A stretch of DNA of 44,328 nt from positions 1 to 44,328 of the forward strand of contig JBNGIO010006370.1 of assembly GCA_049999805.1 (NCBI GenBank), read 5' to 3'. The stretch comes from Folioceros fuciformis (taxonomy: Eukaryota). Under the pieces are notes generated by a model. That model searched no databases and was not told the DNA's origin. It saw only the letters and a list, made by a program, of their open reading frames with translations. Below are positions 1-44,328 of this stretch, one piece after another (positions within the stretch are counted from its first letter, which is position 1; each line of letters begins with the position of its first letter). The position numbers and the translations under genes were made by a program.

Positions 1-310
1 GAGCTCATGGGAGCGTAGCCCTTAGGTAAGACCGAGCTCATGGGAGCGTAGCCCTTAGGTAAGACCGAGCTCATGGGAGCGTAGCCCTTAGGTAAGACCG
101 AGCTCATGGGAGCGTAGCCCTTAGGTAAGACCGAGCTCATGGGAGCGTAGCCCTTAGGTAAGACCGAGCTCATGGGAGCGTAGCCCTTAGGTAAGACCGA
201 GCTCATGGGAGCGTAGCCCTTAGGTAAGACCGAGCTCATGGGAGCCAAGCCCTAGGTAAGACTAAGCCATGGGTGCCAAGCCCTTAGCTAAGGCCAAACC
301 ATAGGAGCCA
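1..310. repeat. 33-bp tandem minisatellite (7 identical units then degenerate units), runs off the left edge of the window
   Basis: Unit GAGCTCATGGGAGCGTAGCCCTTAGGTAAGACC starts at 1, 34, 67, 100, 133, 166 and 199. Decayed copies continue from 232 to about 310. No spacers. Confidence 0.95.
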
Positions 311-752
311 ATAGCAATTCAGGTTTACACTATCATAGGCCACTGTGACATTAATTTATGGCATCTACATTAAGGTCATCCTCAAATCTATATGCATCAT
401 CCCCTCCTCCTTCCATTTCTTGCTCTTGAGGATTCAGTCGAGAGCACAGGGACCTCTCGGTTTAACGTGTAAGTTACGCATACAAAGGGAGAAATGAGAG
501 ATCTACTTCCTACATAAGCACTTCCTTCCATACACCACCCAACAAATAATAAGTACTTATATATAATATCCCAGCAGTACGTACTTATATATAATACTCC
601 TTTTTCCCTTTAACCCTACTCGGGTTGTTCCTCCATCTCTGGAGTCCATGAAACTTTCCATCTCTTTCTTTATAATAAAAAATATTTTATTCTATATATA
701 ATATAGTTAAAAATAGCTTATTCTGTATAGATACACGTGGCTGAAGCTAATA

Positions 753-2186
753 TTACAGGCCAGGCCCTGGCCACACGCTACTCCCTCTAGCCAGGCATGA
801 CAGGAGCCGGAGTGGGTTTGACCAGTATAGCTTTTTGGTTAGTGTGCTGTAGATCTGAGGACACTGAAATTTCTTCTCCCACCCTGCTACGGTTTTCTGC
901 AGGACCTCCATGTCCGTGACCTTGCCAATCGCGCTTGTTACAAGACTCAACACATCTTCTGTTTGATGGCTCTTCACGATGGCATCCAACAAGCCTACGA
1001 CAAAGTTCGTGCCATTCTCGCCATCTCTCAAAGATTCATTTCCAGGAGTGGTGGAGTGAACGGTGAGACAGTCTTTCACAAAATAAAGGGGTCGAACTCT
1101 CCCGCTAACAACTTCGCTTCCCTCAACGGCTGACCTCTTGGCTTTGCTGCTGGTGGCAAGGCTGCCGGTGTCTGACCCCACCGGTTTCATTTTTCTGACA
1201 AGACTGCCAGTGCCTCGACAAGCATTTACGACAATTACCTTAGCCTTGTCTGCCAAAAACTTGCATTCAGTGATGGGCTTCACAATATCATGTGCAACAT
1301 AAAGCCGCTCGGTCTCGTCTTTTCCACCCAGGAGAACATACTCTCTTCCCTGCTCATCAGTCCCACCATGGGCATTGATGCAAAACAGAAAACAGTCGTC
1401 GTCTTCCAGAGCAGGGTTGCTGAGAAGACTTTCCAAGCTTGATTGTACTTTCTTAGCATCATCGTTCACGAGAATAACGTTTTCGAAGTCCAAGCTCTTT
1501 ACGATGGCTTCAAGTCGCCCTCTGTCTACCTGTCCACCATCTCTGTTGGCTTCCATGCTGATTATGACTGCAAGACCTCTTCGACGCTTTGCTTTCACCC
1601 TTTCGTTGGGATATGATAGCCCAGGTGAAGGGCCACTCCTTACGTCAAGGGATAGACGCTCCTCCAAAACACACTCAACCTCAGCGCTACTTAAGAGATC
1701 CCTGGCTCCCTCGTACCCAAGGTCTGGACCGGCTTCGGGCGTTCTTGGCCAGCACCATAGATAATCGGAGGAAATCTGCCGTTGATGGGTTTTGTGGTGA
1801 TCGAGAAAGCACTTCTTCAGATGCTGCGTGAGAACCGATTGATTGTGTCGGTAAATACAGAGTGTGAGCTTCTCCACACACGCAATCCTGATGATCCCTT
1901 CTACTAGTTCAACTCCAGGACTACCTTCAGGAGAAGCAGACAACTCTCTCAGTACTGCAACGATATGCTCCTGCACAAACTTGATCGTTTCGTCCTTGCT
2001 CTTGAGTGACCTCGTCAAAATGTCAACATGATCACCAATCTCCCCGGTCTCCTCCCCAATATCCCCACTGCTCTCCAAAAATAAGTCCATACCGTTGTGG
2101 TTAAGTTTGATCAAGTTACGTGCAATGCTATACTGATGAGCCTGCATACAGTAACCTTTATCAACCAACGTGTCTCGTAACTTGAG
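753..2186 (-). CDS. Terminal exon: COR C-terminal part fused in frame to a caspase (peptidase C14A-like) domain at about 822-1613
   Basis: One open frame containing RGLAVII..RDGGQVD, DCFLFCINAHGG (His at 1368-1370), KAKVIVVNACRG (Cys at 1218-1220), DCLTVHSTTPGNESLR..GTNFV and QCPQIYSTLTKKLYW. These match the order and spacing of p20 and p10 motifs in metazoan caspases. Confidence 0.85.
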   Translation of the reverse strand, partial: LKLRDTLVDKGYCMQAHQYSIARNLIKLNHNGMDLFLESSGDIGEETGEIGDHVDILTRSLKSKDETIKFVQEHIVAVLRELSASPEGSPGVELVEGIIRIACVEKLTLCIYRHNQSVLTQHLKKCFLDHHKTHQRQISSDYLWCWPRTPEAGPDLGYEGARDLLSSAEVECVLEERLSLDVRSGPSPGLSYPNERVKAKRRRGLAVIISMEANRDGGQVDRGRLEAIVKSLDFENVILVNDDAKKVQSSLESLLSNPALEDDDCFLFCINAHGGTDEQGREYVLLGGKDETERLYVAHDIVKPITECKFLADKAKVIVVNACRGTGSLVRKMKPVGSDTGSLATSSKAKRSAVEGSEVVSGRVRPLYFVKDCLTVHSTTPGNESLRDGENGTNFVVGLLDAIVKSHQTEDVLSLVTSAIGKVTDMEVLQKTVAGWEKKFQCPQIYSTLTKKLYWSNPLRLLSCLARGSSVWPGPGL

Positions 2187-2278
2187 CTGCAATTCACAAC
2201 CACTGGCCATGTCATGAAACGCTACGCAAGAGAGGATAAATCACCAGCAAAAGAGAGACAGGTCACAAAGTAACGTAC
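2187..2278 (-). other. Predicted 92-nt phase-0 GT-AG intron
   Basis: Minus strand reads CAA|GTACGT ... TTGCAG|CTC. Splicing joins ...PGFFPRFQ to LKLRDTL... in frame, matching the TRN1 motif PGFFPRLQV. Confidence 0.75.
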
Positions 2279-5200
2279 TTGGAATCTTGGAAAGAATCCT
2301 GGACCGAGAAACGTCTTCCTTTCATCTCGGCATTGTACCCGCCTCCCTACGTAGTTGTACTTGGGCACTGTAGTTTTATCACCCGTAGTTGTATCACCCA
2401 GCCATTGCAACTGTCGTTTCCCTTCCAGAGCTTTACCGTCAGCGTCATCCAAGGTGAAGGGAACGAAGAAGACAGGGCTTGGGTTCGCATCAATTTCGTA
2501 GCACAAGTTTAGTCTCTTCATCAACACTACCAGACACACGAATCTCGTCCTCCTCTTCCATGTCTTCGAGAATCTGGGTCAAGGCTTCATTGAGGGACTT
2601 TGGAAGGACAAATCCACCATCTGACAACCTTCTGAGTTTAGACGGTCCAGATCTCGTCTGAATGAAGCTGCCCAAAAACCAATGATCCAGGGTGGATTTA
2701 CCACCACAGCACCTGAATCTTGGAACCAGATGACCCGGCCCGCATTGTGCAGATAGGCAAGAATTGCTTGAAGGCGTTGCTCATCATCTGCCTTAAACAA
2801 CTGTTTACATCGCTCCTTGGTCACAATAGGCTGGGCTGGATTCTGAGATACCCATGCAGTCAAATCAGCGCTGGATCGGTTGCATGCCTCCGGAACCCAA
2901 AACAGAGGAAGTGCAAATAGCTGTTGAAACGATTCGAATAGTTTGTCCAGCAAGGGCTCCACAGTCTGTGTACATCGAGCATCCATGAAGAATAGAGGCG
3001 TTGTCGTGATATGGAGTACCTCCTGAAAAAGCTTGGCCACCTCTGTCACTACTGGTTGCAGCACATCCGGCAGATCGCATGATAATTCAGCCTTCAGATC
3101 CTCCATCCGATCCATATGAGTGACAACCACAAATACCCGAGGCAAACAAGATGCCACGTTGCGAGAATTAGAGTGGATGATCGATCCTAAGCCAAAACTT
3201 GAAGCTGTTTCTGAACCTGTCCTGTATCTCTTCTCTAGAGGGGAGGTGTTCGACAGGCAGCTGGGTATCAAATGGGTTGAATATGAACAAGAAGACACAT
3301 GTCTGGTTGAAGCTCGGGAACAAGTAGTCTTGCAGGGCTCGGTAGTGAGCTGGTCCAGCCAGATCCCAGAGGCTGACTTCCATCTCTTGGTCGTTGCGCA
3401 GCGCCTCGATTTCTATGCCTTTCGCTCCGGTGACAGGACCCACCTGGTTGGGTGCGGCTCCTGTGAGTGGAACATTACCGAACCAGGAACCATTCCAAGC
3501 TAGAGACAGTTGTTCCCACGATGGGACTTGGTTGGGTGATGCGGTTCCTGTATGTGTATGTGTGTGTGGTTGCTGTCTGCGCCGTGCTGTAACCATGGTA
3601 GTGCGGAGAGTGGTCTTCCCTGCGCAAGGTGCACCGCACAGGAAAAGGCGCCCGACCTTGGGCTTCACAGGCTGTTTCCTGTCAAAAAGCAAAGGCCAGT
3701 AGGCCCTATGAGAAACGTGGCGTGCTAAAGTTGCGTTGATGATGGCCCCCATTCCCTTTCCCTCCTGCTCCCACTCCGTACCCCGTAGGCTGATCTTCCG
3801 TAAGGTGGGGTTGACTTGCAGGGACTGCATCAAGTCTCTGAAGAGGTCATCGTCGAGTCCGGAGCAATTCAGAACGTTGAGCTCATTCAATGATGTATTC
3901 TTCCCCAAAGACTGCAGCAACGCTTTCATGAAATAGGGCCAATTGATCGTCCTCAAGGTCAGGATACATAATGATTTGCATTCCAAGAACGACAACGAAA
4001 TTTCACTCGAAGGCTTGTCAATCTCACTGCCACTGTAATCAAACAATTCAAGTTTGGAGAGGGTGGAGTTGTCGCGCAAGGCATCCAGGCCGCGCTCGAC
4101 AGCAACAACGTTGATCATAAGCTCCGTGATACAATCGTTGGTGCGCAACATTCCGGCCAGCGCATCTTCCAGGCCTGGCTCCTCCCAGTTGCGGCTACGC
4201 AATTTCAGCTTGGTGACGCCAGATATGGCGGCATGGGCATCAGCGGGTCGGGTGAAAGCATGTTTGAGCACAGTGCTCATGTGCCCGACTCTGTGACCGA
4301 GGCTGCTCTGTCGGGAACCCGCATTGCGCCAATCCGGATGCAGATCATCCAGATAAAGCTCCCGGAGCGTGGCACAGGACGGAAGAGCGTTTCCAAGACA
4401 CAGGGCTCCCGCCTCATGCATGCCGATCCCACCCAGCCTCAGGGTATTGAGACGGGGAGCGTTGACCAGCATGCGAGCCAGGTGCTGTGCCCCTTCACCA
4501 TCTCCCACTCTGTTCCACCGTAGGCCCAAATCCTGGAGGACAGAATCCTTGTTGAAGCCTTCGACCAGGGCTCCAAGTCCCGCGGCGTCAAGCCCAATGC
4601 TTCGTACTTCCAGCCGTCGCAAGCTGCGACTGGTACCAATAAGGTGGCCCAAGGCCTTGCACCCCGCCAGGCTTCCAAACCCTTTGCACCCTGTCAGATC
4701 AAGATTTTCCAGGGAAGGGTTGGACGCCGAGGCCCCCAAAAGAACCACGCATTCATCCTCCCAGTCGATGCCGATTTCCCACTTCGGAGAGATCCTGAGG
4801 TGGTGGCCGAGTCGGCAGCACTGGCCAATGGCAGTCAGTATCCGCTTGCGCACTCGCTAACGCCTCCCAGGACGAGCATGCGCTTCGAAGTTGTGGTGGC
4901 CATCCAGACACCAAGAGCGCGCCCTGAAGTAATCGCCGTACCGCCTTTTCGTCAAGTCAGGGAGTGCGAACACGGCATCCGTTCCTTCCACTCTTACCAG
5001 CAGCCGTTGCAGCTCAGCTGGCATTGCGCGCCAGTCGTTCTCCTCCTCCACCGCCATGCCCCGCCAGTGGTCGCTTCTTTGAGTAACATTTCGTGCTAAC
5101 GTTGCGTGGATGACGGACGCATTTCCCTCGCAATCCCACCGTGTGCCCTGCATGTTGATCTTGCAAAATCTGGTGTTGGCTTGGACGGAATGCATTAAGC

Positions 5201-6496
5201 CTGCGGAGAGGTCATCGTCGAGTCTACGACACTGCAGGATATTGAGCTCATTCAAAGACGAGTTTTTCTCCAACGACTGCAGCGACGCTTGCATGAAAGA
5301 GCGCCGATGAATCCTCCACAAAGTTAGGATACGCAATGACTTGCATTCCAGGAACGACATCGAAAGTTCACTCAAAAGGCTCCTCAATCTCAGCGTCATT
5401 GTCACAGTCACTGTCACCCTCGTACAATTCAAGTTTGGAGAGGGTGGAGTTGTGGCGCAAGGAGTCCAGGCCGCGCTCGACAGCAATAACGTTGATGGTC
5501 AGCTCCGTGATACAATCGTTGGTGCGCAACATTCCAGCTAGCGCATCTGCCAGGCCTGGCTCCTCCCAGTTGCGGTTACGCAGTCTCAGCGTGGTGACGC
5601 CAGATATGGCAGCATGAGTATCAGCGCGCCGGGTGAAAGCAAGTTTGAGCACAGTGCTCAGCCCATCCGGATGTAGATCGTCCAAATAAAGCTCCCGGAG
5701 CGTGGCACAGGACGGAAGAGCGTTGTTTGCAAGACACAGGGCTCCCGCCTCATCCATGCCGATCCCATCCAGCTTCAGGGTACTGAGACGAGGAGGAGCG
5801 TTGACCAGCATGCGAGCCAGGTGCTGTGCCCCTTCACCATCGCCCACTCTGTTGTTCCCTAGGTCCAAATACTCGAGCGCAGAATCCTTGTCAAAGCCTT
5901 CGACCAGGGCACCAAGTCCCGCGGCATCAAGCTCAATCCCTCGTGCTTCCAGCCTTCGCAAGCTGCGACTGGTACCAATAAGTTGGCCCAGGGCCTTGCA
6001 CCCCGCCAGGCTTCCAAAACCTGCGCATTCTTCCAGATCAAGATGTTCCAGGGAAGGGTTGGATGCCAAGGCCCCAGCAGAACCACGCAGTCATCCTCCC
6101 TATCGATGCCGATTTTCCAGCACGAAGAGATCCTCAGGTGGCCCCGGAGACTGTGGCACCGGCCAATAGCCTTCAGTGCCCACTCGCGCATTCGCCAGTG
6201 CATGGCATGCACCCACCATCTGAAGGAATTGCCGTACTCCTCAGTATAAAGGCTGGGGAGTCCGGACAAGGCATTCCGTCCCAGATCTTCCAGCAGCTGT
6301 TGCAGTTTTGCCGGCATTGCGCTCCTGTCATTCTCCTGCTCTGCCATGCTGTATTCATTCTTCTCGCCCTCCACTCCCGCCATGCTGTGATGTGCTATGC
6401 TGGGCTGGGCTGGGCTGGGCTTCCCAGTACAAGCAAGTATGAAGAATGGCCGGAATGTATGACCTGTTTTGTAGCAGGGGCAAAAGCTCACACACA

Positions 6497-6820
6497 ACAC
6501 ACTCGAGGAGGATTGGGAGACCAAACAAGGCTAGACCAGCGTAGCTTAAGGGATAGCAACCTCACAAGCACACACTCGAGGAGGATTGGGAGACCAAACA
6601 CGGCTAGGCTAGGCCAGCGTAGCTTAAGGGATAGCAGCCTCACAAGCACACACTCGACGAGGATTGGGAGACCGAACAAGGCTAGGCTAGGCTAGGCTAG
6701 CTTATGGGACAGCAACCTCACAAGAAAACACTCGAGGACGATTGGCTGACCAGACAAGGCTAGGCAAGGCGAGGTTAGGCCAGGGGCCATCAACCTCACA
6801 GCACCCACACTCGAGGAGGA
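6497..6820. repeat. ~75-80-bp degenerate tandem repeat (about 4 copies) just upstream of the Roco gene
   Basis: Recurring CACACTCGAGGAGGATTGGGAGACC...GGCTAGG...TAGCTTAAGGGATAGCAACCTCACAAG. Confidence 0.85.
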
Positions 6821-8179
6821 TGAAGACAGCAGAAAAGACTCTTGAGTCTGTGGTCGAGTGGTAGGTGGCCAGCGAGATGACAGGCCTCACTCGTCACTCT
6901 CCATTTATCAAGGCGTTCGCGTGCTTGGCTTTTCCCATTCCCCACGTTGTCTGGGACGAGTGGATGGATATTCCTCCGTCTAAGATTTGCATATTTTATC
7001 AAATGTATGTGGGTAGTATGGAGTGACAGGGCCAGCATCACGCACAGGAAAGGCATGAGTCTTCTGAGCTGCTGCTTCCAACCTTCCTTCCTTCGCTCGC
7101 CCACATGCCATTGCCAGAACATGACTCTTTGCTACACTGCTCCTTGCAGGAGAGATGCCTTCCTTCACATGGAAGGTAGGTTTGCAGACCGAAGGATCCC
7201 TCCCCTCCACCTGAGCTCAGCTCAGCTTCTACATCCCTTTGGACTCCTCGCAGGGAAACGTGGTTGGTGCGGACCAACCGCTTTGAATGAAAATGGGGTC
7301 GTGGGTTCCTCCAAGTACAGTACCAGACTACACCTCGAAGGAGCATGTTGCAGTCTCCATGTCTCCTGCACGTGCCTGGTGGGCGTGTACGCAACATTGT
7401 GGGAACCAGAGGAGAGGATCCGATTGAGGCCAAGGGCGGGAACCTCGGACGAAAGTCCTGTCCGGCAGCACACAGGCCACCACCGGAAGGGGCCCTGGGG
7501 CTCAGGACACCATCGGACAGAACGCCATTAAATGCGGAGTTATCAGCCATAACGCTTTGGCCGCTATGGCGTGGGAGTCGCAAATTAGGCTCCTGCAGGG
7601 GAGGGGATCGTAGTTTGGCTACGCTCATTAGAGATCACATGAGCCAGAGGTCGCTGACAGGGTAGAGATTCGAGATTGAGTTTTGTACATGAAGTGCCTG
7701 CCTGCGTCTCAATGTCCGAAGCAACTAATGAACGAAGCGTCTCAACTAAACTAATGCTTCGCATGCCATGCCAAAGCCCTGCAGTCTGTCGCCGTATGTC
7801 AAGCAGGCTATATGGCCCCGACCCATCTTGGCGCCATACATGTACTTGCGCTTTGCCATCCCACAAAGAACCTTCTGCTTCAGTCTTATCCCTGTGCGGG
7901 TTGCATGACGAGGACGAGTGGCATGCTGAATTTTGCTAGCGAGGGGCATGGTATTGAGATGCGTGCTGAAGTATGCGATGTCATGTTCTCATTGCTTTCT
8001 AGCACACAAGGTGGAGTGGCATGCTCATTTTTACTAGTAAGGTGCATCACGTTGACATGCGTGATGAAGTCTGCGATATCATGTTCGCAATGGCTAGGGA
8101 ATTTGGCTTTGTTCGTGTAATTTCGCTTCTTCTTCTTTTTTTCTCTCATACCCTCGGACAACCATTAACGAGCACGTCA

Positions 8180-8705
8180 TTAGGAAGCGCAATAAGGAAG
8201 ACTTGCAAGTACAGGCCCATGCAGTAGGCTCACTTGTTCATCCTCCTTGTTATTGAAACGCACGGGGCCATAGGTAAGGATTTTTCCAAGTTTTTGAAGA
8301 CCTCGGCGAAGGTCCATCATGTCAATAGGAGCGGCATAGGGCTTCCCCTATCTGGCGTGGTGGCATTTTTCCAGCAATGGGTCTCGATTGTGCTACCAAA
8401 GGCCCTAGCAAACCCAAATTTTTGGACAACATCAAGCGCAGCGAATGTGGCTTTTCGATTATGCTACAAAAGGCCCTAGCAAACACAAATTTTTGGACAA
8501 CATAAAGCGCGGCAGATGCAGCTTCAGCGGCCTCGGTGGTGATAAGTAGGCCATACCTTGTACTTGAATACGACATCTGGTGTGCGATAGGGAGTTACAA
8601 GCTAGGTGGTGAGGGGGCTAGGCCCCCATTTTTGGCTTTTCCCCATTGCGGGTTGTTCCCCTTATCACGGGGTAGATGGAACTTCCATCTCGTTTTTTCT
8701 ATAAA
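8180..8705 (+). mobile_element. 3' remnant of a non-LTR retrotransposon with a restriction-like endonuclease (CRE/R2-type), plus probable 3' tail
   Basis: Translation K..KY....FILLVIETHGAIG..FLK...FFQQWVSIVLPKA resembles the RLE C-terminal motif F.P..ET.G...R.S..LQ. Internal ~74-bp duplication. Tail 8612-8705 recurs at 36175-36262. Confidence 0.6.
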
Positions 8706-8980
8706 GTCTTTAGATTCTCTCCTTCTTTCTTCCGTATAGTGTATAGGTGTCTATGTGTCTATACACATTTCGCTAGAGAATGTGGGTTTCTTCCATACAA
8801 GGGGCGTCTATATACATTTGTACAAAGGGGTTCTCTTAGAGCTCACCTTTTTTTCACTAGGGAGGATCGTTGTCATGGATTACACTAGGAATTTGATTTT
8901 TGAGTATGTTGTCATTAACCCCGTAGATGGATGGCGGAAGGTAATCTAGTGCAGCAGAGGATTATGCCATTGCCTATATC

Positions 8981-9240
8981 GATAAGTATTCTCCCTTGCA
9001 AGAGCATGTTTGCCAATGTCCATAAGTATTCTCCCTTGCAGGAGCACATTTGCCAATGTCCATAAGTATTCTCCCTTGCAGGAGCACGTTTGCCAATGTC
9101 CATAAGTATTCTCCCTTGCAGGAGCACGTTTGCCAATGTCCATAAGTATTCTCCCTTGCAGGAGCATGTTTGCCAATGTCCATAAGTATTCTCCCTTGCA
9201 GGAGCATGTTTGCCAATGTCCATAAGTGTTCTCCCTTGTA
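8981..9240. repeat. 40-bp tandem minisatellite, about 6.5 copies
   Basis: CATAAGTATTCTCCCTTGCAGGAGCA(C/T)GTTTGCCAATGTC with period 40 (9021, 9061, 9101, 9141, 9181). Confidence 0.95.
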
Positions 9241-9417
9241 GAAATATACTTTCTTCTCTCTTACTCTTGGGTTTGTTATAGCATAGAAATAGGGTTCCTC
9301 TTTTCTCTTTAGGGTTCAAGGTTCTTAGGGTTTTACGGGATTTGAATAGCATTGTCCATTCGTCCATACATAACAAGTGCCTCATGTCCAAGCCCTTTGT
9401 GGTAATACCCAGCAATT

Positions 9418-9726
9418 ACTGACTTCACATTCATCTGGACAAGTTCCATATCATTCCTTGCAACCAGAGCAAGAACACATCGAAAAGTGGTCATTTTGAC
9501 AACTGGTGAGAAAATCTCATCAAAGTCAATACCTTGTTGTTGCTTAAAACCCTTAGCAACTAATCGTGCCTTGTACTTGGATTTGCCATAATGGGGTATG
9601 TCCTTCATCTTATACACCCATATTTGCATGGCAACCTTCTTGCCCCTAGGCAACTGAACCAACTCCCAAGTTTGGTTCTTACGGAGCGAATCCATCTGCG
9701 ACTGCATCGCCTTCTCCCACTTGTCC
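9418..9726 (-). mobile_element. Ty1/copia reverse transcriptase N-terminal fragment
   Basis: KWEKAMQSQMDSLRKNQTWELV...WVYKMK...YKARLVAKGFKQQQGIDFDEIFSPVVK...QMNVKS, truncated there. Confidence 0.93.
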
Positions 9727-9731
9727 TACTG

Positions 9732-9755
9732 TAGGGTTAGGGTTTAGGGTTTAGG
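9732..9755 (+). repeat. Interstitial telomeric repeat (TTTAGGG)n
   Basis: TAGGGTTAGGGTTTAGGGTTTAGG at the RT/satellite junction. Confidence 0.8.
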
Positions 9756-9789
9756 TGCCCGGGTCTGGCGTCCCTGGCACCCCCGCGAC

Positions 9790-11850
9790 ATTATCATTGT
9801 CACAAAAGGGTGTACCCCTTTTTGTGACAATGGTAACACTACTGGCGGGATAGTGGATTTGCCTCGACGGTGTCCGATGCCCACAGTCCGGGCCCGTAGG
9901 GTGGCTTGTCATCCTCTCCCAAGAGGTAGGGGAGGGGCCTCCCCCGCCGTAGGGGGTACAACTTGGGCCATGGCGACAATCCCTGCACTACCATCTTTAT
10001 CGCGATTATAAGATGTTTCCAGGGACCCACCCCCGGAGGTGCCTCTCCCCTTGGATTTCAATGCCATTTTTCCTATCTTGATTAAGAATCTTGGGGTTGA
10101 GGTCCTCCTCCTCATTGTACAGCCCGAAGAATACAACATCCTAGCGACCTACTTGAACTATACCGCTCTCGATATTCTAATCCCAATTCGCAGCGGTATT
10201 TACAAGGGATGACCAGAAAGGTCTGGAAACCCGACGTGGCGATAAAGGAACCACCATGCCAGTCGGGGTTTGGGACCAAGATAGACAATGGCCTCGACGA
10301 TCCCACTTCTGCCTGTGGGCCGCAAATGATGTGACCCTTTTTGTGACAATGGTAACACTATTGGCAGGACAGTAGAACTGCCTCGACAGTATCCGATGCC
10401 CACAGTCCGAGCCTGTGGGGCGGCTTATTGCCCTCTCCCACGTGGCAGGGGAGGGGCCTCCCCTGCCGCAGGGGGTACAACCTAGGCCGCGGCGACATGC
10501 CCTGCACTGCCATCTTCGTTGCGATTATAAGATGTTCCAGGGACAAACCTCTGGAGGGGCTCTCCCCTTAGATTTCAATGCCATTTTCCCTTATCTTGAT
10601 TAAGAATTTTGGGGTCGAGGTCCTCCTCCTCATTGTACCGCTCGAAGAATACAACATCCTAGCGACCTACTCGAACTATACCGCTCTCGATACTCTGATC
10701 CCAATCCGCAATGGTATTTATAAGGGACGACCGGAAAGGTCTGGAAACCGGACGCGGCGATAAAGGAACCGCCGCACTGGTTGGGGTTTAGGACCGAGAG
10801 AGACAATGGCCTAGATAATCCCACTTCCAGCTGTAGGCCACAAACGATGTGACCCTTTTTGTGACAATGGTAACACTACTGGCAGGACAATGGAGTTGCC
10901 TCGATGGCTTCTGATGCCCAAAGTCCGAGCCCGTGGGACGGCTTGTCGCCCTCTTCCAAGTGGCAGGGGAGGGGCCTTCCCTACCATAGGGAGTACAACC
11001 TGGGCCGCGGTGACATTCCCTACACTGCCATCTTTGTCACGATTATAAGATGTTTACAGGGACCAACCCCTGGAGATGCTCTCCCCTTGGATTTCAATGC
11101 CATTTTCCCCTATCTTGATTAAGAATCTCGAGGTCAAGGTCCTTCTCCTCATTGTACAGCTCGAAGAATACAACATCCCAGCGACCTACTCGAATTATAC
11201 CGCTCTCGATACTCTGATCTCAATCCGCAGTGGTATTTACAAGGGACGACCGGAAAGGTCTGGAAACCCGACACGGTGACAAAGGAATCGTCGCGCCGGT
11301 CGGGGTTTGGGACCAAGGTAGATAACGGCTTGGACGATCACACTTCCGCCTGTGGGCCGCAAACGATGTGACCCTTTTTGTGACAATGGTAACACTACTG
11401 GTGGGACAGTAGAACTGCCTCGACGGAGTCCGATGCCCACGGTCTGGGCCCGTGGGGTGGCTTGTCGCCCTCTCCCAGGTGGCAAGGGAGGGGCCTCCCC
11501 CGCCGCAGGGAGTACAACTAGGGTCGTGACGACATTCCTTGCACTACCATCTTTGTCGCGATTATAAAATGTTTCCAGGGACCAACCGCCAGAGGTGCTC
11601 TCCCCTTGGATTTTAACGCCATTTTCCCCTATTTTGATTAAGAATCTCGGGGTCAAGGTCCTCCTTCTCATTGTACCGCCCGAAGAATACAACGTCCCAG
11701 TGACCTACTCGAACTATACTGCTCTCGATACTGTGATCCCAATCTGCAGTGATATTTATATGGGACAACCGGAAAGGTCTGGAAACCCGCCACGGCGATA
11801 AAGAAACCGCCGTGCCGGTTGGGGTTTGGGATCGAGACAGACAACGGACT
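9790..11850. repeat. Tandem array of four ~519-bp diverged units
   Basis: Anchor CCCTTTTTGTGACAATGGTAACACTA recurs at about 9816, 10335, 10853 and 11372. Other blocks (GAAGAATACAAC, GAAAGGTCTGGAAACC) recur with the same period. Confidence 0.93.
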
Positions 11851-11867
11851 CTAAACCCTAAACCCTA
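11851..11867 (-). repeat. Interstitial telomeric repeat (CCCTAAA)n
   Basis: CTAAACCCTAAACCCTA at the right border of the array. Confidence 0.7.
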
Positions 11868-12250
11868 GGTACTGCAGGGGCGCCAGCGGGCCAATCGGCA
11901 CGGACGCCGTTGGATGCGAGCGCTAGCACGGGGCGCAGACGACGGGCGCCAGCACGGGAGTCGCGGATGCCGGGCGCCGGAGCGCCATAGCGCAGGTGCG
12001 GGCGACATGGGCGCGGACAACGTGAGTGCGGGCGACACGAGCGTGGTCGTCGGTGTGCGAACGACGCGGGGTAGCTGGGATCCCGGCCGCGAGGCGGCGA
12101 GATCTCAATCGGAGGATTTAGGCCCATCGTGTCGGCCTGAATTGAGGACAGCCGAATCGGAACGAGTTGTGAGGGTAACTTTCAGGATCTACATTACATT
12201 TCGACTGATTTCTAACTAGTCTTTTGCTTGATTTGCATCGATTTTGAATC

Positions 12251-14600
12251 ATGACGTCCTCAGAAAATGTTATGTTCAATATCGAGAAGTTAGATGGTAC
12301 TAACTTCCCGTTTTGGAAAGAACAAGTGTACAATGTTCTAATGCACAAGAAGCATATCAAGCCCATAAAGTTGCTAGGAGTGAAACCTGTTAGCATGACT
12401 TAGGATGAGTGGCAGGATCTAGATGAGCTTGCTAGGTCTACCATCATGCTAATATTATCGAAGTCGGTCTACTTCAATGTGAAAGACTAGACCACAAGTT
12501 ACGAGCTATGGCAGAAGTTGTGACCTGTGTGAGAAGCAAAGTGCGGCTTCTCAGGTGTACAAGTTGAAACAGCTGGTGGACTTGAAGATGAAGAAAGGGA
12601 CAAGGATGTCCGATCATCTAAATGAGTTCAATATCATTTTCAGCCAGCTCTCATCTCAAGGTATCTTGTTCCTAGATTCTGTGAGAGCTATGTTTATGTT
12701 GGTCACATTACTAGAGAGTTGGGACACCTTTTGTACAGCTCTGAGTAATTCCGCTCCTGCCAGTGGTCTTACCATTGTAAATGTAGAAGGTAGCCTGTTA
12801 ACAGAGGAGGTGAACAGGAAGAAATTTGGAACCTTCGAAAGGTTCCAATGCCCTCATGGTGAGAGGAAGGTCCACTTCAAAGGGGAAGTACAAGGAGCGA
12901 AGTCTTTCCCGTAGCAAATCTCGTAGTTGTAACAATGTTGAGTGTTACCATTGTCACAAAAAGGGTCACATCAAAAGGGACTGTGAGAAGTTCAAGAAGG
13001 ACAAAGGAAAGAGAAGAAGTAGAGCGACAACAAGGCAAGTCCGAGTATTAAGCATGATGAGGCGAATTATGTTGATGATGGAGATGTTTTTATCTCTTCT
13101 TCCTTTGATTATGCACAACTAACAGCCGTGGGGAGTCACTTATTCTCTAATTGGATAATTGGCTCTGGAGCATCTTTCCATGTTACTCCGCATAGGAAGT
13201 GGTTTAGCACCTATGATGCTACTCGGAAATGATGTGTTCGGCTTGGAAATAACTACGCATGCGAGATTGCAGGCGTTGGTGATGTGCAGCTAAAGTTTAA
13301 CAACGGATCTTCATTCATTTTGAAGGATGTTAGGCATGTTCCGAAGTTGACAAAAAGCATGATTATCGCAGGGTAGTTGGATGATGCTGGCTACCACTGT
13401 TGGTTTGGGGATCATTCTTGGAAGATCTCCAAAGGTTCTCTTGTGTTAGCTTGTGGATCGAAGTGTGGCACTTTGTACTCACTTCAGGTAACCACTGTCA
13501 AGGATCATGTGATTTGTGTAATGGAATAGCCAAGTGTTTCCTTGTGGCATTGTCGATTAGGACATATGTCTCAAAAAGGAATGAAGATCTTATCTCGTTT
13601 TGGTTACGTCCCTGCTTTTGACTTCTCCGATTTCTCCGTGTGTGAGCACTGTTTATATGGGAAACAGACGAAGTCACCACATAGAGCAAGAAGTAAACAC
13701 AAAAGTAAACCTCTTGAATTGGTTCACAGTGACGTTTGTGGACCTATGCCCATTGTATCATTAGGCGGTGCATCCTATTTTGTCACTTTTATAGATGATT
13801 TCTCACGCAAGGTGTGGGTTTATCCTTTGAGGAAAAAGGATGATGTTCTGATAGTGTTTCAGAAATTTGTCACTCTTGTGGAGAATCAGTCTGGCCTCCG
13901 ACTAAAGTGTCTAAGGACAGACAATGGGGGAGAGTATGTTTCGAAGGCTTTCCAGTCATTTTGTGATTCCAAGGGAATCCAGAGAGAATTGATTGCCCCG
14001 TATACTCCTCCCCAGAATGGTGTGGCTGAACGGATGAATAGGACCATCCAGGAGAGGATGTGTGGTTTGTTGTCAAACTCTGGATTGCCTAATGGATTTT
14101 GGGCAGAAGCAGTGGTTACTGCAGTGCATCTTATTAACAAATCTCCTAATAAGGTTGTGGATGAGTAGGTTCTCGAGGAGATGTGGTCTGGAAAGAAGCC
14201 GTCATACAAGCATCTGCGAGTGTTTGGCTGCGAGGCATGTTACCATGTTCTGAAGGAGTTTCGGGACAAATTGGCTCCCAAGTCAAGAAAATGTATTTTT
14301 CTTGGCTATGGTGAATTTGGTGAGATGGGATACCGTCTATGGGATCCAGAGGCCAAGAAGGTTGTTTGCAGCAATGACATGTTCTTCAATGAGACCAAGA
14401 TGCACAAGAAGCCTACTCCAACTGTGGAGGTGGGACGGGTGGTCTTCTAAGAGGATGGACTTGACCGTCCCGCGCAGGTTGAACGTTATGATGTGCAGGA
14501 ACCAGTTCCTCCACTGGTAGAAGAGGAGAGAGTGCAACCAGCTCCGGTCGAGGTGCCTGTGCTTCATAGGTCAAGATTCACATCCTCCTGACAGGTATGT
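12251..14600 (+). mobile_element. Decayed Ty1/copia (Tnt1-like) gag-protease-integrase region
   Basis: gag start IEKLDGTNFPFWK; zinc knuckle CYHCHKKGHIKRDC; protease WIIGSGASFH (catalytic D replaced by G); WHCRLGH..CEHC; integrase LVHSDVCGP, RTDNGGEY, PQNGVAERMNRTI; HLRVFGC, GYRLWDP. Several stops and frameshifts. Confidence 0.95.
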
Positions 14601-14731
14601 GTATGTAAGAGATCTTTTCACAATAGGTGCAAGAGTGCTGTCCTCTCCTTTAGGGCATCCTCTTGACAGGTATGTGTATGTAAGAGATCTTTTCACAATA
14701 GGTGCAAGAGTGCTGTCCTCTCCTTTAGGGC
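14581..14731. repeat. 75-bp tandem duplication at the point where the copia sequence breaks off
   Basis: CATCCTC(C/T)TGACAGGTATGTGTATGTAAGAGATC...CTCCTTTAGGG occurs twice. Confidence 0.9.
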
Positions 14732-15394
14732 ACCACTGTTTGCGTAGGCCCTTATAGGGCGAGCAAATGTAAGTAGTGGGACTTCGAAGATAGATCACAT
14801 TATGGTGTCGTGAGCTACTTGCTCAAGAGCATTTCTCTATGCAAAATATTTAAGTTTCCACGAACTTAGTATTGTTACAAATATGTGTCGATTTGGACTT
14901 AAGAGGTTAGTAAACTAATAAGCCCTATAAAACGTGGATGGAAGATACAAAAGTGTGTCGCATGCCTAGGAAATGGCTCCAACTGTTATAGCACTACGAA
15001 CCCGTGCCTCTGATGAAGGCCTAAACTGTGTCCACCAAGATAACATTCGAGGAGGACATCCCCTTGATGTGATTGGTATGCCAGACTTACTACAGACTTC
15101 TTGTTTGGTTTCGTCTGCTGTGCACGACTTAGTGAAAGGACGTAGTAAACGATCTTGTCGGAGACATAGAATCCGCTCTGCACAAAGCTGTTCGATCTAG
15201 GTGCCAAGGATGTGACAAGACGAACAACAATCTAATGATATGGTAGACTACGTTCCACTTGTTCGGTTTTGTGTCCTCTTGCCAATGGTACCCAACAGAG
15301 AAATGTCTGCACTCTTCTTCAAGGTGGTGCGGTCATATGCAGTACCTGGGCATCCTGCCACAGTCTGTTCTCGTTTTCCGGCGGGGGTCACTGA

Positions 15395-18300
15395 ATGATG
15401 GATACGATATGGCAACAGGACCCGTTGTGGATCCACCAAATTGGTCTGTGTCCAGGGATACTAGGAGGACGTCCTGCTCACCTCACATTAGGGAGTCAAC
15501 GCCCTGCAACCAACCAATCCTCCAGGAGCAGCGGTTGCACGAGCTCTGGACTTCCACTTCCGGGAAAATGGATGGGCGGGGATAGGGTTTCCAATGATGG
15601 TTGTCGCCAGGAGCAGGACCAGTTGTGGAAACATTTGATTCCGGACCCTACTATGTTGTTAGACACCAGACAAGAAACGAAACGCTCTCGTTCGCCTTAC
15701 CGTATGGGTAGGGGATCCGGCGAGGTCCTGCGCTCAAACAACAAGTTCAAGCCAGCTTGGGATGATGAGCAGCTCGTTTCCTTGGACATGCAGATCGGTC
15801 AGGGTGCCTCTCCTTCCGCGTCGAGGTCTCCGAATAAGCTTGAACCTGGGAGGGGTGCAGGATCTGAAATGGGCGTCGTAACGGCTGGGACAGTGAGCAA
15901 GTTGTGTCAGCAGGGGGAGCTCTCTGACGCCGTTGTAGCCCTGGAATCTCTGGTGCAGACAGACTCTGCTATATCTCGGTCTCTGTTTTACACCGTGCTA
16001 AAACTGTGTGCAGCTAAGAAAGATATGGCCGTGGGGCGACGAGTACATCAACTCATCGTCAAACTTGGGTGCGAGTCGAATGCATATCTGGGGAACCATA
16101 TCTTGCGCATGTATGCATCTGGAGGTAGGCTGCAGGAGGCCATGGATGTATTCACCCGGGTGGGCAAACCAGATGCCTTCATGTGGTATTCCATAATCTC
16201 TGCATATGCTAAACATGGGAAGCCCGAAGGGGCCATACAGCTATACCACGCGATGCGGAGGTCAGGGGTGAAGGCGAATGCTCACATCTTTGTAGCTGCC
16301 CTTCAAGCTTGTGCCTTTGCAGTCGACTTGGAATCTGGCAGAGAAGTGCACTGCGATGTGTTGCACAGTGGCATTCCTACCAACCTGTTTGTTGGCAACT
16401 GCCTGGTGGACATGTATGCAAAATGTGGTGAACTGCAGAATGCACGCCAGGTTTTTGAAAGCATGGGCGAAAAGGATGTGGTGACGTGGACGACGCTGAT
16501 TGCTGGATACACACAGGGAGGGCTCAGCCAAGAGGCTCTCGTTGTGTATGAACGAATGGATCGGGAAGGACTAATTGTTGCTAACCATGTTACTTTTGCT
16601 TGCCTTCTGAAGGCCTGTGCAAGCGTTGGTGCTTTGCAGAAAGGCAGGCAGCTGCACTCACAAATTGTAGAACGAGGACTGCTCGATAACGTACTAGTGG
16701 GCACCTGTCTGGTGGACATGTATGCAAAATGTGGCGAACTGGAAGATGCACGCAGTGTTTTCGACAGCATGGCCACAAAAACTATGGTGACATGGACGGC
16801 CCTGCTGGCTGGGTATGCGCAGCAAGGCTTCGGACATGCCGCACTTGGTGTGTATGGACTTATGGAGGAGGAGGGCCTTATTTTGGCTGACCACATTACT
16901 TTTGCTTGCCTTCTGAAGGCCTGTGCAAGTGTTGGCGCCTTACAGACGGGTAGGCATCTTCACTCGCAGATTGTGGAACGAGGACAGCTAGATAACGTGC
17001 TGGTGGGCAACTGCCTGGTGGACATGTATGCAAAATGTGGCGAATTGGAAGATGCACGAGATGTTTTTGACAGCTTGGCCACAAAGGATGTGGTAACATG
17101 GACCGCCCTGATATCTGGGTATGCCCAGCAGGGCCTTGGACATGAGGCACTTGTTCTGCACGGACGAATGGAACAGGAGGGGCTGATTTTGGCTAACCAT
17201 GTTACTTTTGCTTGCCTGCTGAACGCTTGTGCAAGCACGTGTGCCTTACAACAGGGCAAAAAGCTGCACTCTCAGGTTGTCGAAAGAGGACTGCTGGACA
17301 ACGTAGTGTTGGGCAACTGCCTGGTGGACATGTATTCAAAATGTGGTGAACTGGAAGAAGCACGCCAGGTGTTTGACGGCCTGGCAGAAAAGGATGTGGT
17401 GACATGGAATGCTCTGATATCTGGGTATGCACAGCAAGGCCTCGGCCAAGAGGCACTTGTTCTGTTTGGACAAATGGAGCAGGACGGGCTGATTTTGGCT
17501 AACCAGGTTACTTTTGCTTGCCTTCTGAAGGTCTGTGCAAGCTCTGGTTCCTTACAGAGGGGCAGGCAGCTGCACTCACAGATTGTTGAAAGAGGACTGC
17601 TGGATGGCGATGTAGCGTTGGGCAACTGCCTGGTGGATATGTATTCAAAATGTGGAGAACTAGAGGAAGCACGCCAGGTTTTTGACCGCTTGACCACAAA
17701 AGATGTGGTGACATGGACCGCCCTGATATCTGGTTACGGTAATTGTGATGAGGGTCACAAGGCATTAGCTTGTTTCGAGGATATGTTAGTTACTGGTATT
17801 CAGCCTAATGATACAACTTTTACTTGCCTTTTGGTAGCATGTAGTCATGGGGGACTAGTCCGGGAGGGTCGCAAGTACTTTGATTCCATGGCTGAACAGC
17901 ATGGCATCAAACCTACTATTGAGCATTACACTTGTATGATTGATCTTCTTGGGCGTGCTGGGCATTTAGATGAGGCAGAGAAGATGCTTTCCTTATGCGA
18001 GGCCCGAACTAATGTTGTGGGATTGACGTCTTTGTTGAATGCTTGCAAAAATCACGGGGATCTAGAGAGGGCGTTGTGGTGTTTTGAAAGCATTGTTAGG
18101 CTGGATCCTCAGTGGGCGTCTGCCTACGTGCTCATGGCCAATGCCTATGCAGATGCGGGTAGGTGGGCTGACGTGGACAGGATTGAGACACAGAGAATAG
18201 GCGCAGGAGCTAACAAGAAACCTGCAGTGGCGACCGTTGAAGTGAATAAGCAGGTGCATAGATTTCTGGTGGGAGACAGAAGCGAGGATATTGCGCTGAA

Positions 18301-18619
18301 GGTAGAGAGCACGAATGCACGTGTGAAGGAGGAAGGAGGTCATGTGCCTCACACAAAGTTGGTGTTAAAGCCAATGTGTGAGAAGGAAAAGGAAGACGCG
18401 CTTTGTGGGCATGCTGAGAAGCTAGCTCTGGCGTTTGGTCTGTTGAACACTCCGAGTGGGACACCTCTGGTGGTAACGAAGAATCTACGGATGTGCAGTG
18501 ACTGCCACAGTTCCACGGAGATCATGTCTAGGCTTGAACACAGGGACATTGTTGTGCGGGATGGGTACCGTGTACATCGGTTTGCAAACGGTTGTTGCAG
18601 TTGTAAAGATCGACCATGA
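15395..18619 (+). CDS. PLS-class PPR protein with E1/E2 and DYW:KP domain (ends ...CKDRP); candidate organellar U-to-C RNA editing factor
   Basis: 1074-aa intronless ORF with P-L-S triplets at a 306-bp period. KKPAVATVEV, HAEKLA, CSDCH, C-terminal DRP. Confidence 0.95.
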   Translation: MMDTIWQQDPLWIHQIGLCPGILGGRPAHLTLGSQRPATNQSSRSSGCTSSGLPLPGKWMGGDRVSNDGCRQEQDQLWKHLIPDPTMLLDTRQETKRSRSPYRMGRGSGEVLRSNNKFKPAWDDEQLVSLDMQIGQGASPSASRSPNKLEPGRGAGSEMGVVTAGTVSKLCQQGELSDAVVALESLVQTDSAISRSLFYTVLKLCAAKKDMAVGRRVHQLIVKLGCESNAYLGNHILRMYASGGRLQEAMDVFTRVGKPDAFMWYSIISAYAKHGKPEGAIQLYHAMRRSGVKANAHIFVAALQACAFAVDLESGREVHCDVLHSGIPTNLFVGNCLVDMYAKCGELQNARQVFESMGEKDVVTWTTLIAGYTQGGLSQEALVVYERMDREGLIVANHVTFACLLKACASVGALQKGRQLHSQIVERGLLDNVLVGTCLVDMYAKCGELEDARSVFDSMATKTMVTWTALLAGYAQQGFGHAALGVYGLMEEEGLILADHITFACLLKACASVGALQTGRHLHSQIVERGQLDNVLVGNCLVDMYAKCGELEDARDVFDSLATKDVVTWTALISGYAQQGLGHEALVLHGRMEQEGLILANHVTFACLLNACASTCALQQGKKLHSQVVERGLLDNVVLGNCLVDMYSKCGELEEARQVFDGLAEKDVVTWNALISGYAQQGLGQEALVLFGQMEQDGLILANQVTFACLLKVCASSGSLQRGRQLHSQIVERGLLDGDVALGNCLVDMYSKCGELEEARQVFDRLTTKDVVTWTALISGYGNCDEGHKALACFEDMLVTGIQPNDTTFTCLLVACSHGGLVREGRKYFDSMAEQHGIKPTIEHYTCMIDLLGRAGHLDEAEKMLSLCEARTNVVGLTSLLNACKNHGDLERALWCFESIVRLDPQWASAYVLMANAYADAGRWADVDRIETQRIGAGANKKPAVATVEVNKQVHRFLVGDRSEDIALKVESTNARVKEEGGHVPHTKLVLKPMCEKEKEDALCGHAEKLALAFGLLNTPSGTPLVVTKNLRMCSDCHSSTEIMSRLEHRDIVVRDGYRVHRFANGCCSCKDRP

Positions 18620-19088
18620 CAAGGAGAACTTCCCATCGCCCGAGCGTGTACGCCAGGGAACATTCATCTCTTCCGAGGGGTGGTATCGCCATCGATGTCG
18701 ACAGTGGGACAGCACAGCCAAATAGGGCAGGTTTGGCCTGCCTCACAGCTTTGAATGTTTCCCCTCTTTGTACATTACTGCTGTAAGGAAGGGCTGATTC
18801 AGGCGACAGATGCAACCTTCATGTGGTACATGTAGCTTCATATCTGAGATTCTGGGGGTAGACAAAGCTGAGTGAAGAGCAGGGGATATATCTGTCATGG
18901 CAGTATGACATGTCTGATGGTCCCTCGGCTGTTCACACCTGCGCATGCATACAAAGGACCTTGGCGTGTACCGTTACATTTCAGAGGCAACATGTTGTTC
19001 ACTCATGCCCGTAGGATTGTTACCTGAACATGTCGTTTCCTTTTAGGGATGGGGACTTTCCCGCGTTTCCCAGTGGGGTCCTCCTGAC

Positions 19089-19610
19089 AAAAGGTATCAT
19101 CGTCGCTGCCACACAGTTTCATTCAAAAGTATAATCGGCGCTGCCACACAGTTTCATTCAAAAGTATCATCGTCGCTGCCACACACACCTTCATCTTTCA
19201 AGTGCGTCTGATCTCTTTTCTTCGGCCCCAGATTGCATGTAAGGTCTGCCCCATTGGTCATCCTTCTTCCTTCCCGCTTGAACCTGAGGGTTTGTTTCAC
19301 TTAACCAATGCTTGGACTTCAGGGTTTGTTCCGCTTAACCAACGCTTGAACTTGAGGGTTTGCTCCGCTTAACCAACGCTTGAACTTGAGGGTTTTTTTT
19401 GCTTAATCAACTTCCTAAACCGCCTAAAGAGAACTTGAGGGTTTGTTTCACCTAACCAACTTCCTGTATTGCCTCTAAACAACTTTTGTTCGGCCTAACC
19501 AACTTCCTATACCACCTCTAAAGAACTTGAGGATTTGTTCGGCCTATCCAACTTCCTATACCACTAAAGAACTTGAGGGTTTGTTCGGCCTAACCAACTT
19601 TCTATACTGC
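19089..19610. repeat. Two adjacent short tandem repeat tracts (35 bp x3, then degenerate 34-50-bp units)
   Basis: AAAAGTATCATCGTCGCTGCCACACAGTTTCATTC x3 (19089-19187); GAACTTGAGGGTTTGTTC..CTAACCAAC repeated from about 19278 to 19610. Confidence 0.85.
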
Positions 19611-19959
19611 CCCTATTCTTTAAAGGATGCCCAGTTTGAGAACCTCACCTCTTCTCTCCCTCTTACCTTTTCCTTGCCTTTCAGTCCTCCCGAAAACTAG
19701 CTCTCCTCCCAAAAACTAGCTCTCTCAAGAAACCAAACTTGTTGGTATCTCTCTCAGAAACCAAACTTGTTGGTATGCAAAATCTTGCTTTTGGCTCCAA
19801 AAACAACTTGTTGGTATGCCCAATCCTACTCTTGGCTCCAAAACTTGGATTCTGTCCCAAGAGTCTCCCAGCCCACGCCCTCTTCCCATTTCTTGCGCCC
19901 AAATAAGTCCATTTGCCATGAGCTACAAACTACCTATTTATCATACACTTGGTCGCCTT

Positions 19960-20380
19960 TTGTCCCCTCTACCTACTAGGCTCAAAACGTGCAGACAATG
20001 TTTTTGTATCCTCTTCAAGCCTGGGAAACCAAGCCTTCTTGTTTATCTTTGCACTCATGTGTCTTTTAACCTCAAGATGATTATGGGCCATTTTCGGGTT
20101 GGCTCTCATCGTCTCATGGTTGAGACGGTTTGCCCAAAGCCCCCAAAGGAGTCTTAAATTTGCAGGTTATGCAAAAGGGATGTTGTTTCTTTGTCCCATA
20201 TATGAGGATATTAGACAAAATTTTGCACATTTATTTGAGGCAGCAAAATTTTCACTCATGAGATTCTTTTGTTTTCCGGATTCTATTACTATGAGAGTTT
20301 GGTTGAAACAAATGTGGGAGATGAGAACAAGACATATGCAACAGTTCAACCAAACGGAGCATACATTATGCTCAAAATAG
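19960..20380 (+). mobile_element. LINE ORF2 C-terminal remnant
   Basis: HFRVGSHRLMVET followed in another frame by LFLCPIYEDIRQNF, typical of the LINE C-terminal CCHC region. Confidence 0.6.
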
Positions 20381-20860
20381 CTGTTAAGTATCTTCTTTTT
20401 CTTTTCAATATCTGACAATTCAGTCCATGACAAAAATCCACTTAAATAAAACTCTTCTTCTTCAGTTACACTTCTTTTTTAAGAATATAAATAAAGAGGA
20501 AGAATTGACTCCTTCGCTAAACCCTAGACTCAGCTCTAATTGCTCGTTTAGGTTGCCCGGTTACGACTTGGAGAGGAGGTCTACAGCAACACGCTCCCCG
20601 CACACAGTACGAAAGAGCAGGAAATCCGGCAATTGGTATGGAACATTTGTCCTCGTTTTGCAAGCCGACGACAGCGGTAAACCAAAGGCTGCAGCAGCGG
20701 CCGATGTCATCAGCTGGACGCGGATGGATGTCCTGTGTCGGCGTCTCAGAATGCATAACCATAACCTAAGGATGAATCCAAGCAAGCGAGCACCTTCACG
20801 CCCAAGAGAAAACTTAATGCAAAACTCTCAAGCTTAATAATGGCCAGTTTTTCGTTCATC

Positions 20861-23464
20861 TCATGGTCGACCCTTACAACTGCAACAACCAGCTGCAAAT
20901 CGATGCACACGGTAGCCATCCCTGACAACAATGTCTCTTTGCTCAAGCCTGGACATGATCTCCGTGGAGCTGTGGCAATCACTGCACATGCGTAGATTCT
21001 TTGTCACCACCAGAGGTGTCCCACTCGGAGTGTTCAATAGACCGTATGCCAGAGCTAGCTTCTCAGCATGCCCGCAAAGCACATCTTCCTTCTCCTTCTC
21101 GGACAGTGGCTTCAACACCAACTTGGTGTGAGACGTATGGCCTCCTTCCTCTTTCAGACGTGCATTCGTGGTCTCTGCCTTCAGCGCAATGTCATCTCTT
21201 CTTTCTCCCACCGTAAATGTATGCACCTCATTCTTCACCTCAATGCTCGCGACTGCAGGTTTCTTGTTTGCTCCTGCTACCATTCTGTCTGTTTCAATCC
21301 TGTCCACGTCAGTCCACCTGCCTGCATCTGCATAGGCATTGGCCATTAGCACATATGCGGACGCCTGCTGAGGGTCAAGGCCAACCAGGCTTTCAAAACA
21401 CCGCAGTGCCCTTTCTATGTCCCCATGACTTCTGCAGGAATTCAACAAAGAGGTCAAGGCCACAACATTAGTTCGGGCCTCGCATGACAATAGCATTCCC
21501 TCTGCCTCATCTAAATGGCCTGCGCGCCCGAGAAGATCAATCATGCAAGTGTGATGCTCGATCGTGGGCGTGATGCCATGTTGTTCAGCCATGGAATCAA
21601 AGTGCTTGCGACCCGCCTGGACTAGTCCCTCATGACTGCATGCTACTAGAAGGCAGGTAAAACTAGCATGATCAGGCTGAATACCAGCACCTAACATCTC
21701 CTCAAAGCAAGCTAGGGCTCTGTGACCATCATCACATGCACCATACCCAGCTATCAGGGCATTCCATGTTATCACATCCTTAGTGGCCAAGCTGTCAAAA
21801 ACTTGGCGTGCATCTTCCAGTTCACCACATTTTGCATACATGTCCACCAGGAAGTTGCCCAACACAACGTTATCCAGCAGTCCTCGTTCGACTATCTGTG
21901 AGTGCAGCTGCCTGCCCTTCTGCAAGGCACCAGTGCACGCACAGGCCTTCAGAAGGCAAGCAAAAGTCACGTGGTTAGCCAAAGTCAGGCCCTCCTGCTC
22001 CATTCGTCCATACAGAACAAGTGCCTCATGTCCAAGCCCTTTGTGGGAATACCCAGCGATCAGTGCTGTCCATGTCACCACGTCTTTACAGACCAGGCTT
22101 TCAAAAACCTGGCGTGCATCGTCCAGTTCCCCCCATTTGGCATACATGTCCACCAGGCAGGTGCCCACCATTATGTCATTCAACAGTCCCCTTTCCACAA
22201 TCTGTGAGTGCAGCTGCCTGCCCTCCTGTAAGGCACCAGTGTTTGCACAGGCCTTCAGAAGGCAAGCAAAAGTAGCACGATTAGCCACAATCAGACCCTC
22301 CTGCTCCATTCGTTCGTACACAACAAGCGCCTCTCGGGTGAGACCTCGCTGTGCATACCCATCAATCAGCGCCGTCCATGTCACCACATCCTTTTCCGCC
22401 ATGCTTTCAAAAACCTGGCGCGCACCTTTCAGCTCACCACATTTTGCATACATGTCCACGAGGGAGTTGCCAACAAACAAGTTGGTAGGAATGCCACTGT
22501 GCAACACATCCCAGTGCACTTTTCTGCCGGATTCTAAGTCAGCGGCAAATGCACAAGCCTGAAGGGCAGCTACAAAGACGTGAGCATTCGCCCTCACTCC
22601 TGACCTTCGCATCCCATGGTACAGTCGTATGGCTTCTTCAGGCTTACCATGTTTAGCGTAAGCAGATATCATGGAGAACCACATGAAGACATCTGGTTGA
22701 GCCACCCTGGTGAACACATCCATGGCCGCCTGCAGCCTACCTCCAGATGCATACATGCGCAAGATGTGGTTCCCCAAGTATGCATTCGACTCGTACCCAA
22801 GTTTGACAGTGAGGTCATGAACTCGTCTCCCCACAACCAAATCTTTCTTGGCTGCACACAGTTTCAGCACTGTGTAAAACAGAGACCGAGAGATGGCAGA
22901 GTCTGTCTGCACCAGAGATTCCAGGGCTACGACGGCCTCAGAGAGCTTCCCTTGCTGACATAACTTGCTCACGGTTCCAGATGTTACGACGCCCATTTCA
23001 GTTCCTGCACTCCTTTCAGATTGAGGCTGACCCATAGAGCTGGACGTGGAAGGAGAGGCACCGTAATTAATCTGCATGTCCATGGAAACGAGCTGCGCAT
23101 CAACCCAAGCTGGCTTAAACATCCCGTTTAACCACAGAACCTCGCCAGACCCCTTACGCCGGAAGTCAGGCGCACGAGAGCTCGTCTTATCTCGTCTGTT
23201 GTCCCACCACATGGCAGGGTCCATAAAAAACTGTTGCCACAAGTGCTCCTGCTCCTGGCGACGACCATCGCTAGAAACTCCATCTCCACTCACAAATTTT
23301 GTCTCAAGTGGAAATGCTGGGCTCCTCACACTGCTGCACCTGGAGGCTTTGTTTCCAAGGGGTTGACTTCCTAAACCTTGGTGAGCGGAAGATCCTCCTA
23401 AAATTCTTGTACGCACACCAATTTGTTGGCTCAAAAACGGGTTCGGTTGCCATACGGTCACCAT
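20861..23464 (-). CDS. PLS-class PPR-DYW:KP protein (ends ...CKGRP) with an intact N-terminal OSB/PDF-like motif
   Basis: 867-aa ORF. LWQQFFMDPAMWWDNRRDK...PDFRRKGSGEVLWL...PAWV, then PLS repeats, KKPAVASIEV, HAEKLA, CSDCH, GRP. Confidence 0.95.
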   Translation of the reverse strand: MVTVWQPNPFLSQQIGVRTRILGGSSAHQGLGSQPLGNKASRCSSVRSPAFPLETKFVSGDGVSSDGRRQEQEHLWQQFFMDPAMWWDNRRDKTSSRAPDFRRKGSGEVLWLNGMFKPAWVDAQLVSMDMQINYGASPSTSSSMGQPQSERSAGTEMGVVTSGTVSKLCQQGKLSEAVVALESLVQTDSAISRSLFYTVLKLCAAKKDLVVGRRVHDLTVKLGYESNAYLGNHILRMYASGGRLQAAMDVFTRVAQPDVFMWFSMISAYAKHGKPEEAIRLYHGMRRSGVRANAHVFVAALQACAFAADLESGRKVHWDVLHSGIPTNLFVGNSLVDMYAKCGELKGARQVFESMAEKDVVTWTALIDGYAQRGLTREALVVYERMEQEGLIVANRATFACLLKACANTGALQEGRQLHSQIVERGLLNDIMVGTCLVDMYAKWGELDDARQVFESLVCKDVVTWTALIAGYSHKGLGHEALVLYGRMEQEGLTLANHVTFACLLKACACTGALQKGRQLHSQIVERGLLDNVVLGNFLVDMYAKCGELEDARQVFDSLATKDVITWNALIAGYGACDDGHRALACFEEMLGAGIQPDHASFTCLLVACSHEGLVQAGRKHFDSMAEQHGITPTIEHHTCMIDLLGRAGHLDEAEGMLLSCEARTNVVALTSLLNSCRSHGDIERALRCFESLVGLDPQQASAYVLMANAYADAGRWTDVDRIETDRMVAGANKKPAVASIEVKNEVHTFTVGERRDDIALKAETTNARLKEEGGHTSHTKLVLKPLSEKEKEDVLCGHAEKLALAYGLLNTPSGTPLVVTKNLRMCSDCHSSTEIMSRLEQRDIVVRDGYRVHRFAAGCCSCKGRP

Positions 23465-24039
23465 CCTTCAGGGACCCCGTCGGAGGCTTAGTCTAACAAC
23501 AGTCTCCTGCAGGATGTCTGAGAAGGAGAGTGCAGACGACTCAGTGTTGAGTGCCCATGGCGAAAAACACAACACCAAAGGAGTAGAACATGGTCTAAGA
23601 TAGTACAGTTGCCAAATGCCAATGCCTCCGACGGCAGCAGGGCATGGGGCCATCGCGGTGGTCGGAATGGCTTATCGGTGCTGGTGACCAAGGCATGGCA
23701 ACGTCGACCGGGTTGAGCATACATGGCCCATGCTCTGCATAAGCACATTTTGCCCATACACACGTCCTCGCGTGGCCTGATAAGTTTGCCGCTTGGGGGA
23801 GAGCGGCAAACGCCTTGACCGTGCCAGGAGGTGTGAGAAAGGTTTGGAATTCGTCATATCACGCTAAGTTTCCGTTGAAGGAGGAGTAGAGTACCTAGAC
23901 TAACTCGGGGAATGGCAAACACGGCATCAGGTCGGCGAGAAGGCTCCGGCCTGGAGAGTCTAACGTGCGTTGCGAGTGTGAGCTCACGAGCGTTCTCTTC
24001 TTGTTGAGGTGGGAAGAATCGCGGCCGGGGTGAGCAGAG

Positions 24040-25818
24040 ATGCCTGCGTCAAGGCAATTGTGGCGGGCGGTGAGCCGGGGGAAGAGCCTCCGTCACACAT
24101 CTGCTCTGGATGAGTTCCATCCCTGGAGAGTGGTGGCGGCACAGGCTTGTGCTGCCATGGGTGGAGATGGTCGCAGGGAGACGGGCTTATGGAGGAGCAG
24201 GAGCCTCGCATCTTCTGCGCCTTGGGTGTCCTCCTTTTCCACCTGCCCCCCTCTAGTGTCTGCTAGATTTTGCTCTGGGGGTGCTGCCCTGCAAGAGAGT
24301 CCCGACAGTGTGGCATCTTCACCTTCCAAGGTGAAATTGTTCATCGGCGGCGAATTCATCGACTCCCACTCCTCAGAGTGGATCCATGTGGTCAATCCTG
24401 CTACCCAGGAGAGCGTGTCTCAAGCTCCCCTCACCACTTCTGCGGAGTTTGATGCGGCCGTGGCAGCTGCCAAGATGGCTTACCCTAAGTGGAGGGACAC
24501 TCCTGTTACCTCCCGGCAGAGAGTGATGCTCAAGTTCCAGGAGTTGATCCGCCGGGACATGGAGAAGCTGGCAAGGATTGTGACTCTGGAGCAGGGGAAG
24601 ACTCTTGCGGATGCCAGAGGAGACGTGTTCCGAGGGCTGGAAGTGGTAGAGCAGGCGGCAGCCATGGCCAATTTTCAGATGGGGGAGTTTGTGGAGAACG
24701 TGTCTAGCGGAATAGACACGTACAGCATCAGGCAGCCGCTTGGAGTTTGTGCAGGGATCTGCCCTTTCAATTTTCCGGCTATGATTCCGCTGTGGATGTT
24801 CCCCTTTGCAGTCACCTGCGGGAACACATTTATCCTGAAGCCTTCCGAGAAGGATCCAGGGGCTGCCATGCTGCTGGCGGAGCTGGTATCGGAGGCCGGG
24901 CTGCCACCTGGGGTTCTGAATATTGTGCACGGCACTCACGGAGTTGTGGATGCCATTTGCGACCACCCGGACATCAAGGCCATCTCCTTCGTGGGCTCGG
25001 ATGTGGCCGGGATGCACATCTACCAGCGGGCATCTGCCAAGGGGAAGCGTGTGCAGTGCAATATGGGCGCCAAAAACCATGCTGTCATCATGCCGGATGC
25101 TAGCCCGGAGACCACGGTGAATGCCCTTGTAGGAGCTGCGTTCGGCGCCGCTGGGCAGAGGTGCATGGCCATCTCTACTGCCGTGTTCGTAGGTGATTCC
25201 AAGCCCTGGGAAGACAAGCTGAAGGAGAAGGCCAGGTTGCTGAAGGTGACTGCCGGGATGGAGGATGGTGCAGACCTTGGGCCGGTGATCAGCAAGCAAG
25301 CCAAGGAGCGAATCCTGTCCCTCATCGAGAGCGGGGAGAAGCAGGGTGCTAGGGTCGTTCTGGATGGCCGCAACCTTCAAGTGGCTGGCTATGAGAAAGG
25401 CAACTTTATAGGTCCCACCATCCTCGCCGATGTGAAAACTGACATGGCTTGCTATCAGGAGGAGATTTTTGGACCAGTTCTGGTGTGTCTGCAGGTTAGC
25501 AGTCTAGAGGACGCCATCCAGCTTATCAATAACAACAGGTACGGCAATGGCACTGCTATCTTCACCAACTCGGGGGTGGACGCAAGAACCTTTCAGCATG
25601 AGATTGAGGTGGGGCAGGTGGGCATCAACGTGCCCATCCCCGTACCGTTGCCCTTCTTCTCCTTCACGGGATCAAGAGCGTCTTTCGCAGGGGACCTCAA
25701 CTTCTATGGGAAGGCCGGAGTTAACTTTTACACACAGATCAAGACTGTTACGTCCCAATGGAAACAGAAAGAGGGACGAGGAGTAGCGATGGCATTTCCC
25801 ACATCCCAGAAAGTGTGA
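24040..25818 (+). CDS. ALDH6B2: Mitochondrial methylmalonate-semialdehyde dehydrogenase (acylating), ALDH family 6
   Basis: 592-aa [43 protein letters not shown] (catalytic Cys), [16 protein letters not shown]. Arg/Ser-rich N-terminal extension. Confidence 0.95.
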
Positions 25819-26882
25819 CAGCAATTCCCATAAGTCACCAACCAATGTCGACTGAATCTTCTCTTTACGAGCACTTGATGGAATGAGATTTCCATGTCCC
25901 ATGTATACCGGGCCAGTTGCTTGGACAAGCGGTTTCCTCCCTTGACGAGTACTCCTCAGATGTTACAAAACCAGGCACTTATGGTAAAATTTGCTGTACG
26001 GGAGGAAGATGGAAGTTCAAGCTGAAACTAGTCCTATTCTATGGGGGAAACATCTTACAAGCATGTAAACCGGCCACAGAAAAGCCATGCCTCGGGATTT
26101 GAGATCTCCCTCAGCTTTAGCTTCCCCATCCGTTGCATGTGCCGGTTCCTCGTGTCTACCTCGCCAGTGGCCGTGCGACTTCCACCAACCACGCGGCCAA
26201 GACGGCCAAAAGTAAGGCTTCAGACAACTCTTTTAGAAAGGCCAAGATAATATATATACGAGGACCGAAGTTTGCCACAGACCGAAGTGATCCGCTGGAG
26301 GATTAGTCCCAGACTCCCATCGTTCCCCCCTAAATAGTTTTACACTGGAAGGAAACTTCTTTTATCGCAGGAAACGAAAAGGACAAAATTTACAATCAAT
26401 GTGCAGCCTTAGGGATCTTGAAGACTAGCGAGCTGTGCAAGGACGGCTTGGAAGCAAGACTAGGAGATGCTGGGCAGTAAACCCTAAACCGAAGGTCTAG
26501 AAAGTCAAGCTACTGGATTATGGAAAAGGGTGGAGAGAGGGACATAAACTTCCCAAAGCTATGAGTAGGACACTGGACGATGCTATGTACTGCAACAAAG
26601 TAGTGAAAAGCCACGGATGTATGGACAGTAGCAATAAAACAAGGCAAGCACATGCTAACAATACCGCTGGCACGAAAACTGACGGGGAGGAAGGCACTTC
26701 CATGTAAGCAAAGAAGGAATTTGGGAGTGGTAAAATTGCGGGCAAACTCTTGAACCTTCATTGTGGATTGGATGTTCCAAGCGAATTGGAACAAGCCCAA
26801 TGATGGAGCAAGGGGTGGGAGATGTAACACCAAGCGTACTGTACCGTGGACACGCTTACTCTGCCGCACCTACAACCGTTCG

Positions 26883-27260
26883 GAGGTAGTTATGCTCGCG
26901 GGTGCCCATGATGATAAGTACTTTGGATGCTAATCCGATCGTGAGGTAGTTATGCTCGCGGGTGCCCATGATGATAAGTACTTTGGATGCTAATCCGATC
27001 GTGAGCCGTGTTAGAATACTTGCCGGCTAGCTTCGCCCAGACCGCCGACTCCTGCATGCTATCAGACCAAACGAATTCGAGACTGAAACAAATCAAAGAC
27101 TGAACGAACTCCTGCATGCTATCAAACCAAACAAATTCGAGACTTGAAACAAATCAAACACTGAACGAAAAAAACCAACAGACAAACACACGTCCACGAA
27201 TTCGAGACTGAAACAAATCAAACACTGAACGAAAAAAACCAACAGACAACACGTCCAGCG
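26883..27260. repeat. Local tandem duplications (60 bp x2; ~60-bp GAATTCGAGACTGAAACAAATCAAA units x3)
   Basis: Direct inspection: 26883-27004 is an exact 60-bp doublet; 27047-27257 contains three related units. Confidence 0.85.
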
Positions 27261-27314
27261 AAAGGTCCGTTGGATGGCCCTATAATTTCTTGTATTGCCA
27301 TAGTATAGTCTTTG

Positions 27315-28999
27315 TACTATCCACGGTACCCATCTCGTCCAGCAATGTCTCTCTTTTTAACCTTGGACATGATCTCGGTCGAACTGTGGCAGTCGATGCA
27401 CAGGCGCAGATTCTTGGTTACAGCAAGAGGGTGTGTGCCATTCGAAGTGTTCAAGAGGCCAAACGCTAGAGCTAGCTTCTCAGCAGATAAAAGTAAAAGT
27501 AGTATCGTCAGGCTGAATACCAGAAACTAACATCTCTTCAAGACAAGCTACAGCCTTATGACCTTCACCAAAAGCACCACACCCAACTATCAGAGCACGT
27601 TCCACGTCACGACAGTCTTTGTAGCCCAGCTTTTAAAAACCTAGCATGCAGCTTCAAGTTTGGCACTTTTTGCATACGTCCACCAAGCAGGTTCCCAACA
27701 CGATATTATCCAGCAGTCCTCTTTCAACAATCTGCGACCGAAGCTCTCGGCCCATCTGTAAGGCACCACTGCTTGCACAGGCCTTCAGAAGGCGAGTAAA
27801 AGTAACATGGTTAGCAAAAACCAGGCCGTCTTGCTGCATTTATCTATACAGAGCAAGAACCTCTTGGCCGAGCCATTGCTGTCTGCGCATACCCAGCGAG
27901 CTGTGCATTCCATGTCACCACATCCTTTGAAGCCAAGCTATCAAAAACCCGGCATGCATCTCCGAGCTCACCACATCTTGCGTTTAAGTCCACCAGGCAG
28001 TTTCCAACAAACAGGTCAGGAGGAATGCCACTCTGCAACACATCACAGGTGCACTTTTCTGCCAGACTCTAAGTCGGCGTCAAATGCACAAGCTTGAAGT
28101 GCAGCTACAAAGACGTGGGCATCTGCCTCCACTTCTGACCTCCGCATATCATGGTACGGTCGTACGGCCTCTTCAGGTTTCCCATGCTTGGTGAATGCGG
28201 AGATTATGAAAAACAACATGAATGCGTCTGGTTTGCCGACCCTGGTGAACACAGCCATGGCCTCCTGCAGCCTCCCTCCATATGCATACGTGAGCAGAAC
28301 ATGGTTCTCCAAGTCTGCATTCCACTCTTACCCTAGTTTGACACAAAGGTCATGCACTCGTCGCGCCACAGGCAGATCCTTCTTAGCAGCACCCAGTTTC
28401 AGGACAGTATAGTACAGAGAGTGAGAAACAGCAGAGTCTGTATCCGCCAAAGCCTGCAAGGCTCCAACAGCATCAAGAAGCATCCCCTGCTGACATACAT
28501 CTGCACGGTTCCCCACCCCTCACTCATCCTGCGTGCCTCCCGGGTCCAGTGCTACCAGGAGAGCTCCACTTGGAAGAGGGTGCACCATGACCCAACTGGC
28601 TATCCAAAGAAACGAGGTGCTCATCGACCCAAGCAGGCTTCAGCATGCAGTTTAACCATAGGACCTCGCTAGAACCCTTACGCCGGAAGTCAGGCGAAAG
28701 GGAGCTCTTCTTAACTCGCCTGTTGTCCCACCACAAGGAAGGGTCCAGAAAGAATTGTTCCCACGACTGCTCCGGCTCCTGCTCCTGGCGCACCGTCGCT
28801 GAAACCCACGTTGGCGCCCACACATTTCCCCGGAAGTGGTGGTCCTCGACTCCGCACACTGTTGCAACTGGAGGCTTGGTTGTTTGCGGGGGGTTGACTC
28901 CCTGAGCTGAGCTGGACCTGTTCGTGCATGAGCGGGAGCTCCTCGTGGAATCCCTGTGCACACTACCCACAACAGGTCCAATTCAAACGTAGTGGCCAT
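27315..28999 (-). pseudogene. PPR-DYW:KP pseudogene with frameshifts and an internal deletion
   Basis: ATG at 28999 (MATTFE..). PDF-like WWDNRRVKKSSLSPDFRRKGSSEVLWL. Fragmented PLS ORFs. GIQPDDTTFT jumps directly to AEKLA...NLRLCIDCHSSTEIMS. Confidence 0.9.
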
Positions 29000-29518
29000 C
29001 CTTCAGAGCCTGCGGTCGGTGAAAGAGGCTAGTAGCAAACCAAGGCAGATGGCCAGGTATTGGGCATTGCCACACAACTCTGAAGAAGAATGCAAACGGT
29101 TCATTGTTACATATCGACCAAACACGTCTCGAGACTTTGGGCCGTGAGCCCAGCTTCGTCGCAGGCTGCGACATCGAGCAACCTAGCCTCGTCTAGAGCT
29201 AAAAGGGACAAGCATAGTCAAGTCCTCGTCGAAGGGCACTTGGTAGTCAGTGGGAAGTTGTTTATCTCACGCAGTCTCAAGGCCGAACGCCGGCCAACGA
29301 GACCGAGAGAGTGTGTGTAGCCGATCAAGAACGACAGCTCGCAATACATGGAGGACGTGTGGTTTCCTACGTATGTGCAAGGGGGAGGCCTGCATCGAGA
29401 GCTTACGGCGTTTGGCCTGATCGGTAGTCTGTCTGTGATTGGCTAAAGAATTAGTGCAGATTTTGCCATGTATAGGTAGTTGGTGTCCGCATCATCTTCT
29501 AAGAGCAGTGTGGGTACC

Positions 29519-32212
29519 ATGGCCACGGCGTGGCAAACGGATCCGGTGTGGACCCAACAAATTGGCGACTGTACAGGCATTCTACGAGGAGCCTCTGCTT
29601 ACCTCATGACACCAGGGAACAACCAACTCTCCAGGTGCGGCAGTGTCAGGAACTCAGCCCTTCCAAGTTGGAAAGGATGTGTGCGCGGGGAAGGATTTTT
29701 CAGGGACCGTCGTAGCCAGGAGCAGGAAAATGGGCTCCTGAGGAAACATGTGTTTCAGGACCCTAGCATGTGCTGGGACACTGGGCGAGATAAGCAGGGA
29801 TCCCGTTCACCTGACTTACCGCGTAGGAGGTCCGCCGGCGAGGTGCTCTGGTTACACGCGTACAAGCCGACTTGGGTGGACGAGCATGTACGGGGTCTGG
29901 ATTTGCAGATGGGTCATGGTGCGTCTCCTCCCAAGTCGAGCTATCCGGATAAGCGAGAGCCCGTCAGGCGTGCAGGCTCAGAAAGGGAGGTCTCAAAGAC
30001 TGCAGCCGTGAGCGCATTATGTCAGCAGGGAAAGCTTACGGAGGCCGTTGGGGCCCTGGAGTGTCTGGCGCGCGCGGACTGTTCTATTCCCTCGTCTGTG
30101 TTGTATGATGTGTTAAAACTGTGTACATTGAAGAAGGATTTAGTTGTGGGGAAACGAGTCGATGATCTCATTGTCGCACTTGGATGCGAGTCGAATGCAT
30201 TCTTGGGGAACCATCTCTTGCGCATGTACGCAAGCGGAGGTAGGCTACAAGAGGCCATGGATGTGTTCACCAGGGTGGGCACACCAGATGCCTTCATGTG
30301 GGGTTCCGTAATTTCCGCGTATGCTAAGCATGGGAAACCCAAGGAGGCCATTCAACTTTTCCATCAGATGCGTAGGTCGGGTGTGAAGGCGGATGCTCAC
30401 GTCTTTGCAGCTGCCCTTCAAGCTTGTGCACTGGCTGCCGACTTGGAATCTGGCAGAGGAGTGCACTTGGATGTGTTGCACAGTGGCATTCCACTTAATT
30501 TGTTCCTTGGCACGTGCGTAGTGGACATGTATGCAAAGTGTGGTGAGCTGAGAGATGCACGAAGGGTTTTCGACGGCTTGGCCGCGAAGGATGTGGTGAC
30601 ATGGACTGCCCTGCTTGATGGGTATGCACAAAAAGGGCTCGGCCAAGAGGCACTTTCTCTGTACGAAGAAATGGAGAAAGAGAGCCTGATTTTGGCCAAC
30701 GATGTGACTTTTGCTTGCCTTTTGAAGGCCTGTGCAAGCACCGGTGCCTTGCAGAGGGGGAGACAGCTGCATTCGCAGATTGTGAAAAGAGGACTCCTCA
30801 ATAACACACTAGTTGGCACCTGCCTTGTGGACATGTATGTAAAGTGTGGTGAACTACAAGATGCACGTAAGGTTTTTCAGAGCTTGGGCACAAAAAATGT
30901 GGTGACGTGGACGACCCTTGTCGCTGGGTATGCAAAATGTGGAGCACTGGAAGTTGCACGCCAGGTCTTCGACAGCATGGCCACAAAGGATGTGGTGACA
31001 TGGACGGCCCTTATTGCCGGGTATGCAAGTCATGAGCTCGGTGAAGAGGCACTTGTTCTCCATGGACAAATGGAGCAGGAAGGCCTGGTTGTGGCTGACC
31101 ATGTCACTTTAGCCTCCCTTTTGAGGGCCTGTGCGAGCACTGGTGCCTTACAGACTGGCAGGCAGCTGCACTCACAGATTGTGGAAAGAGGACTCGTAGA
31201 TGACATGCTGGTTGGCACGGGCCTGGTTGACATGTATGCGAAATGTGGTGCCATGGAGTATGCACGCCAAGTTTTTGACCGCTTGGTCTCAAAGGATGTG
31301 GTGACATGGACGGCCCTGATCGCAGGGTATGGTACTTGTGATGATGGTCACAGAGCACTGGCTTGTTTTGAGGAAATGTTAGCCGCCGGTATCCGGCCTG
31401 ATGATGCAACGTTTACTTGCCTTTTAGTGGCATGCAGTCACGAGGGACTGGTACATGAGGGACGCAAGCTCTTTGATTCCATGGCTAAACAGCATGGCAT
31501 TGAACCTAATGTTGAGCATTACAGTTGCATGGTTGATCTTCTTGGGCGTGCGGGCCAGTTAGGTGAGGCAGAGAACCTGCTATTATCATGTGAGGCTCGA
31601 AGAGATGTTGTGGGGTTGACGTCTTTGCTGAACGCCTGCAAAAGTCACGGTGACACAGAGAGGGCAAGGCGATGTTTTGAAGCCCTTGTTCTGCTGGACC
31701 CTCAGCGGACGTCAGCATATGTACTTATGGCCAATGCGTATGCAGACGCAGGTAGGTGGGCCGATGTAGACAGGATCGAAACACAGAGAAGGGTAGCAGG
31801 AGCAAAGAAGAAGCCTGCAGTAGCGAGCATTGAGGTGGAAAAGCAGGTACATAGATTTCTAGTTGGCGAAAGAAGTGAGGATATTGCTCTCAAGGTAGAG
31901 ATCACGAATGCCCGTCTGAAGCAGGAAGGAGGCCACGTCCCCCACACAAAGTTGGTGTTGAAGCCACTGTCTGAGAAGGAAAAGGAAGACGTGCTTTGTG
32001 GGCATGCGGAGAAGCTAGCTCTGGCGTATGGTCTGCTGAACACTCCGAGTGGGACACCTCTGGTAGTAACGAAGAATCTGCGAATGTGCAGTGACTGTCA
32101 CAGTTCCACGGAGATCATGTCGAAGCTTGAAAATAGAGACATTGTTGTAAGGGATGGCTACCGTGTGCATCGGTTTGCCGCTGGTTGCTGCAGTTGTAAG
32201 GGTCGACCGTGA
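29519..32212 (+). CDS. PLS-class PPR-DYW:KP protein (ends ...CKGRP), includes an SS-type motif
   Basis: Frame is open from 29480. ATG 29519 (MATAWQ) matches the paralogue starts. KKPAVASIEV, HAEKLA, CSDCH, GRP. Confidence 0.95.
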   Translation: MATAWQTDPVWTQQIGDCTGILRGASAYLMTPGNNQLSRCGSVRNSALPSWKGCVRGEGFFRDRRSQEQENGLLRKHVFQDPSMCWDTGRDKQGSRSPDLPRRRSAGEVLWLHAYKPTWVDEHVRGLDLQMGHGASPPKSSYPDKREPVRRAGSEREVSKTAAVSALCQQGKLTEAVGALECLARADCSIPSSVLYDVLKLCTLKKDLVVGKRVDDLIVALGCESNAFLGNHLLRMYASGGRLQEAMDVFTRVGTPDAFMWGSVISAYAKHGKPKEAIQLFHQMRRSGVKADAHVFAAALQACALAADLESGRGVHLDVLHSGIPLNLFLGTCVVDMYAKCGELRDARRVFDGLAAKDVVTWTALLDGYAQKGLGQEALSLYEEMEKESLILANDVTFACLLKACASTGALQRGRQLHSQIVKRGLLNNTLVGTCLVDMYVKCGELQDARKVFQSLGTKNVVTWTTLVAGYAKCGALEVARQVFDSMATKDVVTWTALIAGYASHELGEEALVLHGQMEQEGLVVADHVTLASLLRACASTGALQTGRQLHSQIVERGLVDDMLVGTGLVDMYAKCGAMEYARQVFDRLVSKDVVTWTALIAGYGTCDDGHRALACFEEMLAAGIRPDDATFTCLLVACSHEGLVHEGRKLFDSMAKQHGIEPNVEHYSCMVDLLGRAGQLGEAENLLLSCEARRDVVGLTSLLNACKSHGDTERARRCFEALVLLDPQRTSAYVLMANAYADAGRWADVDRIETQRRVAGAKKKPAVASIEVEKQVHRFLVGERSEDIALKVEITNARLKQEGGHVPHTKLVLKPLSEKEKEDVLCGHAEKLALAYGLLNTPSGTPLVVTKNLRMCSDCHSSTEIMSKLENRDIVVRDGYRVHRFAAGCCSCKGRP

Positions 32213-33355
32213 GTGTGTGCTTGCTTTCTTCTGAGGATCGGGCGTGTGGGCTTAATTCCATCCGCGTCGCTCATTCAGACAGCAACACAGGTCTCTCCAC
32301 TGATACACTTCCTCTCAGAACAGGGAAGGTGATGTGATTTTGGATACAGGGAGCGTGCTTGTTAATGTAAGCCCAGTGCAAGCTGTGTACAGTGCAGCCA
32401 CTGCAGTGCAAGCTACCATGCAGCCATCATCAGAATGATCTGCAGGATAATTGACGAAAGAGACGTCAATGGCGATGTCAGAGCCGTTGCCCAGGCCCTC
32501 GTATGGAAACACCAGGCCTGGCCTGGAGCGCACGCAAATACGCACATGTTGTAGCCCTTCCTGCTGGTGGGTGCGTTTACCCTCCGGTAGAATAGGAACT
32601 CAACGACTCCAACCAAACGGACCTCGGCGGACTGGTCCGTGAACTGTACCCTAAAGCCCTAAACAAAAAACAGCCTTCCATGATGCGAATCGTGAAAGAC
32701 GAGAAGCCAGCCTCTACCTCCACGAAACCAACATCTGTCTTCGCTGGGGGACATGTGAGCCTGGCTTTCTGGAGTCGATGTGCTCGACAATATCCACCAA
32801 AGCATCTGGTTTCGATGATCAGTGATTCAGTGGTGCGTCTCTCAGGTCCAAGCCGCACTTTGGCCATCATGGCTGGACACCAGAGCCGGTGCCTGGTCTC
32901 GGCAAGGATAGGTCCTGATGTTTCATTATTGGAGTCAAGTAAGATGAAACCCAAGGGAGCGCGGGGTATGTCACAGTGGCTCCGAACAGAGGAAGACCGA
33001 CTGTTTTCGAAGGGAAGGAAATTGGCTGTCACATGCTGGAAACTGGACTTGTCCCTTCGTGTCGTCAAACGAAGCACATGTTCCAGGGATCTTCGGGTGT
33101 CCCCAAGGCAATGCTGTACAGTGATGCGGGGGCATGATGCCAACATTTCGACTCGCCACTGATGAAGCCAGGTTGCCGTGTTCGCCCGAGTTTCACCTCA
33201 CCGCAAACACTCGGCAAGATGGCTGGCTTGCAGTGTGTCCGAAAGGACGGTGCGCAAGAAGATGGAAGGTGCCCACTCCAGTCTCCAGAGAATTAGGGCG
33301 AGACCTGCCAGCATAGTTTTGTGTGCCGCCTTCTCCCGAGGGCGGTGCCGTTGGC

Positions 33356-35641
33356 ATGGCAACAGTGTGGCAGCCGGAGCTGTTGCGGACTCAGCAAATT
33401 GGTGAGTGTACCGGGATCCTACGAGGTGCTCCCGCGCACCTCACCTTCGGCAATCAACTGCTGGGAGAAAATCAAGTCTCCAGGTGCGGCATTGTAAGGA
33501 ACCCAGCATTTCCAGTTTGGAGAGAAGGTGTGGGTGGGAAAAGATTTTCCAGGGTTGGTCATCGAAAGGAGCAGGAGCACTTGTGGTTGTGGCCACAATG
33601 TTTGCTGGACCATAGCATTTGCTGGGACAACAGTCTATACAGGAAGAGCTCTCGTTCCGCTGACTTCCGGCGTAAGGGCTCTGGCGGCGAGGTCCTCCGC
33701 TTAAACATAGGAGCGGTAAATGGCGTCATGCCGGCAGAAACTGTGATCAGGTCATGTCAGCAGGGAAAGCTTACTGAGGCCGTTGGAGCCTTGGAGTACC
33801 TGGCTCAGGCAGGCTGTCCCATATCTACTTCTCTCTTTTATAGTGTGATAAAACAGTGTACAGCCAAGAAGGATTTGCTTCTGGGAAGACGAGTTCACGA
33901 GCTCACCACCAAACTTGGGTACGAGTCGAATGCATACTTGGGGAACCATCTCTTGAGGATGTATGCTTCTGGAGGTCGGCTACAGGAGGCTATGGATGTG
34001 TTCACCAAGGTGCGCAAACCAGATGCCTTCATGTGGTCTTCTATGATGTCCGCATGCGCCAAACATGGGAAACCTAGAGAGGCCATACAACTGTACCGTG
34101 AGATGCGTTGTTCAGCTGTGAAAGCGGATGCTCACGTATTTGCAGCTGCCCTTCAAGCTTGTGCACTTGCCAAAGACTTGGAATCTGGTAGAAAAGTGCA
34201 CTGTGATGTGTTAGGCAGTGGCATTTCGTTTACCATGTTTGTTGGCACCTGCCTGGTGGACATGTATGCAAAATGTGGCGAACTGGAAGCTGCACGCCAG
34301 GTTTTCGACAGCTTGGCCACAAAAAATGTTGTGACGTGCAATGCCCTCATAGCTGGGTACGCAAATATTGGCGACCTGAATGGTGCACGCAGGGTCTTTG
34401 ACAGCTTGGCGGCAAAGGATGTGGTGACATGGACGGCCCTGATTGCTGGGTATGTAAAGCATGACCTCGCCCAAGAGGCTCTTGGTTTGTACAGAGAGAT
34501 GGAGCAGGAGGGCATCACTGTGGCTGACGGTGTTGTTCTCGCGTGTCTTCTGAAGGCCTGTGGAATGGCAGGGGCCCTACAAAAGGGCAGGCAGCTGCAC
34601 TCGCAGATTGTGCAAAGAGGATTGCTTGATAACGTACTGGTTGGCACGTGCCTGGTAGACATGTATGCAAAATGTGGAGAACTGGCAGAAGCACGCAGGG
34701 TTTTTAACAGCTTGGCCACAAAGGATGTTGTGTCATGGACGACACTGATCTCTGGGTATGGTGCTTGTGATGATGGTCACAACGCACTAGCCTGCTTTGA
34801 GGAGATGCTAGTTTCCGGCATTCGGCCTGATGAAGCTACATTTACTTGCCTTTTGGTTGCTTGCAGTCATGAGGGACTGGTGCATGAAGGTCGCAAGCAC
34901 TTCGATTCCATGGCTGACCGGCACAGCATCCAACCTACTATCGAGCATTACAATTGCATGATTGATCTTCTTGGTCGGGCTGGCCATTTGGATGAGGCAG
35001 AGCAAATGCTGTTCTCCTGCGAGGATCAGAGCAATGTTGTTGGGCTGACGTCTTTGCTGAATTCCTGCAAAAGTCACGGGGACATAGAGAGGGCGGCACG
35101 GTGTTTTGAGAGCCTAGTTAGACTGGACCCTCAGCGGGCGTCCACGTATGTGCTCATGGCCAATGCCTATGCTGATGCAGGTAGGTGGACCGATGTCGAG
35201 AGGATTGAAGCACAGAGGATGATAGCTGGAGCTAATAAGAAACCCGCAGTGGCGGGCATCGAGCTCAAGGAGCAGGTGCATACATTTGTGGTGGGAGAAA
35301 GGACAGATGACATTGCTCTTAAGGTAGAGGGCACGAATGCACGGCTGAGGCAGGAAGGAGGTCACATTCCCCAGACAGAGTTGGTGTTGAAGCCACTGCT
35401 GGAGAAGGAAAAGGAAGATGTGCTTTGTGGGCATGCCGAGAAGCTGGCTCTAGCGTTTGGTCTCCTGAACACTCCCCGTGGAACACCTTTGATGGTTACG
35501 AAGAACCTACGCATGTGCAGTGACTGTCACAGTTCCACGGAGATTATGTCAAGGATTGAAAGGAGAGAGATTGTGGTGAGGGATGGGTATCGCGTGCATC
35601 GATTTGCATCTGGTTGTTGCAGTTGTAAGGGCCGCCCGTGA
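33356..35641 (+). CDS. PLS-class PPR-DYW:KP protein (ends ...CKGRP), shortest array
   Basis: Frame is open from 33323. ATG 33356 (MATVWQ). KKPAVAGIEL, HAEKLA, CSDCH, GRP. Confidence 0.95.
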   Translation: MATVWQPELLRTQQIGECTGILRGAPAHLTFGNQLLGENQVSRCGIVRNPAFPVWREGVGGKRFSRVGHRKEQEHLWLWPQCLLDHSICWDNSLYRKSSRSADFRRKGSGGEVLRLNIGAVNGVMPAETVIRSCQQGKLTEAVGALEYLAQAGCPISTSLFYSVIKQCTAKKDLLLGRRVHELTTKLGYESNAYLGNHLLRMYASGGRLQEAMDVFTKVRKPDAFMWSSMMSACAKHGKPREAIQLYREMRCSAVKADAHVFAAALQACALAKDLESGRKVHCDVLGSGISFTMFVGTCLVDMYAKCGELEAARQVFDSLATKNVVTCNALIAGYANIGDLNGARRVFDSLAAKDVVTWTALIAGYVKHDLAQEALGLYREMEQEGITVADGVVLACLLKACGMAGALQKGRQLHSQIVQRGLLDNVLVGTCLVDMYAKCGELAEARRVFNSLATKDVVSWTTLISGYGACDDGHNALACFEEMLVSGIRPDEATFTCLLVACSHEGLVHEGRKHFDSMADRHSIQPTIEHYNCMIDLLGRAGHLDEAEQMLFSCEDQSNVVGLTSLLNSCKSHGDIERAARCFESLVRLDPQRASTYVLMANAYADAGRWTDVERIEAQRMIAGANKKPAVAGIELKEQVHTFVVGERTDDIALKVEGTNARLRQEGGHIPQTELVLKPLLEKEKEDVLCGHAEKLALAFGLLNTPRGTPLMVTKNLRMCSDCHSSTEIMSRIERREIVVRDGYRVHRFASGCCSCKGRP

Positions 35642-35971
35642 CAGTGCTAAAGTGGGTACGCTATCAACGTTGCTTTCTCCTGAGAGGTGAGCGTACCTGC
35701 TGGACTCCCTCCGTGCATACTTACGGAGTGACGACGATTCTCACACGTTTCCTCAACAGCATCAGAAACTTCTGTTATTACTTCCCCGCCCTACATTAGG
35801 GACGGGATACCCGATGCCCGTCGAGGTCTTGATTGTCATGACAACAAATCTGCGGGAAAATAATTACAAATTTTGGAAGTGTTAACAATGTTCTGATGTT
35901 CCCCCTCAAGCCTCGAGGCGAGCGATCACCACGGCTTAGGCCATACCAGTCGAGTCCATTTCCCGCGGGAC

Positions 35972-36100
35972 GGTGCATGCTGAAAACAGAATCTGCTGCG
36001 GGACGAACATGTGCCTGCGTGCATGCTGAAAACAGTATCTGCTGCGAGACAAACTATGTGCCTGGCGTGCATGCTGAAAACAGAATCTGCTGCGAGACAA
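35972..36100. repeat. ~47-bp tandem repeat x3
   Basis: GTGCATGCTGAAAACAG(A/T)ATCTGCTGCG recurs three times. Confidence 0.85.
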
Positions 36101-36172
36101 GGCGCTTAGCTTATACTGGACGTGCATCTCGTTCCCCGGTTCAGACTTCTTCAAATGTCCTAGACATCCACT

Positions 36173-36262
36173 AAAGGGTTAGGCCCCATCCCTGGCTTTT
36201 CCCCATTACGGGTTGTTCCCTTTGTCACGGGTAGATGAACTTCCATATCTTTTTTTCCTAAA
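36173..36262 (+). mobile_element. Short, probably 5'-truncated retroposon copy with degenerate target-site duplication
   Basis: Similar to 8612-8705 (TAGGCCCC..TGGCTTTTCCCCATT.CGGGTTGTTCCC..TCACGGG.TAGATG.AACTTCCAT..TTTTTT). GACATCCACT flanks both sides (36163-36172 and 36273-36282). Confidence 0.55.
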
Positions 36263-36547
36263 ACGTTCCCTCGACATCCACTGCGTCATGGCTGCGTTCT
36301 CGCTTTCAATCAGCCACGACATACCCTTCCCTACGTCTGTGTACACGGAAGTGGAAGTGATCCATTGGACCACGTTTTCCCTGTCAAGGGAAAACGTGGT
36401 GACGATCCGTTTTGGCGACTATGCCCAAGTCTCACCTTTAACAGGATGAAATACGGTGACACCTCCTGAAACGAAAGACATAGCTCACCTCCTGAAACGA
36501 AAGACAGCAGAAGGCTTTTTGTGTCCACACTTGAGCACAGGCCGTCC

Positions 36548-39131
36548 TCACGGTCGCCCCTTGCAACTGCAACAACCATTTTCGAATCTATGCACACGGT
36601 ACCCATCCCTTACAACAATGTCTCTCTGTTCGAGCCTTGACATGATCTCCGTGGAACTGTGGCAGTCGCTACACATGCGGAGATTCTTAGTCACCACCAG
36701 AGGTATCCCACTCGGTGTCTTCATCAGACCATACGCCAGAGCTAGCTTCTCAGCATGCCCACAAAGGGCATCTTCCTTTTCCTTCTCAGACAGTGGCTTC
36801 AACACCAACTTCGTCTGTGGTACATGGCCCCCTTCCAGCTTCAACCGCGCGTTTGTGCTCTCTACCTTTGACGAGATGTCATCTCTCCTTTCTCCCACCG
36901 AAAATACATGTATCTGCTTCTTCACCTCGATGCTTGCCACTGCAGGTTTCTTGTGAGCACCTGCTGTCCTTCTCTGTGTTTCAATCCTGTCTACATCGCT
37001 CCACCGACCTGCATCTGCATAGGCATTGGCCATGAGCACATAGGCGGGTGCCCATTGAGGGTCCAGCCTAACAACGCTTTCAAAACACCACACTGCCCTC
37101 TCTACATCCCCGTGGCTTTTGCAGGCATTCAACAAAGACGTCAAGCCCACAACATTGGTCTCGCTTTCACATGCTAACAACATCTTCTCTGCCTCTTGTA
37201 AATGGCCAGCACGACCAAGAAGATCAACCATGCAGTTGTAATGCTCAATGGTAGGCTTGATGCCATGCTGCTCAGCCATGGAGTGAAAGTGCTTGCGACC
37301 CTCATGCACCAGCCCCTCATGACTGCATGCTACCAAAAGGCAAGTAAAAGTTGCATCATTAGGCTGAACACCGGCACCCAACATTTCCTCGAAACAGGCT
37401 AGTGCCTTGTGACCATCATCAGAAGCACCATAGCCCGATATCAGGGTCGTCCATGTCACGACGTCCTTTGTAGGCATGCTGTCGAAAACCTGGCGTGCAG
37501 CTTCCAGTTTGCCACATTTTGCATACATGTCCACCAGGCAGTTGCCCAGCACTACGTTATCCAGCAGTCCTCTTTCAACAATTTGTGAGTGCAGCTGCCT
37601 GCCCTTCTGTAAGGCACCAGTGCTTGCACAGGCGTTTAAAAGGCAAGCAAAAGTAACATCGCTAGCCAATATCAGGCCCTCCTGCTCCAGTTGTCCATAC
37701 ACAGCAAGTGCCTCGTGTCCGAGCCCTTGGTGGGCATACCCGGCAATCAGCGCCGTCCATGTCACCACATCCTTTTTTGCCAAGCTTTTGAAAACCCGGT
37801 GTGCATCTTCCATTTCACCACATTTCACATACATGTCCACGAGGCAGTTGCCCAAGACTAAGTCATGCAGCAGTCCTCTTTCAATAACCTGTGTGTGCAG
37901 CTGCCTGCCTGTCTGCAAGGCACCATTGCTTGCACAGGCACTCAGAAGGCAAGAATAAGTAATAGGGTCAGCCAAAATGAGGCCCTCTTGTTCCATTTGT
38001 CCATAGAGCACAAGTGCCTCTTGGCCCAACCCTTGCTGTGCATACCCCGAAATCAAGGCATTCCATGTCACCACATCCTTCGTAGCCAAGCTTTCAAAAA
38101 CCAGGAGAGCCTCTTTCAGTTCGCCACATTTAGAATACATGTCCACCAGGCCGTTGCCAACGAATAAGTTACTAGGAATGCCACTGAGCAACACGTCACA
38201 GTGCACTTTCCTGCCAGATTCCAAGTCAGCGGCCAATGCACAGGCTTGAAGGGCAGCCACGAAGACGTGAGCGTCCGCCTTCACTCCTGACCTGCCCATC
38301 TCATGGTACAAATGTATGGCCTCCTTAGGTTTCCTGTGTTTAGCATGAGCAGAGATTATGGAAAACCACATGAACACATTTGGTTGGTCCACCCTAGTGA
38401 ACACATCCATGGCCTCCTGCAACCTACCGCCACATGCATACATGCGCAAGATGTGATTCCCCAAGTACGCATTCGACTGGTACCCAAGTTGGACTGTGAG
38501 GTCATGAACTCGTCGGCCCAAGCCCACATCCTTCTTAGCTGCGCACAGTTTGAGCACGGCATAAATCAGAGACTGAGAAACACCAGAATCCGTCTCCGCT
38601 AAACATTCCAGGGCTCCGACGGCCTCTGAAAGCTTCCCTTGCCGACACAACTTGCGCACGGTTACAGCCGAGACGACGCCCATGTCCAATCCTGCACGCC
38701 CGCCATGATCAAGCTGATCCGGAAAGCTCGACTTGGAGGGAGAGGCACCAGAACCCATCTGCATATCCAAAGAAACCAGCTGTTCATCCACCCAAGCTGG
38801 CTTGCACAAGTTGTTTAAGCAGAGGACCTCGCCGGTAGACTCCTCGTAGAGGAAGTTAGGCCAATGCGAGCTCTTCTTACCNNNNNNNNNNNNNNNNNNN
38901 NNNNNNNNNNNNNNNNNNNNNNNNNNNNNNNNNNNNNNNNNNNNNNNNNNNNNNNNNNNNNNNNNNNNNNNNNNNNNNNNNAATGCTGGACCTGCACATG
39001 CACCTGGACGCGGGCCTTTTTACCACCTGCAGGCTCCATGAGGTGAGGTGAGCGAGAGCTCCTCCTACACTCCCTGTACACTGACCAGTTTGATGGGTCC
39101 ACAAGCAATGTGGTTGCCATGCTGTGGCCAT
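36548..39131 (-). CDS. PLS-class PPR-DYW:KP protein (ends ...CKGRP); 5' part crosses an assembly gap
   Basis: 753-aa ORF whose frame stays open up to the N-run (KKSSHWPNF..STGEVLCLNNLCKPAWV). Paralogous start MATAWQ at 39131 lies on the other side of the gap. Continuity is inferred. Confidence 0.85.
38882..38981. other. Assembly gap (100 N); a second 10-N gap at 42101-42110
   Basis: N runs in the sequence. Confidence 1.
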
Positions 39132-39449
39132 GTCACTGGTATCAATTCTCGGAAAACGTGGCGGAGAGCAGTCTATTCGGGGGTGGAGGCCGAATTCTCA
39201 CCATAAGCCTGACTTCAGGCATCGGCCAGATGGACGTGAGCTCTTTCACTTCCAGCCGACCGCGTGATAGTACATAACTCGGGCAGTAAAACACTCCATC
39301 CCAGCCGCAGTGAGGCAGACGAGCGATTCCCCAAAGGACTGTACTGATTTATGGCTTGGAGGGGTTTCCAGAGATCAACGTCCCTCCCCGCAAGGTCTCA
39401 AAAAAACACCTACAGTATGAACATTAGGTGACTACAGAACGAAGTTGTT

Positions 39450-40060
39450 GGAAGACTAAGAAGAAAGTGGTTGTGGGGCGACGAGACGACTTCATGACCT
39501 TACAGTTAAACTTGGGTACGAGTGGAACGCATAGAGTACTTGGGGAACCACAGCTTGCGCATATGCATGTGGAGGAGGTACGGTGCAGGGGGCCATGGAT
39601 GTGTTCACCAGGGTGGACCAACGGAATGTGTTCATGTGGTTTTCCGTAATCTCTGCTCCTTCTAAGCACGGGAAACCTAATGAATGCCATACAAGTGTAC
39701 TGTGAGATGCGGAGGTCGGGAGCGAAAGCTGATGCTCATGTCGTCGTAGCTGCCCTTCAAGCAAGCTTGTGCGTTGGCCGCAAACTTGGAATCTGGCACT
39801 AAAGTCCAATTGTGATCTGTTGCGTAGTGGCCTTCCTACTTACTACCTTTGTTGTTTGTTGGCACCTGTCTGGCGGACATGTATGCAAACTATGGTGAAT
39901 CGGAAGATGCACGCCAGGTTTTTGAAAGCCTGGCCAGAAAGGATGTGGTGACGTGTGGAATGCACCGCTATCTGTATATGCACAGCAAGCCAAGGGCTCC
40001 GCCAAGAGGCGCTTGCTTTGTATGGACAGATGGAGAAAGAGGGCCTCATTTTGGCTCAAA
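39450..40060 (+). pseudogene. Decayed PPR fragment of the same family
   Basis: Frameshifted remnants: VVGRR..HDLTVKLGYE, AMDVFTRV, LFVGTCLADMYANYGESEDARQVFESLARKDVVT, QEALALYGQMEKEGLILA. Truncated next to the foldback element. Confidence 0.85.
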
Positions 40061-40097
40061 ACTTCGTCTTGAGCGAAGTTTTTTTTTCCTTTTCCTC

Positions 40098-40412
40098 TTC
40101 CCTTTTGGTATGCTGTGTAAACTATAATTTAACATAATCATTAGTCAAGATTGATTTGTTAAGAATTTTTTACCTATGTAGATTCAATTCCACCGTTGAT
40201 TTTCATGACCGCACTCTAGACCTTGCAAACATTCAAATGGAATTATGTGCATTAAAGTTCTTTGTTTAAAGGAAACTTAAGATTAAAAAAAATTAATAGA
40301 GTCAAAAAATCAACAGTAGAATTGAATCTATATAGGTATAAAATTCTTCACAAATCACTCTTGACTAATAATTATGTTAACTCATAGTTTACACAACATA
40401 CCCAAAAGGGAA
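40098..40412. mobile_element. AT-rich MITE/foldback element with ~105-bp imperfect terminal inverted repeats
   Basis: 40098-40203 (TTCCCTTTTGGTATG..TAAACTAT..TTAACATAAT.ATTAGTCAAGA..TAGATTCAATTC..GTTGATTTT) is the reverse complement of 40306-40412. Confidence 0.8.
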
Positions 40413-40683
40413 AAAATTAAAAAAATTAAAAAACTACCTAGTTTAGTAACATATAGAAATGATCTCAATAGAGAGCCATTGATCTTTGAGACTAGTTAGC
40501 ACTATTCCTTACTATATATGGTCTATATGCCTTGGATAAATATTAAGTATAATAGAATTAATACTTAGCATCTTGTACTTGTATTGTATTGCGAAAAACA
40601 TTACTTGTCTTGTAGACTACATTTCATTGTTATAGCATAGTGCTTAGCTTGAGGTGCATTGGCCCACCTCTCTACATGCGCAC

Positions 40684-41499
40684 ATGGCTAGGATAATGTC
40701 TTTGGCTAGGATAATGTCTTTGGAGAGTGATAAGCTGTACAACCATGGTGGTGGTCGTAAATCAACTTTTTGTATCCAACCCATGGGGCAAGATCAAGTC
40801 TCCCAAGTTGAAAGATTGTGGGAGCTTGTTTTCGGACCCGACCACAAAGATGCATGTACCTCTTTGAGTGCAAGCCCTATTCAAGACCACAAGCGAGAGG
40901 CACGCGGGTCATTCACCTTGGTGGCTCTGCAGAAGTTTGGACAAAATCAAGTTGGATGTGGTATGCTCATGGGTGCTATTCAAGTATGGTTACCTAGCAC
41001 CTCACAACCGGACTACCTTGAAGACGTGTTTTCTCCAAGTGCCCACAAAAAATATCACGGACACAGAAGCAGGGAGGGAAGAGGACTCAAGGAGCTTGTA
41101 AAACAATGTTGGTCCTGCAAGGAATATGAGGAAGGCTATGGTCTTCCTGAGATATGCTATTTGGCCGTCTGTAGAATACATCAGGGAAGAGGTGTGGCGA
41201 CGCAACTCCTCAATGCTATGGAAACAAGGCTTAGTGAGCTTGGTCACTCCAGGGTCTACTTAATTTGTGGATCTAATAACCTTAAAGCCTTGTGCCTCTA
41301 TTTGAAAATGGGCTACAAAATAATGGAATGTTTAGAAGACGATAACAACGGAGGCTACAAAATAGTAAAAACCATTTCAAACTATGAACAAGAGACGGGT
41401 GAAGTATTTTTTTGGAAAGCGAAGATGAGCGAAGCGGGCCAAAACAATGAATATGATACAAATTTTACCTTTTTCTTGTTTAGAAAGCTGCTTTGCTAA
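40684..41499 (+). CDS. GNAT-family N-acetyltransferase-like protein
   Basis: Single ORF with first ATG at 40684. ICYLAV..HQGRGVATQLL (acetyl-CoA motif A) and VYL...NNLKALCLYLKMGY (motif B). Confidence 0.75.
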   Translation: MARIMSLARIMSLESDKLYNHGGGRKSTFCIQPMGQDQVSQVERLWELVFGPDHKDACTSLSASPIQDHKREARGSFTLVALQKFGQNQVGCGMLMGAIQVWLPSTSQPDYLEDVFSPSAHKKYHGHRSREGRGLKELVKQCWSCKEYEEGYGLPEICYLAVCRIHQGRGVATQLLNAMETRLSELGHSRVYLICGSNNLKALCLYLKMGYKIMECLEDDNNGGYKIVKTISNYEQETGEVFFWKAKMSEAGQNNEYDTNFTFFLFRKLLC

Positions 41500-42924
41500 A
41501 TAAATTGTAGGAGGCAACCTCCATAGATTTGACACAAATCATGTTTATGTGAATTTTTTCCAATACATGTAGACGCAATGTGTAGCTTAGAAGCAGCTGA
41601 ATAGAGCCAAACATCAACTGTGCATGGCTAAGGAAGTGTGCACATAGAAGTTACTTCACCTAGGACCTAGATCTTTGTAAATATTTCTATATGTTCCTAA
41701 ACAATCTAGTTTTTCTTTTCTTTTCTTTTTTTTTCTATTTCCTTTTTGGGTATACTTGAGCTATGTGCATATTTTGTCCTAGAACAACAATGTTGGTCAT
41801 CATATCCACAAGACTTCCGTTCTAGATTTGATATAGGACTAGCGGGGGTCGTAATATATGAGATGACTACCCATTAAGGATATATGAGATGACTACCCAT
41901 TAAGGATAGTAGACAACAGCATGTCTAGTGTACGTGTAGCATGCATACAACTGGATATAGACATGTGTTTGATACCAAGAGATCCCAAGCATGAACCACC
42001 TTCTTGCCTTAGCAATGGCCATGGACACCTTGCAAGCCTGTAGTGCTTCCTTCAATGCCTAGGTGTAGTTCTTCACCTTGCAAGCTAAAGAATGCCTAGG
42101 NNNNNNNNNNCCTTGCAAGCTAAAGAATGCCTAGGTGTAGTTCTTCACCTTGCAAGCCTTTAGCGCTTCCTTCAATGCCTAGTTGTAGTTCTTCACCTTG
42201 CTTTTGGCCCCATCCTCTAAACTAGACTTGCAGTAGCAACAAAGGTTGCTATGCTATTTGTTGTGCCAATGCAAACTACACAATCCCTCCTAACCATATG
42301 CACCAAATTTAAAGGACATAAAATTTCATGGGCAAAGTTAGGCACCTTGTTCTAATTAAAAACCAAAACCAAAGTAAGACTAACCACGCTCCCGTGCAAC
42401 AAGGGTAGCCACTAGATTGATCACTACTCATGGTCATGACATTTAAAATGCCATGTCTTTTTGTTTGGAAAGCAATGAAGCGCATACGTGTTATAAAACA
42501 TCTTATTTATTTTGTCAAGACCCAAGGACAAGCTATAAGCATGATAAAAATATATAATTAATCGAGAACTAATAACAAGTAATAAATGTATAAAATTATT
42601 TACTTTGTCGAGAACCAAGGATAACTAATAAGATTGATAAAACTATCTTCTTTCTCATGAACCAAGAACAAGTAATACGTGTGAGAAGAATATCTTTTTT
42701 GTCCAAAACCAATGACACTAATAGCTATGTATTCGTGCAATACGTATGTTATTTATCATCAAACCATTCGTTTAGAAAGAAGTTTTAAGATCATTCCAAT
42801 TCTGCAATGCCTTGCAATTATGATTCATTCCTACTAAATAAGGACTCAACAACTATCATGCAACATACGATGCAATATGATATTGTTACAAGATTTGCGA
42901 ACTATGAGATCCATGACATCGTAT

Positions 42925-43850
42925 TGAGCGAAGGTACCCAAGCATAAGTCATGCTTGGAAAAAATATCACTTTTGATGAACTTGTCGCTTTTAAGGTCAT
43001 TAAGAATGTTGGCAAAATATGCATGAAGGCCATAGACCGCAAATTCCAAGCTCTAAAAGTATTGGATCACCCAAACATAGTGAAAGCATATTCTATGCAG
43101 GGCTTGAATAAAACAATGTTCATGGTTCAAGAACGCTCCATTTATTTTAGAAAAACAAGATGAAAAAACAAAAGAGGGAGATAAATCGTGATTGAGATAC
43201 TTGGGGCTAACCCTCTAAAGCCTAATGACTAGTAATAGTACCTAAAATATTATGGTACCCAATGAGAAAGGTCTACCTATCAGTGGAGTTGCTGATGCTG
43301 CCTCACTTGTTAATGTTGTTGTCTTGTATATGGCAGTAGCCAATTCTTTCTGTAGAGCAATGGAAACCCTTTGGTAAAAGAACGCTACAACAATCCACGA
43401 AAGAGGAAGATCAAGCCCATTTTTCAAGTTATGAAGTGCCTTGGCACAAGACTTCAAAACTTGGAAAATTCCTTGCACATGGTCTCGTGAATCTCAACCC
43501 TAAGTTCAAGAACTAATGGGACAAAGTCCATTATACCACCTTATTCAACTTAATATATCGATGGGTGAAGACATAAGTGCTCACTGTTTTCACGAACTTA
43601 AATCTAGTCTAGAATATTGTCATGACGCTGGTGTCTTTCATCGTTACATCAAACTAGATAATCTATTCGTGGAGTTTTGAAAATCGTTGACTTTGGAATT
43701 TGTTGCACAAGAAACTCAAATACCAAATTCGGGACGTTTGTCTAAGGTAGCATATGCTAAGGATATTTACAGGGCCACTTATCAAGTTAAGTCCAATGGA
43801 TGTCCATGTAGACTAGCTTATGCCATAGACATTTGTGCACTACTACATTT
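42925..43850 (+). pseudogene. Ser/Thr protein kinase pseudogene (CAMK/SnRK-like), interrupted
   Basis: LSEGTQA*V (decayed G-loop), VAFKVIK, LDHPNIVK; after the insert, LEYCHDAGVFHRYIKLDNL, LKIVDFG, AIDI. Stops, frameshifts, catalytic HRD replaced by HRY. Confidence 0.75.
43205..43545 (-). mobile_element. RLE-type non-LTR retrotransposon 3' remnant inserted in the kinase pseudogene
   Basis: DFVPLVLE...LKSCAK...LPLS..VAFFYQRVSIALQKELA, homologous to the 8180-8480 remnant. Confidence 0.6.
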
Positions 43851-44328
43851 TGTGCTTATTTATGATGTTTGTTTTTGTCACATAGTTATCACAAATTTGA
43901 GCAATTTACGATGGCGGATTTATTGCGAAAAATTGTGATATGTATGTCATAAAAATATTGTGCTTAGCAAAAAAACAAGAATCATTAGAACCATTCCCGT
44001 TCTTCATTCTGTCCTGCGAAACATCTAGTACCAACAAAACGGTTAGTTAGTTCAAAGTCAGATTGTACTCTCAAGAGTGCACATGGCCGTGTAATGTCAA
44101 TTCAAGACCAAGCATATGAAAGGAGCATAAGACAAGCCTCGGCCCATTTTCACTGCAGATTCCATCAACCCATTTCTTCTCCAACAAAAAAATTCTTCCT
44201 CTAGATCTTGGTTGTGAATTATATATAAATCTGGATAAACCAACTGGATAAATCCACACATCAACTGTAAGCGACCAAGGGCACATAGCAACAATCGCAT
44301 AATCAAGGCAATCTTCGTTCTTTTGTGT

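Follow-up and report, generated by a model that had tools for sequence, protein, structure and literature searches.

The locus lies at the beginning of the window, that is, the whole stretch of 44,328 nucleotides of Folioceros fuciformis DNA that was analysed (contig JBNGIO010006370.1). The window DNA is plant-like, with PPR-DYW genes present, and the features considered here are all read from the reverse strand:

753..2186, reverse strand: terminal exon carrying COR-B, a linker and a caspase-type domain in one frame (stop codon 753-755; boundary from the sequence and from tblastn, queries P0006 and P0018)
825..1580, reverse strand: Peptidase_C14 caspase-type domain, aa 211-462 (Pfam, E 2e-24)
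1062..1211, reverse strand: loop of low confidence dividing the large-subunit from the small-subunit half, approximately aa 334-383 (pLDDT and family alignment)
1641..2186, reverse strand: COR-B-like region, aa 9 to about 190 (HMMER matches to Roco proteins)
2187..2278, reverse strand: intron of 92 nt, GT..AG, phase 0 (sequence, flanking frames and tblastn)
2279..3181, reverse strand: Roc G4 motif and COR-A, broken by two frameshifts (three-frame translation; P0018 residues 844-1150 align)
3183..4853, reverse strand: LRR region and first part of Roc, ending at the frameshift near 3186 (ORF; P0018 residues 328-844 align)
4857..4859, reverse strand: in-frame TAG in the N-terminal region of the caspase-linked copy (translation of 4791-5060 against the N-terminus of the upstream copy)
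5077..6195, reverse strand: incomplete tandem duplicate covering N-terminal and LRR sequence (blastn, 79% identity to 3706-4857)

The frame 753..2210 on the reverse strand stays open for 485 codons without interruption. As the first-pass annotation had claimed, it runs from COR sequence into a complete caspase-like domain, and all six motifs quoted in that annotation are present in it. The end coordinate 2186 given there proved to be a true exon start, with the phase-0 intron 2187-2278 lying upstream. This intron splices ...FFPRFQ to LKLRD..., which is consistent with the hornwort homologue P0006, whose tblastn HSPs end at 2273 and restart at 2192; the ATG at 2210 falls inside the intron, as marked by homology. 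The sequence AATAAG occurs ~30 nt past the stop codon of the terminal exon. The tandem duplicate at 5077..6195 likewise shifts frame (ORFs 5859-6524, 5368-6069 and 4857-5486).

Residues 211-462 of this frame matched the Pfam profile Peptidase_C14 over its full length (all 233 profile positions, E 2e-24; 87 bits, the cut-off being 21.4). ARDLLS (aa 169-174) stands in the same frame upstream of the domain, which opens with RGLAVII (aa 211-217), followed downstream by R223-x-G-x-x-x-D229 (Arg223 codon at 1542-1544), by INAHGG (aa 278-283) with the catalytic His281 (1368-1370), and by KAKVIVVNACRG, which holds the catalytic Cys331 (1218-1220) in an NACRG motif. STTPGNESLR with Arg395 (1026-1028) and then GTNFV come next, and QCPQIYSTLTKKLYW occupies aa 449-463. 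His281 and Cys331 align to the catalytic residues of caspase-7 and caspase-6. In the caspase-7 alignment the partners of R223 and R395 are the arginines of RNGTD and SWR, respectively; we take R223 and R395 to be the two P1-Asp-binding arginines, 179 and 341 in caspase-1 numbering. The columns of R223, H281, C331, R395 and Q449 are at least 90% conserved among 63 family and animal caspase sequences. It should be noted that the pocket Gln of QACRG is missing, its column being occupied by Asn329. The family consensus likewise has Asn (FINACRG), as do most members, so that specificity for Asp is not assured.

When the PDB was searched with the single sequence, the best 60 of 169 matches were all caspases, headed by caspase-7 (2.5e-7); with the family profile, the best 60 of 242 were all of the caspase-3/6/7 type (2e-37 to 2e-35). 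Metacaspases and MALT1 were absent among the best 60 PDB matches of both searches. The identity of the domain to any animal caspase is 23-33%.

An AlphaFold2 model of the domain reached a pLDDT of 85.8 and a pTM of 0.83; within it, the loop between the two halves drops below pLDDT 50 (model residues 144-149 and 151-169). This loop carries VGSD at aa 344-347, in a stretch that is variable in the family alignment, and it may represent a cleavable inter-subunit linker. Using the model as a Foldseek query, every listed row was a caspase. A VIA structure comparison was run against 48,161 chains, and three caspase chains gave Z scores of 29.6, 29.2 and 28.9 (rmsd 1.5-2.0, 24-26% identity), the highest being a caspase-3 chain. 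MALT1 gave 22.4 and 19.7, and the metacaspases, at 10-14% identity, gave 19.3 (Arabidopsis MC4, 12% identity), 18.4 (MC9), 16.2 (Yca1) and 13.3 (T. brucei MCA2), all below every full-length caspase chain. The caspase fold expected by the first-pass annotation was thus recovered in the structure prediction, with Z 29-30 against 20-22 for MALT1 and 13-19 for metacaspases.

Plant metacaspases (C14B; MC4 and MC9) and MALT1 share the caspase-hemoglobinase fold of clan CD and the His/Cys dyad with the domain, but the similarity is far lower (the Arabidopsis metacaspases give Z 18-19 at 10-12% identity and MALT1 gives Z 20-22). A metacaspase identity was ruled out by the Z scores of AtMC4, MC9, Yca1 and TbMCA2, which lie below those of every full-length caspase chain, and by the best 60 PDB sequence matches of each search. 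It is also improbable that the domain acts as an Arg/Lys-specific metacaspase or paracaspase, or as a non-catalytic pseudo-protease, despite its caspase-like sequence. The Asn in place of the pocket Gln would fit such an activity, as would the relative P0002, which lacks the catalytic Cys (Gly in the aligned column), and the common fold of MALT1 and the metacaspases (Z 13-22); however, R223 and R395 are kept, their columns being conserved to at least 90% when animal caspases are included, the domain has an intact His/Cys dyad, and caspases are nearer (24-26% identity and Z 29-30 against 10-14% and Z 13-19). Overall, the sequence, the predicted fold and the S1-pocket arginines support a domain of the caspase type and not of the metacaspase type.

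The homodimer prediction scored 0.73, compared to 0.00 for the best of three controls, a pass that the solved caspase dimers known to the predictor may account for. The homodimer runs agreed in at least 65% of contacts, with a partner pLDDT of at least 75, and the predicted interface is symmetric and involves model residues 256-266, the last strand, with the same caveat of likeness to solved caspase dimers. Of 30 proteins solved as pairs of one chain, 21 attained the mark used here, and of 23 solved as single chains none did; for eukaryotes, 17 of 29 reached it, and only 1 of 7 when an older solved relative was lacking. Since caspase dimers have already been solved, the pass may simply mirror likeness to them.

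The concern over contamination raised by the first-pass annotation is answered by exact contigs from runs of two studies, which cover 740-1225 and 1202-1880 and bridge the COR-B/caspase junction. Moreover, a single exon encodes both the caspase-type domain and COR-B, whose best match is a hornwort protein. The junction is real DNA. Animal contamination or chimeric misassembly as the source of the caspase sequence was rejected and is hardly credible: animal caspases are indeed the closest named relatives once bryophyte and unnamed sequences are set aside (10 of the 18 named among 30 looked up), but against this stand the one-exon fusion, the contigs from two studies, the identity of only 23-33% to any animal caspase, and family members in bryophytes, both in Marchantia, where the contigs are of chromosome scale (28 Mb), and in a Nothoceros transcriptome.

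Among the relatives, the Nothoceros transcript P0159 gave a single HSP (E 4e-30) that extends from COR-B to the p20 half, indicating that the fusion is transcribed in another hornwort, and P0001 aligned to query residues 33-464 in one stretch. P0001 (450 aa), P0002 (427 aa) and P0159 are all fragmentary, their first residues lying within COR-B. An intact full-length Roco-caspase protein was not recovered, word-based searches for longer relatives having come back empty, and a word-based protein search with the ORF at near lengths gave no match; these are weak negatives. The same type of search with alignment A4 yielded only five matches, likewise a weak negative, namely two unnamed sequences, two mollusc caspases and one ENA fragment.

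The same caspase-type domain is found at 38-39% identity in the liverworts Marchantia and Riccia, fused to an alpha/beta-hydrolase (Abhydrolase_6, DUF676). These proteins (Marchantia polymorpha PTQ31690.1 / Mp6g00900-type, M. paleacea KAG6554914.1 and Riccia fluitans KAL2622267.1) are auto-named 'Caspase family p20 domain-containing protein' in public databases, and we found no paper on liverwort hydrolase-caspase proteins in the literature. They belong to the same domain clade as the window domain, from which they differ in their partner, an alpha/beta-hydrolase and not Roc-COR. In a tree, the window sequence fell into a clade of 14 rows (SH-aLRT 96) together with sequences from Nothoceros, Marchantia and Riccia and unnamed ones; the tree was made by a quick method with no metacaspase or bacterial outgroup, and shows the clade, not its origin. 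Its input was drawn from 150 listed matches, 52 of which had no caspase-profile match (COR-only), and 9 more were dropped because their coverage fell short of 180 profile positions.

Of the 30 relatives looked up, 18 are named proteins, and there is no bacterial one among these. When 185,579 prokaryotic species genomes were scanned with the family pattern KPK..F..AC, 17 pattern matches and no relatives were obtained, a result limited to that pattern. A metagenome scan with P0004 gave no match, and one with P0005 returned a single 2.1-kb contig with an animal-like caspase fragment (FINACQG), which is not informative.

Turning to the Roco part, aa 7-186 match the COR regions of many Roco proteins (HMMER, query residues 6-187), among them P0006 (46% identity), P0017 and P0018. 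Pfam identified Roc and COR-A in P0017 and P0018, with LRR_6 also in P0018, and a sub-threshold COR-B in P0006. The Roco protein P0018 aligned from 4730 to 1662 on a single strand (tblastn, E 7e-90), and the alignment is continuous over COR for P0018 residues 844-1318 and P0006 residues 37-293. The Roc motifs are recognisable as a P-loop, GAPCAGKT, at 3606-3635 (G1), DLAG at 3351-3374 (G3) and THMD at 3110-3130 (G4). The window Roc aligned to the Roc of P0017 and P0018, and the Pfam matches in the window for Roc (E 8.5e-5) and COR-A (E 1.6e-4) were both below the cut-off.

No single open frame crosses LRR, Roc and COR, as this part contains three frameshifts and the in-frame TAG at 4857-4859, breaks that the first-pass annotation did not mention. 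The frameshift near 3186 splits the GTPase between G3 and G4, and the two others lie at a T5 run at 2674-2678 and at ~2528-2540. Introns in place of frameshifts were ruled out, since the homologue alignments run on ungapped at each break. Given these three frameshifts and the TAG, the locus probably cannot make a full single-chain receptor, and the first-pass reading of it as the gene of such a receptor is not supported. The frameshift near 3186 is kept in an exact contig (3122-3313) of sequencing run X1, while in related contigs of higher depth 1 nt is missing at 3186 and 3 nt at 3181. Contig depths also hint at many related copies, 151 of 284 contigs in X1 being only 90-95% alike; depth does not equal copy number.

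The locus is probably a recent pseudogene in a multi-copy family. It is very improbable that it is instead an intact, working LRR-Roc-COR-caspase receptor whose breaks are assembly errors or unusual small introns. Roco homology does span the whole of 1662-4730 on one strand, and the frameshift near 3186 was seen only in X1, possibly the assembly's own sample. However, the shifts at 2674-2678 and ~2528-2540 are reproduced by exact contigs (2441-2771) in runs X2, from a different study, and X3; the homologue alignments are gap-free at each break; the TAG at 4857-4859 interrupts the N-terminal region; and a GTG is the sole start codon listed for the 3168-4853 frame.

We also considered whether the locus still yields a shorter product of COR-B and caspase, for example from the ATG at 2210, which would serve as a free protease, a decoy or a regulator of intact paralogues. 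The 485-codon frame is open and has kept all catalytic and pocket residues while the upstream part is broken, the AATAAG lies ~30 nt past the stop, and P0001 and P0002 likewise start within COR-B. Such a product is nevertheless unlikely: the ATG at 2210 falls in the homology-marked intron, the contigs behind P0001 and P0002 are short (4-9 kb), and both sequences are possibly just last exons, and a young pseudogene would show an open frame anyway. Our preferred interpretation, which we regard as likely, is that the intact exon is the last one of a decayed member of a bryophyte Roco-caspase family, the copy here being a recent pseudogene that is probably non-functional.

TORNADO1/LOPPED1-type plant Roco proteins are composed of LRR, Roc and COR followed by a plant-specific C-terminal region. 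The window gene resembles them in its N-terminal region, its RNI-type LRRs, its Roc and its COR, which can be aligned to Roco proteins, hornwort ones among them (P0006, P0012, P0017 and P0018). In contrast, ~300 residues that follow COR-B in the TRN1-like proteins P0006 and P0012 have no counterpart in the window, where the caspase-type domain stands instead. As judged from these alignments, the caspase-type domain replaces the C-terminal extension of ordinary hornwort TRN1-like proteins.

Compared to metazoan caspases (MEROPS C14A; caspase-3/6/7, -8, -9 and CED-3), the domain has in common the full-length Peptidase_C14 match, the HG and ACRG motifs, both P1-binding arginines, the C-terminal Q..P....L.KK.Y/F motif, the disordered loop between the halves and the predicted fold (Z 29-30). 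The dimer prediction likewise put the interface on the last strand, as in caspases, a result that may only mirror likeness to their solved dimers. It differs from them in its identity of 23-33%, in the change of the pocket Gln to Asn and of the SWR Trp to Leu, in its plant host, and in that the protein has the COR-B of a Roco protein instead of a CARD, DED or pyrin prodomain.

The architecture itself is known in bacteria. As described by Kaur, Burroughs, Iyer and Aravind (2021, eLife, PMC8195603), bacterial LRR-AP-GTPase(Roc)-COR proteins carry variable C-terminal effectors, including caspase, and the authors read these AP-GTPase-COR-effector proteins as conflict systems directed against invaders. 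The order of LRRs, Roc-type GTPase, COR and C-terminal caspase-superfamily peptidase is the same. The bacterial proteins described there differ in their prokaryotic hosts, and the window caspase domain is nearest to animal caspases and not to bacterial forms. The first-pass view that this architecture had not been described is thus upheld for plants, for which we found no report of an LRR-Roc-COR-caspase protein in the literature (the source tables of PMC8195603 might list eukaryotic cases), and not upheld for bacteria, where PMC8195603 already contains it. Taken together, the family is real and a plant version of the architecture known in bacteria, the locus here being a probable pseudogene.

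Repeat sensors joined to an oligomerising NTPase switch that activates a caspase-family protease by proximity are known from the inflammasome and apoptosome (NLRC4/NLRP1-caspase-1, Apaf-1-caspase-9) and from fungal and bacterial NLR-like protease proteins. By analogy, the concept of sensor, switch and protease may be shared with the window gene, which differs in having a Roc GTPase and a COR dimeriser and not a STAND ATPase, and a protease that is covalently attached and not recruited by CARD/PYD. In intact members of the family, the LRRs would sense a ligand or perturbation, and the Roc-COR switch would alter the dimer state. Two protease domains could thereby be brought together and pair through the last beta-strand, as in caspases. 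The paired protease would turn active and probably cut after an acidic residue, leading to an immune or cell-death response.

More tentatively, hornworts and liverworts may hold genuine acid-specific caspases, distinct from metacaspases and either sister to the animal enzymes or derived from them by ancient transfer, which would act as built-in executioner domains of intracellular receptors (Roco-type in hornworts, hydrolase-linked in liverworts) and be activated by dimerisation driven by Roc-COR. If true, such a protein would amount to a plant 'one-chain inflammasome', and caspase-based immune cell death would not be an animal invention. Plants are stated to lack caspases and to use metacaspases instead in reviews and research articles up to 2026 (PMC12521494, PMC13272413, bioRxiv 10.1101/2023.04.28.538660, PMC10565124); the last of these names Reticulomyxa among the sources of caspase-type proteins outside animals. 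The first-pass annotation took the same position. Among land plants, this gene is not alone in having a caspase-type domain, the Marchantia and Riccia proteins having already been deposited in databases. A bryophyte caspase-type family with Asp-binding arginines, wired to an LRR-GTPase switch in hornworts and to an alpha/beta-hydrolase in liverworts, would qualify the statement that plants lack caspases and would bear on when caspases arose. It would also extend to plants the 'sensor-switch-protease' design of bacterial conflict systems and animal inflammasomes.

Such a family would also make Marchantia a tractable model in which to ask whether caspase-like proteolysis plays a part in plant immunity or cell death. 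In the Protein Atlas, the large clusters nearest to the Marchantia domain are animal caspase clusters (scores 0.90-0.91), an observation that we regard as a lead only.

ORF 753..2210 (minus strand; aa numbers refer to it) holds 485 open codons, with ARDLLS in frame upstream of the caspase motifs, so that the single uninterrupted COR-to-caspase frame of the first-pass annotation is real. All of its caspase motifs were recovered where it had placed them:

aa 169-174, minus strand, ARDLLS, same frame, upstream of the caspase motifs
aa 211-217, minus strand, RGLAVII
R223 to D229, minus strand, R-x-G-x-x-x-D motif
minus strand, INAHGG, holding His281
minus strand, KAKVIVVNACRG, holding Cys331
minus strand, STTPGNESLR, holding Arg395
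minus strand, GTNFV
minus strand, QCPQIYSTLTKKLYW
2187-2278, minus strand, intron of 92 nt, GT..AG, phase 0, joining ...GPGFFPRFQ to LKLRD...

Moreover, aa 211-462 match the entire Pfam Peptidase_C14 profile (1-233 of 233, E 2e-24); NCBIfam gave no match for this ORF. The exon starts at 2186, identical to the end coordinate of the first-pass annotation, and the intron is mirrored in tblastn by the hornwort homologue P0006, with HSPs that end at 2273 and restart at 2192.

The domain is of caspase type and not of metacaspase type, as supported by sequence, fold, clan ranking and pocket residues. In a single-sequence search of the PDB, the best 60 of 169 matches were all caspases (top: caspase-7, 2.5e-7), and with a 14-sequence family profile the best 60 of 242 were all of caspase-6/3/7 type (2e-37 to 2e-35). 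For aa 195-485, AlphaFold2 with a 63-row alignment gave a model of pLDDT 85.8 and pTM 0.83 that is uncertain only in the inter-half loop and the tail, and every row listed by Foldseek was a caspase. Exhaustive structural alignment against 48,161 chains ranked three caspase chains first (Z 29.6, 29.2 and 28.9; rmsd 1.5-2.0; 24-26% identity), followed by the remaining full-length caspases and c-FLIP (Z 23-26) and by MALT1 (Z 22.4 and 19.7). A metacaspase identity was rejected, given that Arabidopsis MC4 (Z 19.3) and MC9 (18.4), yeast Yca1 (16.2) and T. brucei MCA2 (13.3) aligned at 10-14% identity, versus Z up to 29.6 for caspases. R223 and R395 align with the two caspase-7 arginines that bind the P1 aspartate (179 and 341 in caspase-1 numbering), whereas the Gln of QACRG and the Trp of SWR in caspase-7 are replaced by Asn329 and Leu. 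Across the 63 sequences, the columns of R223, H281, C331, R395 and Q449 show conservation of at least 90%. Asp specificity of the domain is plausible.

When 1.84 billion representatives were searched with the ORF (HMMER, E <= 0.001), 442 proteins matched, and the ones aligned to query residues 6-187 belong to the Roco proteins. They include P0006, a Nothoceros aenigmaticus transcript (46% identity, sub-threshold Pfam COR-B match), and the homologues P0017 (1288 aa; Roc and COR-A matches) and P0018 (1629 aa; Roc, COR-A and LRR_6 matches). Since residues 328-1318 of P0018 align along a single strand from 4730 to 1662 (tblastn, E 7e-90), the gene order is LRR, Roc, COR-A, COR-B and then the caspase domain. 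"TORNADO1-like" is a provisional label for the Roco part. The Roc motifs are:

3606-3635, minus strand, GAPCAGKT
3351-3374, minus strand, DLAG
3110-3130, minus strand, THMD

Unlike the window gene, the hornwort homologues P0006 and P0012 carry ~300 extra residues past COR-B without counterpart in the window, where the caspase domain fills this position.

Three sequencing runs contain the stretch, all in the form of contigs. Exact contigs of X1 and X2, which come from two studies, cover 1202-1880, so that the COR-B/caspase junction is real DNA; further exact contigs span 740-1225 (X2) and 700-1225 (X3). Among 30 matches looked up, 18 carried an organism name (8 bryophyte, 10 animal) and none of these was bacterial. 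Nothoceros contributed P0006, P0010, P0013 and P0029, Marchantia polymorpha P0007 and P0020, M. paleacea P0016 and Riccia fluitans P0015. The Nothoceros transcript P0159 gave one HSP running from COR-B into the p20 half (E 4e-30), and the protein P0001 matches query residues 33-464. In P0002, a member of the COR-B-caspase family, the catalytic Cys column holds Gly (VISGHG) and the His is kept, so that this member is possibly a pseudo-protease. P0085, a protein outside the window, is a further single-chain LRR-caspase fusion.

A quick maximum-likelihood tree was computed from 90 rows, the window and 89 of 150 listed matches (52 without a caspase match and 9 too short were left out). In this tree, which has no outgroup, the window shares a 14-row clade (SH-aLRT 96) with Nothoceros, liverworts and nine further sequences, and the named animal caspases lie outside it. 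The clade may be of ancient descent or may derive from animals by transfer. P0007, P0016 and P0015 carry caspase-type domains of this clade. In liverworts the related domain is preceded by an alpha/beta-hydrolase (Abhydrolase_6, DUF676), in Marchantia by one or more SERAC1-like domains of this kind; liverwort Hyd-NLRs likewise begin with alpha/beta-hydrolase domains, according to PMC11218826.

Roco proteins dimerise via COR, and for caspases dimerisation is the activating step. In intact paralogues the most likely sequence would be LRR-dependent sensing, a Roc-COR switch and pairing of the protease domains by induced proximity. The domain scored 0.73 in a homodimer prediction in which the best of 3 controls had 0.00; because caspase dimers are already solved, this is a measure of likeness and not of binding. 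Among solved proteins, 21 of 30 one-chain pairs and 0 of 23 single chains attained the mark (17 of 29 in eukaryotes, only 1 of 7 where there is no older solved relative). Contact agreement between runs was at least 65%, partner pLDDT at least 75, and the predicted contacts are symmetric (model residues 256-266, the last strand, and 225-238).

Upstream of the intron, homology switches frame three times at places where the homologue alignments have no gap, and a stop codon and a partial duplicate lie beyond:

about 2528-2540, minus strand, frameshift
2674-2678, minus strand, frameshift in a T5 run
near 3186, minus strand, frameshift splitting Roc between G3 and G4
4857-4859, minus strand, in-frame TAG in the N-terminal region
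5077-6195, minus strand, partial duplicate of 3706-4857 (79% identity), where the frame also changes

The shift near 3186 is kept in an exact X1 contig (3122-3313), and the other two are reproduced by exact contigs over 2441-2771 (X2, X3). In each of the three runs, related contigs of higher depth are shorter by 1 nt at 3186 and by 3 nt at 3181, a difference that would bring them into frame there. In X1, 151 of 284 contigs matched to the stretch are only 90-95% alike, which suggests a multi-copy family, depth not being a copy number. At 3451-3453, adjoining a His/Thr-rich Roc insert, related contigs of all three runs have 34 extra letters, a length polymorphism among paralogues. With three frameshifts and an in-frame TAG upstream of the last exon, a working single-chain receptor is very unlikely at this locus. 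The last exon is still intact, and a short COR-B-caspase product could still be made from the locus, which we consider improbable; judging by its lesions, the locus is probably a young pseudogene and this copy dead.

The caspase domain on a plant Roco gene is confirmed, and the interpretation first given to it is partly supported. No publication on caspase-type proteins of bryophytes or on plant Roco-caspase fusions turned up in a full-text literature search, in line with the claim that the architecture is undescribed in plants; the order itself is known from bacteria. In bacteria, according to Kaur et al. 2021 (PMC8195603), proteins that combine fast-evolving LRRs with an AP-GTPase and COR bear at least 24 alternative C-terminal domains, caspase included; the domain order is therefore of a known kind, of which the window gene is a plant variant. 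Brown-algal LRR-ROCO genes were proposed as immune receptors in PMC11378527, the available main text of which does not contain "caspase". The bryophyte caspase-type family is real, and it comes as a surprise in plants, which are stated to have no caspases in the accessible text of PMC10565124 and also of PMC12521494, PMC13272413 and bioRxiv 10.1101/2023.04.28.538660. The Marchantia and Riccia proteins were already public, auto-annotated only.

The rest of the window holds:

3-248, minus strand, 33-nt tandem repeat at the window edge (PMSSVLPKGYA, about seven times)
9333-9707, minus strand, Ty1/copia-type fragment (RVT_2)
13542-14168, plus strand, Ty1/copia-type fragment (gag_pre-integrase plus rve)
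15395-18619, plus strand, large intronless PPR gene
20861-23464, minus strand, large intronless PPR gene
24040-25818, plus strand, intronless aldehyde dehydrogenase, 592 aa, N-terminal extension (Pfam Aldedh, E 2.9e-142)
28524-28970, minus strand, short N-terminal PPR-like fragment
29480-32212, plus strand, large intronless PPR gene
33323-35641, plus strand, large intronless PPR gene
36548-38809, minus strand, large intronless PPR gene
40654-41499, plus strand, ORF with a GNAT acetyltransferase domain (E 2.4e-10), in the low-GC end

The five large PPR genes lie within 24 kb, and every C-terminus reads ...CSCK(G/D)RP. A scan of two of them detected PPR repeats, an E motif and a DYW_deaminase domain (E about 1e-32). 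The five resemble a tandem array of RNA-editing factors, which is typical of plants with extensive editing in their organelles. The retroelement fragments sit between the Roco locus and this array. The aldehyde dehydrogenase presumably resembles methylmalonate-semialdehyde dehydrogenase. GC content is 0.36-0.38 in the last 4 kb (40001-44000), versus about 0.5 elsewhere.

Follow-up and report, generated by a model that had tools for sequence, protein, structure and literature searches.

The intact, intronless gene at 20861-23464 on the minus strand of the analysed DNA (a 44,328-nucleotide stretch of Folioceros fuciformis, hereafter the window) encodes an 867-residue PPR-E-DYW:KP protein (P0001, read from the open reading frame and its translation) with an OSB-type PDF motif placed before its PPR array. 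We consider it somewhat more probable than not (about 0.55) that this PDF is a tethered, non-specific binder of single-stranded nucleic acid, which aids editing but is dispensable, in a DYW:KP factor with an old PDF-PPR ancestry.

The protein consists of a leader, the PDF motif, a linker, a PLS PPR array, an E motif and a DYW:KP domain, in this order and all on the minus strand. The leader (residues 1-66; 23267-23464), read from the sequence as a presumed organelle transit peptide, is abundant in S, R and G and has no acidic residue in its first 53 positions. The PDF motif starts only about 10 residues past this acid-poor leader. The PDF domain covers residues 70-130 (23075-23257), and its core motif (LWQQFF...KPAWV) covers residues 75-121 (23102-23242). 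A segment of S/G/P-rich composition, probably flexible, connects the domain to the first PPR (about residues 131-158; 22991-23074). The PLS-type array spans about residues 159-679 (21428-22990; approximate boundaries read from the sequence, Pfam PPR 1.9e-69 and PPR_2 5.6e-64), followed by the E motif at residues 680-742 (Pfam E_motif, 3.3e-13). A Pfam scan of the whole protein gave no match at the N-terminus.

The deaminase-like domain occupies residues 775-867 (20864-21142; PF14432 and sequence), with the DYW_deaminase match (PF14432) at residues 775-865 (E = 1.7e-32). According to PMC11845758, two features define DYW:KP proteins: the Pro-Gly that opens the DYW domain is replaced by Lys-Pro, and the C-terminal triplet differs from DYW. 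Here, NKKPAVASIEV carries the KP pair in place of Pro-Gly, the C-terminal triplet is GRP rather than DYW, and the zinc-binding HxE...CxxC signature is present as HAEKLA and CSDCH. P0001 thus contains the PLS array, the E motif and the DYW-family deaminase domain that make up the PPR-DYW:KP layout. These features suggest that the gene product belongs to the DYW:KP class of organelle-type PPR editing factors and is a candidate U-to-C editor. They bear out the first-pass annotation, which had placed the motif N-terminal to a PLS-E-DYW:KP protein.

An OSB-type PDF motif between the leader and the first PPR had been proposed within 23090-23245, and the motif was found there, at 23242-23102. The identity was examined with an OSB-only profile, built from 52 PDF instances that all come from 29 matches bearing an SSB/OB fold and from no PPR protein. 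Clusters named OSB1 are among these matches. In a search of the window as 880 six-frame segments, the stretch scored 74.8 bits (E = 1.7e-22), a significant similarity that upholds the proposed OSB-type identity. Away from the PPR genes, the highest score on the same profile was 9.0 bits (E = 0.061), and this difference rules out a chance resemblance. A phmmer search with the 65-residue stretch against 1.84 billion representatives returned 640 proteins at E<=1e-3, of which 184 reached E<=1e-10; the matches included P0096, whose cluster contains 'protein osb1 mitochondrial' (E = 9.5e-14), and P0128, 'OSB1, mitochondrial-like' (E = 3.0e-12). PMC6963530 describes the PDF motif as a stretch of about 50 residues marked by a conserved Pro-Asp-Phe; this signature lies at residues 99-101 of P0001. 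In a 40-row alignment, 19 columns are invariant or nearly so, and the protein retains 18 of them, the sole departure being H38 to R. Judged from these comparisons, the PDF homology of this N-terminal stretch is secure.

The fusion recurs in mosses, lycophytes and ferns. A strong N-terminal PDF was present in 46 of 163 PPR proteins, and these carriers belong to those groups; the proteins were gathered by likeness to the queries, which yielded an uneven carrier sample with many Diphasiastrum paralogues. The named carriers come from Diphasiastrum, Selaginella, Adiantum, Ceratopteris, Pteridium, Sphagnum, Ceratodon and Physcomitrium; no seed plant appeared among them, as drawn from the best 150 of the 640 matches and from the sets collected by query likeness. 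The motif occurs once in 30 carriers, twice in 13 and three times in 3. On the OSB-only profile, the moss, lycophyte and fern PDF-PPR proteins scored 68-85 bits, and the PLS-type Physcomitrium protein BAN18186.1 (P0232) carries a PDF of 68.6 bits. Among the best 150 of the 640 phmmer matches, 29 combine PF00436 with a C-terminal motif and 10 combine PPRs with an N-terminal one. In the 29 SSB proteins, the start of the first PDF lies 30-80% of the way along the chain; in 35 PDF-bearing PPR proteins, the end of the last PDF lies 7-45% along it.

The fusion had initially been tied to U-to-C editors, which proved too narrow. Among the 163 PPR proteins, 13 of the 46 carriers end in canonical DYW and one in GRP, the remainder having PLS or E ends or being cut. 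A KP-specific fusion was rejected. Carriers P0106 and P0127 have PG or QG with a DYW end, not KP. Two of the three KP relatives that came out closest lack the PDF, and it is decayed in the three readable intact KP paralogues of the window. The fusion is thus not specific to U-to-C editors.

On a tree built from 99 instances of the motif, 2 changes sufficed for the PPR label, as compared with a mean of 32.9 for shuffled labels, and none of 500 shuffles gave a value as low. The tree is based on 62 columns and a quick search, with weak inner support (SH-aLRT 88) and uneven sampling. The fern OSB P0050 sits with the OSBs, and the fern PPR P0102 sits with the PPRs. This topology suggests that PPR-linked PDFs cluster together, apart from the OSB-linked ones. 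The motif was probably not gained by gene 20861-23464; it would descend from an old PLS-class PPR line with one to three N-terminal copies.

The usual description of a PPR editing factor is a transit peptide followed by PLS-E-DYW. Heterologous PPR assays normally remove everything before the first repeat, and moss PPR56 was assayed without its N-terminus, according to PMC10482289. Because of this description and these truncations, the conserved PDF in front of dozens of moss, lycophyte and fern PPR proteins is an overlooked part of these factors. The fusion is not known to have been reported: the literature searched, which did not extend to Zaegel 2006 and Gutmann 2020, contained neither a description of it nor binding, localisation or editing results for any PDF-PPR protein.

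The window contains a tandem cluster of five intact PPR-DYW:KP genes and a sixth, dead copy. It forms a natural experiment, in which neighbouring sister genes carry an intact, a decaying or a deleted PDF motif. The dead copy is a PPR-DYW:KP pseudogene of about 1.7 kb in all (27317-29002, minus strand), whose leader, PDF, PPR and DYW remnants no longer share one reading frame. PPR and DYW sequences are recognisable in stop-to-stop fragments of three frames, and leader and PDF are read in different frames. Inside this copy lies a well-kept second PDF motif (28602-28787, minus strand; 65.7 bits, E = 1.2e-19), which retains 18 of the 19 conserved columns. The PDF of the intact paralogue 29519-32212 is decaying (29738-29902, plus strand; 32.1 bits, 11/19 columns) and that of paralogue 15395-18619 is decayed (15608-15787, plus strand; 18.3 bits, 8/19 columns). 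Paralogue 33356-35641 preserves a first-half remnant (33566-33685, plus strand; 11.7 bits, profile positions 3-42, 8/19 columns), and its alignment indicates that the second half and the linker were deleted. In the paralogue from 36548 to about 39131, the second half is readable (38765-38881, minus strand; 17.1 bits, profile positions 27-63), and the first half is masked by an assembly gap (N run 38891-38981). All three other intact paralogues with a readable PDF are therefore decayed, with only 8-11 of the 19 conserved columns.

The omega values among the paralogues were 0.34-1.02 for the leader, 0.30-0.99 for the PDF region and 0.54-1.08 for the linker (residues 126-165), in contrast with 0.14-0.20 for the C-terminal 330 residues, where the catalytic end is constrained. 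The decay of the paralogues and this omega contrast suggest that the PDF is an accessory and dispensable element in the cluster. The thioredoxin-tagged designer editors (PMC9478123) and the PPR56 assays lacking the N-terminus (PMC10482289) point the same way. Since most cluster paralogues lack an intact PDF, any benefit from it would be small or specific to certain targets.

With the above results in hand, we propose the following role for the tethered binder. In the mature protein, the PDF would fold on its own as a small domain, attached to the PPR array through a linker of about 30 residues, at the array end oriented towards the 5' side of the bound RNA. It would add sequence-independent affinity for single-stranded nucleic acid. 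The candidate ligands are the RNA upstream of the PPR footprint and exposed nucleoid ssDNA, and either of them would lead to a higher local concentration of the factor at its targets. RNA is disfavored as the ligand because OSB1 and OSB2 reportedly prefer ssDNA over dsDNA or RNA (PMC4166229). The PDF would be an accessory unnecessary for catalysis, and therefore easily lost after duplication. We infer its survival through import, its ligand and its effect on editing.

The first-pass annotation suggested tethering to nucleoids, R-loops or nascent RNA, or action on ssDNA. In such a nucleoid tether, the PDF would bind exposed ssDNA, for example in transcription bubbles, R-loops or replication intermediates, and place the factor on nascent RNA. 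This is a specific form of the role proposed above in which the ligand is DNA and not RNA, and we regard it as rather unlikely. The PDF is reported to be the ssDNA-binding part of the OSBs, sufficient for binding in OSB1 (PMC6451138, PMC6963530), with ssDNA preferred over RNA, and gene 20861-23464 keeps 18 of the 19 conserved columns of an alignment that contains OSBs. In the cited work ssDNA binding is known for Arabidopsis OSBs only (PMC6451138, PMC6963530, PMC4166229). The separate tree group of the PPR-linked PDFs means that the ligand may have changed. The decay of the motif in three of the four other intact paralogues, with the fourth masked by the gap, also weakens the tether. A broader proposal is that the PDF is an old general part of the non-seed PLS-class PPR editing and splicing factors, coupling them to nucleoid ssDNA, and that it was lost in the seed-plant line. 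We consider this doubtful. If true, editing and splicing would begin on nascent RNA, and the PDF, so far studied only as a genome-maintenance module, would have a second role in RNA processing.

The AlphaFold2 model of the PDF domain showed a small, confident fold (pLDDT 94.4, pTM 0.79). The sequence search of the PDB for a solved relative returned chance rows only (best E = 0.52). Foldseek with the PDF model gave no match at E<=1e-3, and with VIA-align the highest Z among 48,161 chains was 3.6, with no chain at Z>=5. The ESM Atlas contained no usable match to the domain. As the PDB, Foldseek and VIA-align searches lacked matches, the model has no clear solved relative, although this does not in itself imply a new fold. 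The Trp/Phe-rich conserved face would also suit protein contacts, and AtOSB2 has been reported to be a tetramer (PMC6963530). The PDF could accordingly be a module for self-association or for the recruitment of a partner (an OSB, another PPR protein or a helper) instead of a nucleic-acid binder. We find this improbable, because the cited work assigns ssDNA binding to the PDF itself (PMC6963530, PMC6451138).

The PDF of gene 20861-23464 might also be a relic, with no present function and merely not yet decayed like its neighbors. The decayed PDFs of the three other intact paralogues fit this view, as do the omega values of the PDF region, which rise to 0.99, near those of the leader and the linker, and the 18 columns still retained in the dead copy. 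On the other hand, comparison of the gene with the pseudogene PDF revealed 0 differences in the 19 conserved columns and 17 in the 42 others (p = 4.7e-4 for a single sequence pair). This pattern suggests selection on the PDF of gene 20861-23464, as far as one pair can indicate. In addition, the 68-85 bits of the moss, lycophyte and fern PDF-PPR proteins on the OSB-only profile require long-term constraint, and we consider a relic quite unlikely. That the PDF is removed or unfolded during import, and is thus missing from the working enzyme, is highly improbable: it directly follows the presumed presequence and starts at model residues 2-11 in some carriers, but truncated gene models may account for such extreme positions. 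A presequence does not fit with the confidently predicted fold, with the tandem arrangement of as many as three copies or with the C-terminal location of the motif in OSBs. The predicted fold and the tandem copies elsewhere argue for a folded domain.

PDF-PPR proteins offer a testable handle on RNA finding inside organelles, on the link between editing and the nucleoid, and on the ligand of the PDF outside the OSBs. The domain is also of practical interest, because an extra single-strand binder might change the affinity or off-target behavior of designer U-to-C and C-to-U editors.

Compared with the OSB proteins, P0001 shares the roughly 50-residue motif with its Pro-Asp-Phe signature and W/F pattern, and both are plant organelle-type proteins. 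The OSB motif is C-terminal, after the OB fold, whereas that of gene 20861-23464 is N-terminal, before the PPR array, and the two sets of motifs group apart on the tree. P0001 has no SSB/OB-fold domain (no PF00436 match at E<=1); it is therefore not an OSB and shares only the PDF module. With the PPR-DYW:KP proteins KP1-KP7 of PMC9478123, it shares the PLS array, the E motif, the KP pair, the HxE...CxxC signature and the non-DYW end. The proteins described or designed in that source start at the PLS array or at a tag, and the designer PLS-DYW:KP proteins edit even when thioredoxin is placed before the array as a tag, whereas gene 20861-23464 adds a PDF. The Physcomitrium PPR accessory domains listed in PMC9459714 are the RRM in PPR4, SMR, LAGLIDADG, NYN, CBS and SAP, and such proteins likewise combine a helical-repeat RNA binder with a small extra domain. 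The PDF is missing from that list, although BAN18186.1 carries one. The extra domains listed there are mostly found on P-class proteins, whereas the PDF is located on PLS-class proteins.

The window is plant nuclear DNA in which intronless PPR-E-DYW genes are clustered in tandem. These lie at 15395-18619 (+, 1074 aa), 20861-23464 (-, 867 aa; the protein P0001, which carries the motif studied), 29519-32212 (+, 897 aa), 33356-35641 (+, 761 aa), and 36548 to ~39131 (-). In the last of these, the N run at 38891-38981 marks an assembly gap that cuts through the leader. In all five genes KPAVA replaces the PG box, accompanied by HAE...CSDCH and a C-terminal GRP or DRP. Because these features fit the definition in the available text of PMC11845758, we assigned the proteins to the DYW:KP type, that of candidate U-to-C editors. 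In P0001, Pfam detected PPR, E_motif, and DYW_deaminase; residues 1-160 matched no family. A sixth PPR-DYW:KP copy, at 27317-29002 (-), is a pseudogene of only ~1.7 kb with internal deletions, its leader, PDF, PPR, and DYW pieces being in differing frames. Between the PPR genes, 24040-25818 (+) holds an unbroken 592-aa ORF with a long N-terminal extension. It reads like a methylmalonate-semialdehyde or aldehyde dehydrogenase; if it is one, its lack of introns in a plant may mark it as a retrocopy. A 200-aa ORF at 13566-14168 (+) similarly reads like a retrotransposon integrase core. Over 20700-23700, PDF region included, thousands of short contigs from related organisms aligned at 90-95% likeness, suggesting that such genes form very large families in the relatives.

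The motif peptide comprises residues 75-121 of P0001 (window 23242-23102, minus strand). A 65-residue stretch was searched with phmmer against 1.84 billion representative proteins. Matches at E<=1e-3 numbered 640; at the stricter cut-offs of E<=1e-10 and E<=1e-30 there were 184 and 18. Multiple motif copies were common among these matches, with a maximum of 13. Pfam was run on the best 150 of the 640 (E<=1e-5): the SSB/OB fold (PF00436) was found in 29, PPR repeats in 10, a kinesin motor in one, and no family in 108, and two had matches below the gathering score to other families (DUF4927/NifQ, DUF3574). The first motif begins at 30-80% of the length of the SSB proteins; PPR proteins have their last motif completed within the first 7-45%. 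Two SSB-bearing matches fall in clusters named OSB1, from Drosera capensis and Phtheirospermum japonicum (the cluster of P0096). Five matches (P0003, 1160 aa; P0004; P0007; P0010; P0017) are poly-PDF proteins with 8-13 copies in tandem, and none has a Pfam family above the gathering score; for OSBs, the literature available in part gives one to five copies, far fewer than here. The kinesin match, P0031 of Coptis chinensis (1526 aa), has three PDF stretches ahead of the motor domain, which could reflect either a further fusion or a gene model joined in error.

An OSB-only profile was built from 52 near-full instances in 29 SSB-bearing proteins, with PPR proteins excluded to prevent circularity. 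This profile (consensus ...LWkdlFanPseWWDNRksKknpksPDFKHKetGEALWLesstPsWV...) was run against every one of the 880 segments obtained by six-frame translation of the window. The P0001 stretch scored 74.8 bits (E 1.7e-22), as compared with at most 9.0 bits for any segment outside the PPR genes. In a 40-row alignment, P0001 is unchanged at each of the nine invariant columns (W21, W22, D23, R25, K28, P34, D35, F36, and W55) and at 9 of the 10 nearly invariant ones. The score and the conserved columns therefore establish the motif as real and homologous to the OSB PDF motif, where the first-pass annotation had placed it.

That annotation had also described the motif as a fusion with U-to-C editors. 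Eight of the ten PPR proteins among the best 150 of the 640 matches came from ferns (Adiantum, two; Ceratopteris; Pteridium), lycophytes (Diphasiastrum, two; Selaginella), and the moss Sphagnum, and the Sphagnum and one Diphasiastrum protein (P0106 and P0127) have the canonical end ...HSE...CGDCH...DYW. A search with P0001 residues 1-330 gave 36 new matches; scanned together with P0002 and P0143, 26 of these 38 proteins had one to three PDF copies, the carriers being mostly from Diphasiastrum, with one from the moss Ceratodon. The Ceratodon carrier, used as a query, retrieved 116 new matches, 13 with a PDF, including three Ceratodon PPR-DYW proteins and the PLS-type protein BAN18186.1 (PHYPA_028809; 740 aa) of Physcomitrium patens, whose PDF spans residues 68-122 and scores 68.6 bits. 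Altogether, 48 of 163 collected PPR proteins had a PDF match, strong (at least 40 bits) in 46, although the sets were drawn by likeness to the queries, with one lycophyte dominant, and the proportions are not natural frequencies. The strong carriers have one copy (30), two (13), or three (3). Their C-termini include DYW in 13 and GRP in one (P0192), and two of the three GRP-ending relatives collected are without a PDF. No seed plant is among the named carriers, which come from the best 150 of the phmmer matches and from query-like sets. These results show that the PDF domain is borne by PG-type, E/PLS-type, and KP-type PPR proteins alike. The domain and its fusion stand, but KP specificity does not (DYW ends 13/46, GRP 1/46), and the association with U-to-C editing is an incidental one. 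Two Selaginella moellendorffii entries, P0147 and P0156, place a PDF on a PPR protein; the available part of a 2014 review gives OSB as 'not detected' in one land-plant column, taken as Selaginella, and as lost in 'Pteridophyta' (PMC4166229).

A quick maximum-likelihood tree was computed on 62 aligned columns for 99 instances of the motif. SSB proteins supplied 53 of them and PPR proteins 46, that of the window included. All 46 PPR-linked instances grouped together, and the group also took in one OSB instance (SH-aLRT 88). The PPR label required two changes, against a shuffled mean of 32.9; a value that low did not occur in any of 500 shuffles. Taxonomy alone does not account for the grouping: a Ceratopteris OSB (P0050) and a Ceratopteris PPR protein (P0102) part by protein type, each falling among its own kind. 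The window motif and the one in the KP protein P0192 are sisters (support 89). Since the alignment is short and the inner support weak, a single old PDF-PPR fusion is the simplest reading of these sequences rather than a demonstrated one.

Within the cluster, the fate of the motif varies. Against the OSB-only profile, gene 20861 and the pseudogene have full motifs, that of the pseudogene still near-perfect at 65.7 bits. The motif is decaying in gene 29519 (32.1 bits), decayed in gene 15395 (18.3 bits), and shortened in gene 33356 (11.7 bits) by deletion of its second half and the linker. In gene 36548 the N run coincides exactly with the PDF region, and the partly readable motif scored 17.1 bits on the half outside the gap. 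The conserved columns retained are 18/19 in gene 20861 and in the pseudogene, 11/19 in 29519, and 8/19 in both 15395 and 33356. Pairwise Nei-Gojobori estimates among the cluster copies gave omega values of 0.14-0.20 for the C-terminal 330 residues (identity 78-83%), 0.30-0.99 for the PDF region (identity 41-71%), 0.34-1.02 for the leader, and 0.54-1.08 for the linker. Gene 20861 and the pseudogene differ in 0/19 conserved and 17/42 other columns (one-sided Fisher p = 4.7e-4); in all other copy pairs the conserved columns were no better protected (p >= 0.22). In our reading, the cluster ancestor carried a working PDF, which selection kept in the gene 20861 line and, until recently, in the now-dead copy. 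In the other readable copies constraint on the PDF was lifted, whereas the enzyme part remained strongly constrained. A pattern of this kind marks an accessory part that is useful yet dispensable.

In RNA-bound PPR arrays the N-terminal repeats point toward the 5' side; a tethered PDF would therefore sit upstream of the recognised sequence, separated from the first PPR of P0001 by ~30 Ser/Gly/Pro-rich residues. In OSBs the PDF motif is reported to carry the ssDNA binding, and in OSB1 to suffice for it (PMC6451138 and PMC6963530). By analogy with the OSBs, the PDF of P0001 is probably a sequence-independent single-strand binder boosting affinity or local concentration, with upstream RNA or exposed nucleoid DNA as candidate ligands. 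OSB1 and OSB2 prefer ssDNA over dsDNA or RNA, as stated in the available part of PMC4166229, and this preference to some degree favors the tether proposed in the first-pass annotation. That the PDF is unnecessary for catalysis fits three lines of evidence: the motif decays in paralogues, designer PLS-DYW:KP proteins work with only a front tag (excerpts of PMC9478123), and editing assays commonly remove the N-terminus (excerpts of PMC10482289). Rival readings make the PDF a protein-contact module or a relic.

A third rival makes it part of the import signal. The first 53 residues of P0001 contain no acidic residue and abound in Ser, Arg, and Gly, a composition that appears typical of an organelle presequence. 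For the 65-residue unit, AlphaFold2 on the 40-row alignment predicted a compact fold (mean pLDDT 94.4, pTM 0.79) with helices at 2-16 and 56-64 and short strands at 21-23 and 36-38. Foldseek found no solved structure at E<=1e-3 for this model, VIA-align no convincing solved relative (best Z 3.6), and a PDB sequence search with the PDF nothing. The confident predicted fold, the tandem copies, and the C-terminal place in OSBs argue against the import-signal reading and for a domain of the mature protein.

The literature searched on the PDF motif or domain, OSB, and pentatricopeptide yielded no PDF-PPR link in the text covered; an earlier mention, as in the original OSB paper (Zaegel 2006), the main DYW:KP survey (Gutmann 2020), or supplements, is possible. 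One review naming both the PDF motif and pentatricopeptide mentions PPR solely for RNA polymerases. A 2026 survey of OSB evolution used OSB queries and, in the consulted portion, treats the PDF only within OSBs. The fusion joins an established class of RNA editing and splicing factors to an equally established DNA-binding module, a pairing that appears undescribed and is of moderate to high interest for specialists in organelle RNA processing. The extra domains listed in the available part of a 2022 overview of Physcomitrium PPR proteins are RRM, LAGLIDADG, SMR, NYN, CBS, and SAP (PMC9459714); the PDF is not on that list, yet one PLS-type protein of this moss has it. Compared with the OSB proteins, which contain an OB fold, P0001 is without one, and the PDF is the only module common to both.
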